Assembly: GCA_964590215.1 (NCBI GenBank)
Contig: CAZPYZ010000001.1
Location: 1-34,269 of the forward strand
Reading direction: 5' to 3'
From: an uncultured Dehalococcoidia bacterium
Lineage (GTDB): Bacteria > Chloroflexota > Dehalococcoidia > SHYD01
DNA length: 34,269 nucleotides
In this document: positions 1-34,269 of the stretch, one piece after another
How positions within the stretch are numbered: the first letter of the stretch is position 1
How the letters are laid out: each line of letters begins with the position of its first letter
The notes under the pieces: generated by a model
Told to the model about the DNA's origin: nothing
The model's database searches: none
Seen by the model: the letters and a program-made list of their open reading frames with translations, nothing else
Position numbers and translations under genes: made by a program

Positions 1-209
1 ACCGCAAGGATCAGCAACTGGAGCCCGATGAAGAGCAGGGCCACGGTCAGTTCCCTGGATCCTGAACCGCCTGACATCCGGTGGGAACCTTGGTCGTTGC
101 CCTCGAAACGAACCGGCACCGCGGCTCCTACAAGACTTCTGAGCCTCAGGCAACGGCCTTCCAAACGTCTGACGTACCTCGGTCCATATCCGACGGTGTA
201 CGTGGCCAT
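1..209 (-). CDS. hypothetical protein (5' part only; runs off left edge of window)
   Basis: Minus-strand ATG at 209-207, preceded by AGGAG (216-220 on plus) with 6-nt spacing. The frame stays open to position 1 (MATYTVGYGPRYVRRLEG...LTVALLFIGLQLLILA). It is absent from the ORF track because it has no stop in the window. No recognisable family, and open frames are common at this GC. Confidence 0.35.
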   Translation of the reverse strand, partial: MATYTVGYGPRYVRRLEGRCLRLRSLVGAAVPVRFEGNDQGSHRMSGGSGSRELTVALLFIGLQLLILA

Positions 210-219
210 CCGAATCTCC

Positions 220-1188
220 TTAGCCAGCAGCTGCCAGAGCCGGACGCCCTGCTGGAGCCCTCTGCTTCAACTCGGTCGGGATCCGAATGACGGCGCCCTC
301 TCTTCGGGCAGACGTTTCGGGGTCTTCTAGATCTAGCGGAGGGAGCGCGGCCACGGACGCGTGAGCTGTGTCCCGCCGCTGGACCTCCAGCAGCCGGTCA
401 GGCAGGCCAAGGTAGCCGGCCGCACTTTGGACTACCCCAGCCTCGAAAAGGTCGTGGAACCAGCGCCGGCCGGCAGGGTCTCGGAACAGCAGGTGGTCCA
501 ATATCACCCGGCAACCCGAGACGCGCAGCAAGGCAGCGAGGTGAGCCCGGCACGTTTTGAGGCCCGCCGCAGTCACCGGAGCGTCCTGATGGCCCATCCG
601 GTAGGTCGCCGCCCCGCTGACGTACACCACCTCGGGGCTCTGTTGAAGAATCCAATTCACTGCGGCCGGAGAGAGGGGCCCTTGGGCATCAGAGCCGTGT
701 ACGAAGCAACGGTCTCCAGATCGGACCGCCACCGCCATCACGGTGCCGGAGCCTGAAGATGCCTCGGGAAAGGGAGGCGAGAAGGTGAGGGACACGTCCC
801 GCCAGTTCACGGTCCTCCCGCTAACTAGATCGAAGTTCCTGCCCGTCCGTTCGAGCCGTTGGAGCAGGTCCCGTGCGCGCAGCCTCTCGGCTGCATCGCT
901 CGGTTGTTTCAGGTAAACCGCAGCGGAGGAGAGGACATAGGGCAGCAGGTTCATGTGTTCATCCTGGTAACGGGTCACGACAACGGCATCCACCTGGCAC
1001 AGCGTACCGATGATGCAAGAGACGGCGTCTTCGTAGGCCTGGCGCTCCGCCGCTGTCGGCGGGAGGCCGTAGCGAAGGGGGGCCAGGGCAGCCCCCGGGT
1101 CAACCAGAACCCGAACACTTCCAGTGTCCACCAGCGTGGCCATGGAGCGTACGCCGAGAGATTCGGCGGCGAGTGGGATGATCTCCAT
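220..1188 (-). CDS. metallo-beta-lactamase-fold protein, COG2248/UPF0282-like, with degenerate HxHxDH motif
   Basis: 322-aa ORF. The N-terminus MEIIPLAAESLGVRSMATLVDTGSVRVLVDPGAALAPLRYGLPP matches the pattern I recall for the archaeal/bacterial UPF0282 MBL-fold family. The expected SHYHYDH position reads TRYQDEH. Confidence 0.6.
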   Translation of the reverse strand: MEIIPLAAESLGVRSMATLVDTGSVRVLVDPGAALAPLRYGLPPTAAERQAYEDAVSCIIGTLCQVDAVVVTRYQDEHMNLLPYVLSSAAVYLKQPSDAAERLRARDLLQRLERTGRNFDLVSGRTVNWRDVSLTFSPPFPEASSGSGTVMAVAVRSGDRCFVHGSDAQGPLSPAAVNWILQQSPEVVYVSGAATYRMGHQDAPVTAAGLKTCRAHLAALLRVSGCRVILDHLLFRDPAGRRWFHDLFEAGVVQSAAGYLGLPDRLLEVQRRDTAHASVAALPPLDLEDPETSARREGAVIRIPTELKQRAPAGRPALAAAG

Positions 1189-1280
1189 GGGCGCATCTCC
1201 TCGAATACATGTTCTAGTCTTGGGATCACATAGTAGAACGGGCTTTCTGATCTGTCAAGGGGGTCTTCTTGGTAACGGGC

Positions 1281-1307
1281 AAAAAAAGGCGGGGACACAG
1301 CCCCGCC
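1281..1307 (-). terminator. intrinsic terminator downstream of the glcG-like gene
   Basis: On the minus strand: GGCGGGG-ctgtgt-CCCCGCC followed by TTTTTTT. Plus-strand coordinates are A-run 1281-1287 and stems 1288-1294/1301-1307. It starts 23 nt after the stop at 1330. Confidence 0.8.
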
Positions 1308-1329
1308 CATTACCACACGGCAGGCTGGC

Positions 1330-1728
1330 TCAGGCCATGACGTCGGCGGCCGCCTTACAGCACTCGTCGTCTTGCTCGGGTGTGCCCCCACTAACACCGA
1401 CGGCACCGATCACCGCGACCTTCTCCTCGATGGGCAGGCCTCCCCCCACGGCCATGACCCGTCCTTGAGTTGAAGCTACTAGGCTGGTGAACCAACTCTC
1501 TTGGGCCATGGCGGTAAGCTGGCTGGTCGGCTGCTGGAACTGCGCGGCGGTGTAGGCCTTGTTGATAGCAACGTCCAGGCTCAAGGGGCGCGCCTTGTCC
1601 ATCCGCCCCACTGCAATCAGGCGACCACCCTCATCGACAACCGCGGCTGTAACCGCTATGCCGAGATCCTCCGCCTTGGCGTGGGCCGCCTCCACCATCT
1701 TCAGGGCTTTGTCCACCGGGATCGGCAT
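1330..1728 (-). CDS. GlcG/HbpS-like heme-binding protein (DUF336 family)
   Basis: This is the C-terminal 132 aa of the long minus ORF 1330..3315. It starts at ATG 1728-1726 with GGAGG upstream. Sequence is MPIPVDKALKMVEAAHAKAEDLGIAVTAAVVDEGGRLIAVGRMD...GGGLPI...IGAVGVSGGTPEQDDECC, typical of the family. The rest of the long ORF is antisense to amtB and is spurious. Confidence 0.8.
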   Translation of the reverse strand: MPIPVDKALKMVEAAHAKAEDLGIAVTAAVVDEGGRLIAVGRMDKARPLSLDVAINKAYTAAQFQQPTSQLTAMAQESWFTSLVASTQGRVMAVGGGLPIEEKVAVIGAVGVSGGTPEQDDECCKAAADVMA

Positions 1729-1856
1729 AGGAACCTCCTCCTCGCTGTCAGTTACGCACGGCTGCGAGTATAAGGCGCACCTGGGCATGGAGCAACGCGT
1801 CTTGCGTCGGGGCAGGTAGGCCGATAAGACGTTCGCGTCCTTCCAGGAGAGCGTCT

Positions 1857-1894
1857 GTAACGGAGCTGTAATCGAGGCGTAACAAGTTTGAAAC
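1857..1894 (+). promoter_or_regulatory. array of four pentamer direct repeats at 11-bp period (GTAAC-n6-GTAAT-n6-GTAAC-n6-GAAAC), candidate winged-helix regulator site upstream of amtB
   Basis: Read directly: GTAAC 1857-1861, GTAAT 1868-1872, GTAAC 1879-1883, GAAAC 1890-1894. The array ends 114 nt upstream of the amtB ATG. Confidence 0.5.
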
Positions 1895-2007
1895 AAACTC
1901 GCCTTACCTTTCGACATAAGGGCGCGGGCTGCCGTGCCCCAGTCTCTCAGTGCTCCCCGTAGCCTGAGCGCACCAAGGAGGCTCTCGGGGGAGGGAAAGG
2001 ATAGGAC

Positions 2008-3273
2008 ATGCCTGGGATCGACACGGGCGATACTGCATGGGTGTTGGCGTCTTCGGCTTTGGTCATGTTGATGACACCAGCGCTTGGGTTCTTTTATGGG
2101 GGGCTGGTTCGGGGGAAGAACGTCCTGGCCACCATCATGCAGAGCTTCTTCATCCTCGCGCTTATCAGCGTGCAGTGGGTGCTGTGGGGGTATAGCCTGG
2201 CCTTCGGGCCGGACATCGGTGGCGGTCTCATTGGAAGCCTGGAGTGGGTGGGCCTTGTCGGGGTTGGTGCAGAGCCCAACGCCGCGTATGCCGCCACGAT
2301 CCCCCACCAGGCCTTTGCCATCTTCCAGATGATGTTCGCGGTGATCACGCCTGCCCTCATTACCGGCGCCTTCGCCGAACGGAAACGGTTCAGGTCCTTT
2401 ATCCTCTTCACCCTGCTCTGGGCCACCCTGGTCTACGATCCCATTGCCCACTGGGTGTGGAGCTGCGGGGCGGTGGACGCAGCCGGCGTCTGCACCAGCC
2501 CCGGCTGGTTGCGGGCCCTTGGCGCGCTCGACTTCGCCGGCGGTACCGTGGTGCATATCAGTTCCGGTGTCTCCGCGCTGGTCGCCGCCTTCGTCCTGGG
2601 GCCCCGCCTGGGCTTTGGCCGGGAGGAGATGCAGTACGACGATGCCCGGATGGTAGTGCTGGGCGCGGCCCTTCTCTGGTTCGGGTGGTTCGGCTTCAAT
2701 GCTGGCAGCGCGGTGGCCTCCGGCGCGCTGGCCACCTCGGCTTTCCTGGTCACGAACACCGCCACCGGCATGGCGGCCCTCACCTGGATGACGGTGAGCT
2801 GGATCCACAAGGGGAGCCCGAGCGTCATCGGAGCTGCGGCGGGTGCCGTCGCCGGCCTGGTGGCTATCACCCCCGCGTCGGGCTTTGTCGACGCTCGTGC
2901 CGCGATTCTCATCGGCCTCGGCGCTGGGGTCTTTTGCTACCTCGGGGTGGAGCTGAAGAACCGGCTGCGAGTCGACGACGCTCTGGACGTCTGGGGCGTC
3001 CATGGGGTCGGCGGAACCTGGGGCGCTTTGGCGACCGGCCTGTTTGCCACCACCGCCGTTAACGCCGCCGGTGCGAACGGACTCTTCTTCGGCAATCCGG
3101 GCCAGTTCCTCATCCAGTTGCTGGCAGTGGCAGTGACCTGGGTCTATGCCGGCGTCATGACCTTCATCATCCTGAAAGTCGTGGAGGCTCTCATGGGTCT
3201 GCGGGTGCCCGAAGAGCAGGAGGTCACGGGCCTGGACATCGCTCAGCACGGCGAGCCAGCTTACCGGCTGTAG
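2008..3273 (+). CDS. amtB: ammonium transporter (Amt family)
   Basis: 421 aa. Contains DTAWVLASSALVMLMTPALGFFYGGLVR, FAGGTVVHISSG, LLWFGWFGFNAGS, DVWGVHGVGGTWGAL and GLDIAQHGE, all classic Amt motifs. SD GGGAGGGAAAGGA lies upstream. Confidence 0.95.
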   Translation: MPGIDTGDTAWVLASSALVMLMTPALGFFYGGLVRGKNVLATIMQSFFILALISVQWVLWGYSLAFGPDIGGGLIGSLEWVGLVGVGAEPNAAYAATIPHQAFAIFQMMFAVITPALITGAFAERKRFRSFILFTLLWATLVYDPIAHWVWSCGAVDAAGVCTSPGWLRALGALDFAGGTVVHISSGVSALVAAFVLGPRLGFGREEMQYDDARMVVLGAALLWFGWFGFNAGSAVASGALATSAFLVTNTATGMAALTWMTVSWIHKGSPSVIGAAAGAVAGLVAITPASGFVDARAAILIGLGAGVFCYLGVELKNRLRVDDALDVWGVHGVGGTWGALATGLFATTAVNAAGANGLFFGNPGQFLIQLLAVAVTWVYAGVMTFIILKVVEALMGLRVPEEQEVTGLDIAQHGEPAYRL

Positions 3274-3286
3274 CGGCCTCCAACAT

Positions 3287-3324
3287 TTAACATGCAGTTC
3301 ACTCACGCGTAACATGGTCGTAAC
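3287..3324 (+). promoter_or_regulatory. second array of four nTnAC pentamers at 11-bp period (TTAAC-n6-TTCAC-n6-GTAAC-n6-GTAAC)
   Basis: TTAAC 3287-3291, TTCAC 3298-3302, GTAAC 3309-3313, GTAAC 3320-3324. It begins 14 nt after the amtB stop and ends 56 nt upstream of the micro-ORF ATG at 3380. Period and orientation match the array at 1857-1894. Confidence 0.4.
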
Positions 3325-3379
3325 ATTCTGGCTTTAGCCTGACACTCAGTTAGTCTAAGAACTAATCAGGAGGAGCGTA

Positions 3380-3460
3380 ATGGATATCGGTCTCGTCGCT
3401 AGTCTGATTGCATTCGGTGGCCTGGTAGCCAGTTGGGTGACGCTTCCAGAGAAGCGCTAG
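3380..3460 (+). CDS. 26-aa hydrophobic micro-protein (single predicted TM helix), not in the ORF track
   Basis: The ATG at 3380 is preceded by AGGAGGAG (3368-3375). Translation is MDIGLVASLIAFGGLVASWVTLPEKR, with stop TAG at 3458-3460. An intrinsic terminator follows about 20 nt downstream. Confidence 0.55.
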   Translation: MDIGLVASLIAFGGLVASWVTLPEKR

Positions 3461-3481
3461 GTTCGTCAGCCGGAAACAGCC

Positions 3482-3510
3482 AGGCCCCTCCTAGTGAGGG
3501 GCCTGTTCTT
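3482..3510 (+). terminator. intrinsic terminator after the micro-ORF / amtB unit
   Basis: AGGCCCCTC (3482-3490), loop ctagt, GAGGGGCCT (3496-3504): a perfect 9-bp GC-rich stem, followed by GTTCTT. Confidence 0.7.
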
Positions 3511-3524
3511 ATGCCCAAAGGGCG

Positions 3525-3530
3525 TATAAT
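3525..3530 (+). promoter_or_regulatory. candidate -10 box (TATAAT) for the receiver-like gene / gap unit
   Basis: A perfect TATAAT at 3525-3530 sits 36 nt upstream of ATG 3566 and just after the terminator. I saw no convincing -35. Confidence 0.3.
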
Positions 3531-3565
3531 CAGCCCCGGTGATTTCGCTCCCAGGGGCATGTCGC

Positions 3566-3919
3566 ATGGTTGGGACCATCCTGGTCTACGCTGACGATCT
3601 GCTGAGCGGGGTTCAGGTCCGGGATACAGCAGAAAAGCTCGGCTACTCCGCCAGCACCGTGGCCTCCCTCGAGCCGCTCATCGATAAGCTGGCGTCCTCC
3701 CCCCAGATCCTCTTGGTGGACTTTGCAGCCCGCCCGGATTGGCCCGCCATCGTGGCGGCAGCCAGAGAGCAGGGCACGCCTCTCGTCGCCTTCGGCAATC
3801 ACATGGACCTGTCTAGCCGAGAACAAGCCCTTTCCGCAGGCGTCGATGCGGTCGTGGCCAGCTCACTAATAGCCACGGATCTTCGGGGAGTAATCAGGAA
3901 GTATGGCCGGGGGGAATGA
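3566..3919 (+). CDS. stand-alone CheY-like receiver-fold protein (atypical; no output domain)
   Basis: MVGTILVYADDLLSG...QILLVDFAARPDW...PLVAFGNH...GVDAVVASS shows the alternating beta/alpha pattern of a receiver domain. It has an acidic pair (DD) and a candidate acceptor Asp (LLVD), but I see no conserved Lys after beta5. I preferred ATG 3566 over GTG 3539 because AGGGG lies 8 nt upstream. Confidence 0.45.
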   Translation: MVGTILVYADDLLSGVQVRDTAEKLGYSASTVASLEPLIDKLASSPQILLVDFAARPDWPAIVAAAREQGTPLVAFGNHMDLSSREQALSAGVDAVVASSLIATDLRGVIRKYGRGE

Positions 3920-3955
3920 GGCGCCGGTCTCACTCCCCAGGCCAAGGAGGCCTTC

Positions 3956-4969
3956 ATGGCAACTCGGATCGGCATTAACGGCTTCGGCCGCATCGGCCGG
4001 CAGGTCCTGCGTAGCATCATGGAAAACCACCAGGATGCACTGGAGGTCGTGGCAGTTAATGACCTCACCGATACCCGCACCAACGCCCACCTCTTCAAGT
4101 ACGACTCGAGCTATGGCGCCTACCCGGGCACGGTGGAGGCCCGTGAGGATGGCATGACCATCGACCGCCAGATGATCAAGGTCTTCGCGCAGCGAGACCC
4201 AGCTCAGATCCCTTGGGGCGGCGTCGGCGCGGACATCGTCGTCGAGTCCACGGGTGTGTTCACTGATGCCAAAAAGGCGTCAGCGCACCTCCAGGGCGGC
4301 GCCCGCAAGGTCATCATCTCCGCTCCCGCGCGCAACGAGGACATCACTCTCGTACTGGGCGTAAACGAGGAGCGCTACGACCCCCGTAACCACCACGTCG
4401 TGTCCAACGCCTCCTGCACCACCAACTGCATCGCTCCCATTGTGAAAGTGCTCCATGACACCTTCCGGATGTCCAGGGGGTTAATGGCAACGGTGCACTC
4501 GTACACCAACGACCAGAGGATCCTGGATCAGTTTCACGAGGACCTGCGACGAGCCCGTTCCGCGGCGATGAGCATCATTCCCACCAGCACCGGCGCAGCC
4601 CGCGCCGTGACCCTGGTTATCCCGGAGCTGCAGGGCAAGATCCACGGCATCGCCTACCGGGTGCCCACCCCGACGGTTTCCGTAGTGGACTTCGTGGCGG
4701 ACGTGGAGCGGGACGTGGATATCGACGCGGTGAACGACGCCTATCGGGAAGCGGCGGCTAAGTCCTTGAAGAGCATCCTCGAGGTCTGTGAGGAGGAGTT
4801 GGTCAGTATGGACTTCAAGGGCAACCCCCACAGCGCCATCGTCGACTCGCCCAGCACCATGGTCGTCGACAAGCGCATGGTGAAGGTGGTCGGCTGGTAC
4901 GACAACGAATGGGGATACTCCTGCCGGGTAGGGGATCTGGCCGCGTTTATGGCGAAGCAGGGGTTTTAG
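3956..4969 (+). CDS. gap: type I glyceraldehyde-3-phosphate dehydrogenase
   Basis: 337 aa. Contains [20 protein letters not shown] and [18 protein letters not shown] lies upstream. Confidence 0.97.
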
Positions 4970-4977
4970 TGGCAGAC

Positions 4978-5259
4978 ATGGGTGAGGACGCCTGGGATGC
5001 GGATAGCCCCGACCCCTACGCCTTGGACTGGGACATCCGGCTGGAGGGGCGGGCATGGGGCCCCCAGAGCAGACAGCGGTACGACCGGACGCCGGAAAAG
5101 CTCGAAATGATCGAAGGCAAGTTGCTGTGGTCGGAGAAGGAGCGGATAGCGCTGCTGGGCTTGCTGCTGGAGAACGTGGGATTGAAGGCCGCGGTCAGGC
5201 TTGCCCCTGCCGAACGCTGGCGGGCCGCACTGGCCGCCGTAGAGCATGAGATCCGCTAG
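4978..5259 (+). CDS. hypothetical small protein (93 aa); intact member of a paralogous pair
   Basis: MGEDAWDADSPDPYALDWDIRLEG...TPEKLEMIEGKLLWSEKERIALLGLLLENVGLKAAVRLAPAERWRAALAAVEHEIR. A recognisable decayed paralogue at 5904-6165 supports that this is a real protein family. An alternative GTG start at 4969 overlaps the gap stop. Confidence 0.55.
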   Translation: MGEDAWDADSPDPYALDWDIRLEGRAWGPQSRQRYDRTPEKLEMIEGKLLWSEKERIALLGLLLENVGLKAAVRLAPAERWRAALAAVEHEIR

Positions 5260-5807
5260 GCGAAGAGGTCGCGGACCCGGCAGGCGAATCCGGGAAGGAG
5301 GGGCTCCCCCGTAAGGATTTCGTCTTCACGGAGCAGTTGGGGCTCCCTGCCACCTTCGTAACGCCGTACGGTGTGGGTCTGACAATACAGGACCCACACC
5401 TGCTGGGCCCCGGCGGCGAGCCACTCTTCCACTTTTTTCTGCACGTCTGAGGGGTGGTCATCGTGGGCGACCACTTCGACCGCTAGGTCCGGCGGGCCTT
5501 CGATGTAGCCACGGGGCAAGCGGCCGCCGGGTAAGCGGTCCTTGCTGATGACGGCGGCGTCGGGAGCTCGCACCGTGTCTGGACCGTGTTCAAGGAGGAA
5601 GCCTGTCTCGGCCCCCAGCACCTCCCAGATCCCGAGGGGCTCAGCATAATGCCCTAGCCTTAAGCCCGCTTTGTGGGAACTGCCTCCGTGCTCTCCTCCG
5701 CCTGGCGGCATCTTGACCAGCTTTCCTTTCACCAACTCATAGCGCCAGCCGTCATCGGGCATCCGCCGCAGCTCATCGGCCGTGACGAGCACTTTCTTTG
5801 TGGTCAC
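5256..5807 (-). CDS. Uma2 family (DUF820) PD-(D/E)xK putative endonuclease
   Basis: 183 aa with a GTG start. Contains YELVKGKLVKMPP near the N-terminus, VRAPDAAVIS, PDLAVEVV and EKVEEWLAAGAQQVWVL, the typical Uma2 arrangement. Confidence 0.85.
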   Translation of the reverse strand: MTTKKVLVTADELRRMPDDGWRYELVKGKLVKMPPGGGEHGGSSHKAGLRLGHYAEPLGIWEVLGAETGFLLEHGPDTVRAPDAAVISKDRLPGGRLPRGYIEGPPDLAVEVVAHDDHPSDVQKKVEEWLAAGAQQVWVLYCQTHTVRRYEGGREPQLLREDEILTGEPLLPGFACRVRDLFA

Positions 5808-5903
5808 TGTCCGTACCCCCTATGGTGACTCGATTCTAGCATGGGGCTCGGCTCGTCCATGCTTGACTAGCGACCCCGGCTGACAATAGGCTTAGCTCGC
5901 CAA

Positions 5904-6165
5904 ATGGAAGAGGCCATGATGGAACTGCGGCGACCCGAGAGCGTGGAAGAGGTATATGCGCGGGACTGGGAAATCAGCGTCTGGAGCTCGCACCGGAGAA
6001 GATGGAGCTCATCGATGAAAAACTCTTCTGGGGGACGATGCGGACCGGCTCTTGATGCTCGCCATGCTGTCGTAGAAAGTGGGGCTACACGCGGCGGTGC
6101 GGCTGGCGCCAGTGGAACTATGGCGGGCCGCGCTGCAGAATCTGGAGCGGGAACAGACCCACTGA
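5904..6165 (+). pseudogene. frameshifted, stop-interrupted paralogue of the 4978-5259 gene
   Basis: Homology to the intact copy can only be followed across three frames. Frame a (5904-5978) reads MEEAMMELRRPESVEEVYARDWEIS. Frame c (5981-6033) reads LELAPEKMELIDEKLFWG. Frame b (6034-6165) reads DDADRLLMLAMLS*KVGLHAAVRLAPVELWRAALQNLEREQTH*. Compare TPEKLEMIEGKLLWSEKERIALLGLLLENVGLKAAVRLAPAERWRAAL in the intact copy. The in-frame TAG is at 6073-6075. Confidence 0.6.
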
Positions 6166-6181
6166 GAGGAGCGCCAACTCT

Positions 6182-6784
6182 ATGGCTACCGTGAAATACA
6201 CCCTCGATGAGTTCGTCGAGGACCTGAAGGCCCTACGAGAGCGAGAGAGGGAGCTCGGCGCGTTCTTGAATGCGGGCTCGGATCTCCTGGAGCGGCTGGT
6301 GCAGCACCCGAATGCGATTCCGCAGCAGTTCCGGGTACCCGCCGGCGACCGGAACCATGGCACCTACGCGCTGTACCGGGAGAACCCTGGCGGTGAGGGG
6401 ATTCTCGTCACCGCGGTAGTATGGGGGCCAGGTGATTTCGCCGCCGCCCACGATCATCACACCTGGGGTCTCATCGGGGTCCTCCAAAACCAAATTGAAG
6501 AAACCCGTTACCGGCGTCTGGACGACCGCACGAAAGAGGACTGGGCCAAGCTCGAGCCGGACCGCGTGAGCTGCTACAAGCCCGGCGAGGTTACTGTCCT
6601 CACTCCCGACGTCGATGAGATCCATCGAATGGACAACCCCTCGGATGTCCCAACGGCGGAGATTCACGTCTACGGGCGGGACCTGCTCGGTTTAGACCGG
6701 TGCCGCTTCGATCTGGAGACGGGGAAGATTAGCCGCTTCGTGACCCAGCGCTACGATAATTGGCCGGTAGCTATTAGCGGTTAG
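6182..6784 (+). CDS. cupin-fold metalloprotein, cysteine-dioxygenase-type-I-like (COG5553-like)
   Basis: 200 aa. HDHHTWGLIGVL...E...IHRM...EIHVYG gives the His/His/His spacing of a double-stranded beta-helix metal site. SD GAGAGGAG lies upstream. Confidence 0.6.
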   Translation: MATVKYTLDEFVEDLKALRERERELGAFLNAGSDLLERLVQHPNAIPQQFRVPAGDRNHGTYALYRENPGGEGILVTAVVWGPGDFAAAHDHHTWGLIGVLQNQIEETRYRRLDDRTKEDWAKLEPDRVSCYKPGEVTVLTPDVDEIHRMDNPSDVPTAEIHVYGRDLLGLDRCRFDLETGKISRFVTQRYDNWPVAISG

Positions 6785-6821
6785 CTCTTAGCAGGGGCTG
6801 GAGGCTACTCGCTGACAGCCA

Positions 6822-7343
6822 ATGATCATCCTGATCGTCTACGACGAGCGTGCCCGTGCGATGAGTCAACTCGCACAGGCGATCGCTGAAGGGGCAGAAT
6901 CGGTACCCGGTGTGGAAGCCCGAACGCGGGCCCTGGGCGACGCAAGGATCGAGGAGGTGGGAGAGGCCGATGGGCTGGTGCTTGGGTCTCCAAACTGGAG
7001 CGGGATGTCGGCCAGGATGAAGGAGTTCCTGGATCAGGGCGAGGACTACTGGGAATACCAGCTTCTGGCCGGGCGGGTCGGAGCGGCCTTCGCCTGCGCC
7101 CGATCTCGGTCGGCCGGCAACGAGATCACGCTGCTGCAGCTCTGGCACGTGATGCTGGCCAACGGCATGATCTGCGTGGGGGTCCCGTGGAGCAGCGCCA
7201 TGCGTTCGAGTTCCAACTCCTACTACGGGCCGATCGCCGTGGGCCCCGCAACCGTAGATGACCTGGAGGCAGCCCGGGTTCTCGGGCGGCGGGTCGCCGA
7301 AACCGCGCGGCGGCTTAACATCGCCAAGGAGGGAGTCTTGTAA
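6822..7343 (+). CDS. flavodoxin-like fold NAD(P)H-dependent oxidoreductase (WrbA-like)
   Basis: MIILIVYDERARAMSQLAQAIAEGAESVPGVEA...ADGLVLGSPNWSGMSARMKEFLD matches the WrbA/flavodoxin-like pattern. Confidence 0.7.
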   Translation: MIILIVYDERARAMSQLAQAIAEGAESVPGVEARTRALGDARIEEVGEADGLVLGSPNWSGMSARMKEFLDQGEDYWEYQLLAGRVGAAFACARSRSAGNEITLLQLWHVMLANGMICVGVPWSSAMRSSSNSYYGPIAVGPATVDDLEAARVLGRRVAETARRLNIAKEGVL

Positions 7344-7345
7344 CG

Positions 7346-8440
7346 ATGGCTGACTGTCGGGCCGCCGTGATAACGGCTCACCACAAACCTCTCGAGATCC
7401 TGCCGGTGCCCATACCGGAGCTGGAGTCCGGCGCGCTGCTGGTTCGTGTCGAGACCGCCACGCTCTGCGGCACGGACATCCACCGCTGGCATGGGCCCCT
7501 CCAACCTCCGGATTCCTTGCCCTTCATCACCGGTCACGAGGCGTGCGGCGCTATCGAGGCCATCAGCGGTTCCCGCACGGACTTGTTGGACCAGCCCCTC
7601 AACCTGGGTGACCGCATCGTGTGGGCCTACCCCTACTGTGGCCACTCCTATTGGTGCACGGTGGCGCTCCAGCCCTGTATCTGTCCGCACCGCCAGTCGT
7701 GGGGCCATAACCGCAGCGACCAGTACCCCTATCTCTTGGGCGGCTGCGCCGAGTACCAGTACGTCCCGCCGGAGTGCCAGATCGTCCGGGTGCCGGAGGG
7801 AGTCACGTCGGCCTCCGCAGCTGCGGCGGCCTGCGCCTACCGCACCGTGATGAACGGCTTCGAGAAGCTTGGTGCGGTGGCGAACCACGAGACGGTGGTG
7901 GTCCAGGGTGCTGGGCCGCTGGGCATCTTCGCCACTGCGGTGGCTCGGGAGCGGGGCGCAAACCAGGTCCTGGTCATCGGGGCGCCGGAGGGCCGGCTGG
8001 TGGTCGCCAGGGAGCTTGGGGCGGACGCCACCCTGAACCTGGAGGAGGTGACTGATCCCGCGGATCGCCGGAAATGGGTGCGGGACCGCAGCAGCGGGCG
8101 GGGGGCCGACGTGGTCATCCAGGTCGCCAATGCCCTGGCCGTTCCCGAGGGGATCACCCTGTTGCGGCAGGGGGGCCGTTACGTCTCCATCGGCGGCGGT
8201 GGTAAGGCCACCATTCCGGTCGAGAGCTTCCCGCGTGAGGTGACCTTCCGGACCATCCAGTCGGGCGAGCCGCGCCATTGGTACCAGGCCCTGGAGTTCC
8301 TCGCCTCCCGGCGCTCCCGCTACCCCTTCGATAAGATGATCAGCGCAAGCTACGGGCTCGAAGGGATCAACGAGGCGATGGCGGCGATGGCGGCGTACAG
8401 GGTTGTTAAGGCCGCTATTTATCCTCATGGCCTTCCCTGA
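7346..8440 (+). CDS. zinc-dependent medium-chain alcohol dehydrogenase family protein
   Basis: 364 aa. Contains TLCGTDIH, GHEACG, a Cys-rich structural-zinc segment (CGHSYWCTVALQPCIC) and the Rossmann motif VVVQGAGPLG. SD GGAGGGAG lies upstream. Confidence 0.85.
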   Translation: MADCRAAVITAHHKPLEILPVPIPELESGALLVRVETATLCGTDIHRWHGPLQPPDSLPFITGHEACGAIEAISGSRTDLLDQPLNLGDRIVWAYPYCGHSYWCTVALQPCICPHRQSWGHNRSDQYPYLLGGCAEYQYVPPECQIVRVPEGVTSASAAAAACAYRTVMNGFEKLGAVANHETVVVQGAGPLGIFATAVARERGANQVLVIGAPEGRLVVARELGADATLNLEEVTDPADRRKWVRDRSSGRGADVVIQVANALAVPEGITLLRQGGRYVSIGGGGKATIPVESFPREVTFRTIQSGEPRHWYQALEFLASRRSRYPFDKMISASYGLEGINEAMAAMAAYRVVKAAIYPHGLP

Positions 8441-9050
8441 TTCGAGCGCTGCCCCGGAGGGGGAAGGGCTCGTCATTAACCTTTGGGGGCAGAAGGTCGC
8501 CCTGGGGCCGCTGCGCCGCGACCTCGTCCCCCTCTACCAAAGGTGGCTCAACGACTTTGAGGTGGTCCGCACCCTCAACCTGGGCATCAGGCCCAGGCCA
8601 ATGGAAACAGAGGAAGCCTGGTATCAGTCGGCCATCTTCGGCGAGGACGTCAACTTCACCATTTACGAGCGGGCCGGCTTGAGGCCTATCGGCATCACGG
8701 ACCTGCACCGGATCGCCCAGATCGACCGGCGTGCGGAGTTTGGGATCCACATCGGTGAGAAGGAATACTGGAGCCGTGGCTACGGAACGGAGGCTACCGT
8801 CCTGATGCTGGACTACGCCTTCCATGCCCTGAACCTTCACACCGTCCTGCTGCGGGTCTTCAGTTACAACCGCAGGGCGATCACGGCCTACGAGAGAGCC
8901 GGGTTCAAAAACGCCGGCCGCTGGCGCGGCGGGCACCGGGTCGCGGGAGAGGCCCATGACGTGATCTTCATGGACTGCATCGCCTCCGAGTTCAAGAGCC
9001 CCGTGATGCGCCGCCTCCTGTTGGGAGATGCAACGCTGCCTCCCCAATAA
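8427..9050 (+). CDS. GNAT family N-acetyltransferase (RimJ/RimL-like)
   Basis: LRPIGITDL...AEFGIHIGEKEYWSRGYGTEATVLMLDYAF..LNLHTVLLRVFSYNRRAITAYERAGF is a typical acetyl-CoA-binding core. The start is uncertain (ATG 8427, or the track start 8403). Either one overlaps the ADH 3' end. Confidence 0.8.
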   Translation: MAFPDSSAAPEGEGLVINLWGQKVALGPLRRDLVPLYQRWLNDFEVVRTLNLGIRPRPMETEEAWYQSAIFGEDVNFTIYERAGLRPIGITDLHRIAQIDRRAEFGIHIGEKEYWSRGYGTEATVLMLDYAFHALNLHTVLLRVFSYNRRAITAYERAGFKNAGRWRGGHRVAGEAHDVIFMDCIASEFKSPVMRRLLLGDATLPPQ

Positions 9051-9095
9051 CCACTCTCTTAGCGCCAGGTTTCTGAATCCCAAGGAGAAATGCCT

Positions 9096-9899
9096 ATGCC
9101 CGGGCAAGTCGCCGCGCTGTATCGTTACCCCTTGAAGAGCGGGACTCCCGAATCCCGGGACTTTCTGGAGCTGTTGCCCAACGGGCGAGTGGCCGGCGAC
9201 CGGGTGCTGGCCTTACGGTTCGCCGATACAGAGCTGGCCGGCGATGAGTGGGGTCCAAAGCAAGGGATGCTGGTCCTCATGAACACGCCGTCCCTGGCCC
9301 GCCTGAAGGTTCGCTTCGACGACGCCGCTCAGCGGCTGTCCATCACACTGGACGCGAAAACTCTCGCAGACGAACCCTTGAACGCCCAGGGGCGGCGGCG
9401 CATCGCCGATGCGATCGCTGAGTATGCCCTCGCCCAGGAAGAGAACCCCCTGAAGGGCCACCCGGAGCGGCTGCCTCTGCGTCTCATCGGTGACGGGAAG
9501 ACGCCGCGGTACTTCGATGCGAACGACCTGACCGCGCCGGAGGTCACCATGCACAGCCGGGCGAGTCTGCGTGCCCTTGGTGAAGCACTCGGATCCTCGA
9601 ATTTCGACGAGCGACGCTTTCGTTCGAACATCGCGGTCGAAGGGACGCAAGCGTGGGAGGACCTCGACTGGGTGGGGAAGCGGATACGTATCGGAGCGCT
9701 GGAGTTCATGATCCCGCGCCCCAAGCCGAGGTGTCTGGCGACCCACGCCAATCCATCTACGGGGCTCCGGGACCTCCAGGTGTTGACAACCCTCACCCAC
9801 ACCTTCGGCCAGGAGCGCCCGAGCTTTGCCGTTGCGATGGTGGCGCTCAACGGGCCAGGAATGATACGGGTGGGTGATCTAGTGGAGGTAGTACCATGA
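9096..9899 (+). CDS. MOSC domain-containing protein (YcbX-like, N-terminal beta-barrel + MOSC)
   Basis: VAALYRYPLKSG at the N-terminus, and a C-terminal region with RFRSNI, PRPKPRCLATHANP (conserved Cys) and IRVGD. I preferred the second ATG (9096) because AAGGAG at 9082-9087 is only 2 nt from ATG 9090. Confidence 0.8.
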   Translation: MPGQVAALYRYPLKSGTPESRDFLELLPNGRVAGDRVLALRFADTELAGDEWGPKQGMLVLMNTPSLARLKVRFDDAAQRLSITLDAKTLADEPLNAQGRRRIADAIAEYALAQEENPLKGHPERLPLRLIGDGKTPRYFDANDLTAPEVTMHSRASLRALGEALGSSNFDERRFRSNIAVEGTQAWEDLDWVGKRIRIGALEFMIPRPKPRCLATHANPSTGLRDLQVLTTLTHTFGQERPSFAVAMVALNGPGMIRVGDLVEVVP

Positions 9900-9925
9900 C
9901 CTCAACGCCGTTACGGAGCTGACGC

Positions 9926-10318
9926 ATGAGCACGTTTCGAGTCCCGCTCCGGTTCGCCGTTCCCGCTGCAATAGGCAACCCCCAGACCGATCAGTGGGAA
10001 GAGGTCGAGGCCCTGGTCGACACCGGCTCCACCTTCACCACCCTCCCGCGGACCCTTCTTGAACGGCTGGGCATCGATCCCGGACGCAGAGAACCCTTTG
10101 AGCTCGCCGATGGCAGTGTGGTCGAGTCGGAGGTCGGCGAGGCCCGCGTCCGGGTCGAGGGGAAAGAAGTCACCACTCCGGTGATCTTCGGCGAGCCAGC
10201 CGAGTCCGTACTCCTGGGTGCCGTCACCCTGGAGGCGTGCCTCCTCGCGGTCGACCCCGTCCATGAGCGTCTAGTCCCCGTGCAGGGCCTCAGGGTCATC
10301 AGACTTCGTGCCACCTAG
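9926..10318 (+). CDS. retropepsin-like (clan AA) aspartyl protease, single domain
   Basis: 130 aa. It has the ALVDTGSTFTTLP catalytic DTG signature, a later LLG..TLE segment, and a size consistent with a homodimeric retropepsin fold. Confidence 0.7.
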   Translation: MSTFRVPLRFAVPAAIGNPQTDQWEEVEALVDTGSTFTTLPRTLLERLGIDPGRREPFELADGSVVESEVGEARVRVEGKEVTTPVIFGEPAESVLLGAVTLEACLLAVDPVHERLVPVQGLRVIRLRAT

Positions 10319-10339
10319 AGTTCGAATAGCCTGCCCTCG

Positions 10340-12526
10340 CTACGGGCTCACAAACCTCCAGGCCGGGGTCCAAGGCAGCGGCTTCTCCTCCCCCGCTCGC
10401 CGCACCCGCCAGTAATAGACGGTCCCGGGGGCTAAGGGATAGCGCTCGGGGATACGGTAGCTGAAGGGTGGGTTGGTGAGCCGCCCGTCGATCGACTCAT
10501 GGTAGAGGAAAGTGCGTCCAAACCACGGGTCGCGGGAAACCTGGATCTCGAACAGGGGGCCCGGGGTCCCTTGCGGCTCCCAGAGGAGCAGAGGAAACCG
10601 CTCCAATGTCTGGGCACCATCGGGAGGTTGGAGAAGGGACACCTTCGGCCGGTAATGGCGGTGAAACTCCGCGACTACCAGCGGGTCCGCCGGCCCAGCC
10701 GGCTCCAGGCGAAAGGCTAGCACTGCATCGTCGTCCCATACCACCCGCTGGCGAAAAACTTGTTCGAAGTACTCTCGCAGCATCAATAGGCTCACCTGGT
10801 TGTAGTAGTCCTTGTGGAGGACCGCGTAGCGAAGGTTTAGGTCGCGCATGGTGCGCGTAAATACGGCCGGGTCGAGGTCCTCGGGAGAGGGTGGGCTGGC
10901 CTCAGGATTGGCGAGCCATCGGACGACGGGCCAGCGCTGGTAGAACTCCAGCAGGTCACTCGAGCCTCTAGCGACATGCCCGTATAAGATGGGTTTACCG
11001 TGCACCACCTGGTAGTACTGCAGCAGTTGGTCACCCCGGCCTAGGGACCCCCCCCGAGGCCCTGCCTCCAGGAGCATCGGCAGCAGCATGAGGCCGAATT
11101 CACCAGGCTCTTGGGCAAGCGCCTGATAGAACGCCGGGACCTCGACGGAGCGGAGAGGCACGGGCGCGACAGCGTAATCGGCGGCGATCGCGATCATCGC
11201 TAGGGCCGCTACAAGGGTGAGCTTCAGGGCGCCCGCCCTCCGAAATGAAGCCAGCCCTACCAGCCGCCGGAAGCCGAAGGCCACCACGACCCCGAGGGCG
11301 AGGTACACCAGAGCTGCAAAGCGCGCGGGGACGCGGCTGGAGCCCACGTACGGTACCTGCTCAAGGATGGCATAGGGCAGGGGAAGGCCAAGGCTCGAGC
11401 CCGCGACCCGGAGCTGTGGCCCGAGGGACAGGAGAGCGAACACAGTCAGCGTGACCAGCCAAAAGCCGCATCCGAAGGATGATGGCGGAGATGAGACAAC
11501 CTCACCTCCCACCGGACCGGCCGACCGAGCTGTTTCTGGAGTAGCCCGAACCAACCATGCTGCGCCAGCCAGCCCAAGAACCACCCAGCCGACGTACGCC
11601 GTGCCCTCGATGCCACCCACGCCTTGGAAATTCGGTGACTCGAATAGAGGTGGACCCGAGCCACCCCAACGAACGGCGCTCGGGAGAAAGAACCCCAACA
11701 GATCGGCACTGAAGTAACCGGGGTCTGTCGGGTTCCCCGCCACAGGATTCTCACCCCCGGCCACCGCCTGCATTACGGGTCCCAGCAGGGGACCGAAGAC
11801 GGCCAGCCAGGCCGCGAGGCCCGCGCACCACGCTCGCCACGGGTAACGAGACACCGGTATTGCCGCCCGGGCGTGGCGTCCCCTTGGCAGCCGGATTTGC
11901 CAATACACCCCTGCCAGTGTTCCCCAGAGAAGCGCGAATACGCCGTACTGGTAGTCCAGCAAGGACGCGGTCCCGAGGAGGGCCCCCGCGGCGAATCCCC
12001 AGCGAGCGCCACCCGTCTGCACGGCCCGGATGAAGCAGAGGGCAAAGAACGGTAACGGCCAGGCCGCCACAAGGTTGAGGTGCCCCCACAGGTGCACCAG
12101 CAGGTAGGGGCTGAAACCAAACACCGTCCCTGCCACCAGCGCAGCCCGGGAGTCACCGGTGAGGTGCATCGCAAGCAGGCAGCAACCCCAGGCGGCGAGG
12201 ATCAAGGAGCCCATAAGCAGGAGGTTGTAGGCGGTCACCACCCCGCCCGCGACCTGGATGGGGTAGGACAGGAGCCCGTACAGCGGAGCGAGGGTATCGA
12301 AGACGAGGCTAACCCCCTGGGGGTGGAAGAGCAGGTCGGTGTGCCAGGGGGAGGCAGCTCGTGAGACAAGGGCGTGGGGTACCCACCAGAGTCTCCAGAG
12401 GAAGTTCGGGCCGTCACCGCCGGTTCCCGGGATGTGGGTGCTTAAGTGCCCCGCGAGGGGCCAGGTCATAACGAGAGCCAAGATCGAGTAGACGACCGGG
12501 GGCAAGCACCAGTGGAGGCGCATCAT
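10340..12526 (-). CDS. large polytopic membrane protein with C-terminal soluble domain (GT-C-like, family not recognised)
   Basis: 728 aa. About 470 N-terminal residues carry many hydrophobic helices (LALVMTWPLAGHLSTHIPGTGGDGPNFLWRLWWVPHAL...). About 250 C-terminal residues are hydrophilic. The start ATG overlaps the yfhO stop (ATGA at 12523-12526). Confidence 0.7.
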   Translation of the reverse strand: MMRLHWCLPPVVYSILALVMTWPLAGHLSTHIPGTGGDGPNFLWRLWWVPHALVSRAASPWHTDLLFHPQGVSLVFDTLAPLYGLLSYPIQVAGGVVTAYNLLLMGSLILAAWGCCLLAMHLTGDSRAALVAGTVFGFSPYLLVHLWGHLNLVAAWPLPFFALCFIRAVQTGGARWGFAAGALLGTASLLDYQYGVFALLWGTLAGVYWQIRLPRGRHARAAIPVSRYPWRAWCAGLAAWLAVFGPLLGPVMQAVAGGENPVAGNPTDPGYFSADLLGFFLPSAVRWGGSGPPLFESPNFQGVGGIEGTAYVGWVVLGLAGAAWLVRATPETARSAGPVGGEVVSSPPSSFGCGFWLVTLTVFALLSLGPQLRVAGSSLGLPLPYAILEQVPYVGSSRVPARFAALVYLALGVVVAFGFRRLVGLASFRRAGALKLTLVAALAMIAIAADYAVAPVPLRSVEVPAFYQALAQEPGEFGLMLLPMLLEAGPRGGSLGRGDQLLQYYQVVHGKPILYGHVARGSSDLLEFYQRWPVVRWLANPEASPPSPEDLDPAVFTRTMRDLNLRYAVLHKDYYNQVSLLMLREYFEQVFRQRVVWDDDAVLAFRLEPAGPADPLVVAEFHRHYRPKVSLLQPPDGAQTLERFPLLLWEPQGTPGPLFEIQVSRDPWFGRTFLYHESIDGRLTNPPFSYRIPERYPLAPGTVYYWRVRRAGEEKPLPWTPAWRFVSP

Positions 12527-15351
12527 CGCCGCCGCTTGGCGAGGATCGCTACGGCGGTTATGAGCCCGGCCCCGCTGACAAGGGACAGCCCAACACCCAG
12601 GCGGAAAGAGTCCGGCTCATAGGAAAACACCACCGAATGGGACCCAGCCGGAACAGGCACAGCCCTCAATAGAGACCTCCACTCCACCACTTCCGAAGCG
12701 CTGCCGTCCGTCCAGGCTTTCCATCCCGGATAGTAGCTGTCGGCTAACACCAGCAACGCTTGGCTCTCGCTAAAGACGTCAAGCGCGACTCTACCGGGGC
12801 CATAGTGCACGAGGTCCACTCTCCCACCCGCAGTGACCGTCTGGTTATCGAGAAACGCCTTTGGGCCCGCTTGGATCTCATACACCTTCACGTCGCCGGT
12901 GTGGACCCGGGACACCCGAGCGTCCGCCGGCGGGCTGTCGCTGGCGCGGGTTCGACGGTCCACGAAGGCTACTCCTGCCAGGGTGAAGGACCCACTCGCC
13001 TGAACAGCTTCGACGGTCAGGCGCCGGAGGTCCATTGGAGCCTCCAGCTCTCGCCACGCCCCATACACGCCGCTCTCCGGGTCCTTGCGCCGATCACTCA
13101 CCCGTCTCGCGGCCGCGTGCTCGGCTCCAGCGAGCCGGGCCCCGTTCGACTCCGCGGTCTCGATACCGGCCCGGAGTGTCCATTCGGCACGCTCACCAAC
13201 TCCCCCTTCAAGGACGACCTGAGCCACCCGCGCCCCCTGGGGCAACGACTGCGCGCCCTCCAGGTAGGTGGCCAGGCTCACTGCGGTCACCGGCTCGGAG
13301 CTGAGTCTGTCCAAGACCACCCTCTCCCCTGGTACAAGCGTCCGTGGGGCACCAAGGTCGTGATAAAACCCGTCGACCCAGGCGTCCCAGAGCCTGTCCG
13401 CGATGACATACCTCACGTTCAGGCGGGCCAGCAAGAGGGGGTCCGGAACGTGCATGGCCCGATCCCGGATCATCACCAGCTCCTCGCCCTCCATTTCGTC
13501 AGGGTTGTCCGCCACCGGTGCGCCGGCCGTGCTCAGTAGCTCGGCTTTCATCGCGGCATAGCGCTTCAGAGGCAGGAGCCCGCCGTCATATCCGTCAAGG
13601 GTAGCGATGCCGAAGCGCAGGGGAATGTTAGGCGTCAGGGTTTCTAGATACTTGCTTGCCGCAACGAATTCCTGGAGCCGAGCTGAGGAAAACTCAGGGA
13701 GGGCCGCTCGGAGCTCCTCCATGTCTCCTGGTTCGTACCCAGGGTCTGCAATGCTGAGCACTCGGTATGAGCCAGGATCCTGGAGGATGTGGGCCAGGGC
13801 TGGCCGAATCGACGGGTAGGCGGCTGGGGGAGCCGGGTTGGCAATCGGCAGGGGAGACCGGGCGAAGAACAACTCGGTCAGGACCAAGACGGAAATGGCC
13901 GCCGCGGAGATTCCTCGCTTGCCGAGCAAGGCCAGCACGAGGCACCCGATGGCCATAGTCAGGGCCACCGCCCAGGAGAGAAAGGAGGCCGGCGGCGGAA
14001 GTGTGAGCCCGCCGGTCACTCGGATGGCTAGGGTGAGGCCAGCCGCGAGGACAAGAAGGACGACGCCGACGGCTGTACGCCGTGGGTTCGCCTGGCCTCG
14101 AAATCCCAGCACCGCCTCGGCCCCCATGCCGGCAAGGCCGGCCACTCCAAAACCGTAGAGGAGCAGCCACCGCGATGGCGCACGGAAGAGGTCGAAACCG
14201 GGCACGTAGTCGTAGAACAACTGATAGAACGGATTGAACCGGCCCCAGGCCAAAAACCAGCCGGTGAAGGCGATGAGAGCAAAGAGGTACGCGATTCTGG
14301 CGGGGCGACCCAGCCAGAAGCCCAGCCAGGCCACGAGCAGGGCCACGACACCGACGTAGGCGACGTACTCGCTGGCCGGCTGGTCCCCATAGGTGGGGAG
14401 GAAAGCACGCACGAACTCCGGGGGCGGAAGCGAGAAGGAGACCGCAGAGGCGTAGCTGAGGCCGCCAGAGCGCACCGACTCACGGGCAAGCTCCAGAGTT
14501 GGAAGGACCTGCGCCGCGGCAACGCCCAGGCCCAGAAGGACGATAAGAGCCAAGTGGACAACCGGAACGGCACGGCCCAGAAGCGGCTGGGCCGCTCCGC
14601 CGTCATTCGGGACCCCAGCGAAGAACCCGTTGGCGGCGGAAACCCTTCCTGAAAGGGCCTTCCCTCCCGTCACGATGGCATACCCCGCGACCAGCGCCAA
14701 CCCGCCAGACGTGATGAACACCTGTTGTGGGTGGCCGGCTAGGAACTGAAGGGCGTACAGACAGGCGCCAGCCAGAGCCCACCTCCAGCTGCTCGGTTTT
14801 CCAGCCTTCAGTAGCGCTAGCACGAGCCAGGGGAGCCAGGCGGCCGCCTGCACCTGGTTTATGTGCCCGGCTTGCGCGGCCAAGAGGCCGCCGAGAGCGA
14901 AGACAACTGCCCCTAGTCCGGCGGCCAAAGCCCCGCACGAGACCCCTGACCTCATCAGGGCATAGAGTCCGGCTCCCGCGATCCACAGATGGACGAGGTA
15001 GGACCAAGCCACCGCCCGAGGAGCACTCAGCCAGGAAAAGGGCCAGTTAAGAGGGTAGAGGACCCCTGCCTGAGGGTTGGCGAGGAAAGGCACGCCGGTG
15101 AACAGGTAAGGGTTCCACAGGGGTAGGCGTCCTTCTCGGAAGGCCGCGGCACGGTGCTCCCAGTAGGGATAGAAATACGCAAAGAGATCGAAGTCGGTGA
15201 GAACGCTCTCGGTGAAGACTAAGGGAGCATGGAAGCCGAGGATGAGGCCCGCGAGGACCGCCATGGCAATGGCGTCCTTTGACCATCTCATTTGGAAGAG
15301 TGCCGCCACGAAAACGGACAGCCGTCGGGTTGCGTGGGCGCCCCTAGTCAC
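12523..15351 (-). CDS. YfhO family membrane protein (GT-C-type glycosyltransferase candidate)
   Basis: 942 aa. Contains FAYFYPYWEHRAAAFREGRLPLWNPYLFTGVPFLANPQAGVLYPLNWPF, the hallmark YfhO N-terminal motif. It also has many TM helices, a large extracytoplasmic C-terminal region and a terminal TM anchor followed by KRRR. The GTG start overlaps the ykgJ-like stop (GTGA at 15348-15351). Confidence 0.85.
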   Translation of the reverse strand: MTRGAHATRRLSVFVAALFQMRWSKDAIAMAVLAGLILGFHAPLVFTESVLTDFDLFAYFYPYWEHRAAAFREGRLPLWNPYLFTGVPFLANPQAGVLYPLNWPFSWLSAPRAVAWSYLVHLWIAGAGLYALMRSGVSCGALAAGLGAVVFALGGLLAAQAGHINQVQAAAWLPWLVLALLKAGKPSSWRWALAGACLYALQFLAGHPQQVFITSGGLALVAGYAIVTGGKALSGRVSAANGFFAGVPNDGGAAQPLLGRAVPVVHLALIVLLGLGVAAAQVLPTLELARESVRSGGLSYASAVSFSLPPPEFVRAFLPTYGDQPASEYVAYVGVVALLVAWLGFWLGRPARIAYLFALIAFTGWFLAWGRFNPFYQLFYDYVPGFDLFRAPSRWLLLYGFGVAGLAGMGAEAVLGFRGQANPRRTAVGVVLLVLAAGLTLAIRVTGGLTLPPPASFLSWAVALTMAIGCLVLALLGKRGISAAAISVLVLTELFFARSPLPIANPAPPAAYPSIRPALAHILQDPGSYRVLSIADPGYEPGDMEELRAALPEFSSARLQEFVAASKYLETLTPNIPLRFGIATLDGYDGGLLPLKRYAAMKAELLSTAGAPVADNPDEMEGEELVMIRDRAMHVPDPLLLARLNVRYVIADRLWDAWVDGFYHDLGAPRTLVPGERVVLDRLSSEPVTAVSLATYLEGAQSLPQGARVAQVVLEGGVGERAEWTLRAGIETAESNGARLAGAEHAAARRVSDRRKDPESGVYGAWRELEAPMDLRRLTVEAVQASGSFTLAGVAFVDRRTRASDSPPADARVSRVHTGDVKVYEIQAGPKAFLDNQTVTAGGRVDLVHYGPGRVALDVFSESQALLVLADSYYPGWKAWTDGSASEVVEWRSLLRAVPVPAGSHSVVFSYEPDSFRLGVGLSLVSGAGLITAVAILAKRRR

Positions 15352-15731
15352 TCACTCCTTCTCCCATGAGGGAGGGGCGACAGCAGTTTCTCGGCTGCGC
15401 CAAAACGTTTCCAACTCAGGGCGCACCACTCGAGCAGGTCTGTCGGGAATGCGCGGCAGTGGACCGGGCGATCGGTGTAGATACGGCAGAGGTTGTTCTT
15501 GTTGAGAAAGGTGCACGGACGGGCCTGCATGATGAAGCCTACAGTCTCGCTGTGAATGATGTCCGGGGGAGGGACCTGGAGGGTTCGGGCCAGGCTACCG
15601 AGGTGGTAGACCTCGGCGAGGGTGAGGGGCACCGCACTCGCCTTGCAACACCGGGCGCCGCACTCTTGCGAGCATATGGTCTTGTCTGACCGGCTCAACT
15701 TGGGCAGGCGAGGTACCCGACCCTGTCTCAC
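15348..15731 (-). CDS. YkgJ family cysteine-cluster protein (CxxCxxCC zinc/iron-chelating domain)
   Basis: Contains ICSQECGARCCK and ...PCTFLNKNNLCRIYTDRPVHCRAFP, the bipartite Cys pattern of the YkgJ/UPF0153 family. I placed the start at GTG 15731-15729, which overlaps the GT2 stop TGA 15730-15728 (GTGA), with GGTGG 5 nt upstream. The track ORF extends to 15785. Confidence 0.7.
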   Translation of the reverse strand: MRQGRVPRLPKLSRSDKTICSQECGARCCKASAVPLTLAEVYHLGSLARTLQVPPPDIIHSETVGFIMQARPCTFLNKNNLCRIYTDRPVHCRAFPTDLLEWCALSWKRFGAAEKLLSPLPHGRRSE

Positions 15732-16465
15732 CAAAACCACCGAAACCGTAGAAGGGCAAAGAGGACCGAGAACCCATCCTGCCACCGCAGGTTCTTCCCC
15801 TCCTCGAAACTCCTCCCGTGGTAATCGATCGGCACCTCGGTGATACGGTACCCAAGGCGTAGGATCTTGGCTGTTATCTCCGGGTCAAAGCCCCAGCGTT
15901 CAGACACCAGGTTGAGGCGCCCAGCTATGCTTGCGGGGAAGACCTTGTAGCATGTCTCCATGTCCGTGAGGCTGGTACCGAAAAGGAGGTTGGTCATCCA
16001 GGTTACGAAGCGGTTCCCGGCGGCGTGAGACCGGGACATGGCCTCGCGGCGCCCCAGGAAGCGAGAGCCGTAGACGACATCTGCTTCTCCTCGCTGGACG
16101 AGGGTCACCAGGGCCGGGTAGTCGGCGGGGTTATACTCCAAATCCGCGTCCTGGATGATAACAACTTCACCTAGGACATGGGTGAGTCCGGTGCGGACCG
16201 CAGCGCCCTTGCCCAAGTTCCTGGGATGGCGGAACACTCGAGTGTCCGGCTGGTTGCTTTCCTCTTGCAAAACTTCCCAGGTACCATCTCCAGAGCAGTC
16301 GTCGATGCACAGGATCTCCTTGTCGATGGGCACCGCGCGGACTCGCCTGAGGATCTCCTGGATATGAGCCCGCTCGTTGTAGACGGGCATCACGACGGAC
16401 AGGTAGGGCGCACTCACCAGACGCGTTTTCTCGCGATGCGTCTCATTTCCCGGCAAGGCCTTCAA
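15728..16465 (-). CDS. family 2 glycosyltransferase, polyprenol-phosphate sugar synthase-like (DPM1/Ppm1/CsbB-type catalytic domain, no C-terminal TM helices)
   Basis: LSVVMPVYNERAHIQEIL...ILCIDDCSGDGT...VIIQDADLEYNP...VYGSRF is the GT-A fold with DxD/ED signatures. The start is uncertain: TTG 16465 overlaps the gpsA 3' end by 23 nt, and GTG 16417 is also possible. Confidence 0.85.
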   Translation of the reverse strand: MKALPGNETHREKTRLVSAPYLSVVMPVYNERAHIQEILRRVRAVPIDKEILCIDDCSGDGTWEVLQEESNQPDTRVFRHPRNLGKGAAVRTGLTHVLGEVVIIQDADLEYNPADYPALVTLVQRGEADVVYGSRFLGRREAMSRSHAAGNRFVTWMTNLLFGTSLTDMETCYKVFPASIAGRLNLVSERWGFDPEITAKILRLGYRITEVPIDYHGRSFEEGKNLRWQDGFSVLFALLRFRWFW

Positions 16466-17459
16466 GCTCGTACTTAGGCTCCCTCGCCATCAACTCGAAC
16501 ACGGCGTTGCGGGGGTCGAGGCCTTCGTGGAGCACCCGGTAGGTCATTTCCGTAATCGGCATCTCGACCGCCATCCGGCGGGCAAGGTCCCGGGCCGCAA
16601 CTGTTGTGGTGATTCCCTCAGCCACGCCGTTGAGCCCCCGCTGCACCTCCTCCAGCGATTTGCCCCGGGCCAGTTCCTCTCCAGCGCGCCGGTTACGGCT
16701 GTGGGGACTGGTGCAGGTCGCCACCAGGTCACCTAGGCCAGCGAGACCGAGGAACGTGAGGGGGTCGGCACCGGCCGCCACGCCCAGCCGGGTAATCTCT
16801 GCCAAGCCGCGCGTCATGAACGCGGCTTTCGAGTTCGCCCCAAACCCCCACCCGTCGTTCATCCCGGCGCCGAGGGCGATGATGTTCTTCAGGGTGCCGC
16901 CTAGCTCGACCCCAACGACATCATGGCTGGAGTAGACCCGTAGTCTCTGTGTTCTCACGAGCTCTCGGGCCTCGTCGGCCACCGCGGGGCTGCCCGAGGC
17001 GATTACCGTCGCCGAAGGCATGCCGTCCGCTATTTCCCGGGAGATGTTTGGACCTGAGAGGGCACAAAGCCGCCCTGCGGCGCTAGGGACCTCCTGCAGC
17101 AGGACCTCAGACATGCGCAGGCAAGTCCCCAGCTCGAGACCCTTGGCTGCGCTGACGATGATAGTGTCTGGACTGATAGCGGGTGCGATCTGCCGAGCGT
17201 TCTGGCGGAGCGTCTGGGAAGGAACGGCAAGGATCGCCAAGCGACAACCGGTTAATGCCTCCTCAGGAACACCCGAGACCGCGAGTGACGAGGGAAACCG
17301 GATGCCTGGGAGGCGCAGGCAATTCTCGCGCTGGGCCTCCAGTTCCAGTGCCTCCTCCCTCGAGCGAGCGAGGAGGAAGACCGCCAACCCCTTTTGCGCG
17401 AGCACCACAGCGAGGGTCGTCCCCCAACTGGTGGTGCCGACCACGGTGACCTTGGGCAA
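16443..17459 (-). CDS. gpsA: NAD(P)H-dependent glycerol-3-phosphate dehydrogenase
   Basis: 338 aa. Contains VTVVGTTSWGTTLAVVLA, GTLKNIIALGAGMNDG and GDLVATCTSPHSRNRRAGE. TTG start. Confidence 0.93.
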   Translation of the reverse strand: MPKVTVVGTTSWGTTLAVVLAQKGLAVFLLARSREEALELEAQRENCLRLPGIRFPSSLAVSGVPEEALTGCRLAILAVPSQTLRQNARQIAPAISPDTIIVSAAKGLELGTCLRMSEVLLQEVPSAAGRLCALSGPNISREIADGMPSATVIASGSPAVADEARELVRTQRLRVYSSHDVVGVELGGTLKNIIALGAGMNDGWGFGANSKAAFMTRGLAEITRLGVAAGADPLTFLGLAGLGDLVATCTSPHSRNRRAGEELARGKSLEEVQRGLNGVAEGITTTVAARDLARRMAVEMPITEMTYRVLHEGLDPRNAVFELMAREPKYELEGLAGK

Positions 17460-17507
17460 AACTGGCGTCGCCTGCGCTGTCCTGCGGCTCTTGACTGGGC
17501 CTTGAGA

Positions 17508-18170
17508 TTATCCGGCCCCGGGCGGCAGAGGAACACGGCTGAGCCTCCGAGACGGGGGCCGCCGGGGCGGGTCCGGATCCCCGATTCTCCGTTCCGTCCC
17601 TCGCTGCAAGCGAAGGATGTTGTCTCGGTGCCGCAGGATAACGATGAGCCCGCCGGGGACCGCATACAGCAGGAGCTCCGGTCGGCCCATCCCAAAGGCC
17701 ACTGCCAATGCCATCAAGGGGAGGGCGACCGCGGCACCTACCACCGAGCCAAGGGACACATATCTCGAAAGGAAGATGACAGAGACCGTAATCAGCGTCA
17801 CTACAGCAGCCACCAACGGCGCCATAGCAAACAACGCAGCTACGCCAGTGACCACGCCACGCCCGCCAGAGAAACCGAGGAAGATGGCCCAAGTATGCCC
17901 GGCCAGCGCGGCCAGTCCCGCTAACACCTGGGCCAAAGGCGTGCCGATGAGATAAGTGGCGAGAAGGACGGGGAGGTAGCCCTTAAGAAAATCTCCAACA
18001 AAGACGACGACGAAGGCCACTGGGCCGAGGACACGCAGAGCGTTAGCGGCGCCCGGGTTGCCGCTGCCGTGCTTGCGGATGTCGATCCCCCGGGCGAGCT
18101 TCGCGACGAGTGAGGCAGTGGGAATACTTCCCATGAGATAGCTTGTCAGGGCAATAGCCACATATTCCAT
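17508..18170 (-). CDS. plsY: glycerol-3-phosphate acyltransferase PlsY
   Basis: Contains YLMGSIPTASLVAKL..IDIRKHGSGNPGAANALRVLG and a polytopic profile. It has a Pro/Arg-rich C-terminal extension of about 25 aa. Confidence 0.92.
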   Translation of the reverse strand: MEYVAIALTSYLMGSIPTASLVAKLARGIDIRKHGSGNPGAANALRVLGPVAFVVVFVGDFLKGYLPVLLATYLIGTPLAQVLAGLAALAGHTWAIFLGFSGGRGVVTGVAALFAMAPLVAAVVTLITVSVIFLSRYVSLGSVVGAAVALPLMALAVAFGMGRPELLLYAVPGGLIVILRHRDNILRLQRGTERRIGDPDPPRRPPSRRLSRVPLPPGAG

Positions 18171-18175
18171 GGCCC

Positions 18176-19534
18176 TTACTCCTCGCCACGCGCCTTGAAA
18201 ACTAGTCGCAGCGCCGTGCCCTCAAACCCGAACGCCTCCCGGAGGCGGTTCTCCAGAAACCGTTGATAGCTAAAATGAAGCAACCTTGGGTCATTAACGA
18301 AGAAAACAAACGTTGGGGGCGATACTCCCGCCTGCGTCGCGTAGAATACCTTCAGTTGCCGCCCATGGGTTACGCCGGGTGGATGGGCTTCCACCGCTCG
18401 CCGCACTACCTGGTTCACCGTACCGGTGGGTATCCGCAACTCCCGGGCCTCCTGCACCGCCAGCACCGCGTGTAGCAGGCTATCGACTCCCTGCCCAAGT
18501 TTAGCGGACACGAAGCAAACAGGCACGTGGGGGAAGAACTTGAAACGGGAGCGGACCTGGGCCATCACCTCCCCTCGTTTGAGCTCCGAGGCGCTGGCTA
18601 GGTCCCACTTATTGATGACGATGACTAGGCCCTTGTATGCCTCCTGGACGTAGCCAGCCACGTGGGCATCCTGCGCCGTGGGACCTTCAGCCGCGTCCAG
18701 TACGAGGGCGGCGACATCCGCCCGGCTGATCGCCCGCAACGCGCGCATCACGCTGTATTTCTCCACGCCCACTGCAACCCGACCGGAACGCCGGATGCCC
18801 GCGGTGTCTATCATGGTCATGGCAGTGCCGTGAAAGGCGAAGGGAGTGTCCACTGCGTCCCGCGTCGTCCCCGGCGTTGGGCTCACGAGCACCCGGTCAC
18901 GCCCCAGGACCGCGTTTACCAGCGTCGATTTGCCCACATTGGGACGGCCAATAACGGCCACGGCGGTACCCGCGGCGGCAACGGGGCCGGGGCTAACCGA
19001 GGGGAGCACTTCGGCGGCTGCGGCGCGGAGGTCATCGAGGCCGGTTGCGTGATGAGCACTGACCGGAATCGGGTCGCCGAGGCCAAGGGCATAAAACTCG
19101 GCTGCGTCCAGTTCTCGACTACGATTGTCGGCCTTGTTCGCGACGAGAAGGACAGGCTGTTGAGCCTGACGCAACACCTGGGCCACGTCCTCGTCAGCAG
19201 GAGTAACCCCGGCGCTGGCGTCCACCAGGAAGAAGATCAGGTCGGCCTCCTCGAGAGCCATCCGAGCCTGTTCTTGGACGCCGGCTTCCACCCCACCAGC
19301 TTGTCCTCCCGCCGGGACGCGCTCTCTTGAACCCGAGCCGGGATCGAGCCCCCCGGTATCCACAAGGGTTACCAATGACCCATCCCAATCGAGGTCGCCG
19401 TAGATCCGGTCCCGAGTGGTGCCGGGCCGGTCCTCGACAATTGCCTCCCGGCGTCCCAAGAGGCGGTTGAAGAGGGTCGACTTGCCGACGTTGGGCCGGC
19501 CCACCAAAGCGACCATGGGCCGGGGACTGCTCAT
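18176..19534 (-). CDS. der: ribosome biogenesis GTPase Der (EngA), tandem GTPase domains + KH-like domain
   Basis: Two G1 motifs (GRPNVGKSTLFN, GRPNVGKSTLVN) with DTGG/DTAG and NKAD/NKWD motifs. The start ATG overlaps the cdaR stop (ATGA at 19531-19534). Confidence 0.95.
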   Translation of the reverse strand: MSSPRPMVALVGRPNVGKSTLFNRLLGRREAIVEDRPGTTRDRIYGDLDWDGSLVTLVDTGGLDPGSGSRERVPAGGQAGGVEAGVQEQARMALEEADLIFFLVDASAGVTPADEDVAQVLRQAQQPVLLVANKADNRSRELDAAEFYALGLGDPIPVSAHHATGLDDLRAAAAEVLPSVSPGPVAAAGTAVAVIGRPNVGKSTLVNAVLGRDRVLVSPTPGTTRDAVDTPFAFHGTAMTMIDTAGIRRSGRVAVGVEKYSVMRALRAISRADVAALVLDAAEGPTAQDAHVAGYVQEAYKGLVIVINKWDLASASELKRGEVMAQVRSRFKFFPHVPVCFVSAKLGQGVDSLLHAVLAVQEARELRIPTGTVNQVVRRAVEAHPPGVTHGRQLKVFYATQAGVSPPTFVFFVNDPRLLHFSYQRFLENRLREAFGFEGTALRLVFKARGEE

Positions 19535-20793
19535 CGGTCCGGCTCTGTTGATACCCGCACGGAGGAGGGTATCACCCGGGATAGCTGGAGGCCAGGCGGC
19601 AGCTCCACCTGAGGCTCAATCTCGTAGCTTCCCATTCCTCTCCCCTCCAGATTCAGGTACACCTGTACTCGGTTGGCGCCAAAGTCTCGCAGGGCCGGGC
19701 CTTCTCCAGACACCGCCACCTCGACCGATGGCGCATCGCTGCGGGCGATGAGCCCGGGTGCCAGTCCCCGAATCTGGGGAGCAACCAGCACGGCCGCATT
19801 CCCCCTGACCGGCTGAACGGTGATCTCGACCTGGACGGAGTTGCGGTCTACCACCGTGATCCCGGAGGGCACACTGAGCGTCGCCGTCCGGGTGGTAGCG
19901 CTCGCGAGATTGGTCACATCGACTGGCGCGGTCTTCAAGCTCCCCAGGTGCTGCACAACGTCCTGGGGACCGAGAATAGCTACCGTTGGTGGTGTGACCC
20001 GCACCTGGCTGACCCAGAACCCGGCGACGGGCGTGCCCGTTAACTCGAGGACGACCGGCAGGGTCATATAGACCGACTGTCGACTAATGCGCAGATCGAT
20101 ATTCACGGTTGCTGGCTCGATGCGCACGCCGGATACGTCGTAGCCTCTGGCGCTCCTCGCTTCCAACGGGAAAGACTGCACCACGTTGGCCCGAATGCTG
20201 CTGAGGTTCACATCGGCGACGGCGGCGTCTACGGTGGTCACCAATTGCTGCGGCCCCAGCACCGTCACCTGTGAGACTTCCGGTCGCGGTGGCTCGAACC
20301 CAAATCCAAGAGGCGGCCCTTGCTGGACGTTGACTTGGACCGGCACCGTCCGCCGTATCAACTTGTCCAACTGCGTCTCGACCAGGGGCGGGATCACCTC
20401 CAAAACCCGAACACGACCGTCTCTGGCCCGGACCGACACGGGTTCCCGTACGGGACCTTCGGGAGAGCCGGTCAGGTCGACCGTCGCCTCGAAACTGGCC
20501 TCGGTGAACCCCATCCAAAGGTCTGAGGGAGCCGTGACCCGCACCACCACCGGCTCAATAGCTCCGAGGACATCCAAGTCCGAGGGAACGTTGACCGGCC
20601 GCACCGGGATATTGAAGGGCACGATGCTGGTTCGGGGAGGGTTCTGCTCATTACTGACGAAGACCCAGATGGAGATCGACAGGGCGAGGGCGAGGGCGCC
20701 CATACCTTTGTTGTGGCGTAAAGAACCGACGAACGCGTCCGCGAGGAGTCCCACGGAGTGGGCAGCAGCCCGCAGGTCGCGAAGCCTGGGCAT
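19531..20793 (-). CDS. cdaR: YbbR domain-containing protein (CdaR, diadenylate cyclase regulator)
   Basis: 420 aa. It has an N-terminal TM segment (LALALSISIWVFV) followed by repeated beta-rich YbbR-like modules. It lies immediately downstream of cdaA, in the canonical position. Confidence 0.8.
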   Translation of the reverse strand: MPRLRDLRAAAHSVGLLADAFVGSLRHNKGMGALALALSISIWVFVSNEQNPPRTSIVPFNIPVRPVNVPSDLDVLGAIEPVVVRVTAPSDLWMGFTEASFEATVDLTGSPEGPVREPVSVRARDGRVRVLEVIPPLVETQLDKLIRRTVPVQVNVQQGPPLGFGFEPPRPEVSQVTVLGPQQLVTTVDAAVADVNLSSIRANVVQSFPLEARSARGYDVSGVRIEPATVNIDLRISRQSVYMTLPVVLELTGTPVAGFWVSQVRVTPPTVAILGPQDVVQHLGSLKTAPVDVTNLASATTRTATLSVPSGITVVDRNSVQVEITVQPVRGNAAVLVAPQIRGLAPGLIARSDAPSVEVAVSGEGPALRDFGANRVQVYLNLEGRGMGSYEIEPQVELPPGLQLSRVIPSSVRVSTEPDR

Positions 20794-20796
20794 GAG

Positions 20797-21657
20797 CTAG
20801 CTCCCGTTGACCTGTCGGGAAGGGAGTCCCGTCCGCTCGAACTTGGCCCCATCATGCCCCGGCCGAGTGCCATTGTGGGAGACGAGGTATCCCAGCAGCA
20901 CCTCGCGTAACCGGTCGCTGTCCCCCAGGGTGGCCAACTGGCCATTGGCGGCGATAGTGACGGTGGCCCGCTCTTCTGACACCGCCACTGCAATAGCATC
21001 CGTCCGCTCCGAGATGCCCAAGGCTGCCCGGTGGCGCATCCCTAACCCTAGGTGCTCCCCTACGTTGTCCGAGAGCGGTAGCACACATCGGGTGGCAATG
21101 ATCCGGCCGTGGCGGATGACGGCGGCGCCATCGTGAAAGGGGGAACCCGTGTGGAAGAGACCAATCAGGAGCTCCGCCGACAGCAAGGCGTCGACTTTGA
21201 CGCCTTGATCGATGTAATCCTGCAGCCCTGTCTCCCGTTCCAGAACCACCAATGCGCCGATGTGCCGTTGAGCGAGGATGCGCCCAGCCCGAGCCACGGC
21301 TTCGACAGTTTCCACTGCCTCCTGGCCGACGGCGCCGGACCGCCACGGGCTCAGCCCCCGGCCCATGTGCTCCAATACTCGTCGTAGCTCCGGCTGGAAC
21401 AGAATGGGGAGGGCAATCAAAAGAGCGGGGAGCGAATTTCGAAGCAGCCAACCGACGACCGAGAGTTCAAATGCCGCGCTGGCCACAAAGCCGACCACGT
21501 AAACGGCGACCAGGGCCCTCAGCAGAGTGATGGCAGTGGTCCCACGCAAGAGGACCAGCAGCCAATAGAGCAGAAACGCGACGACCAGGATGTCAATGAG
21601 GCTTCGCAGGTCGAAGCGCCCGAAGGTGTTAACAATGGTTGCCGTCAGTTCCTGCAT
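20797..21657 (-). CDS. cdaA: diadenylate cyclase CdaA (DisA_N/DAC domain, three N-terminal TM helices)
   Basis: GALVVLERETGLQDYIDQG...FHDGAAVIRHGRIIATRCVLPLS...LGMRHRAALGISERTDAIAVAVSEE carries the DGA and RHR signatures of DAC domains. Confidence 0.93.
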   Translation of the reverse strand: MQELTATIVNTFGRFDLRSLIDILVVAFLLYWLLVLLRGTTAITLLRALVAVYVVGFVASAAFELSVVGWLLRNSLPALLIALPILFQPELRRVLEHMGRGLSPWRSGAVGQEAVETVEAVARAGRILAQRHIGALVVLERETGLQDYIDQGVKVDALLSAELLIGLFHTGSPFHDGAAVIRHGRIIATRCVLPLSDNVGEHLGLGMRHRAALGISERTDAIAVAVSEERATVTIAANGQLATLGDSDRLREVLLGYLVSHNGTRPGHDGAKFERTGLPSRQVNGS

Positions 21658-21751
21658 CGAGTTCCCGTCATCCTAACCGCGAGGCCTGCGGGACAGGGGT
21701 TGCGTCGGATCCTCACTCCGGTACGCGAATCTGGAGAAAGGAAGACATCCG

Positions 21752-22663
21752 TTAAGTCAAGAGCCCGGTCAGAACTGCCTTGTGCACGTGCAGGCGATTC
21801 TCGGCCTGGTCGAAGACGGCAGAGCGAGTCTGATAAAGCAGCCCTTCAGCCACCTCTTCACCATGGTGAGCTGGGAGGGGGTGCAGCAGGATAGCGTCCG
21901 GATTGGCCAAGCTGAACAGCTCTTCGGTAACTTGATATTGCGCGAAGGCCTGGCGGCGTATCTCGTGCTCCGCCTCCTGCCCCATGCTCGTCCAAACGTC
22001 GGTGTAGATCGCATCCGCCCCTAGCGCCGCTTCTCGCGGGTCAGCTGTCGTTAGTATGTACGCTTTGGAGGCCGCCGCGTACTCGCGAGCCCGTGCCAGG
22101 ACCCCAGGCTCGAATTCGTAACCGGGCGGCGACGCGATGCGGAAGTTGACGCCTAGCATCACTGCAGCGTACAGGAGGCTCGTTGCGCAGTTGTTTGCGT
22201 CGCCAATATGGGTAACCGTCGCGCCGGTAAGGGCGCCCCGCCGTTCCAGTAGTGTCATCACGTCGGCCAAGGCTTGACAGGGGTGCTCGTAATCCGAGAG
22301 GGCGTTGATGACGGGGAGCCCCGAGTAAGAGGCCAGTTCTTCGATGTCGGCATGGCTATACGTCCGAGCGGCGATCACGTCCACGTAACGGCCGATCACT
22401 TGCGCCATGTCCCGCACGGACTCTCGCTTCCCGGGCGCCACGTCGGTGGGTGACAGATAGATGCAATGGCCCCCCAACTGAAGCATGGCAACCTCAAAGG
22501 CGAGGCGCGTACGCAAAGACGGCTTTTCGAACAGCAGGGCAAGGGTGCGGGCCGGCAGCTCGAGCATCTCCCTCCCCTCCTTCAGGGAGATTGCGTGAGA
22601 GAGCAATCCTCGCAACTCGCCTGGAGTAACATCTGTAACGCTCAAGAAGTGTTTGATGGCCAA
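21752..22663 (-). CDS. argF: ornithine carbamoyltransferase
   Basis: 303 aa. Contains FEKPSLRTR, HPCQALAD, DVWTSMGQE and FDQAENRLH. The usual HCLP motif reads HPLP (aa 261-264). Confidence 0.88.
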   Translation of the reverse strand: MAIKHFLSVTDVTPGELRGLLSHAISLKEGREMLELPARTLALLFEKPSLRTRLAFEVAMLQLGGHCIYLSPTDVAPGKRESVRDMAQVIGRYVDVIAARTYSHADIEELASYSGLPVINALSDYEHPCQALADVMTLLERRGALTGATVTHIGDANNCATSLLYAAVMLGVNFRIASPPGYEFEPGVLARAREYAAASKAYILTTADPREAALGADAIYTDVWTSMGQEAEHEIRRQAFAQYQVTEELFSLANPDAILLHPLPAHHGEEVAEGLLYQTRSAVFDQAENRLHVHKAVLTGLLT

Positions 22664-22714
22664 CTCAGGTGGTTCCCTTCTCGGGCAATGTGTTCGACCG
22701 GTGGCCCTGGGCGA

Positions 22715-23413
22715 CTACGCGCCTTGTGCTCCCCAATAGTCGGGTGCCCGGAGCCCTGCTCCACCGATAACTACCACAAACTCCCCACGCGGTTGCGCAA
22801 AGTAGGCGAGCGCGCTCGCTGCATCGCCCCGATAGATCTCCTCATGGATTTTCGTCAGCTCCCGGCAGAGGGCGAGGGGCCGCTCCGGCAGCACCAGCTT
22901 CAGGTCTTCCAACGTCTTCCTCAATCGGTGGGGCGACTCAAAGGCGACTGCCGTCCGCCCGTCCTCCGCCATAGCGCCAAAGAGTCTGCGACGCTCACCG
23001 GGCCGCCTCGGCAGAAACCCTAGGTAGACGAACTGGTGGGTAGGCAGACCCGAAACCGCCAGGGCCGTTAGGACTGCTGAGGGACCCGGTATAGCGGTCA
23101 CGGGGTACCCGCCTTGTAGGACCGTGCGAACAAGCCGGTAGCCCGGATCGCTGATCCCGGGCATACCCGCTTCCGACACCAGGGCAACATCGTGGCCCTG
23201 AAGAATGTTGAGCAGCTCTCGGGTCCGCCCTTCGCCGCTAAACTGGTGGAAGCTGACTAACCGCGCACGGACGCCGTGTTTGGTCAGGAGTTTACGGGTG
23301 GTCCTTGTGTCCTCCGCCGCAACCACCTCCACCTCGCCCAGCACCCGCAGCGCTCGAAGGGTCACATCTTCCAGGTTGCCGATAGGGGTCGCGACGAGGT
23401 AAAGCGTCCCCAC
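22715..23413 (-). CDS. rsmI: 16S rRNA (cytidine1402-2'-O)-methyltransferase RsmI
   Basis: GTLYLVATPIGNLEDVTLRALRVLGEVEVVAAEDTR is the typical RsmI N-terminus. GTG start at 23413, with no SD upstream. Confidence 0.9.
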   Translation of the reverse strand: MGTLYLVATPIGNLEDVTLRALRVLGEVEVVAAEDTRTTRKLLTKHGVRARLVSFHQFSGEGRTRELLNILQGHDVALVSEAGMPGISDPGYRLVRTVLQGGYPVTAIPGPSAVLTALAVSGLPTHQFVYLGFLPRRPGERRRLFGAMAEDGRTAVAFESPHRLRKTLEDLKLVLPERPLALCRELTKIHEEIYRGDAASALAYFAQPRGEFVVVIGGAGLRAPDYWGAQGA

Positions 23414-23419
23414 GGCGCA

Positions 23420-23448
23420 AGCTTAGCTCAGGGCTCGGTGGCTGTCAA
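23420..23448 (-). promoter_or_regulatory. candidate sigma70-type promoter for rsmI (TTGACA-17 nt-TAAGCT), placed for a leaderless transcript
   Basis: On the minus strand, TTGACA is at 23448-23443, the spacer is 17 nt and TAAGCT is at 23425-23420. The GTG start codon begins 6 nt after the -10 hexamer. Confidence 0.4.
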
Positions 23449-23459
23449 AGCTGGGGCCG

Positions 23460-23468
23460 TGATAAACT
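23460..23468 (+). promoter_or_regulatory. candidate extended -10 element (TGaTAAACT) for rpsB
   Basis: TG at 23460-23461, one nt, then TAAACT at 23463-23468. This is about 90 nt upstream of the rpsB start. No clear -35. Confidence 0.3.
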
Positions 23469-23555
23469 GTCGTGGCTGGGAATCGGGGTCTGCCCCCTTA
23501 GTCCGCCTGAAACCTGTCTCCGGCAGGCAGGCTGAACTGCAGTTGGAGGTTGGTA

Positions 23556-24395
23556 GTGTCGGCACAGGTTTCCATGAAGTCCCTGTTAGAAGCGGGCGTT
23601 CACTTTGGCCACCAGACACGGCGGTGGAACCCGAAGATGAAGCGCTACATTTTTACTGAGCGCAACGGGATCCACATCATCGATCTGCAACAGACTGTTA
23701 TCAAACTCCAAGAGGCGTACACCTTCGTCCGAGACCTCGTGGCCAACGGCGGCAGCGTCCTGTTCGTTGGCACCAAGAAGCAGGCCCAGGAGTCCGTCGA
23801 GAGTGAAGCGAGGCGCTGCGGTATGTACTATGTCAATCAGCGTTGGCTCGGCGGCACCCTCACAAACTTCTCCACCATCCAGTCTCGCATTGATTATCTC
23901 GTCCGTTTGGAGGACAGGAAGGCCAAGGGGGAATTGGACCGGCTCCCGAAGAAGGAGAGTATGAAGCTGGAGGAGGAGATCCAGCGGCTGAACCGGCAGT
24001 TGGGCGGCATCAAAGAGATGACGCGTATCCCCTCCACGCTCTTCATCGTCGACTCCCCCAAAGAGCGGATCGCCGTTCTTGAGGCCCTCCGCCTGGGAAT
24101 CCCTATCGTCGGCATCGCCGACACCAATAGCGACCCAGAGGAGATGGACTACCCCATCCCGGGGAACGACGACGCAATTCGAGCGGTTAAGCTCCTCTGC
24201 AACAAGATTGCCGACGCGGCCTTGGAGGGCCTGGCTGGTCGCGAGTATTACGACGAGGAAGAAGGGCTTGAGGCTGGCGCCTCCCACATCTTCGAGCCCA
24301 CAGACGAGGACGAACGGGACCCAGCTCCAGTAACGTTCGAGTCGCCACGTGAAGAGACGTTCGGGGTTGCCGCACGGTCCGAGACCACACCGTAG
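23556..24395 (+). CDS. rpsB: 30S ribosomal protein S2
   Basis: [24 protein letters not shown]... I preferred GTG 23556 because GGAGG at 23545-23549 directly abuts the track start TTG 23550. It has an acidic C-terminal tail. Confidence 0.95.
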
Positions 24396-24488
24396 CGGCG
24401 AAGAAGAGAGCCCCATCAGGGGCCGAGCCAAATCGACCCCAAGCCTTTACGTCTCTCGCTGAAGGAAACGGTGGGAAAAGGAGCACGA

Positions 24489-25801
<1,313 letters not shown>

Positions 25802-25852
25802 CGCGCCACGAGACATGGTCATGAGATTGCCCTAAAGGCGCCGCGGGCCTCC

Positions 25853-25880
25853 TACCTGGTACCTCGTACCTCATACCTGG
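25853..25880 (+). repeat. four tandem heptamers TACCTGG-TACCTCG-TACCTCA-TACCTGG in the pyrH-frr spacer
   Basis: Read directly. The repeat ends 3 nt before the frr SD (ACGGAG at 25884-25889). Confidence 0.9.
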
Positions 25881-25895
25881 AATACGGAGCGGGCC

Positions 25896-26453
25896 ATGAT
25901 TGATGAGGTATTCGCATCAGCCGAAGACCGGATGAAGAAGTCCGTCCACGCTGAAGAACGGGATCTTTCTGCGATTCGCACCGGGCGAGCGAGGCCAGCC
26001 TTGGTGGAGAACCTCCAAGTCGAGTACTACGGCACGCCGACGGCCCTCAGCCAGGTGGCTTCCATTAAGGTGCCAGATGCCCGCCTGCTGGTCATAGAGC
26101 CCTGGGACCGCAGCGTGCTGGGCGGCATAGAAAAGGCTATTCTCAAGTCGGACATCGGTCTCAACCCATCCAACGACGGGACAGTGATCCGCCTGAGTTT
26201 CCCCCCGCTCACCCAAGAACGCCGACAAGAGCTGGTAAAGGTAGTCCACAAGAAAGTGGAGGACGGGAAGATCGCCCTGCGGAACATCCGTCGTGACGCG
26301 CACGAAGAACTCCGGGCCATGGAGAAGCGCAAGGAGATCTCCGAGGATGAGGAAAAGCGCGCTACAGAGCAGCTCCAGAAGCTGGTGGACCGCTACATCC
26401 AGCAGATGGAGCAGATTGGGAAGGCGAAAGAATCCGAGCTGATGGAGATTTGA
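25896..26453 (+). CDS. frr: ribosome recycling factor
   Basis: 185 aa. Contains [24 protein letters not shown] and [10 protein letters not shown]...SEDEEKR..EQLQKL. Confidence 0.96.
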
Positions 26454-27136
26454 AGCCCCCCGCCCACGTCGCCATCATCATGGATGGCAACGGGCGGTGG
26501 GCCCGGCAGCGCGGGCTGCCCCTCTTAGCGGGGCACCGGGCAGGCACGGAGAACATCCGCCGGGTCATCAAGAGTTTCACCGATTACGGCGTCCGATACC
26601 TAACCCTGTACGCTTTCTCCACCGAGAACTGGGGCCGGCCAGACTCGGAAATCAAGGGGCTCTTCCAGTTGCTGCGCGAGGTAATCCGTCGCGAGACCGC
26701 GGAGTTGCACCAGGCCAATGTACAGCTGCGTCACGTGGGAACGATGGACAGGGTGCCGCAGCCGCTGCAGGGGGCGATCCGTAAGTCGGTGGAGCTCACC
26801 AAGAACAACACCGGCCTCGTGCTGAGCCTGGCCTTCAACTATGGCGGACGGGCTGAGATCGTCGACGCGATCCGTCGGATCGTGCGGGAGAGGGTGCCAC
26901 CAGACACCATCGACGCCGGCCTCGTGTCGAGCTATCTGTACACGGCGGGGCTGCCCGATCCGGACCTGATTATTCGCACTGGCGGTGAGATGAGGCTCAG
27001 CAACTTCCTCATCTGGCAGGCGGCATACGCGGAGTATTACGCCACCCCCACCTACTGGCCGGATTTCGGTTTAGAGGAGGTCCAAAGGGCCCTCGACGCG
27101 TATGGCAGGCGGCAGCGCCGCTTCGGCGGACGGTAG
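26450..27136 (+). CDS. uppS: isoprenyl transferase (undecaprenyl diphosphate synthase)
   Basis: [27 protein letters not shown] and [21 protein letters not shown]. The TTG start overlaps the frr stop (TTGA). Confidence 0.95.
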
Positions 27137-27794
27137 CCCTACCCGCAACCTCGTTACCCGGCTGGCCACCGCCGCCGTCTTGCTCCCCGTCCTCCTGGCG
27201 GGGGTTTGGGCCGGCCAGCCGTGGTTCACCGCCCTTGTCCTCGTCGTTGCCCTTGGAGCAGGGTGGGAGTTCACCCGCATAGCCGCTGCCGCGGGAGCTG
27301 GGCGTAGGGCCCTCACACTGGCAGCCTGGGTCTTCGGCGGCGCCCTCTATATCGGTATACCGCTCAGGTATTTCCTGGAGTTGAGGGCGCTGCCCGACGG
27401 AGTGGCTTGGGTCCTCCTAGCCCTGCTTGCGACCTTCGCCAATGACACGGCCGCGTATGCCGTAGGGCGGGTGCTCGGGCGCCATCCCATGGTGCCCACC
27501 ATCAGCCCAGGGAAAACCTGGGAGGGCGCAGCCGGCGGGCTCACCGCCGCAGCCGTTACCTGCGCAGTGCTAGCTGTGCTTTTCGGCCTTCCGGACGGCC
27601 CCTGGGTTGGGTTTGGACTGGGTTTAGGCTTGGCTGCTCAGGCAGGCGACCTGCTGGAATCGAGCTTGAAGCGGCGGGCTGGTGTCAAGGACGCAAGTGG
27701 CCTCGTGCCCGGCCATGGGGGTATTCTGGACCGCCTCGACAGCCTTGTGTTCGTCGCACCCCTTGTCTACCATTATTCGCAGTGGTTGACTTGA
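27102..27794 (+). CDS. cdsA: phosphatidate cytidylyltransferase
   Basis: Polytopic. The C-terminal signature is [31 protein letters not shown] 27102 overlaps uppS by 35 nt, and I saw no alternative canonical start. Confidence 0.9.
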
Positions 27795-27849
27795 GCCCAT
27801 CCGCAGTGGTTGCAAGCGAACCGTCACCTGAGCCAGCCGAAGGTGGCCA

Positions 27850-28989
27850 GTGAAACGGCTCGTCATCTTGGGATCCACCGGCTCCATCGGCTGCCAGATG
27901 CTCGACATCGTTAGGAGTCGGCACGAATTGCAGGTGGTGGGGCTGGCGGGCGGGCGAAATCTCGACCTGCTGGCCCGTCAGGTGCGCGAGTTCGCTCCGC
28001 GGCTGGTTTCATTCAATGTCGAAGGGAATGTCCCCGGTCTGCGTGGTCCAGAAATCTGTACCATGGAACAGATGGTCGCGACACCGGAGGCCGATCTGGT
28101 CTTGGTGGGCACGGTAGGCAAGGCCGGCCTTGGCGCGACCCTAGCGGCGCTACGAGCGGGAAAGACGGTCGCCCTTGCCAACAAGGAGGTGCTCGTGATG
28201 GCGGGAGAACTCGTGCAGGCCACCGCCGCCAAGCACGGTGCGACGCTACTGCCGGTGGATAGCGAACACAGCGCCATCTGGCAGTGCCTCCTGGGGGAGG
28301 ATGTTTCGACGGCATTGGGCCGGAGCCAGATCAGGCGGCTCCTCCTCACGGCATCTGGAGGGGCCTTTCGGGACCTGGCCATGGACCAGTTGGACCGGGT
28401 GACCCCTGAGCAGGCGCTGCAACATCCCACCTGGAAGATGGGTCCAAAAATCACCGTCGATTCGGCAACCCTGATGAACAAGGGCTTTGAAGTGATCGAG
28501 GCCCAATGGCTTTTCGGCTGCGCGCCCGATCAGATCGAGGTCGTGATGCATCGAGAGAGCATCGTCCACTCCCTGGTCGAGTTTCCAGACGGAACCGTCA
28601 AGGCTCAACTCGGTATGCCCGACATGCGGGTCCCTCTCCAGTTCGCCTTGACCTATCCCGAACGTTACCCCGTGGACGGACTGTTTATGGACTTCACCAA
28701 GGTGACCGGGCTTACCTTCGAGCGAATGGACCAGGGACGGTATCCCTGCCTGACCCTGGCCCTGGAGGCCACGAAGCGCGGCGGGACCTACCCCGCGGTC
28801 CTCAGCGCCGCAGACGAGGTGGCGGTTGCCAGGTTCCTGGGAGGGGGGTGCTCGTTCCTCGACATACACCGGGTGGTCCAAGAGACACTGGAGCGGCACA
28901 CCCCCGTGTCGCACCCGACTATAGAGGATATCCTCGAAGCTGATGCCTGGGCACGGCGCTACCTATCCAACAGGACAAGGGCGCAGTAA
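27850..28989 (+). CDS. dxr: 1-deoxy-D-xylulose 5-phosphate reductoisomerase
   Basis: LVILGSTGSIGCQMLDIV, LANKEVLVMAG, PVDSEHSAIWQC and NKGFEVIEA. GTG start. Confidence 0.96.
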   Translation: MKRLVILGSTGSIGCQMLDIVRSRHELQVVGLAGGRNLDLLARQVREFAPRLVSFNVEGNVPGLRGPEICTMEQMVATPEADLVLVGTVGKAGLGATLAALRAGKTVALANKEVLVMAGELVQATAAKHGATLLPVDSEHSAIWQCLLGEDVSTALGRSQIRRLLLTASGGAFRDLAMDQLDRVTPEQALQHPTWKMGPKITVDSATLMNKGFEVIEAQWLFGCAPDQIEVVMHRESIVHSLVEFPDGTVKAQLGMPDMRVPLQFALTYPERYPVDGLFMDFTKVTGLTFERMDQGRYPCLTLALEATKRGGTYPAVLSAADEVAVARFLGGGCSFLDIHRVVQETLERHTPVSHPTIEDILEADAWARRYLSNRTRAQ

Positions 28990-28991
28990 CG

Positions 28992-30074
28992 GTGGACATT
29001 CCCGGCATCCTCAACTGGGCCGTACCCTTCTTCGCCGTCCTGTTGGTGCTCGTTATGGTCCACGAGTTGGGCCACTTCGTCACCGCCAAACTGGCCGGAG
29101 TGACGGTCCAGGAGTTCGGCTTTGGGTATCCCCCGCGCCTCGCGGGCCTTCGCTTTAAGGGCACCCTCTACTCCTTCAACCTGCTGCCTCTGGGCGGGTT
29201 CGTGAAGATGCTGGGTGAGGAGGATCCTTCCGAGACGAAGAGCCTTGCCGCGCAATCCGTGCCGACCCGGCTCATCATCCTGGGAGCAGGCGCTTTCATG
29301 AACGCTGTGCTTCCCGTGTTCCTCCTTACGGTCAGTTTGATGATCCCCCAACAAAGCTTCGAAGGGCCGGTCCGGATCGATGAGGTGGCGCCGGGCTCGC
29401 CTGCCGATAAGGCTGGACTTCAGCCTGGCGATATTGTGCTGAAGGTGAATGACCGCTCCATCGAGGTGCCTCCGGACGTGCGTTACAACATCCAGTTGAA
29501 TCTCGGCTCTTCCATCGAGATGACCGTCCAGCGGGGAAACGAAACCAAGGTCGTCCGCATGGTTCCGAGGTGGGAGCCGCCTTCGCAGGAAGGGCCGACG
29601 GGCATCAAGATCATCATGCGCCCGGAGGAGGTGCGTGAGGTAACGATTGCCCGGCCCATTCAGCGCGCCCTGTGGGAGGGACTTCGAGGCACCTTCGACA
29701 TGCTGACCCTGTTCAAGAACGGGATCTATAGCGCGATCATCAACCGCTCTGGTCCAGGGCCCGCGGTCACCGGGCCCATCGGCATCGCTCAAGGCACGGG
29801 CGAAGTGGCCCGGGCCGGCATCGGCCCACTTCTGGAGTGGACCGCTTTCCTCAGCATGAACCTCGCCATCTTCAATATCCTTCCCATCCCCATGCTGGAC
29901 GGCGGCCGGATCGTGTTCGTCCTGCTCGAGGCGGTGCGGCGCGGGCGGAGAGTGCCGCCGGAGCGGGAGGGGATGGTCCATGCTATTGGTTTCGCGGTCC
30001 TCATGGCCTTCGTGGTCATCGTCACGGTGGCCGATATCCAGCGCATAACGGGGGGCGGTAGCCTCATCCCATGA
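28992..30074 (+). CDS. rseP: RIP metalloprotease RseP (M50 site-2 protease with PDZ domain)
   Basis: HELGHF zinc motif, a PDZ segment (PGSPADKAGLQPGDIVLKVN) and NILPIPMLDGG. Confidence 0.93.
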   Translation: MDIPGILNWAVPFFAVLLVLVMVHELGHFVTAKLAGVTVQEFGFGYPPRLAGLRFKGTLYSFNLLPLGGFVKMLGEEDPSETKSLAAQSVPTRLIILGAGAFMNAVLPVFLLTVSLMIPQQSFEGPVRIDEVAPGSPADKAGLQPGDIVLKVNDRSIEVPPDVRYNIQLNLGSSIEMTVQRGNETKVVRMVPRWEPPSQEGPTGIKIIMRPEEVREVTIARPIQRALWEGLRGTFDMLTLFKNGIYSAIINRSGPGPAVTGPIGIAQGTGEVARAGIGPLLEWTAFLSMNLAIFNILPIPMLDGGRIVFVLLEAVRRGRRVPPEREGMVHAIGFAVLMAFVVIVTVADIQRITGGGSLIP

Positions 30075-30129
30075 CACCTTCTTCCCTCTGCCTCAGGGAG
30101 AGGGCCAGGGTGAGGGCAACGGCCATCGC

Positions 30130-31266
30130 ATGAGTACCTGGCATCCCCACAACACCACCATCTTCGTGGATGCCGTTGGGCCACGTCCCCGGCGGCAGTC
30201 CCAGCCCGTTCTGGTCGGGGCCGTGCAGGTCGGCGGCGGGGCGCCTGTCAGCGTCCAGTCGATGTGTACCACGGACACGGCGGACGTCGACACCACCGTC
30301 GCCCAGGTCCACAGGCTCGAGGCCGCAGGCTGCGAGATTATCCGCGTGTCGTGTCTCAACGAGCAACAGGCCAGGGCCATCCCCGCCATCAAGAAACGTA
30401 TCACCATCCCCATGGTGGCCGACATTCATTTCGAGCACCGCAACGCGCTCATCGCGATCGATGGTGGAGTGGACTGCTGTCGGCTCAACCCGGGGACCAT
30501 CAAGGACCCGAAAAAGATCCGGGAGGTGGTCGCGGCCGCGAAAGGGGCGCGCATTCCCATTCGCATCGGTGTCAATGAAGGCAGCTTGCCGCCCCTCAGC
30601 GGGGACGAGGAGATGCCCGAGGGGGCCGATCCCGGACTCCGGGGCGAGTGGCTCGTCCGCCGCATGGTCCGAGCCGGGCTGGAGGAGATAAAGCTCCTGG
30701 AGGACGAGGGCTTCTCCGATATCAAGATCTCCCTCAAGGCCTTCGACGTTTACGCCATGATCGAGGCCAATCGCCGCATCGCCTCGCTCATCCCGTATCC
30801 GCTGCACCTGGGCGTCACCGAGGCGGGGACGGCCGGACCCGGCTCCATCCGCAGCGCCATCGGCATTGGCACGCTGCTGATGGAGGGGATCGGCGACACC
30901 ATCCGCTGTTCCCTCTCCGCCGATCCCGTAGAAGAAGTGAAGGCTTGCTATGAGATCCTGCGAGCCACGAATCTGCGCCAGCGAGGACCGACCATCGTCG
31001 CCTGCCCCTCCTGTGGGCGGGCGCAGATCGACCTCATCAGCATCGCCAACCAGGTCCAGGAGCGCCTGCGAGGAATGGACAAACAAGTAAAAATCGCCGT
31101 GATGGGCTGTGTCGTCAACGGACCCGGCGAGGCCAGGGATGCGGACCTCGGCCTCGCCGGAGGTGGCAACGGCAAGGGCGTGATCTTCAAGCATGGCAAG
31201 GTCCTCAAGACGGTGGACGAGAGCGAGATGCTGGACGTGCTCATGCAGGAGGCGGCGAGCCTTTAG
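30130..31266 (+). CDS. ispG: 4-hydroxy-3-methylbut-2-en-1-yl diphosphate synthase (flavodoxin)
   Basis: VGGGAPVSVQSMCTT, IRVS, VADIHF, RLNPGT, IRIGVNEGSL, CPSCGR and GCVVNGPGEA. Confidence 0.96.
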   Translation: MSTWHPHNTTIFVDAVGPRPRRQSQPVLVGAVQVGGGAPVSVQSMCTTDTADVDTTVAQVHRLEAAGCEIIRVSCLNEQQARAIPAIKKRITIPMVADIHFEHRNALIAIDGGVDCCRLNPGTIKDPKKIREVVAAAKGARIPIRIGVNEGSLPPLSGDEEMPEGADPGLRGEWLVRRMVRAGLEEIKLLEDEGFSDIKISLKAFDVYAMIEANRRIASLIPYPLHLGVTEAGTAGPGSIRSAIGIGTLLMEGIGDTIRCSLSADPVEEVKACYEILRATNLRQRGPTIVACPSCGRAQIDLISIANQVQERLRGMDKQVKIAVMGCVVNGPGEARDADLGLAGGGNGKGVIFKHGKVLKTVDESEMLDVLMQEAASL

Positions 31267-31279
31267 GCGGTCGTTGGCG

Positions 31280-31489
31280 ATGGAACTGGTCGTCGTACTA
31301 GAAAAAGGCGAAGACGGTTATCTGGTCGCCGAATGTCCGACGCTGCCGGGCTGCGTCAGCCAAGACAAGACCGAAGCTGAAGCATTGGACAACATCAAAC
31401 AGGCAATTGAAGGCTGGCTCTCGGTTGAGAGGGACAAGGTCATTCAAGATGCCCCAGAGGGTTCGACGGTTCGCTGCCTGAAGGTCTGA
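31280..31489 (+). CDS. hicB: HicB-like antitoxin, short UPF0150-type (no DNA-binding domain)
   Basis: 69 aa. MELVVVLEKGEDGYLVAECPTLPGCVSQDKTEAEALDNIKQAIEGWL matches the HicB N-terminal fold signature (..a.vp.lPGc.sqG.T.eEAl.ni.eAi). The track ORF start at 31193 lies inside ispG, so I preferred ATG 31280. Confidence 0.75.
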   Translation: MELVVVLEKGEDGYLVAECPTLPGCVSQDKTEAEALDNIKQAIEGWLSVERDKVIQDAPEGSTVRCLKV

Positions 31490-31730
31490 CGGCCGGCTGC
31501 CGGTCGTATCCGGCCGAGCGACTCGCAGGGCGTTCGAACGATCGGGGTGGAACTATCAGCGAACCACTGGGCAGCGAACCACTGGGGATCACATGATTCT
31601 GACAAAGCCCGGTATACGCGCTTACCTCTCGATTCCGGATCATCGGGAGCTCGACCGCGGCATCCTGCGCAAGCTCATATCCCTTGCCGGACTCACGGTA
31701 GAGGAGTTCGTAGGCCTTCTCCGCGGGTAG
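31482..31730 (+). pseudogene. hicA: HicA/YcfA-like toxin ORF without a canonical start codon (CTG-initiated or decaying)
   Basis: The frame is open from 31482, after an in-frame TGA at 31479-31481, to TAG at 31728-31730. Translation is ..GRLPVVSGRATRRAFERSGWNYQRTTGQRTTGDHMILTKPGIRAYLSIPDHRELDRGILRKLISLAGLTVEEFVGLLRG, which resembles HicA (LPVVSG.., G-x-H, PxH, GtlrsIlkqaGls.eeF). There is no ATG, GTG or TTG before ATG 31593, only CTG 31497. This ORF is absent from the track. Confidence 0.55.
31557..31586 (+). repeat. perfect 15-bp tandem duplication CAGCGAACCACTGGG x2 inside the hicA-like ORF
   Basis: Copies at 31557-31571 and 31572-31586. The duplication is in frame and encodes QRTTG-QRTTG immediately before the G-D-H position. 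Confidence 0.95.
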
Positions 31731-31741
31731 CTGGGAACCCC

Positions 31742-33454
31742 ATGCGCGTCTCCAAGCTCCTCGGCAAGACCCTCCGTCAGCCCCCTGCGGAAGCGGAGAC
31801 GGTCAGCCATCAACTCCTGGTGCGGGCCGGTATGGTGAGCCAGCTGGCTGCCGGGGTATACAGCGTGCTCCCTCTGGGCTGGCGCGTGCTCCGGAAAATC
31901 GAGCAGATCATCCGGGAAGAGATGGATGCCGCCGGCGGGCAGGAGCTTAACATGCCCGTCCTGCAACCCCGGGAGATGTGGGAGCAGTCCGGCCGGGACC
32001 GCAGCATGGACGAGGTGTTATTCCGGGTGACTGACCGCCGCGAGCGGCAGCTGGTCCTCGGTCCGACTCACGAGGAGGTCATCACCACCCTGATCCGCAA
32101 TAACGTCCGCAGCTACCGCGACCTCCCCCTCATCCCCTACCAGATGCAGACCAAGTTCCGCGACGAGGCTCGCCCCAGGGCCGGGCTGATCCGGGTGCGC
32201 GAGTTTGTCATGAAGGACGCCTACAGCTTCGATGCCGACGAGGAAGGCCTCGACAAAAGCTACGAGGCAATGCGAAGGGCCTACGTGCGCATTTTCTCCC
32301 GTTGCGGCTTGCCGACGCTAATGGTCGATGCCGACAGCGGGGCCATTGGTGGCAAAGCCTCTCACGAGTTCATGCTCCTCGCCGACAGTGGCGAGGACTC
32401 GGTACTCACCTGCGAGGGGTGCGGCTACGCCGCCAACGCAGAGAAGGCTATCTTTGTGAAGCCGCCCGGCCCATCCGGCCCCGAGCTTCCCCTGGAGGAG
32501 GTCCATACTCCCGGCAAGAAGACCATCCAGGACCTTGTCGACTTCCTCGGCATCGGTGCCGACCAGACCTTGAAGGCTGTCTTTTATGTGGCCGGCGGAA
32601 CCCTTGTCTTCGTCACGATCCGGGGCGATCTGGAAGTGAATGAGGTCAAACTCAAGAACCTTCTCAAGGTGGCAGAGCTGCGTTTGGCCACGGACGCGGA
32701 GGTCGTGGCTGCAGGAATCGTAGCTGGATCCGCTTCAGCGCTGGGCCTCCGCGGCGTCAAGCACGTGGCCGATGACTCCATCAGACTCGGGGCCAATTTC
32801 GTGGCCGGCGCTAACAGGGCAGACTATCACTTCCGCAACGCCAACTACCCTCGTGACATGACCGCGGACGTCATCGCAGACATCGCCCTCGCCCGGCCTG
32901 GCGACCGCTGTACACGCTGCCGAGGAACGTACCGCGTGCAGCGAGGCATCGAGGTCGGGCACATCTTCAAGCTGGGGACCGCCTACAGCGAGGCGTTCGA
33001 CGCCACTTTTACCGATGCGGAAGGGAAGGACGCACCCATCATCATGGGTTGCTACGGCATCGGTGTTGGACGCCTCCTCGCCGCCGCCGTGGAACAGAAC
33101 CATGATGACCGCGGGATTATCTGGCCCGCAGCCATCGCTCCATATCACGTCTACCTCTGCGCATTGAACGCGGACAACCCTGATGTGGAGCAGCACTCGG
33201 AGCAGTTGTATCGAGGGCTGGTGACCGCAGGGGTCGAGGTGCTGTTCGACGACCGGCTGGAGTCCGCAGGCGTGAAGTTCAACGACGCGGATCTCCTGGG
33301 ACTGCCCCTGCGACTCACTGTCAGCCCCCGCACCCTCTCCTCCCAGTCTGTGGAGTTGAAGGCTCGCCAGGAGAAGGAGGCGGCGTTGGTCCCGGCAGCG
33401 GAGGCAGTGGAACGGGTTCAGGCGAAGCTGGACGCGTTGCGGCGCGACGGGTAA
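31742..33454 (+). CDS. proS: proline--tRNA ligase (bacterial type with INS editing domain)
   Basis: MRVSKLLGKTLRQPPAEAETVSHQLLVRAGMVSQLAAGVYSVLPLGWRV is a canonical ProRS N-terminus. The protein is 570 aa with class II motifs (FRDE.RPR.GLIRVREFVMKDAYSF; GCYGIGVGRL). The track ORF start at 31547 is an upstream out-of-context extension. Confidence 0.95.
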   Translation: MRVSKLLGKTLRQPPAEAETVSHQLLVRAGMVSQLAAGVYSVLPLGWRVLRKIEQIIREEMDAAGGQELNMPVLQPREMWEQSGRDRSMDEVLFRVTDRRERQLVLGPTHEEVITTLIRNNVRSYRDLPLIPYQMQTKFRDEARPRAGLIRVREFVMKDAYSFDADEEGLDKSYEAMRRAYVRIFSRCGLPTLMVDADSGAIGGKASHEFMLLADSGEDSVLTCEGCGYAANAEKAIFVKPPGPSGPELPLEEVHTPGKKTIQDLVDFLGIGADQTLKAVFYVAGGTLVFVTIRGDLEVNEVKLKNLLKVAELRLATDAEVVAAGIVAGSASALGLRGVKHVADDSIRLGANFVAGANRADYHFRNANYPRDMTADVIADIALARPGDRCTRCRGTYRVQRGIEVGHIFKLGTAYSEAFDATFTDAEGKDAPIIMGCYGIGVGRLLAAAVEQNHDDRGIIWPAAIAPYHVYLCALNADNPDVEQHSEQLYRGLVTAGVEVLFDDRLESAGVKFNDADLLGLPLRLTVSPRTLSSQSVELKARQEKEAALVPAAEAVERVQAKLDALRRDG

Positions 33455-33483
33455 TGGCGATGTTTCCCTGGGGCCGGTCCACG

Positions 33484-33516
33484 TCCGCCCACATCGGTAT
33501 GCGGGCGGATTAATCT
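33484..33516 (+). terminator. candidate hairpin after proS
   Basis: TCCGCCC (33484-33490) pairs with GGGCGGA (33503-33509), followed by TTAATCT. The stem is imperfect and the T-tract weak. Confidence 0.35.
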
Positions 33517-33568
33517 AAGATCCGCGGAGTGGTCGCCCAGCCGCGGTCCAAGGGAAGGGCGGACGGGA

Positions 33569-33594
33569 CCCACCATCCCGGGGTGGGGTATTTT
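33569..33594 (+). terminator. candidate intrinsic terminator / leader hairpin between proS and the YtkA-like gene
   Basis: CCCACC (33569-33574), 7-nt loop, GGTGGG (33582-33587), then GTATTTT. It lies 45 nt upstream of ATG 33640. Confidence 0.4.
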
Positions 33595-33639
33595 CGTGAA
33601 GCCTCGGGTGCTGGGCAGTACCGCCCCGGGGAATGAAGA

Positions 33640-34251
33640 ATGGGAATCCGCTTCATGCCAGGACTGACACCGTTGGAGATGAAACGGCCAGAGGACCGGT
33701 GCAGGCGGCGGAGCCTGCTCGGAATGTTCGTGGCAACGGTGGTTGGAATGGTGAGCGCTACCCTTCCCACGACTTCCGGCGCTGAGTCATGTCTCCCACC
33801 GGGCGGCGAGATCCTCACCCAGACCACCGCCGGCCCGTACCTCCTCGCGGTCAGCGTTCAGCCTGAGACTCCCTTCGTCGGCACGATCCGCCTGATGGTC
33901 GCCGTGTGCGACGCGGTAGCCGGGGCGCCGATTCCCCGCGCGTCAGTGGCCATGATACCAGTGAACGAAGAAGGGGCGCAGGGACGTCCGGCCCTTGCCT
34001 TCACCCGGGGTGGCCGCCCTGAGCAGTACGGTGCGGACCTCATGGTCAAAGAGCCGGGGCACTGGCGGTACCGGGTCCGGGTCAGCGCTGATGCGGGTGA
34101 GGCGGAGACGGAGGTGTCCGTGGAGGTTCGTGGGCCGCCGGACCGCGCCGACCTGGGGCCCGGCGCCGTTTTCTTCGGCGTCCTCGGTGCGATAGGGGCC
34201 GGGGTGGCGTACCTTGTATTGCAGGCACAGAGAGGGTCGCACCGCCACTGA
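33640..34251 (+). CDS. exported YtkA/FixH-like Ig-fold protein with Tat-type signal and C-terminal TM anchor
   Basis: It has a twin-arginine segment, RCRRRSLLGMFVATVVG..ATLPTTSGA. The middle reads LLAVSVQPETPFVGTIRLMVAVCDAVAGAPIPRASVAMIPV...EQYGADLMVKEPGHWRYRVRV, resembling the YtkA/FixH beta-sandwich. The C-terminal hydrophobic helix is AVFFGVLGAIGAGVAYLVL. Start choice is uncertain among ATG 33640, 33655 and 33679. Confidence 0.5.
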   Translation: MGIRFMPGLTPLEMKRPEDRCRRRSLLGMFVATVVGMVSATLPTTSGAESCLPPGGEILTQTTAGPYLLAVSVQPETPFVGTIRLMVAVCDAVAGAPIPRASVAMIPVNEEGAQGRPALAFTRGGRPEQYGADLMVKEPGHWRYRVRVSADAGEAETEVSVEVRGPPDRADLGPGAVFFGVLGAIGAGVAYLVLQAQRGSHRH

Positions 34252-34269
34252 TACTCTTGGCCCACCTTC

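Follow-up and report, generated by a model that had tools for sequence, protein, structure and literature searches.

The window analysed here, the whole stretch of 34,269 nucleotides, is contig C1 of a 4.8-Mb assembly (861 contigs, 89% complete, 5.8% contamination). The initial annotation suspected that the host is not a classical actinomycete, and this is borne out: the DNA comes from an uncultured member of the class Dehalococcoidia, phylum Chloroflexota. The ammonium transporter gene amtB is separated from a divergent HbpS/GlcG-like gene (PF03928 match; ATG at 1728, minus strand) by a region that had been given as 279 bp, and which indeed spans 1729-2007. Within this region four pentamers with an exact 11-bp period, ending 114 nt upstream of amtB, had been claimed, and both statements agree with the plus-strand sequence. 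GTAAC (1857-1861), GTAAT (1868-1872), GTAAC (1879-1883) and GAAAC (1890-1894) start 11 bp apart and are separated by spacers of 6 nt each (from 5′, ggagct, cgaggc and aagttt), and the last pentamer ends 114 nt 5′ of the amtB ATG at 2008. The search pattern that had been proposed for such arrays, (nTnAC-n6)×4, would skip the array's own GAAAC site. The pattern (GWAAY-n6)×4 had a single match in the window, and no match in 100 dinucleotide-preserving shuffles. The features of the locus and the best-scoring sites of the genome are collected in Table 1. A 661-aa open frame (1330-3315, minus strand) runs antisense through all of amtB, in frame with the HbpS-like gene; it looks like a high-G+C artefact rather than a gene.

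Table 1. Features of the amtB locus in the window, and the nine best matrix sites in the genome with the genes that follow them. C followed by a number denotes a contig of the assembly.
Feature	Position	Strand	Score or evidence
Four-pentamer array, proposed GlnR boxes a1-b1-a2-b2 of the amtB promoter	1857-1894	+	34.8 bits; present in relatives
Predicted -10 hexamer TACCTT, 10 nt 3′ of the last pentamer	1905-1910	+	predicted from spacing
amtB, ammonium transporter, 421 aa, predicted regulated gene	2008-3273	+	PF00909, E 6.5e-124
Second array, TTAAC, TTCAC, GTAAC, GTAAC	3287-3324	+	39.8 bits; 14 nt after the amtB stop
Predicted -10 hexamer TAGCCT, 10 nt past the last pentamer of the second array	3335-3340	+	predicted
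Gene for a 26-aa hydrophobic peptide, MDIGLVASLIAFGGLVASWVTLPEKR, with AGGAGG ribosome-binding site	3380-3460	+	translation; previously unannotated
Intrinsic-terminator-like hairpin (10-bp stem, 8 G-C pairs, T-rich tail), predicted end of the small-peptide transcript	3481-3505	+	
Site before the 26-aa ORF just after amtB	C1:3285		39.8 bits, best in genome
Site before a gene cut by the contig end, no family match	C199		35.8 bits, second-best
Site before amtB	C1:1855		34.8 bits
Site before glnA (PF00120)	C201		34.8 bits
Site before a molybdopterin oxidoreductase gene (best NCBIfam model NasC; NasC-like nitrate reductase)	C178		30.3 bits
Site before an isochorismatase-like gene	C229		27.1 bits
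Site before a cNMP-binding protein gene	C114		26.7 bits
Site before a NarK-family MFS transporter gene	C55		24.2 bits
Site before an ABC ATPase gene	C617		18.8 bits

The second array and the small-peptide gene that follows it have counterparts in other genomes. Arrays in the equivalent position after amtB score 40.5 bits in the closest relative (L002) and 45.2 bits in L008. Homologous small ORFs lie 3′ of amtB or glnK in seven relatives, with two tandem copies in the closest one; in five of the seven, as in the genome studied here, a clear AGGAGG or GGAGG precedes the start codon. The peptides share the motif AF..L[VI].W..LP, and the 26-aa peptide had no match among the Pfam and NCBIfam families. 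A paralogue, MDLALALSLLAFGYLISSWLALPD..., is encoded at C104:6360-6431 (+). Neither in this assembly nor in that of the closest relative, G001, was a canonical P-II/GlnK gene found (the best P-II-like match in this genome, on C85, scored 33.6 bits); since the assemblies are only 89% and 83% complete, respectively, this does not establish its absence. These two are the only genomes in which a canonical P-II match was missing, and in most of the other relatives a P-II gene lies directly beside amtB. The idea that the small peptide replaces GlnK was rejected, because in six peptide-bearing relatives a P-II gene adjoins amtB; in G017 and G011, for which the coordinates were checked, the peptide gene comes after the P-II gene. 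Further downstream in the window, between the small-peptide terminator and a GAPDH gene (3956-4969), a perfect TATAAT (3516-3521, +) is placed ahead of a 126-aa ORF (3539-3919, +) that gives a faint receiver-like match (E 0.03).

Conservation of the array was examined upstream of amtB in 30 genomes related at the level of family, order or class. The check on conservation put forward in the initial annotation turned out in its favour: arrays of four sites were present before amtB in ~22 of 27 readable upstream regions of same-class relatives. These consist of (G/T)TAAC or GAAAC words at 11-bp spacing, and they point at amtB. Arrays were also present before glnA in seven relatives and in the genome studied here (34.8-41.5 bits). 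Five more relatives have glnA a short way 3′ of amtB on a shared contig, and there the sequence upstream of glnA itself is free of arrays.

To search the genome, 18 arrays, all of them from other genomes, were combined into a 43-column matrix. Its consensus is GTAAC-n6-GTAAC-n6-GTAAC-n6-GAAAC, so that the pentamers (gTnAc/GaAAc), the 6-nt gaps and the typical number of four correspond to those of GlnR boxes. Scanning of the assembly gave eight non-overlapping sites of at least 24 bits, four of which reached at least 34 bits. The corresponding values were 0.07 and 0 for 15 column-permuted matrices, and 0 and 0 for four third-order Markov genomes. All nine best sites (Table 1) are oriented toward the downstream gene, and below them scores were ~16 bits or less, barring 11-bp-shifted re-reads of the same arrays. 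An association with nitrogen genes, which had been anticipated, was thereby recovered: the best sites precede amtB, glnA, the gene of the NasC-like nitrate reductase and that of the NarK-like transporter, that is, the transport, glutamine synthetase and nitrate/nitrite assimilation targets of a GlnR regulon. No strong array was present in this genome at gltB (-2.8 bits), nirA (8.2 bits) or the P-II-like gene (-13.3 bits), and with such low best scores these three genes were discarded as predicted targets. The gene behind the second-best site, on C199, had no Pfam or NCBIfam match, and no homologue in the 30 relatives; at this locus (C199:1-310, minus strand) the array is accompanied by a -10-like TACTCT. 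At C55:1283-2928 we observed a five-site array, the NarK-family gene and then a gene for a stand-alone 115-aa OmpR-type DNA-binding protein that has no receiver. The latter recalls NnaR, a nitrate-specific co-regulator and partner of GlnR in actinobacteria.

The sequence around the array was then considered as a promoter. No sigma-70 -35/-10 pair was detected upstream of amtB in 1729-2007, and there is no -35 hexamer. An ordinary sigma-70 promoter for amtB was rejected; the sole match in the scanned region re-reads the repeats of the second array. With the TACCTT hexamer as the predicted -10 element, transcription of amtB would start near 1917, and the array would cover roughly -60 to -23, its final site falling just 3′ of the would-be -35. 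Sites around or just 3′ of the -35 position, combined with a poor -35, are what is expected of a GlnR regulon, the -10 elements being predicted ones. A gap of exactly 10 nt between the last pentamer and a TAnnnT hexamer was found at six of the nine best sites of the genome; the remaining three fit with a shift of 1-2 nt, with a CACAAT hexamer (glnA), or with a move of one repeat unit. Inspection by eye showed the same spacing ahead of amtB in many relatives. A 10-bp distance between the last repeat and the -10 hexamer is the classical spacing of pho boxes. In the M. tuberculosis GlnR transcription activation complex (GlnR-TAC), four protomers are arranged head-to-tail on an amtB scaffold that spans -64 to +13, with the b2 site downstream of the -35 element (PMC10235972). 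By analogy, the predicted promoter geometry matches this published complex. A search of Rfam gave no match over the whole window at gathering thresholds and none over 1700-3600 at E <= 1, and a known RNA element, be it in the leader of amtB or ahead of the small ORF, was discarded on this ground. The predicted 94-nt amtB leader folds no better than its shuffles (z = -1.0).

A regulator that could bind these arrays is encoded in the same assembly. The gene at C786:1-693 codes for an OmpR-family protein of 230 aa (PF00486, 99.6 bits), which has a receiver-like N-terminus and a winged-helix Trans_reg_C domain and aligns over its full length with OmpR-family structures. Against the amtB-linked regulators of the relatives it scores 162-196 bits, and the next paralogue 96-104 bits. 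Its best PDB matches are GlnR structures (8HIH, 135 bits, 8HIG and 8HML), followed by RegX3 with 98 bits. [quoted passage not shown] Sequence identity to actinobacterial GlnR is ~40-46%. Against the NCBIfam models of MtrA and PhoB (equivalog), the C786 protein scored 115 bits (cut-off 300) and 122 bits (cut-off 296), respectively. A maximum-likelihood tree was built from 55 proteins, with 26 OmpR paralogues from this genome, a Nocardioides and a Salinispora, and with M. tuberculosis GlnR as a fragment. The Dehalococcoidia proteins and actinobacterial GlnR formed one clade with 100/100 support, on a branch of 0.95. Inside it actinobacterial GlnR was monophyletic (99/97) among an unresolved set of Dehalococcoidia lineages. 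A GlnR orthologue of the OmpR family had been named as something to look for, and the C786 protein, which falls in the GlnR clade against all 26 paralogues, is an orthologue of the characterised GlnR proteins and not of another OmpR-family member.

The residues expected to contact DNA were compared by alignment, with the residue list taken from PMC10235972. All 15 checked residues are identical (in M. tuberculosis numbering T151, K153, R171, W179, R188, T189, V192, H193, R195, R196, R198, T211, R213, N214 and Y217). The recognition-helix motif RTVDVHIRRLR is common to many OmpR paralogues; because several OmpR regulators share these residues, their identity is necessary for the same specificity and is not sufficient for it. 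Like that of GlnR, the receiver pocket is degenerate. The counterpart of Asp D50 is missing, the phospho-acceptor position being Ala in the C786 protein and D, E or A among the Dehalococcoidia homologues, so that the receiver is a more degenerate variant than that of actinobacterial GlnR. When the ORFs flanking the regulator gene in six relatives were inspected (N-terminal sequences read by eye, with no domain search), no kinase-like gene was seen; some of these ORFs resemble, by their N-termini, glnA, archaeal-type GOGAT, his genes or amtB. The Ala at the phospho-acceptor position, together with the fact that no kinase-like gene was seen by eye next to the regulator gene in the six relatives, suggests that control by the C786 regulator is probably independent of Asp phosphorylation.

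The regulator gene begins at base 1 of a 1.85-kb contig, separate from that of amtB, and its upstream side lies off the contig. Since the C786 protein is 67% identical to the copy of the closest relative, we argue that it belongs to this genome, despite the 5.8% contamination of the assembly. Its nearest homologues are from Dehalococcoidia and Tepidiformaceae (Chloroflexota). Downstream of the regulator gene lies a convergent gene that was read as a monooxygenase.

In the relatives the regulator gene is linked to the arrays. It is placed directly 5′ of the array and amtB in six relatives, and directly 5′ of glnA in six others of the same family or order. Of the 30 relatives, 22 encode the regulator (at least 160 bits); 20 of these could be evaluated, and each of the 20 has an array ahead of amtB or glnA. 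Among the eight relatives in which it was not found, four (92-99% complete) also lack the array, and three that carry arrays are only 54-71% complete. Counting only regulator-less relatives that are at least 92% complete, four of five lack the array; the exception is G019 (L013, G019:C69; 92% complete), where an array-like site of 28.7 bits precedes amtB. Since the relatives are not independent of each other, the co-occurrence of regulator and arrays is suggestive rather than statistical.

Taken with the conservation of the array, the sites at nitrogen genes and the encoded regulator of the GlnR clade, these data support the reading of the array as GlnR boxes that the initial annotation proposed. 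We consider it very likely that 1857-1894 serves as operator for an amtB promoter that depends on an activator, and that it is bound by a GlnR-type regulator of the OmpR/PhoB family, most likely the C786 protein. By analogy with the M. tuberculosis GlnR complex, four protomers would bind head-to-tail to the four 11-bp-phased pentamers, from about -60 to -23. The promoter-proximal protomer would sit just 3′ of the missing -35, 10 bp before TACCTT. There the protomers would stand in for the absent -35 contact and bring in RNA polymerase, and amtB would be transcribed from a start near 1917. The gene would be switched on when nitrogen is scarce, nitrogen limitation being the presumed signal. The same regulator would also drive glnA, the genes of the NasC-like assimilatory nitrate reductase and the NarK-like transporter, and a few others. 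Finally, the second array (3287-3324) would drive the 26-aa membrane-peptide gene, in a transcript that would end at the 3481-3505 hairpin.

The view that the phased pentamers arose by chance or from base composition, and have no function, draws on the shortness of each pentamer and on nothing more, and we give it a negligible probability. It is already refuted by the shuffles, in which the pattern never appeared, by the matrix controls (five windows of at least 30 bits were observed, against none with permuted matrices or Markov genomes), and by the position and orientation of the array, which are kept across the whole class. A different question is whether such GlnR-like operators mainly serve as repressor sites, which would block RNA polymerase when nitrogen is plentiful. 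Many regulators repress from within the spacer, which is where the proximal site lies (10 nt from the -10), and actinobacterial GlnR represses some of its targets (PMC10704036). However, with no -35 hexamer at amtB the promoter should be weak unaided, and the identical geometry activates in the solved GlnR-TAC (PMC10235972). It also activates at the pho boxes of PhoB, and the targets here belong to uptake and assimilation, the kind of genes that GlnR switches on in actinobacteria. Repression as the main role is thus unlikely.

Slightly less probable again, in our judgement, is that another OmpR-family regulator, be it PhoP/PhoB-like, MtrA-like or the 115-aa protein beside narK, binds the arrays, and that the GlnR-like protein has its targets elsewhere. 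About 12 other Trans_reg_C proteins are encoded in the genome, each in principle capable of binding direct repeats, and many paralogues carry the RTVDVHIRRLR motif. The PhoP and MtrA proteins of Streptomyces and Mycobacterium have binding sites that coincide with or overlie GlnR boxes (PMC3561978, PMC13718301). Against this, the targets are nitrogen genes and not phosphate or envelope genes. Moreover, the GlnR-like gene alone shows both physical linkage to the arrays (in 12 relatives it neighbours amtB or glnA) and co-occurrence with them, and the DNA-contact residues of the C786 protein are those that read GTAAC in the co-crystal.

The predicted system was compared with known ones. It shares most with actinobacterial GlnR (Streptomyces, Mycobacterium, Amycolatopsis, Saccharopolyspora; boxes gTnAc-n6-GaAAc): the same word, GTAAC/GAAAC, the 11-bp phasing in the order a1-b1-a2-b2, the same position in the promoter, and amtB, glnA and nitrate assimilation as core targets. 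This GlnR is also the closest solved relative of the C786 protein, which belongs to the same clade and has identical DNA-contact residues, where checked, and a likewise degenerate receiver pocket. No kinase-like gene was seen by eye beside the regulator gene in the six relatives inspected, which would fit an orphan regulator such as actinobacterial GlnR. In actinobacterial GlnR the Asp is conserved and needed for dimer stability, whereas here it is Ala (D, E or A across Dehalococcoidia). Other differences are the phylum, Chloroflexota, the regulator gene that in relatives usually adjoins amtB or glnA, the small-peptide gene among the predicted targets, and the lack of a detected canonical PII/GlnK gene in the assembly.

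The pho box of E. coli PhoB and the PHO box of Streptomyces PhoP are likewise 11-bp direct repeats that replace the -35, with the last repeat 10 bp before the -10. However, the repeat word differs, the regulon is that of phosphate, a cognate kinase and Asp phosphorylation are involved, and the C786 regulator falls in another clade. None of the top sites of this genome precedes a phosphate gene, and the score against the PhoB model is below cut-off; a PstS gene was not found in this assembly, which leaves no pho box for comparison. Actinobacterial MtrA is also an OmpR-family protein that binds similar direct repeats and modulates nitrogen genes. It differs in having a cognate kinase, MtrB, and a canonical receiver, and the C786 protein is far below the cut-off of the MtrA model. 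NtcA (CRP family, GTA-n8-TAC), Bacillus GlnR/TnrA (MerR family), NtrC and AmtR likewise control amtB and glnA by nitrogen, but have unrelated folds and bind palindromic or enhancer-type sites, not 11-bp-phased direct repeats. With Bacillus GlnR only the name is in common.

In the literature GlnR is treated as the nitrogen master regulator of Actinobacteria (PMC10235972, PMC10704036), and our search found no published report of a GlnR system in Chloroflexota. It is very probable, judging from the genome data, that the GlnR-type system, so far described only in Actinobacteria, is present in this Dehalococcoidia genome. This is an extension of a known system and not a new mechanism. A GlnR-like regulator was found in 25 of ~34 sampled members of Dehalococcoidia. 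In a sample of 300 Chloroflexota genomes, regulator scores of at least 147 bits were confined to the same class, and other classes gave 129 bits at most.

We lean, with some reserve, toward a broader view, in which the OmpR-type GlnR extends beyond actinobacteria. In Dehalococcoidia it may act as the main regulator of nitrogen assimilation, operating without the phospho-acceptor Asp and directly controlling the conserved membrane peptide of 26-35 aa whose gene follows amtB or glnK. Members of this class abound in aquifers, sediments and the deep ocean, and among them are organohalide respirers used in bioremediation. Most are uncultured. An operator that can be predicted from the sequence would allow their nitrogen regulons to be read directly from metagenomes, and it points to further candidate regulon members, the small peptide being one. 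The regulator itself offers a natural test case for a GlnR that works without the phospho-acceptor Asp. In one of the relatives (L182, G022:C3), a 333-aa ORF (2773-3774) lies just upstream of the GlnR-like gene, and its N-terminus seems to resemble that of the archaeal nitrogen repressor NrpR.

Follow-up and report, generated by a model that had tools for sequence, protein, structure and literature searches.

A conserved single-helix micro-protein family encoded beside amtB in Dehalococcoidia and other Chloroflexota: a candidate partner of the Amt ammonium channel

Small proteins that act on transporters

Few membrane proteins have been studied as thoroughly as the Amt/Mep/Rh channels. To our knowledge, the soluble PII protein GlnK is the only accepted protein partner of a bacterial Amt, and sP36 is the only small-protein Amt partner that has been described. 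A small transporter subunit of another kind is KdpF (PF09604), a component of the KdpFABC K+ pump with a presumed stabilising role in the complex. sP36 is a 61-aa protein of Methanosarcina mazei that is part of the nitrogen regulon, binds AmtB1 and GlnK1, and acts on AmtB1 and on the interplay between the two; it is soluble and moves from cytoplasm to membrane upon an ammonium upshift (10.1101/2023.09.04.555848; PMC10714827). AcrZ, MgtS, MgtR and MntS are bacterial single-helix micro-proteins that modulate transporters, and a 2023 review of such modulators covers SgrT, MgtS, MntS, AcrZ, MgtR and others, with only PII proteins given for Amt (PMC10710835). With respect to regulation, the GlnR boxes of actinobacteria have the forms gTnAc-n6-GaAAc-n6-GtnAC-n6-GAAAc and t/gTAAC-n6-Gc/aAAC (PMC10704036).

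The window (the whole 34,269-nt stretch of DNA analysed here) comes from G000, a Dehalococcoidia bin. G000 is a fragmented MAG of 861 contigs that is 88.75% complete and 5.81% contaminated. As far as we know, nitrogen regulation in Dehalococcoidia is essentially uncharacterised. A search of the literature found no description of the small ORF (sORF) family presented below, nor of a Chloroflexi GlnR regulon. What appears to be new is an operon-encoded single-helix micro-protein tied to a channel family (Amt) for which none was previously known, and the sORF family ranks as a strong candidate for a hitherto undescribed partner of the Amt channel.

The micro-ORF and its family

The micro-protein gene occupies positions 3380 to 3460 of the forward strand (26 codons and a stop; ATG at 3380, TAG at 3458-3460) and encodes MDIGLVASLIAFGGLVASWVTLPEKR. 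It lies downstream of amtB, which encodes a 421-aa ammonium transporter (2008-3273, forward strand; PF00909, E-value: 6.5e-124) and had been correctly named as the neighbour in the first-pass annotation of this DNA. The strong Shine-Dalgarno sequence that the same annotation had placed just upstream of the start codon is AGGAGGAG (3368-3375, forward strand), with a spacing of 4 nt. Its description of the product as one hydrophobic helix plus a charged tail also holds. Residues 3-22 form an unbroken hydrophobic run, consistent with a single TM helix in the ~25-30 aa size class, and the tail is basic. The terminator reported as a 9-bp stem at 3482-3510 is essentially right. As measured, the hairpin (3481-3505; CAGGCCCCTC-CTAGT-GAGGGGCCTG) has 10 pairs, a 5-nt loop and a free energy of -20.4 kcal/mol, and is followed by TTCTTAT. 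This intrinsic-terminator-like element (3481-3512, forward strand) is probably the end of the amtB-sORF transcript. Among 36 relatives, strong hairpins are found 3' of the sORF in ~10, and a strict hairpin-plus-T-tract rule is satisfied in four. Between the terminator and gap (GAPDH, 3956-4969) lies an ORF of 126 aa that begins with GTG (3539-3919, forward strand). This ORF has no Pfam match and, judged by eye, looks receiver-domain-like.

AmtB was searched in 60 relatives, and the flanks of the amtB loci were inspected for sORFs. In 12 of the 30 amtB loci, a like ORF lies 3' of amtB in the same orientation, and two of these 12 loci carry a tandem pair. A peptide HMM built from 14 members identified ~40 members across 301 genomes of the class. 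All 36 members that were delimited have an ATG start and a GGAGG-type Shine-Dalgarno sequence 5-9 nt upstream, so that the arrangement is not unique to one strain; ORF, ATG, Shine-Dalgarno sequence and motif are conserved in dozens of related genomes. F12, W19 and P23 (F-x6-W-x3-P) are invariant in three alignments from different sources, and L15, V20 and L22 are nearly invariant in the same alignments. The codon-position entropy of the family is 1.18 at the first position, 0.81 at the second and 1.56 at the third (third > first > second). A comparison of synonymous and non-synonymous change, which the first-pass annotation had called for, gave a pS of 0.67-0.88 (near saturation) versus a pN of 0.1-0.3, with a dN/dS of 0.06-0.65 in informative close pairs. 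By these measures the family is under purifying selection, and the sORF at 3380-3460 is almost certainly a real translated gene.

Tandem duplication of the micro-ORF is recurrent (L003, L014, L137 and L163; also G419:C215, G637:C344 and G387:C135). The copies are 100-500 nt apart, each with its own Shine-Dalgarno sequence, and the dN/dS between copies is ~0.6.

In a database of 5.8 billion proteins, 130 called family members fall within 22-70 aa, none with a Pfam domain. These proteins are unnamed, labelled "hypothetical" or evidently mis-named, and originate from Dehalococcoidia, Chloroflexi and Roseiflexaceae MAGs. When 1.84 billion cluster representatives were searched exhaustively with the profile, 235 family clusters emerged, nearly all of them stand-alone proteins of 28-65 aa. 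Overall, the family ranges from 25 to 65 aa. The shortest called members have 28-29 aa; the 26-aa protein of the window and the 25-aa protein of L004 are not in protein databases, and members below 28 aa are presumably absent because common gene callers ignore ORFs of less than 90 nt. The result is a systematic annotation gap, in which the shortest members are missing and the called ones carry no informative name. Profile searches of Pfam, NCBIfam and PDB with family members found no matching family, in agreement with the earlier description of the micro-protein as unannotated.

The longer profile matches comprise gene calls that are too long, an artefact of a repeat, and a HAD-phosphatase in which the helix serves as the anchor at the N-terminus. 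HMM matches in ORFs of ~555 aa were rejected as family members, because they represent a TM helix (...VAFVSFVALLAFWLLDPDR...) of 7TM-HD hydrolase-like proteins. These false positives (G128:C9:8822-8893, G205:C1:32439-32507 and ~7 similar places) have E-values of 1e-4 to 1e-1 and are a hazard when mining the family.

With one model at E<=1e-4, 68 of 401 Chloroflexota genomes are positive versus 0 of 301 Actinomycetota genomes, and no such ORF was found in ~70 loci of other phyla that encode a 50-68% identical AmtB. Named AmtB relatives belong to Chloroflexota or Dehalococcoidia MAGs.

The 26-aa peptide has one TM helix, conserved residues F12, L15, W19, L22 and P23, and a short tail of four residues (PEKR), of which only the P and one basic residue are kept across the family. 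Family-wide, the net charge is ~+2 over the ten residues past P23 and ~0 at the N-terminal end, which is neutral or acidic (consensus M-x-x-E). Applied to this charge distribution, the positive-inside rule predicts an N-out/C-in topology. The periodicity of conservation along the helix is strongest at 90-100 degrees, a value equalled in 134 of 5000 shuffles. This period sets A8, F12, L15, W19, L22 and P23 on a single helix face. Such one-sided conservation is suggestive only, but would fit a specific contact between helices in the cytoplasmic half of the bilayer rather than a generic anchor.

Gene neighbourhood and putative operators of the GlnR-box type

Approximately 32 of the 38 class-level sORF members adjoin Amt or PII genes. 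The linked Amts span two clades with a mutual identity of only 30-34%. The commonest order in the class is amtB-glnK-sORF, with gaps of -9 to ~150 nt (for example L007, L011, L014, L018, L020, L021, L122-L127 and L129). The first-pass annotation had proposed that the micro-protein occupies the slot in which glnK normally follows amtB. The usual order contradicts this: the sORF is a third operon member and does not fill the glnK slot, and in the lineage of the window glnK is simply missing from the bins. Four loci, those of the window, G001 (which has a tandem pair of sORFs), G025 and G032, lack glnK and have the sORF directly after amtB. The AmtB proteins of G001, G025 and G032 are the closest to the window AmtB (83%, 81% and 77% identity, respectively). 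As stated in the first-pass annotation, there is no PII gene in the 34-kb window. No canonical PII gene was found anywhere in bins G000, G001, G025 and G032, although this claim is weakened because the MAGs are incomplete (64-89%).

The sole PII-like gene in G000 is a weak match (C85:4776-5141; L142:2277-2642, minus strand) that encodes 121 aa (PF00543, 33.6 bits). It overlaps the stop codon of a gene for a 561-aa multi-pass membrane protein, and looks like a regulator of another transporter rather than GlnK. Similarly weak PII-like matches are present in G005 and G007.

Most genomes of the same family, which have glnK, encode an AmtB with just 57-59% identity to that of the window; the AmtBs that are 77-83% identical to the window AmtB include those of genomes placed in other families (G025 and G032). 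Two explanations suggest themselves, namely paralogy among Amt lineages and lateral transfer of an amtB-sORF module that lacks PII, and the pattern could also stem from bin contamination (5.8%).

A sub-type of the sORF with a K/R/H-rich tail goes with the distant Amt clade (30-34% identical to the window AmtB) and is located either upstream or downstream of its Amt gene (L089, L108, L117 and L119). In a phylum-level sample, the sORF directly follows Amt in 11 of 20 members. Gene orders elsewhere in the phylum, taken from independent gene calls with precomputed Pfam labels, include amt-sORF-glnA-glnA-gltB, amt-sORF-glnA and amt-sORF-sORF-glnA. A Roseiflexaceae MAG has the order amt-sORF-Na/H exchanger-amt, and the L163 cluster comprises gltB parts, an OmpR-family regulator, two sORFs, two amt genes, PII and GSIII. 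Exceptions to the linkage are the large group f94 and several others, which lie near unrelated genes. G000 itself encodes a second paralogue (C104:6360-6473; L141:2361-2474), MDLALALSLLAFGYLISSWLALPDADEQTEARCTNRR (start MDLALALSLLAFGYLISSWLALPDADEQ...), in which F-x6-W-x3-P is kept. This paralogue has an acidic tail and a weak Shine-Dalgarno sequence; the genes on either side of it are on the opposite strand, and there is no amt in the vicinity.

Two operator-like arrays are present in the window. The first (GTAAC-n6-GTAAT-n6-GTAAC-n6-GAAAC; 1857-1894, forward strand) lies 5' of amtB and consists of four half-sites of the GlnR-box type with an 11-bp period. The second (TTAAC-n6-TTCAC-n6-GTAAC-n6-GTAAC; 3287-3324, forward strand) is located 56-93 nt 5' of the sORF ATG and overlaps a sigma-70-like match, TTAACA-17-TAACAT. 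When both strands of the 34-kb window were scanned for three half-sites with an 11-bp period, only the amtB and sORF sites were found (shuffle mean: 0.26). The motif had been defined from these two sites before scanning, which makes its strength within the window partly circular, and therefore only its recurrence elsewhere counts as independent evidence.

Such recurrence was observed both in the rest of the genome and in relatives. Besides those of amtB and the sORF, the strongest arrays genome-wide (four repeats, <=3 mismatches) lie 5' of a glnA-glnA pair (G000:C201:1649-1686), a molybdopterin oxidoreductase gene (G000:C178:720-780) whose product may be an assimilatory nitrate reductase, a cNMP-binding protein gene (G000:C114:3853-3891) and one further gene (G000:C229:6451-6488). 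A weaker array with 5 mismatches (G000:C617:276-313) precedes an ABC-transporter gene. In relatives, the array is found 5' of amtB where the sORF is co-operonic, and 80-112 nt 5' of the sORF ATG where the sORF stands apart (L089, L116, L118, L121, L125 and L126). Even sORFs that are not beside amt (L116, L118 and L121) have an array ~100 nt upstream, and the arrays in relatives are nearly always on the coding strand. Twenty sampled loci of Chloroflexota outside Dehalococcoidia yielded no GTAAC operator, and this operator form therefore appears to be class-level rather than phylum-level.

The arrays at amtB, the sORF and glnA fit the published GlnR consensus, with its a-b-a-b layout and 11-bp period (PMC10704036). 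They differ in setting, as the consensus is actinobacterial and the host here is a Chloroflexota MAG; the sORF family is absent from the Actinomycetota genomes searched. Because a GlnR-box-type array is common to amtB, the sORF and glnA, the sORF is likely to be a member of a nitrogen regulon of the GlnR type, and the operator suggests that Dehalococcoidia possess a GlnR-like regulon for nitrogen. There is no terminator between amtB and the sORF, and the sORF is therefore probably transcribed by read-through from amtB, and probably also from its own regulated promoter.

A possible regulator is encoded next to the sORF in L163. This OmpR-family protein (L163:3178-3840) matches Trans_reg_C and no receiver model. 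Its best homologue in G000 (C786:10-675; locus L169; 45% identity) also matches Trans_reg_C and has a weak match to GlnR_1st (23.2 bits, below the Pfam cut-off of 27). The C786/L163 regulator is a GlnR-like candidate for the master regulator of Chloroflexota nitrogen metabolism.

Proposed role and comparison with described systems

The first-pass annotation had speculated that the peptide is a small accessory or regulatory subunit of the Amt channel, and by linkage this is the best-supported hypothesis. Guilt by association is consistent over two Amt clades, several operon architectures and the operator. The explanation preferred as a whole, a nitrogen-regulon N-out/C-in micro-protein that partners Amt within the membrane, has about an even chance of being correct. 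For the narrower claim of direct partnership with Amt the evidence is linkage, and here the balance is equally level.

The mechanism envisaged is the following. The sORF would be co-transcribed with amtB, with one hairpin after both genes, and a second promoter would be under the same GlnR-box-type operator as amtB and glnA. Nitrogen limitation would induce the peptide. The conserved face formed by A8, F12, L15, W19, L22 and P23 would pack against the Amt trimer inside the membrane, and the peptide, in the role of an accessory subunit, would stabilise the channel or tune it, or else act in this way on its docking with GlnK where GlnK is present. Such an action would be analogous to that of KdpF, AcrZ and MgtS on their transporters. 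Some observations speak against an Amt partner. The linkage is not universal (f94, other groups and the C104 paralogue), and no sORF-Amt fusion was found among ~160 loci or among the best 150 of the 235 cluster representatives. Furthermore, most Amt-bearing genomes of the class (~85%) have no sORF, which is therefore dispensable for Amt function.

Many members are equally near glnA, and another nitrogen-related target is therefore possible. The peptide would then be a nitrogen-regulated membrane micro-protein that acts on glutamine synthetase or a membrane sensor kinase, or tethers some other nitrogen-signalling protein, and its adjacency to amt would reflect shared regulon membership only. 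Many members do lie between amt and glnA-glnA-gltB, with gaps of ~200 nt on each side. One member is 5' of an amidotransferase gene and two glutamine synthetase genes with no amt nearby (L116), another is 5' of a NadE-like gene (L118), and every stand-alone copy has its own operator. Small proteins that regulate glutamine synthetase are known in other lineages (sP26, IF7/IF17). However, Amt is by far the commonest neighbour, in two divergent clades and with some gaps of 4 nt or overlaps, and glutamine synthetase is a cytoplasmic enzyme, while conservation in the peptide falls on a membrane-embedded helix face and the tail is short and variable. A target other than Amt is on the whole rather unlikely. 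Still less credence is given to the idea that the peptide replaces the missing GlnK and gates the Amt pore in PII-less lineages, as the amtB-sORF pairs in G000, G001, G025 and G032, without a canonical PII in the bin, might imply. Those four bins are just 64-89% complete, the sORF and glnK occur together in one operon in most genomes, and G056 (98% complete) has Amt without either PII or the sORF. In addition, the 4-residue tail PEKR cannot mimic the T-loop or sense 2-oxoglutarate/ATP.

The remaining explanations deny the peptide a function of its own. A short ORF with a strong Shine-Dalgarno sequence, often found 5' of glnA or another amt, could be a translated regulatory leader or uORF for downstream genes such as glnA, with a functionless product. 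This is very improbable. In the window and in many relatives the sORF is the last gene ahead of a terminator hairpin, and therefore nothing is located downstream for it to control; moreover, selection acts on its amino acids and the invariant motif lies on one helix face, unlike in leader peptides. A permissive Rfam scan of positions 1700-4100 gave no match to any riboswitch or leader model, those for the glutamine and Downstream-peptide motifs among them, and its single match was a spurious miRNA model on the terminator hairpin. A chance intergenic ORF, or a generic hydrophobic segment without a role, might be suspected from the size of just 26 codons and from the readiness with which hydrophobic helices give spurious HMM matches, as with the 7TM-HD helix. 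Conservation, the Shine-Dalgarno sequence, selection, synteny and specificity controls effectively refute this explanation, which is the least probable of all.

Partnership with Amt, the preferred reading, can also be put in a stronger form. The peptide would be an integral-membrane Amt subunit and, throughout the phylum, the third component of the AmtB-GlnK system. From its place in the bilayer it would control how active the channel is or how GlnK docks, and it would provide PII-independent control of uptake where PII has been lost. This extended version is unlikely to hold in full. If partnership with Amt is true, a phylum-wide nitrogen-regulated membrane micro-protein adds a new layer to the control of ammonium uptake.

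Among the described systems, GlnK resembles the sORF product in being encoded directly downstream of amtB and in its nitrogen co-regulation. GlnK, however, is a soluble sensor of 112 aa that forms trimers (PF00543), whereas the peptide has no match to the PF00543 (PII domain) profile and its gene is normally located after glnK. KdpF is similar in size (~26-30 aa), in its single TM helix and in being encoded in the operon of the transporter that it serves. The first-pass annotation had seen a loose resemblance to KdpF in the C-terminal residues, but this kinship was rejected: none of 14 members matches PF09604 (Potass_KdpF) at E<=10, no NCBIfam KdpF model was matched, and the conserved motif is F-x6-W-x3-P and not an ending of the KdpF type. 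KdpF also differs in that its partner is a P-type ATPase rather than an Amt channel, and in that kdpF is first in its operon whereas the sORF is usually last. No kdp gene adjoins the sORF in any locus examined, the neighbours being amtB, glnK and glnA.

AcrZ, MgtS, MgtR and MntS share with the sORF product a length of <50 aa, one TM helix and co-regulation with a target, on which they act by helix-helix contact. They have no sequence similarity to it, and none of them targets an Amt/Mep/Rh channel. The sORF product has the traits of operon-encoded transporter micro-proteins (<50 aa, one TM helix, linkage to a transporter and a shared operator), and this class of the AcrZ/MgtS/KdpF kind is functional and not a homology family. 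The closest functional analogue is sP36, a nitrogen-regulon small protein tied to Amt. sP36 is archaeal and soluble, and is set apart by its description, length and character from a bacterial integral TM helix of 25-45 aa. If the sORF product is indeed an Amt partner, it would be the bacterial counterpart to this archaeal protein.

Follow-up and report, generated by a model that had tools for sequence, protein, structure and literature searches.

A probable extracytoplasmic glycosylation module of Chloroflexota, with one GT2 synthase, two GT-C-type proteins and an inserted Cys-cluster protein

In multi-component glycosylation systems it is usual for several GT-C enzymes to share one synthase, and the flippase gene is normally unlinked to the rest of the system (PMC8035078). 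In Bacillus, Staphylococcus and Listeria, the acceptors of the characterised YfhO enzymes are LTA or WTA (PMC8035078). YfhO-type enzymes also O-glycosylate proteins, as in the GtrB/PgtC2 and Pgf systems; the Pgf cluster of Streptococcus mutans comprises PgfS, PgfE, PgfM1 and PgfM2 (bioRxiv 10.1101/2024.05.05.592596). Synthases that have no membrane anchor of their own and are accompanied by a small neighbouring partner gene are represented by Ppm1/Ppm2 and PpgS/Rv3632 (PMC3485146) and by GacI/GacJ (PMC8035078).

The locus described here lies in a 34,269-nucleotide stretch of DNA (the window) from an uncultured Dehalococcoidia bacterium of the phylum Chloroflexota; its neighbours in the comparison are Dehalococcoidia-like MAGs. 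All four minus-strand ORFs of the cluster proposed in an initial annotation were confirmed at their coordinates and are real genes. They form the tail of a co-directional block with the order cdaA-ybbR-der-plsY-gpsA-GT2-Cys-YfhO-GT-C2, the upstream members being identified from Pfam matches:

10340..12526, minus strand: predicted second GT-C glycosyltransferase, distant YfhO paralogue, 728 aa
12523..15351, minus strand: YfhO-family GT-C glycosyltransferase, 942 aa at most; alternative starts ATG 15291 and ATG 15264 (913 aa)
15348..15731, minus strand: soluble Cys-cluster protein, YkgJ-like, 127 aa from GTG 15731 or 116 aa from TTG 15698
15728..16465, minus strand: predicted GT2 polyprenyl-phosphate sugar synthase, maximal ORF 245 aa, about 229 aa from the probable start GTG 16417
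16443..17459, minus strand: gpsA
17508..18170, minus strand: plsY
18176..19534, minus strand: der
19531..20793, minus strand: ybbR/cdaR
20797..21657, minus strand: cdaA

The tightly packed upstream genes (16443..21657) probably share a transcription unit with the glycosylation cluster. A promoter and terminator scan gave counts at or below shuffled expectation and speaks neither for nor against a single unit. The same order, CdaA-YbbR-Der-PlsY-GpsA-GT2-Cys-YfhO, is found in the metagenomic contig L103, and the order Der-PlsY-GpsA-GT2-YfhO in the nearest genome relatives, L003 and L004. The uppS gene, which serves carrier lipid supply, lies about 10 kb from the cluster. The membrane ORFs found in the 34-kb window include no flippase of the GtrA type, as had been noted at the outset, nor one of the Wzx type.

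The first gene of the cluster encodes a GT-A/GT2 protein whose sequence places it with the polyprenyl-phosphate glycosyltransferases. It matches PF00535 (E 2e-31), and the solved structures most closely related to it are those of ArnC, Pyrococcus DPMS and GtrB. Its NCBIfam matches (AglJ, PpgS, ArnC, Dol-P-hexose transferase and PgfS) all score far below the equivalog cutoffs. The orthologues found across the Chloroflexota are 51-73% identical and end in a common LLRFRF tail; the DAD and other catalytic columns are invariant among them. The alignment with ArnC stops at residue 211 of 327, ahead of the ArnC C-terminal region, and the maximum hydropathy over 19 residues is 1.04 (Kyte-Doolittle), consistent with the original observation that the enzyme lacks C-terminal transmembrane helices. 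In fact, it has no transmembrane helix at all and departs in this respect from the classical form of the multi-component system, in which the synthase carries C-terminal helices of its own.

The 942-aa protein scores 47.6 bits with PF09586 (cutoff 28.5), over residues 846-923 only; the same domain is carried by 120/120 of its homologues among the matches listed, several of which are named YfhO family by NCBI. Its hydrophobic segments number about 12; an extracytoplasmic domain spans approximately residues 500-920, and the protein ends in a transmembrane helix. An Asp residue placed directly after the first transmembrane helix (D55) is invariant, as is an R390-x-P392-x-R394-W395 motif. Taken together, the Pfam matches of the two proteins and the solved relatives of the synthase bear out the proposal that GT2 and YfhO constitute the core of an extracytoplasmic glycosylation system.

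The 728-aa protein has no match of its own in Pfam or NCBIfam. It consists of a transmembrane portion (residues ~1-450), an alpha/beta domain (~455-625) and an FN3-like beta-sandwich (~630-728), in keeping with its first description as a second large polytopic protein with a soluble domain, the latter measuring about 280 aa rather than roughly 250. Alignment to the YfhO family with hhalign gave a probability of 99.8% (E 1.6e-27, 487 columns), pairing D38 of the 728-aa protein with D55 of YfhO, and RVPAR with RAPSR. Like D55, the invariant D38 directly follows the first transmembrane helix, so that both proteins present the conserved acidic residue in the first outer loop that is characteristic of GT-C enzymes. 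An AlphaFold2 model (mean pLDDT 84.3, pTM 0.88) was compared to the PDB with Foldseek. The top 26 matches were all GT-C enzymes (AglB, STT3, ArnT, AftD, DPY19, PglB, AftA, Pmt4, ALG12 and EmbA/B), with E-values of 3.5e-7 to 1e-2 and TM-scores of 0.3-0.5, followed by FN3 domains at the C-terminus. Model and sequence thus agree in designating the protein a GT-C enzyme and a distant paralogue of YfhO, which settles the question initially raised about its fold and rules out that it is not carbohydrate-related. Sequence searches of solved structures with the 728-aa and 942-aa proteins returned nothing useful, and a look-up of the exact 728-aa sequence found no entry. Homologues of the 728-aa protein have precomputed matches to PF19830, PF09852, PF09586, PF10131 or PF13231. 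On re-scan, only sub-threshold GT-C matches were obtained, and close homologues had no Pfam match. Since the PF19830 matches were not reproduced, we term the family GT-C/YfhO-like and do not file it under DUF6311.

Every junction in the cluster had been described as a 4-nt overlap of start and stop codons. The tetranucleotides are present in the right frames (GTGA 15731-15728, GTGA 15351-15348 and ATGA 12526-12523), but two of the three junctions leave the choice of start codon uncertain. Between GT2 and Cys, the N-terminus of the homologues (M/V-KSDK) matches TTG 15698, a codon that the overlapping GTG precedes by 33 nt. The GTGA overlap of the Cys start with the GT2 stop is kept in three relatives (L095, L096 and L097), making the overlapping start, and the 11-aa extension that it adds, plausible in the window. 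The Cys/YfhO overlap is doubtful because homology of YfhO to its relatives starts near residue 24, the NCBI annotation begins the protein at Met30 (ATG 15264; the 942-aa form is that of another gene caller), the YfhO frame of L097 opens only past the Cys stop, and an AAGGAG sequence stands only 3 nt ahead of GTG 15351. The ATGA overlap of YfhO with the 728-aa gene is the most secure of the three; in a 65%-identical relative, L002, these genes also overlap, by 13 nt as called. Since homology begins at PYLSVV, GT2 translation probably starts at GTG 16417; this codon follows the gpsA stop by 25 nt. Other 4-nt overlaps listed in the window join ybbR to der (19531-19534) and frr to uppS (26450-26453). 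Tight packing is a general trait of operons in the host genome, not one special to the glycosylation cluster.

The neighbourhood of YfhO orthologues was surveyed in 80 Chloroflexota loci. A GT2 gene lay upstream of YfhO on the same strand in 42/80; it directly adjoined YfhO in 9, while a second GT-C gene intervened in 27 of the 42 GT2-linked loci. This second GT-C is usually a PMT_2 enzyme, unlike the 728-aa protein. These counts make "GT2 plus two GT-Cs" the norm in the Chloroflexota. The architecture as a whole can therefore no longer be considered undescribed, being the commonest around YfhO in this phylum and having a precedent in PgfS/PgfM1/PgfM2 (bioRxiv 10.1101/2024.05.05.592596). Similarly, the anchorless GT2 and the absent flippase lose the special standing first given to them, in view of Ppm1/Ppm2 and PpgS/Rv3632 (PMC3485146) and of GacI/GacJ and unlinked flippases (PMC8035078). 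Nor is the four-gene set conserved as a unit in relatives, a point named at the outset as a test of the proposal: the GT2-Cys-YfhO trio and the YfhO-728 pair are each seen in a narrow clade only. On the whole, the cluster is a fairly ordinary envelope-glycosylation operon whose sole unusual feature is the insertion of the Cys-protein gene.

The reading that we favour, with a probability of roughly 0.7, is that the cluster of this Chloroflexota bacterium encodes an extracytoplasmic glycosylation module dependent on a lipid carrier, with the Cys protein as an accessory. Judging from homology, the peripheral GT2 would load one sugar onto polyprenyl phosphate at the cytoplasmic side of the membrane. 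A protein encoded elsewhere would then flip the lipid-linked sugar, and the YfhO-family and 728-aa enzymes would transfer the sugar to acceptors outside the membrane. As with streptococcal PgfM1 and PgfM2, the most likely division of labour between the two GT-Cs is that they act on different acceptors or at successive steps; secreted or membrane proteins seem the most plausible acceptors. The Cys protein would be a clade-restricted, dispensable, putative metal-binding accessory; one may speculate that its most likely role is as a partner or regulator, either of the anchorless GT2 or of the hand-off from GT2 to YfhO, in a position analogous to that of Ppm2, Rv3632 and GacJ, although not analogous to them in nature.

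The Cys protein scores 40.1 bits with PF03692 (CxxCxxCC; cutoff 23) and has no transmembrane segment. Eight Cys residues are invariant among its close homologues, the first motif being spaced C-x3-C-x3-CC instead of CxxCxxCC. An origin of the ORF as a high-GC artefact is ruled out by the above-cutoff Pfam match, by the kept position and by dN/dS values of 0.12-0.31 against three homologues, indicative of purifying selection; the ORF is thus conserved as coding, a point on which the initial interpretation depended. Identification as the flagellin lysine methylase FliB (NF038110) was rejected: the match reaches 20 bits (cutoff 85), is limited to the N-terminal Cys domain and does not extend to the full-length 373-aa architecture. 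With an alignment of 4 sequences as input, AlphaFold2 produced a poor model (pLDDT 65) for which Foldseek gave no fold match, and the Cys profile found no solved relative among known structures, only a chance-level match to NiaR. Nothing informative on function was found in the literature on YkgJ/CxxCxxCC proteins.

It is possible, if somewhat doubtful, that the Cys gene is an unrelated passenger, inserted between GT2 and YfhO in a single lineage and co-transcribed with them while having no role in glycosylation. Five or six further metagenomic contigs carry the gene between GT2 and YfhO; it occupies the window's position in L095, L096, L097, L102 and L103, at 40-68% identity. L003 and L004, whose Der, GpsA, GT2 and YfhO are closer to those of the window than those of L103 are, do not have the gene, and neither does any of the 80 surveyed loci (0/80 by HMM and motif regex). 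Hence, GT2 and YfhO work without the Cys protein. Also compatible with a passenger are the breadth of PF03692 (493 representative clusters at E<=1e-3) and the spacing in L103, where the gene lies 277 and 177 nt from its neighbours. Against this, the whole close subfamily with readable DNA (the window and the five contigs just named) adjoins GT2, YfhO or both despite divergence down to 40% identity, and sits between the two wherever the contig holds both flanks; the overlap with the GT2 stop kept in three relatives and the purifying selection on the gene argue in the same direction. A metagenome scan with the Cys alignment yielded only distant PF03692 homologues (L083-L094, 26-44% identity), none of them with a GT2 or YfhO neighbour. 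While a passenger would account for such contexts, these distant homologues are uninformative on the close subfamily. At the other extreme, the polyprenyl-phosphate glycosylation machine could include the Cys protein as a dedicated, metal- or redox-dependent subunit, one that perhaps tethers or gates the anchorless GT2 at YfhO; we consider so committed a role improbable.

Somewhat unlikely is the proposition that the 728-aa GT-C is a recent add-on, independent of the upstream GT2 and using another lipid-linked donor, with the four-gene unit being an accident of packing. Its gene accompanies YfhO only in the closest relative, L002, and is missing from L103, L003 and L004. The 44%-identical homologue L001 and more distant ones occur alone or in other contexts, either away from GT2 and YfhO (L001, L098, L100) or in other GT-C arrays (L101). 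Such a distribution would suit an add-on; however, the window and L002 share an overlap of the YfhO stop with the start of the 728-aa gene, and one synthase for several GT-Cs is the usual logic of these systems (PMC8035078).

Still less likely is that the module follows the CsbB/YfhO model and glycosylates an envelope polymer, whether glycerolipid-anchored or of another kind (teichoic-acid-like or a glycolipid), instead of proteins: the acceptors of the Firmicutes YfhO enzymes (PMC8035078) and the joining of the GT2-YfhO pair to der-plsY-gpsA in the window, L003, L004, L096 and L103 would fit, but this linkage is limited to the window's clade, the pair lying elsewhere with a PMT_2 enzyme in most Chloroflexota loci, no teichoic-acid synthesis genes are found in the 34-kb window, and YfhO-type enzymes O-glycosylate proteins as well (bioRxiv 10.1101/2024.05.05.592596).

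The analysis documents a conserved, anchorless GT2 synthase that is widely encoded in the Chloroflexota beside YfhO-type and other GT-C enzymes; no paper dealing with YfhO and Chloroflexi together was found in the literature searched. It also assigns to the GT-C/YfhO superfamily a large family that Pfam does not see, made up of the 728-aa protein and the roughly 200 homologues detected for it. Should the Cys protein be functionally coupled to its neighbours, it would offer a testable handle on the uncharacterised YkgJ/CxxCxxCC family and an insight into the membrane recruitment of soluble lipid-sugar synthases. Were it a true subunit, stand-alone YkgJ-type proteins would gain their first defined role, and GT-C systems a new type of accessory factor. 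If it is not coupled, what is left is an ordinary envelope-glycosylation operon.

Among known systems, CsbB/YfhO and GtlA/GtlB of Firmicutes resemble the window cluster in pairing a GT2 synthase with YfhO or another GT-C enzyme and in having the flippase typically encoded elsewhere (PMC8035078). They differ in that CsbB-type synthases have C-terminal transmembrane helices, that their acceptors are teichoic acids whereas those of the window cluster are putative, and that the latter cluster includes two GT-Cs and the Cys protein. With Ppm1/Ppm2, PpgS/Rv3632 (whose GT-C is Rv3779) and GacI/GacJ, the cluster shares an anchorless GT2 followed by a small partner gene; in those systems, as proposed here, GT-C enzymes use what the synthase makes (PMC3485146, PMC8035078). 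One of the best NCBIfam matches of the window GT2 is to PpgS (E 1.7e-21), at a score of 77 against a cutoff of 370. However, Ppm2, Rv3632 and GacJ are integral membrane proteins, whereas the Cys protein is soluble, Cys-rich and of the PF03692 family. Also comparable are the widespread GT2-PMT_2-YfhO clusters of Anaerolineae, which belong to the Chloroflexota as well and have orthologous GT2 (51-57% identity) and YfhO (32-38%) genes, the same orientation and two GT-Cs per synthase. There, PMT_2 stands between GT2 and YfhO; in the window, this place is taken by the Cys gene, and the YfhO-like second GT-C lies downstream.

The Pgf cluster, like that of the window, encodes one GT-A/GT2 lipid-sugar synthase together with two YfhO-type GT-Cs whose catalytic Asp faces outwards (bioRxiv 10.1101/2024.05.05.592596), and weak direct similarity is detectable (PgfS, E 7e-15; PgfM1, E 3e-4). 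The scores fall far below the equivalog cutoffs (55 vs 500 for PgfS, NF047588; 19 vs 1400 for PgfM1, NF047589). Besides belonging to a different phylum (Chloroflexota vs Streptococcus), the window cluster has no epimerase gene, its GT2 is devoid of transmembrane helices, a Cys-cluster protein is inserted, and its second GT-C is a far more divergent paralogue. Although not a member of the Pgf orthologues, the cluster appears, by analogy, to work like the Pgf system.

The cluster consists of four genes:

15728-16465, minus strand: GT2 synthase ORF, 245 aa at most
15348-15731, minus strand: ORF of the Cys-cluster protein (YkgJ-like, PF03692)
12523-15351, minus strand: ORF of the 942-aa YfhO-family protein
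10340-12526, minus strand: ORF of the 728-aa protein

By its sequence, the 942-aa product is a predicted GT-C enzyme of the YfhO family. Its Pfam match exceeds the cutoff and is confined to the C-terminus, all homologues listed for it (120/120) contain PF09586, and the chain comprises roughly 12 hydrophobic segments, a ~400-aa outer domain and a terminal transmembrane helix. Residue D55 is invariant, as is an RxPxRW motif. Profile scans of the 728-aa protein against Pfam and NCBIfam gave no match. Its family alignment nevertheless matched that of YfhO over 487 columns (probability 99.8%, E 1.6e-27), with the invariant D38 paired with D55 of YfhO, and RVPAR with RAPSR. The top 26 PDB matches to an AlphaFold2 model of this protein (pLDDT 84.3, pTM 0.88) are all GT-C enzymes (AglB, STT3, ArnT, AftD, DPY19, PglB, AftA, Pmt4, ALG12, EmbA/B), after which FN3 domains match its C-terminal beta-sandwich. 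The initial annotation had left the fold of this protein to be checked; the model has the GT-C fold. Together, the profile and structure matches identify the 728-aa protein as a predicted second GT-C enzyme, distantly paralogous to YfhO. In many of its homologues (876-967 aa) the C-terminus is extended by an ILEI domain (PF15711) or by F5/8 type C and related domains, and in locus L101 (8001-10695) a separate ILEI ORF follows the GT-C gene within a TMEM260/PMT-type GT-C array. Outer domains, presumably for acceptor binding, are thus swapped within the family.

The GT2 protein matches PF00535 (E 2e-31). Its best NCBIfam matches (AglJ, PpgS, ArnC, Dol-P-hexose transferase and PgfS) each fall far under their cutoffs; the closest solved structures are ArnC, Pyrococcus DPMS and GtrB, all polyprenyl-phosphate glycosyltransferases. 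As initially proposed, the protein is devoid of transmembrane segments, judging from hydropathy and from the alignment with ArnC, which stops at residue 211 of 327. Chloroflexota orthologues are 51-73% identical and all end in the same amphipathic 'LLRFRF' tail.

Scanning genomes with the YfhO alignment yielded 80 Chloroflexota loci at 32-42% identity. A GT2 orthologue lies upstream of YfhO on the same strand in 42 of the 80, being directly adjacent in 9 and separated by a PMT_2-type GT-C gene in 27; roughly 20 further loci, many of them on contigs that are cut short, have a PMT_2-like gene immediately before YfhO. The phylum thus typically pairs one synthase with two GT-Cs. In several Anaerolineae loci (L037, 4494-8428; L014, L024, L036, L039), the extra genes between the GT2/PMT_2 pair and YfhO include ones for a right-handed beta-helix protein and a glycosyl-hydrolase-core-like protein, as well as further large GT-C-like ORFs, suggestive of larger glycan-processing islands.

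The small protein scores 40.1 bits against PF03692 (cutoff 23), is soluble as judged by hydropathy and has eight conserved cysteines in the pattern C-x3-C-x3-CC ... C ... C ... C ... C. These features and a dN/dS of 0.12-0.31 bear out its conservation as a coding sequence: the ORF is a real gene. Close homologues are found on metagenomic contigs in the following contexts:

L095: GT2-Cys-YfhO
L096: GpsA-GT2-Cys
L097: GT2-Cys-YfhO
L102: Cys-YfhO
L103 (121-kb groundwater contig): CdaA-YbbR-Der-PlsY-GpsA-GT2-Cys-YfhO

One further contig matches as judged by gene spacing alone. The gene is positionally faithful wherever this close subfamily recurs; distant PF03692 homologues have no GT2 or YfhO nearby, and a Cys homologue is found in 0 of the 80 surveyed YfhO loci. 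The four-gene synteny thus holds in relatives only by parts: GT2-Cys-YfhO in L095, L097 and L103, and YfhO-728 in L002, while the nearest genome relatives, the Dehalococcoidia MAGs L003 and L004, read Der-PlsY-GpsA-GT2-YfhO with neither the Cys gene nor a 728-aa homologue at the locus. The 728-aa gene adjoins YfhO, on its downstream side, only in the window and in L002 (65% identity, followed by the same MOSC and ADH genes); homologues no more than 44% identical are solitary or lie in other GT-C arrays. L103 has the Cys gene though its divergence from the window exceeds that of L003/L004, which lack it (Der 52% versus 58-61%; YfhO 35% versus 41-42%), implying a patchy distribution that would stem from old acquisition with losses or from transfer. 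The Cys protein is dispensable in close relatives, and a role for it in glycosylation would be speculative. At E<=1e-10 its subfamily counts 18 representative clusters, among them P0252, P0254, P0257, P0259 and P0261. The next-closest relatives of the Cys protein (representatives P0257, P0259 and P0261; 187-233 aa) share a conserved N-terminal helical extension of ~80 aa ('RALLELLEE-GLL...EF').

The order cdaA (c-di-AMP cyclase), ybbR/cdaR, der, plsY, gpsA is common to the window (19531-21657, minus) and L103 (1-4756); in L003/L004, the der-plsY-gpsA part alone was scored. In all four, GT2-YfhO joins the block at its gpsA end, an attachment that connects a module for envelope glycosylation with a block for c-di-AMP and phospholipids.

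A 4-nt overlap had been read at every junction of the cluster. The three tetranucleotides exist, in frame (GTGA 15731-15728, GTGA 15351-15348, ATGA 12526-12523), but two of them leave the start codon in doubt. The ATGA overlap between YfhO and the 728-aa gene is solid, and in L002 the two genes overlap as well. Close Cys-protein homologues begin with 'M/V-KSDK', whose counterpart in the window is TTG 15698; 33 extra nt (15698-15731) separate the GT2 stop from this conserved 'SDK' N-terminus, which in L095, L096 and L097 abuts the GT2 stop as GTGA. Since that overlap occurs in homologues, the window could credibly use an overlapping start too, which would lengthen the protein by 11 residues. 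The YfhO start is called differently, as a 913-aa NCBI product from Met30 and as 942 aa by another gene caller. Homology to relatives begins near residue 24, an AAGGAG lies only 3 nt ahead of the candidate GTG 15351, and in L097 the YfhO frame opens downstream of the Cys stop. For GT2 itself, GTG 16417 is the probable start, given that 'PYLSVV' is where homology sets in. The gene listing has further 4-nt overlaps at ybbR/der and frr/uppS, and such overlaps characterise this compact, high-GC genome (GC ~64%), not only the cluster. A scan for promoters and terminators gave no conspicuous signal, and the four genes probably form the end of a long cdaA-ybbR-der-plsY-gpsA-... unit.

A plus-strand isoprenoid/translation block occupies 23550-33454 (rpsB, pyrH, frr, uppS, cdsA, dxr, rseP (M50 with PDZ), ispG, proS), placing uppS, for polyprenyl carrier supply, ~10 kb from the glycosylation genes. 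A 430-aa ORF without Pfam match (24530-25822, minus), antisense to pyrH (AA_kinase; 25046-25801, plus), is probably spurious; long ORFs of this sort are frequent in high-GC DNA. Most of a 661-aa ORF (1330-3315, minus) is likely non-coding, since the sole match is to an HbpS-like domain at its C-terminus (residues 534-657) and a full-length ammonium transporter (2008-3273, plus; E 6.5e-124) occupies the opposite strand. Genes for a Uma2-family endonuclease (5256-5807, minus) and a small retropepsin-like aspartyl protease (PF13975; 9926-10318, plus, convergent with the 728-aa gene) showed no link to the cluster.

The analysis shows the families and folds of the four proteins, conserved catalytic-type residues and the synteny. 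In the mechanism we propose, GT2 would make a polyprenyl-phosphate monosaccharide at the inner membrane face, an unlinked flippase would carry it across, and the two GT-Cs would pass the sugar to different acceptors or act in successive steps. The reported absence of a GtrA-type flippase gene was confirmed: neither GtrA nor Wzx is encoded within the 34-kb window, whose remaining genes, uppS, cdsA, dxr and ispG among them, are housekeeping. Protein O-glycosylation is a plausible output because streptococcal YfhO-type enzymes O-glycosylate proteins (bioRxiv 10.1101/2024.05.05.592596); the acceptor could also be a polymer or a glycolipid. In position, the Cys protein resembles small proteins that partner anchorless synthases, namely Ppm2, Rv3632 (PMC3485146) and GacJ (PMC8035078); these, however, are membrane proteins, whereas the Cys protein is soluble. 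At its core the cluster belongs to a known type of system (PMC8035078). The architecture had been put forward as undescribed, a view left unsupported by precedents for two YfhO-type GT-Cs per synthase, for an anchorless synthase and for a flippase encoded elsewhere. A literature search found no link between the Chloroflexota GT2-GT-C cluster and YfhO. What is new is the clade-restricted PF03692 insertion, the placement of a Pfam-invisible family in the GT-C/YfhO superfamily and the description of a GT2-GT-C cluster that is widespread in Chloroflexota.
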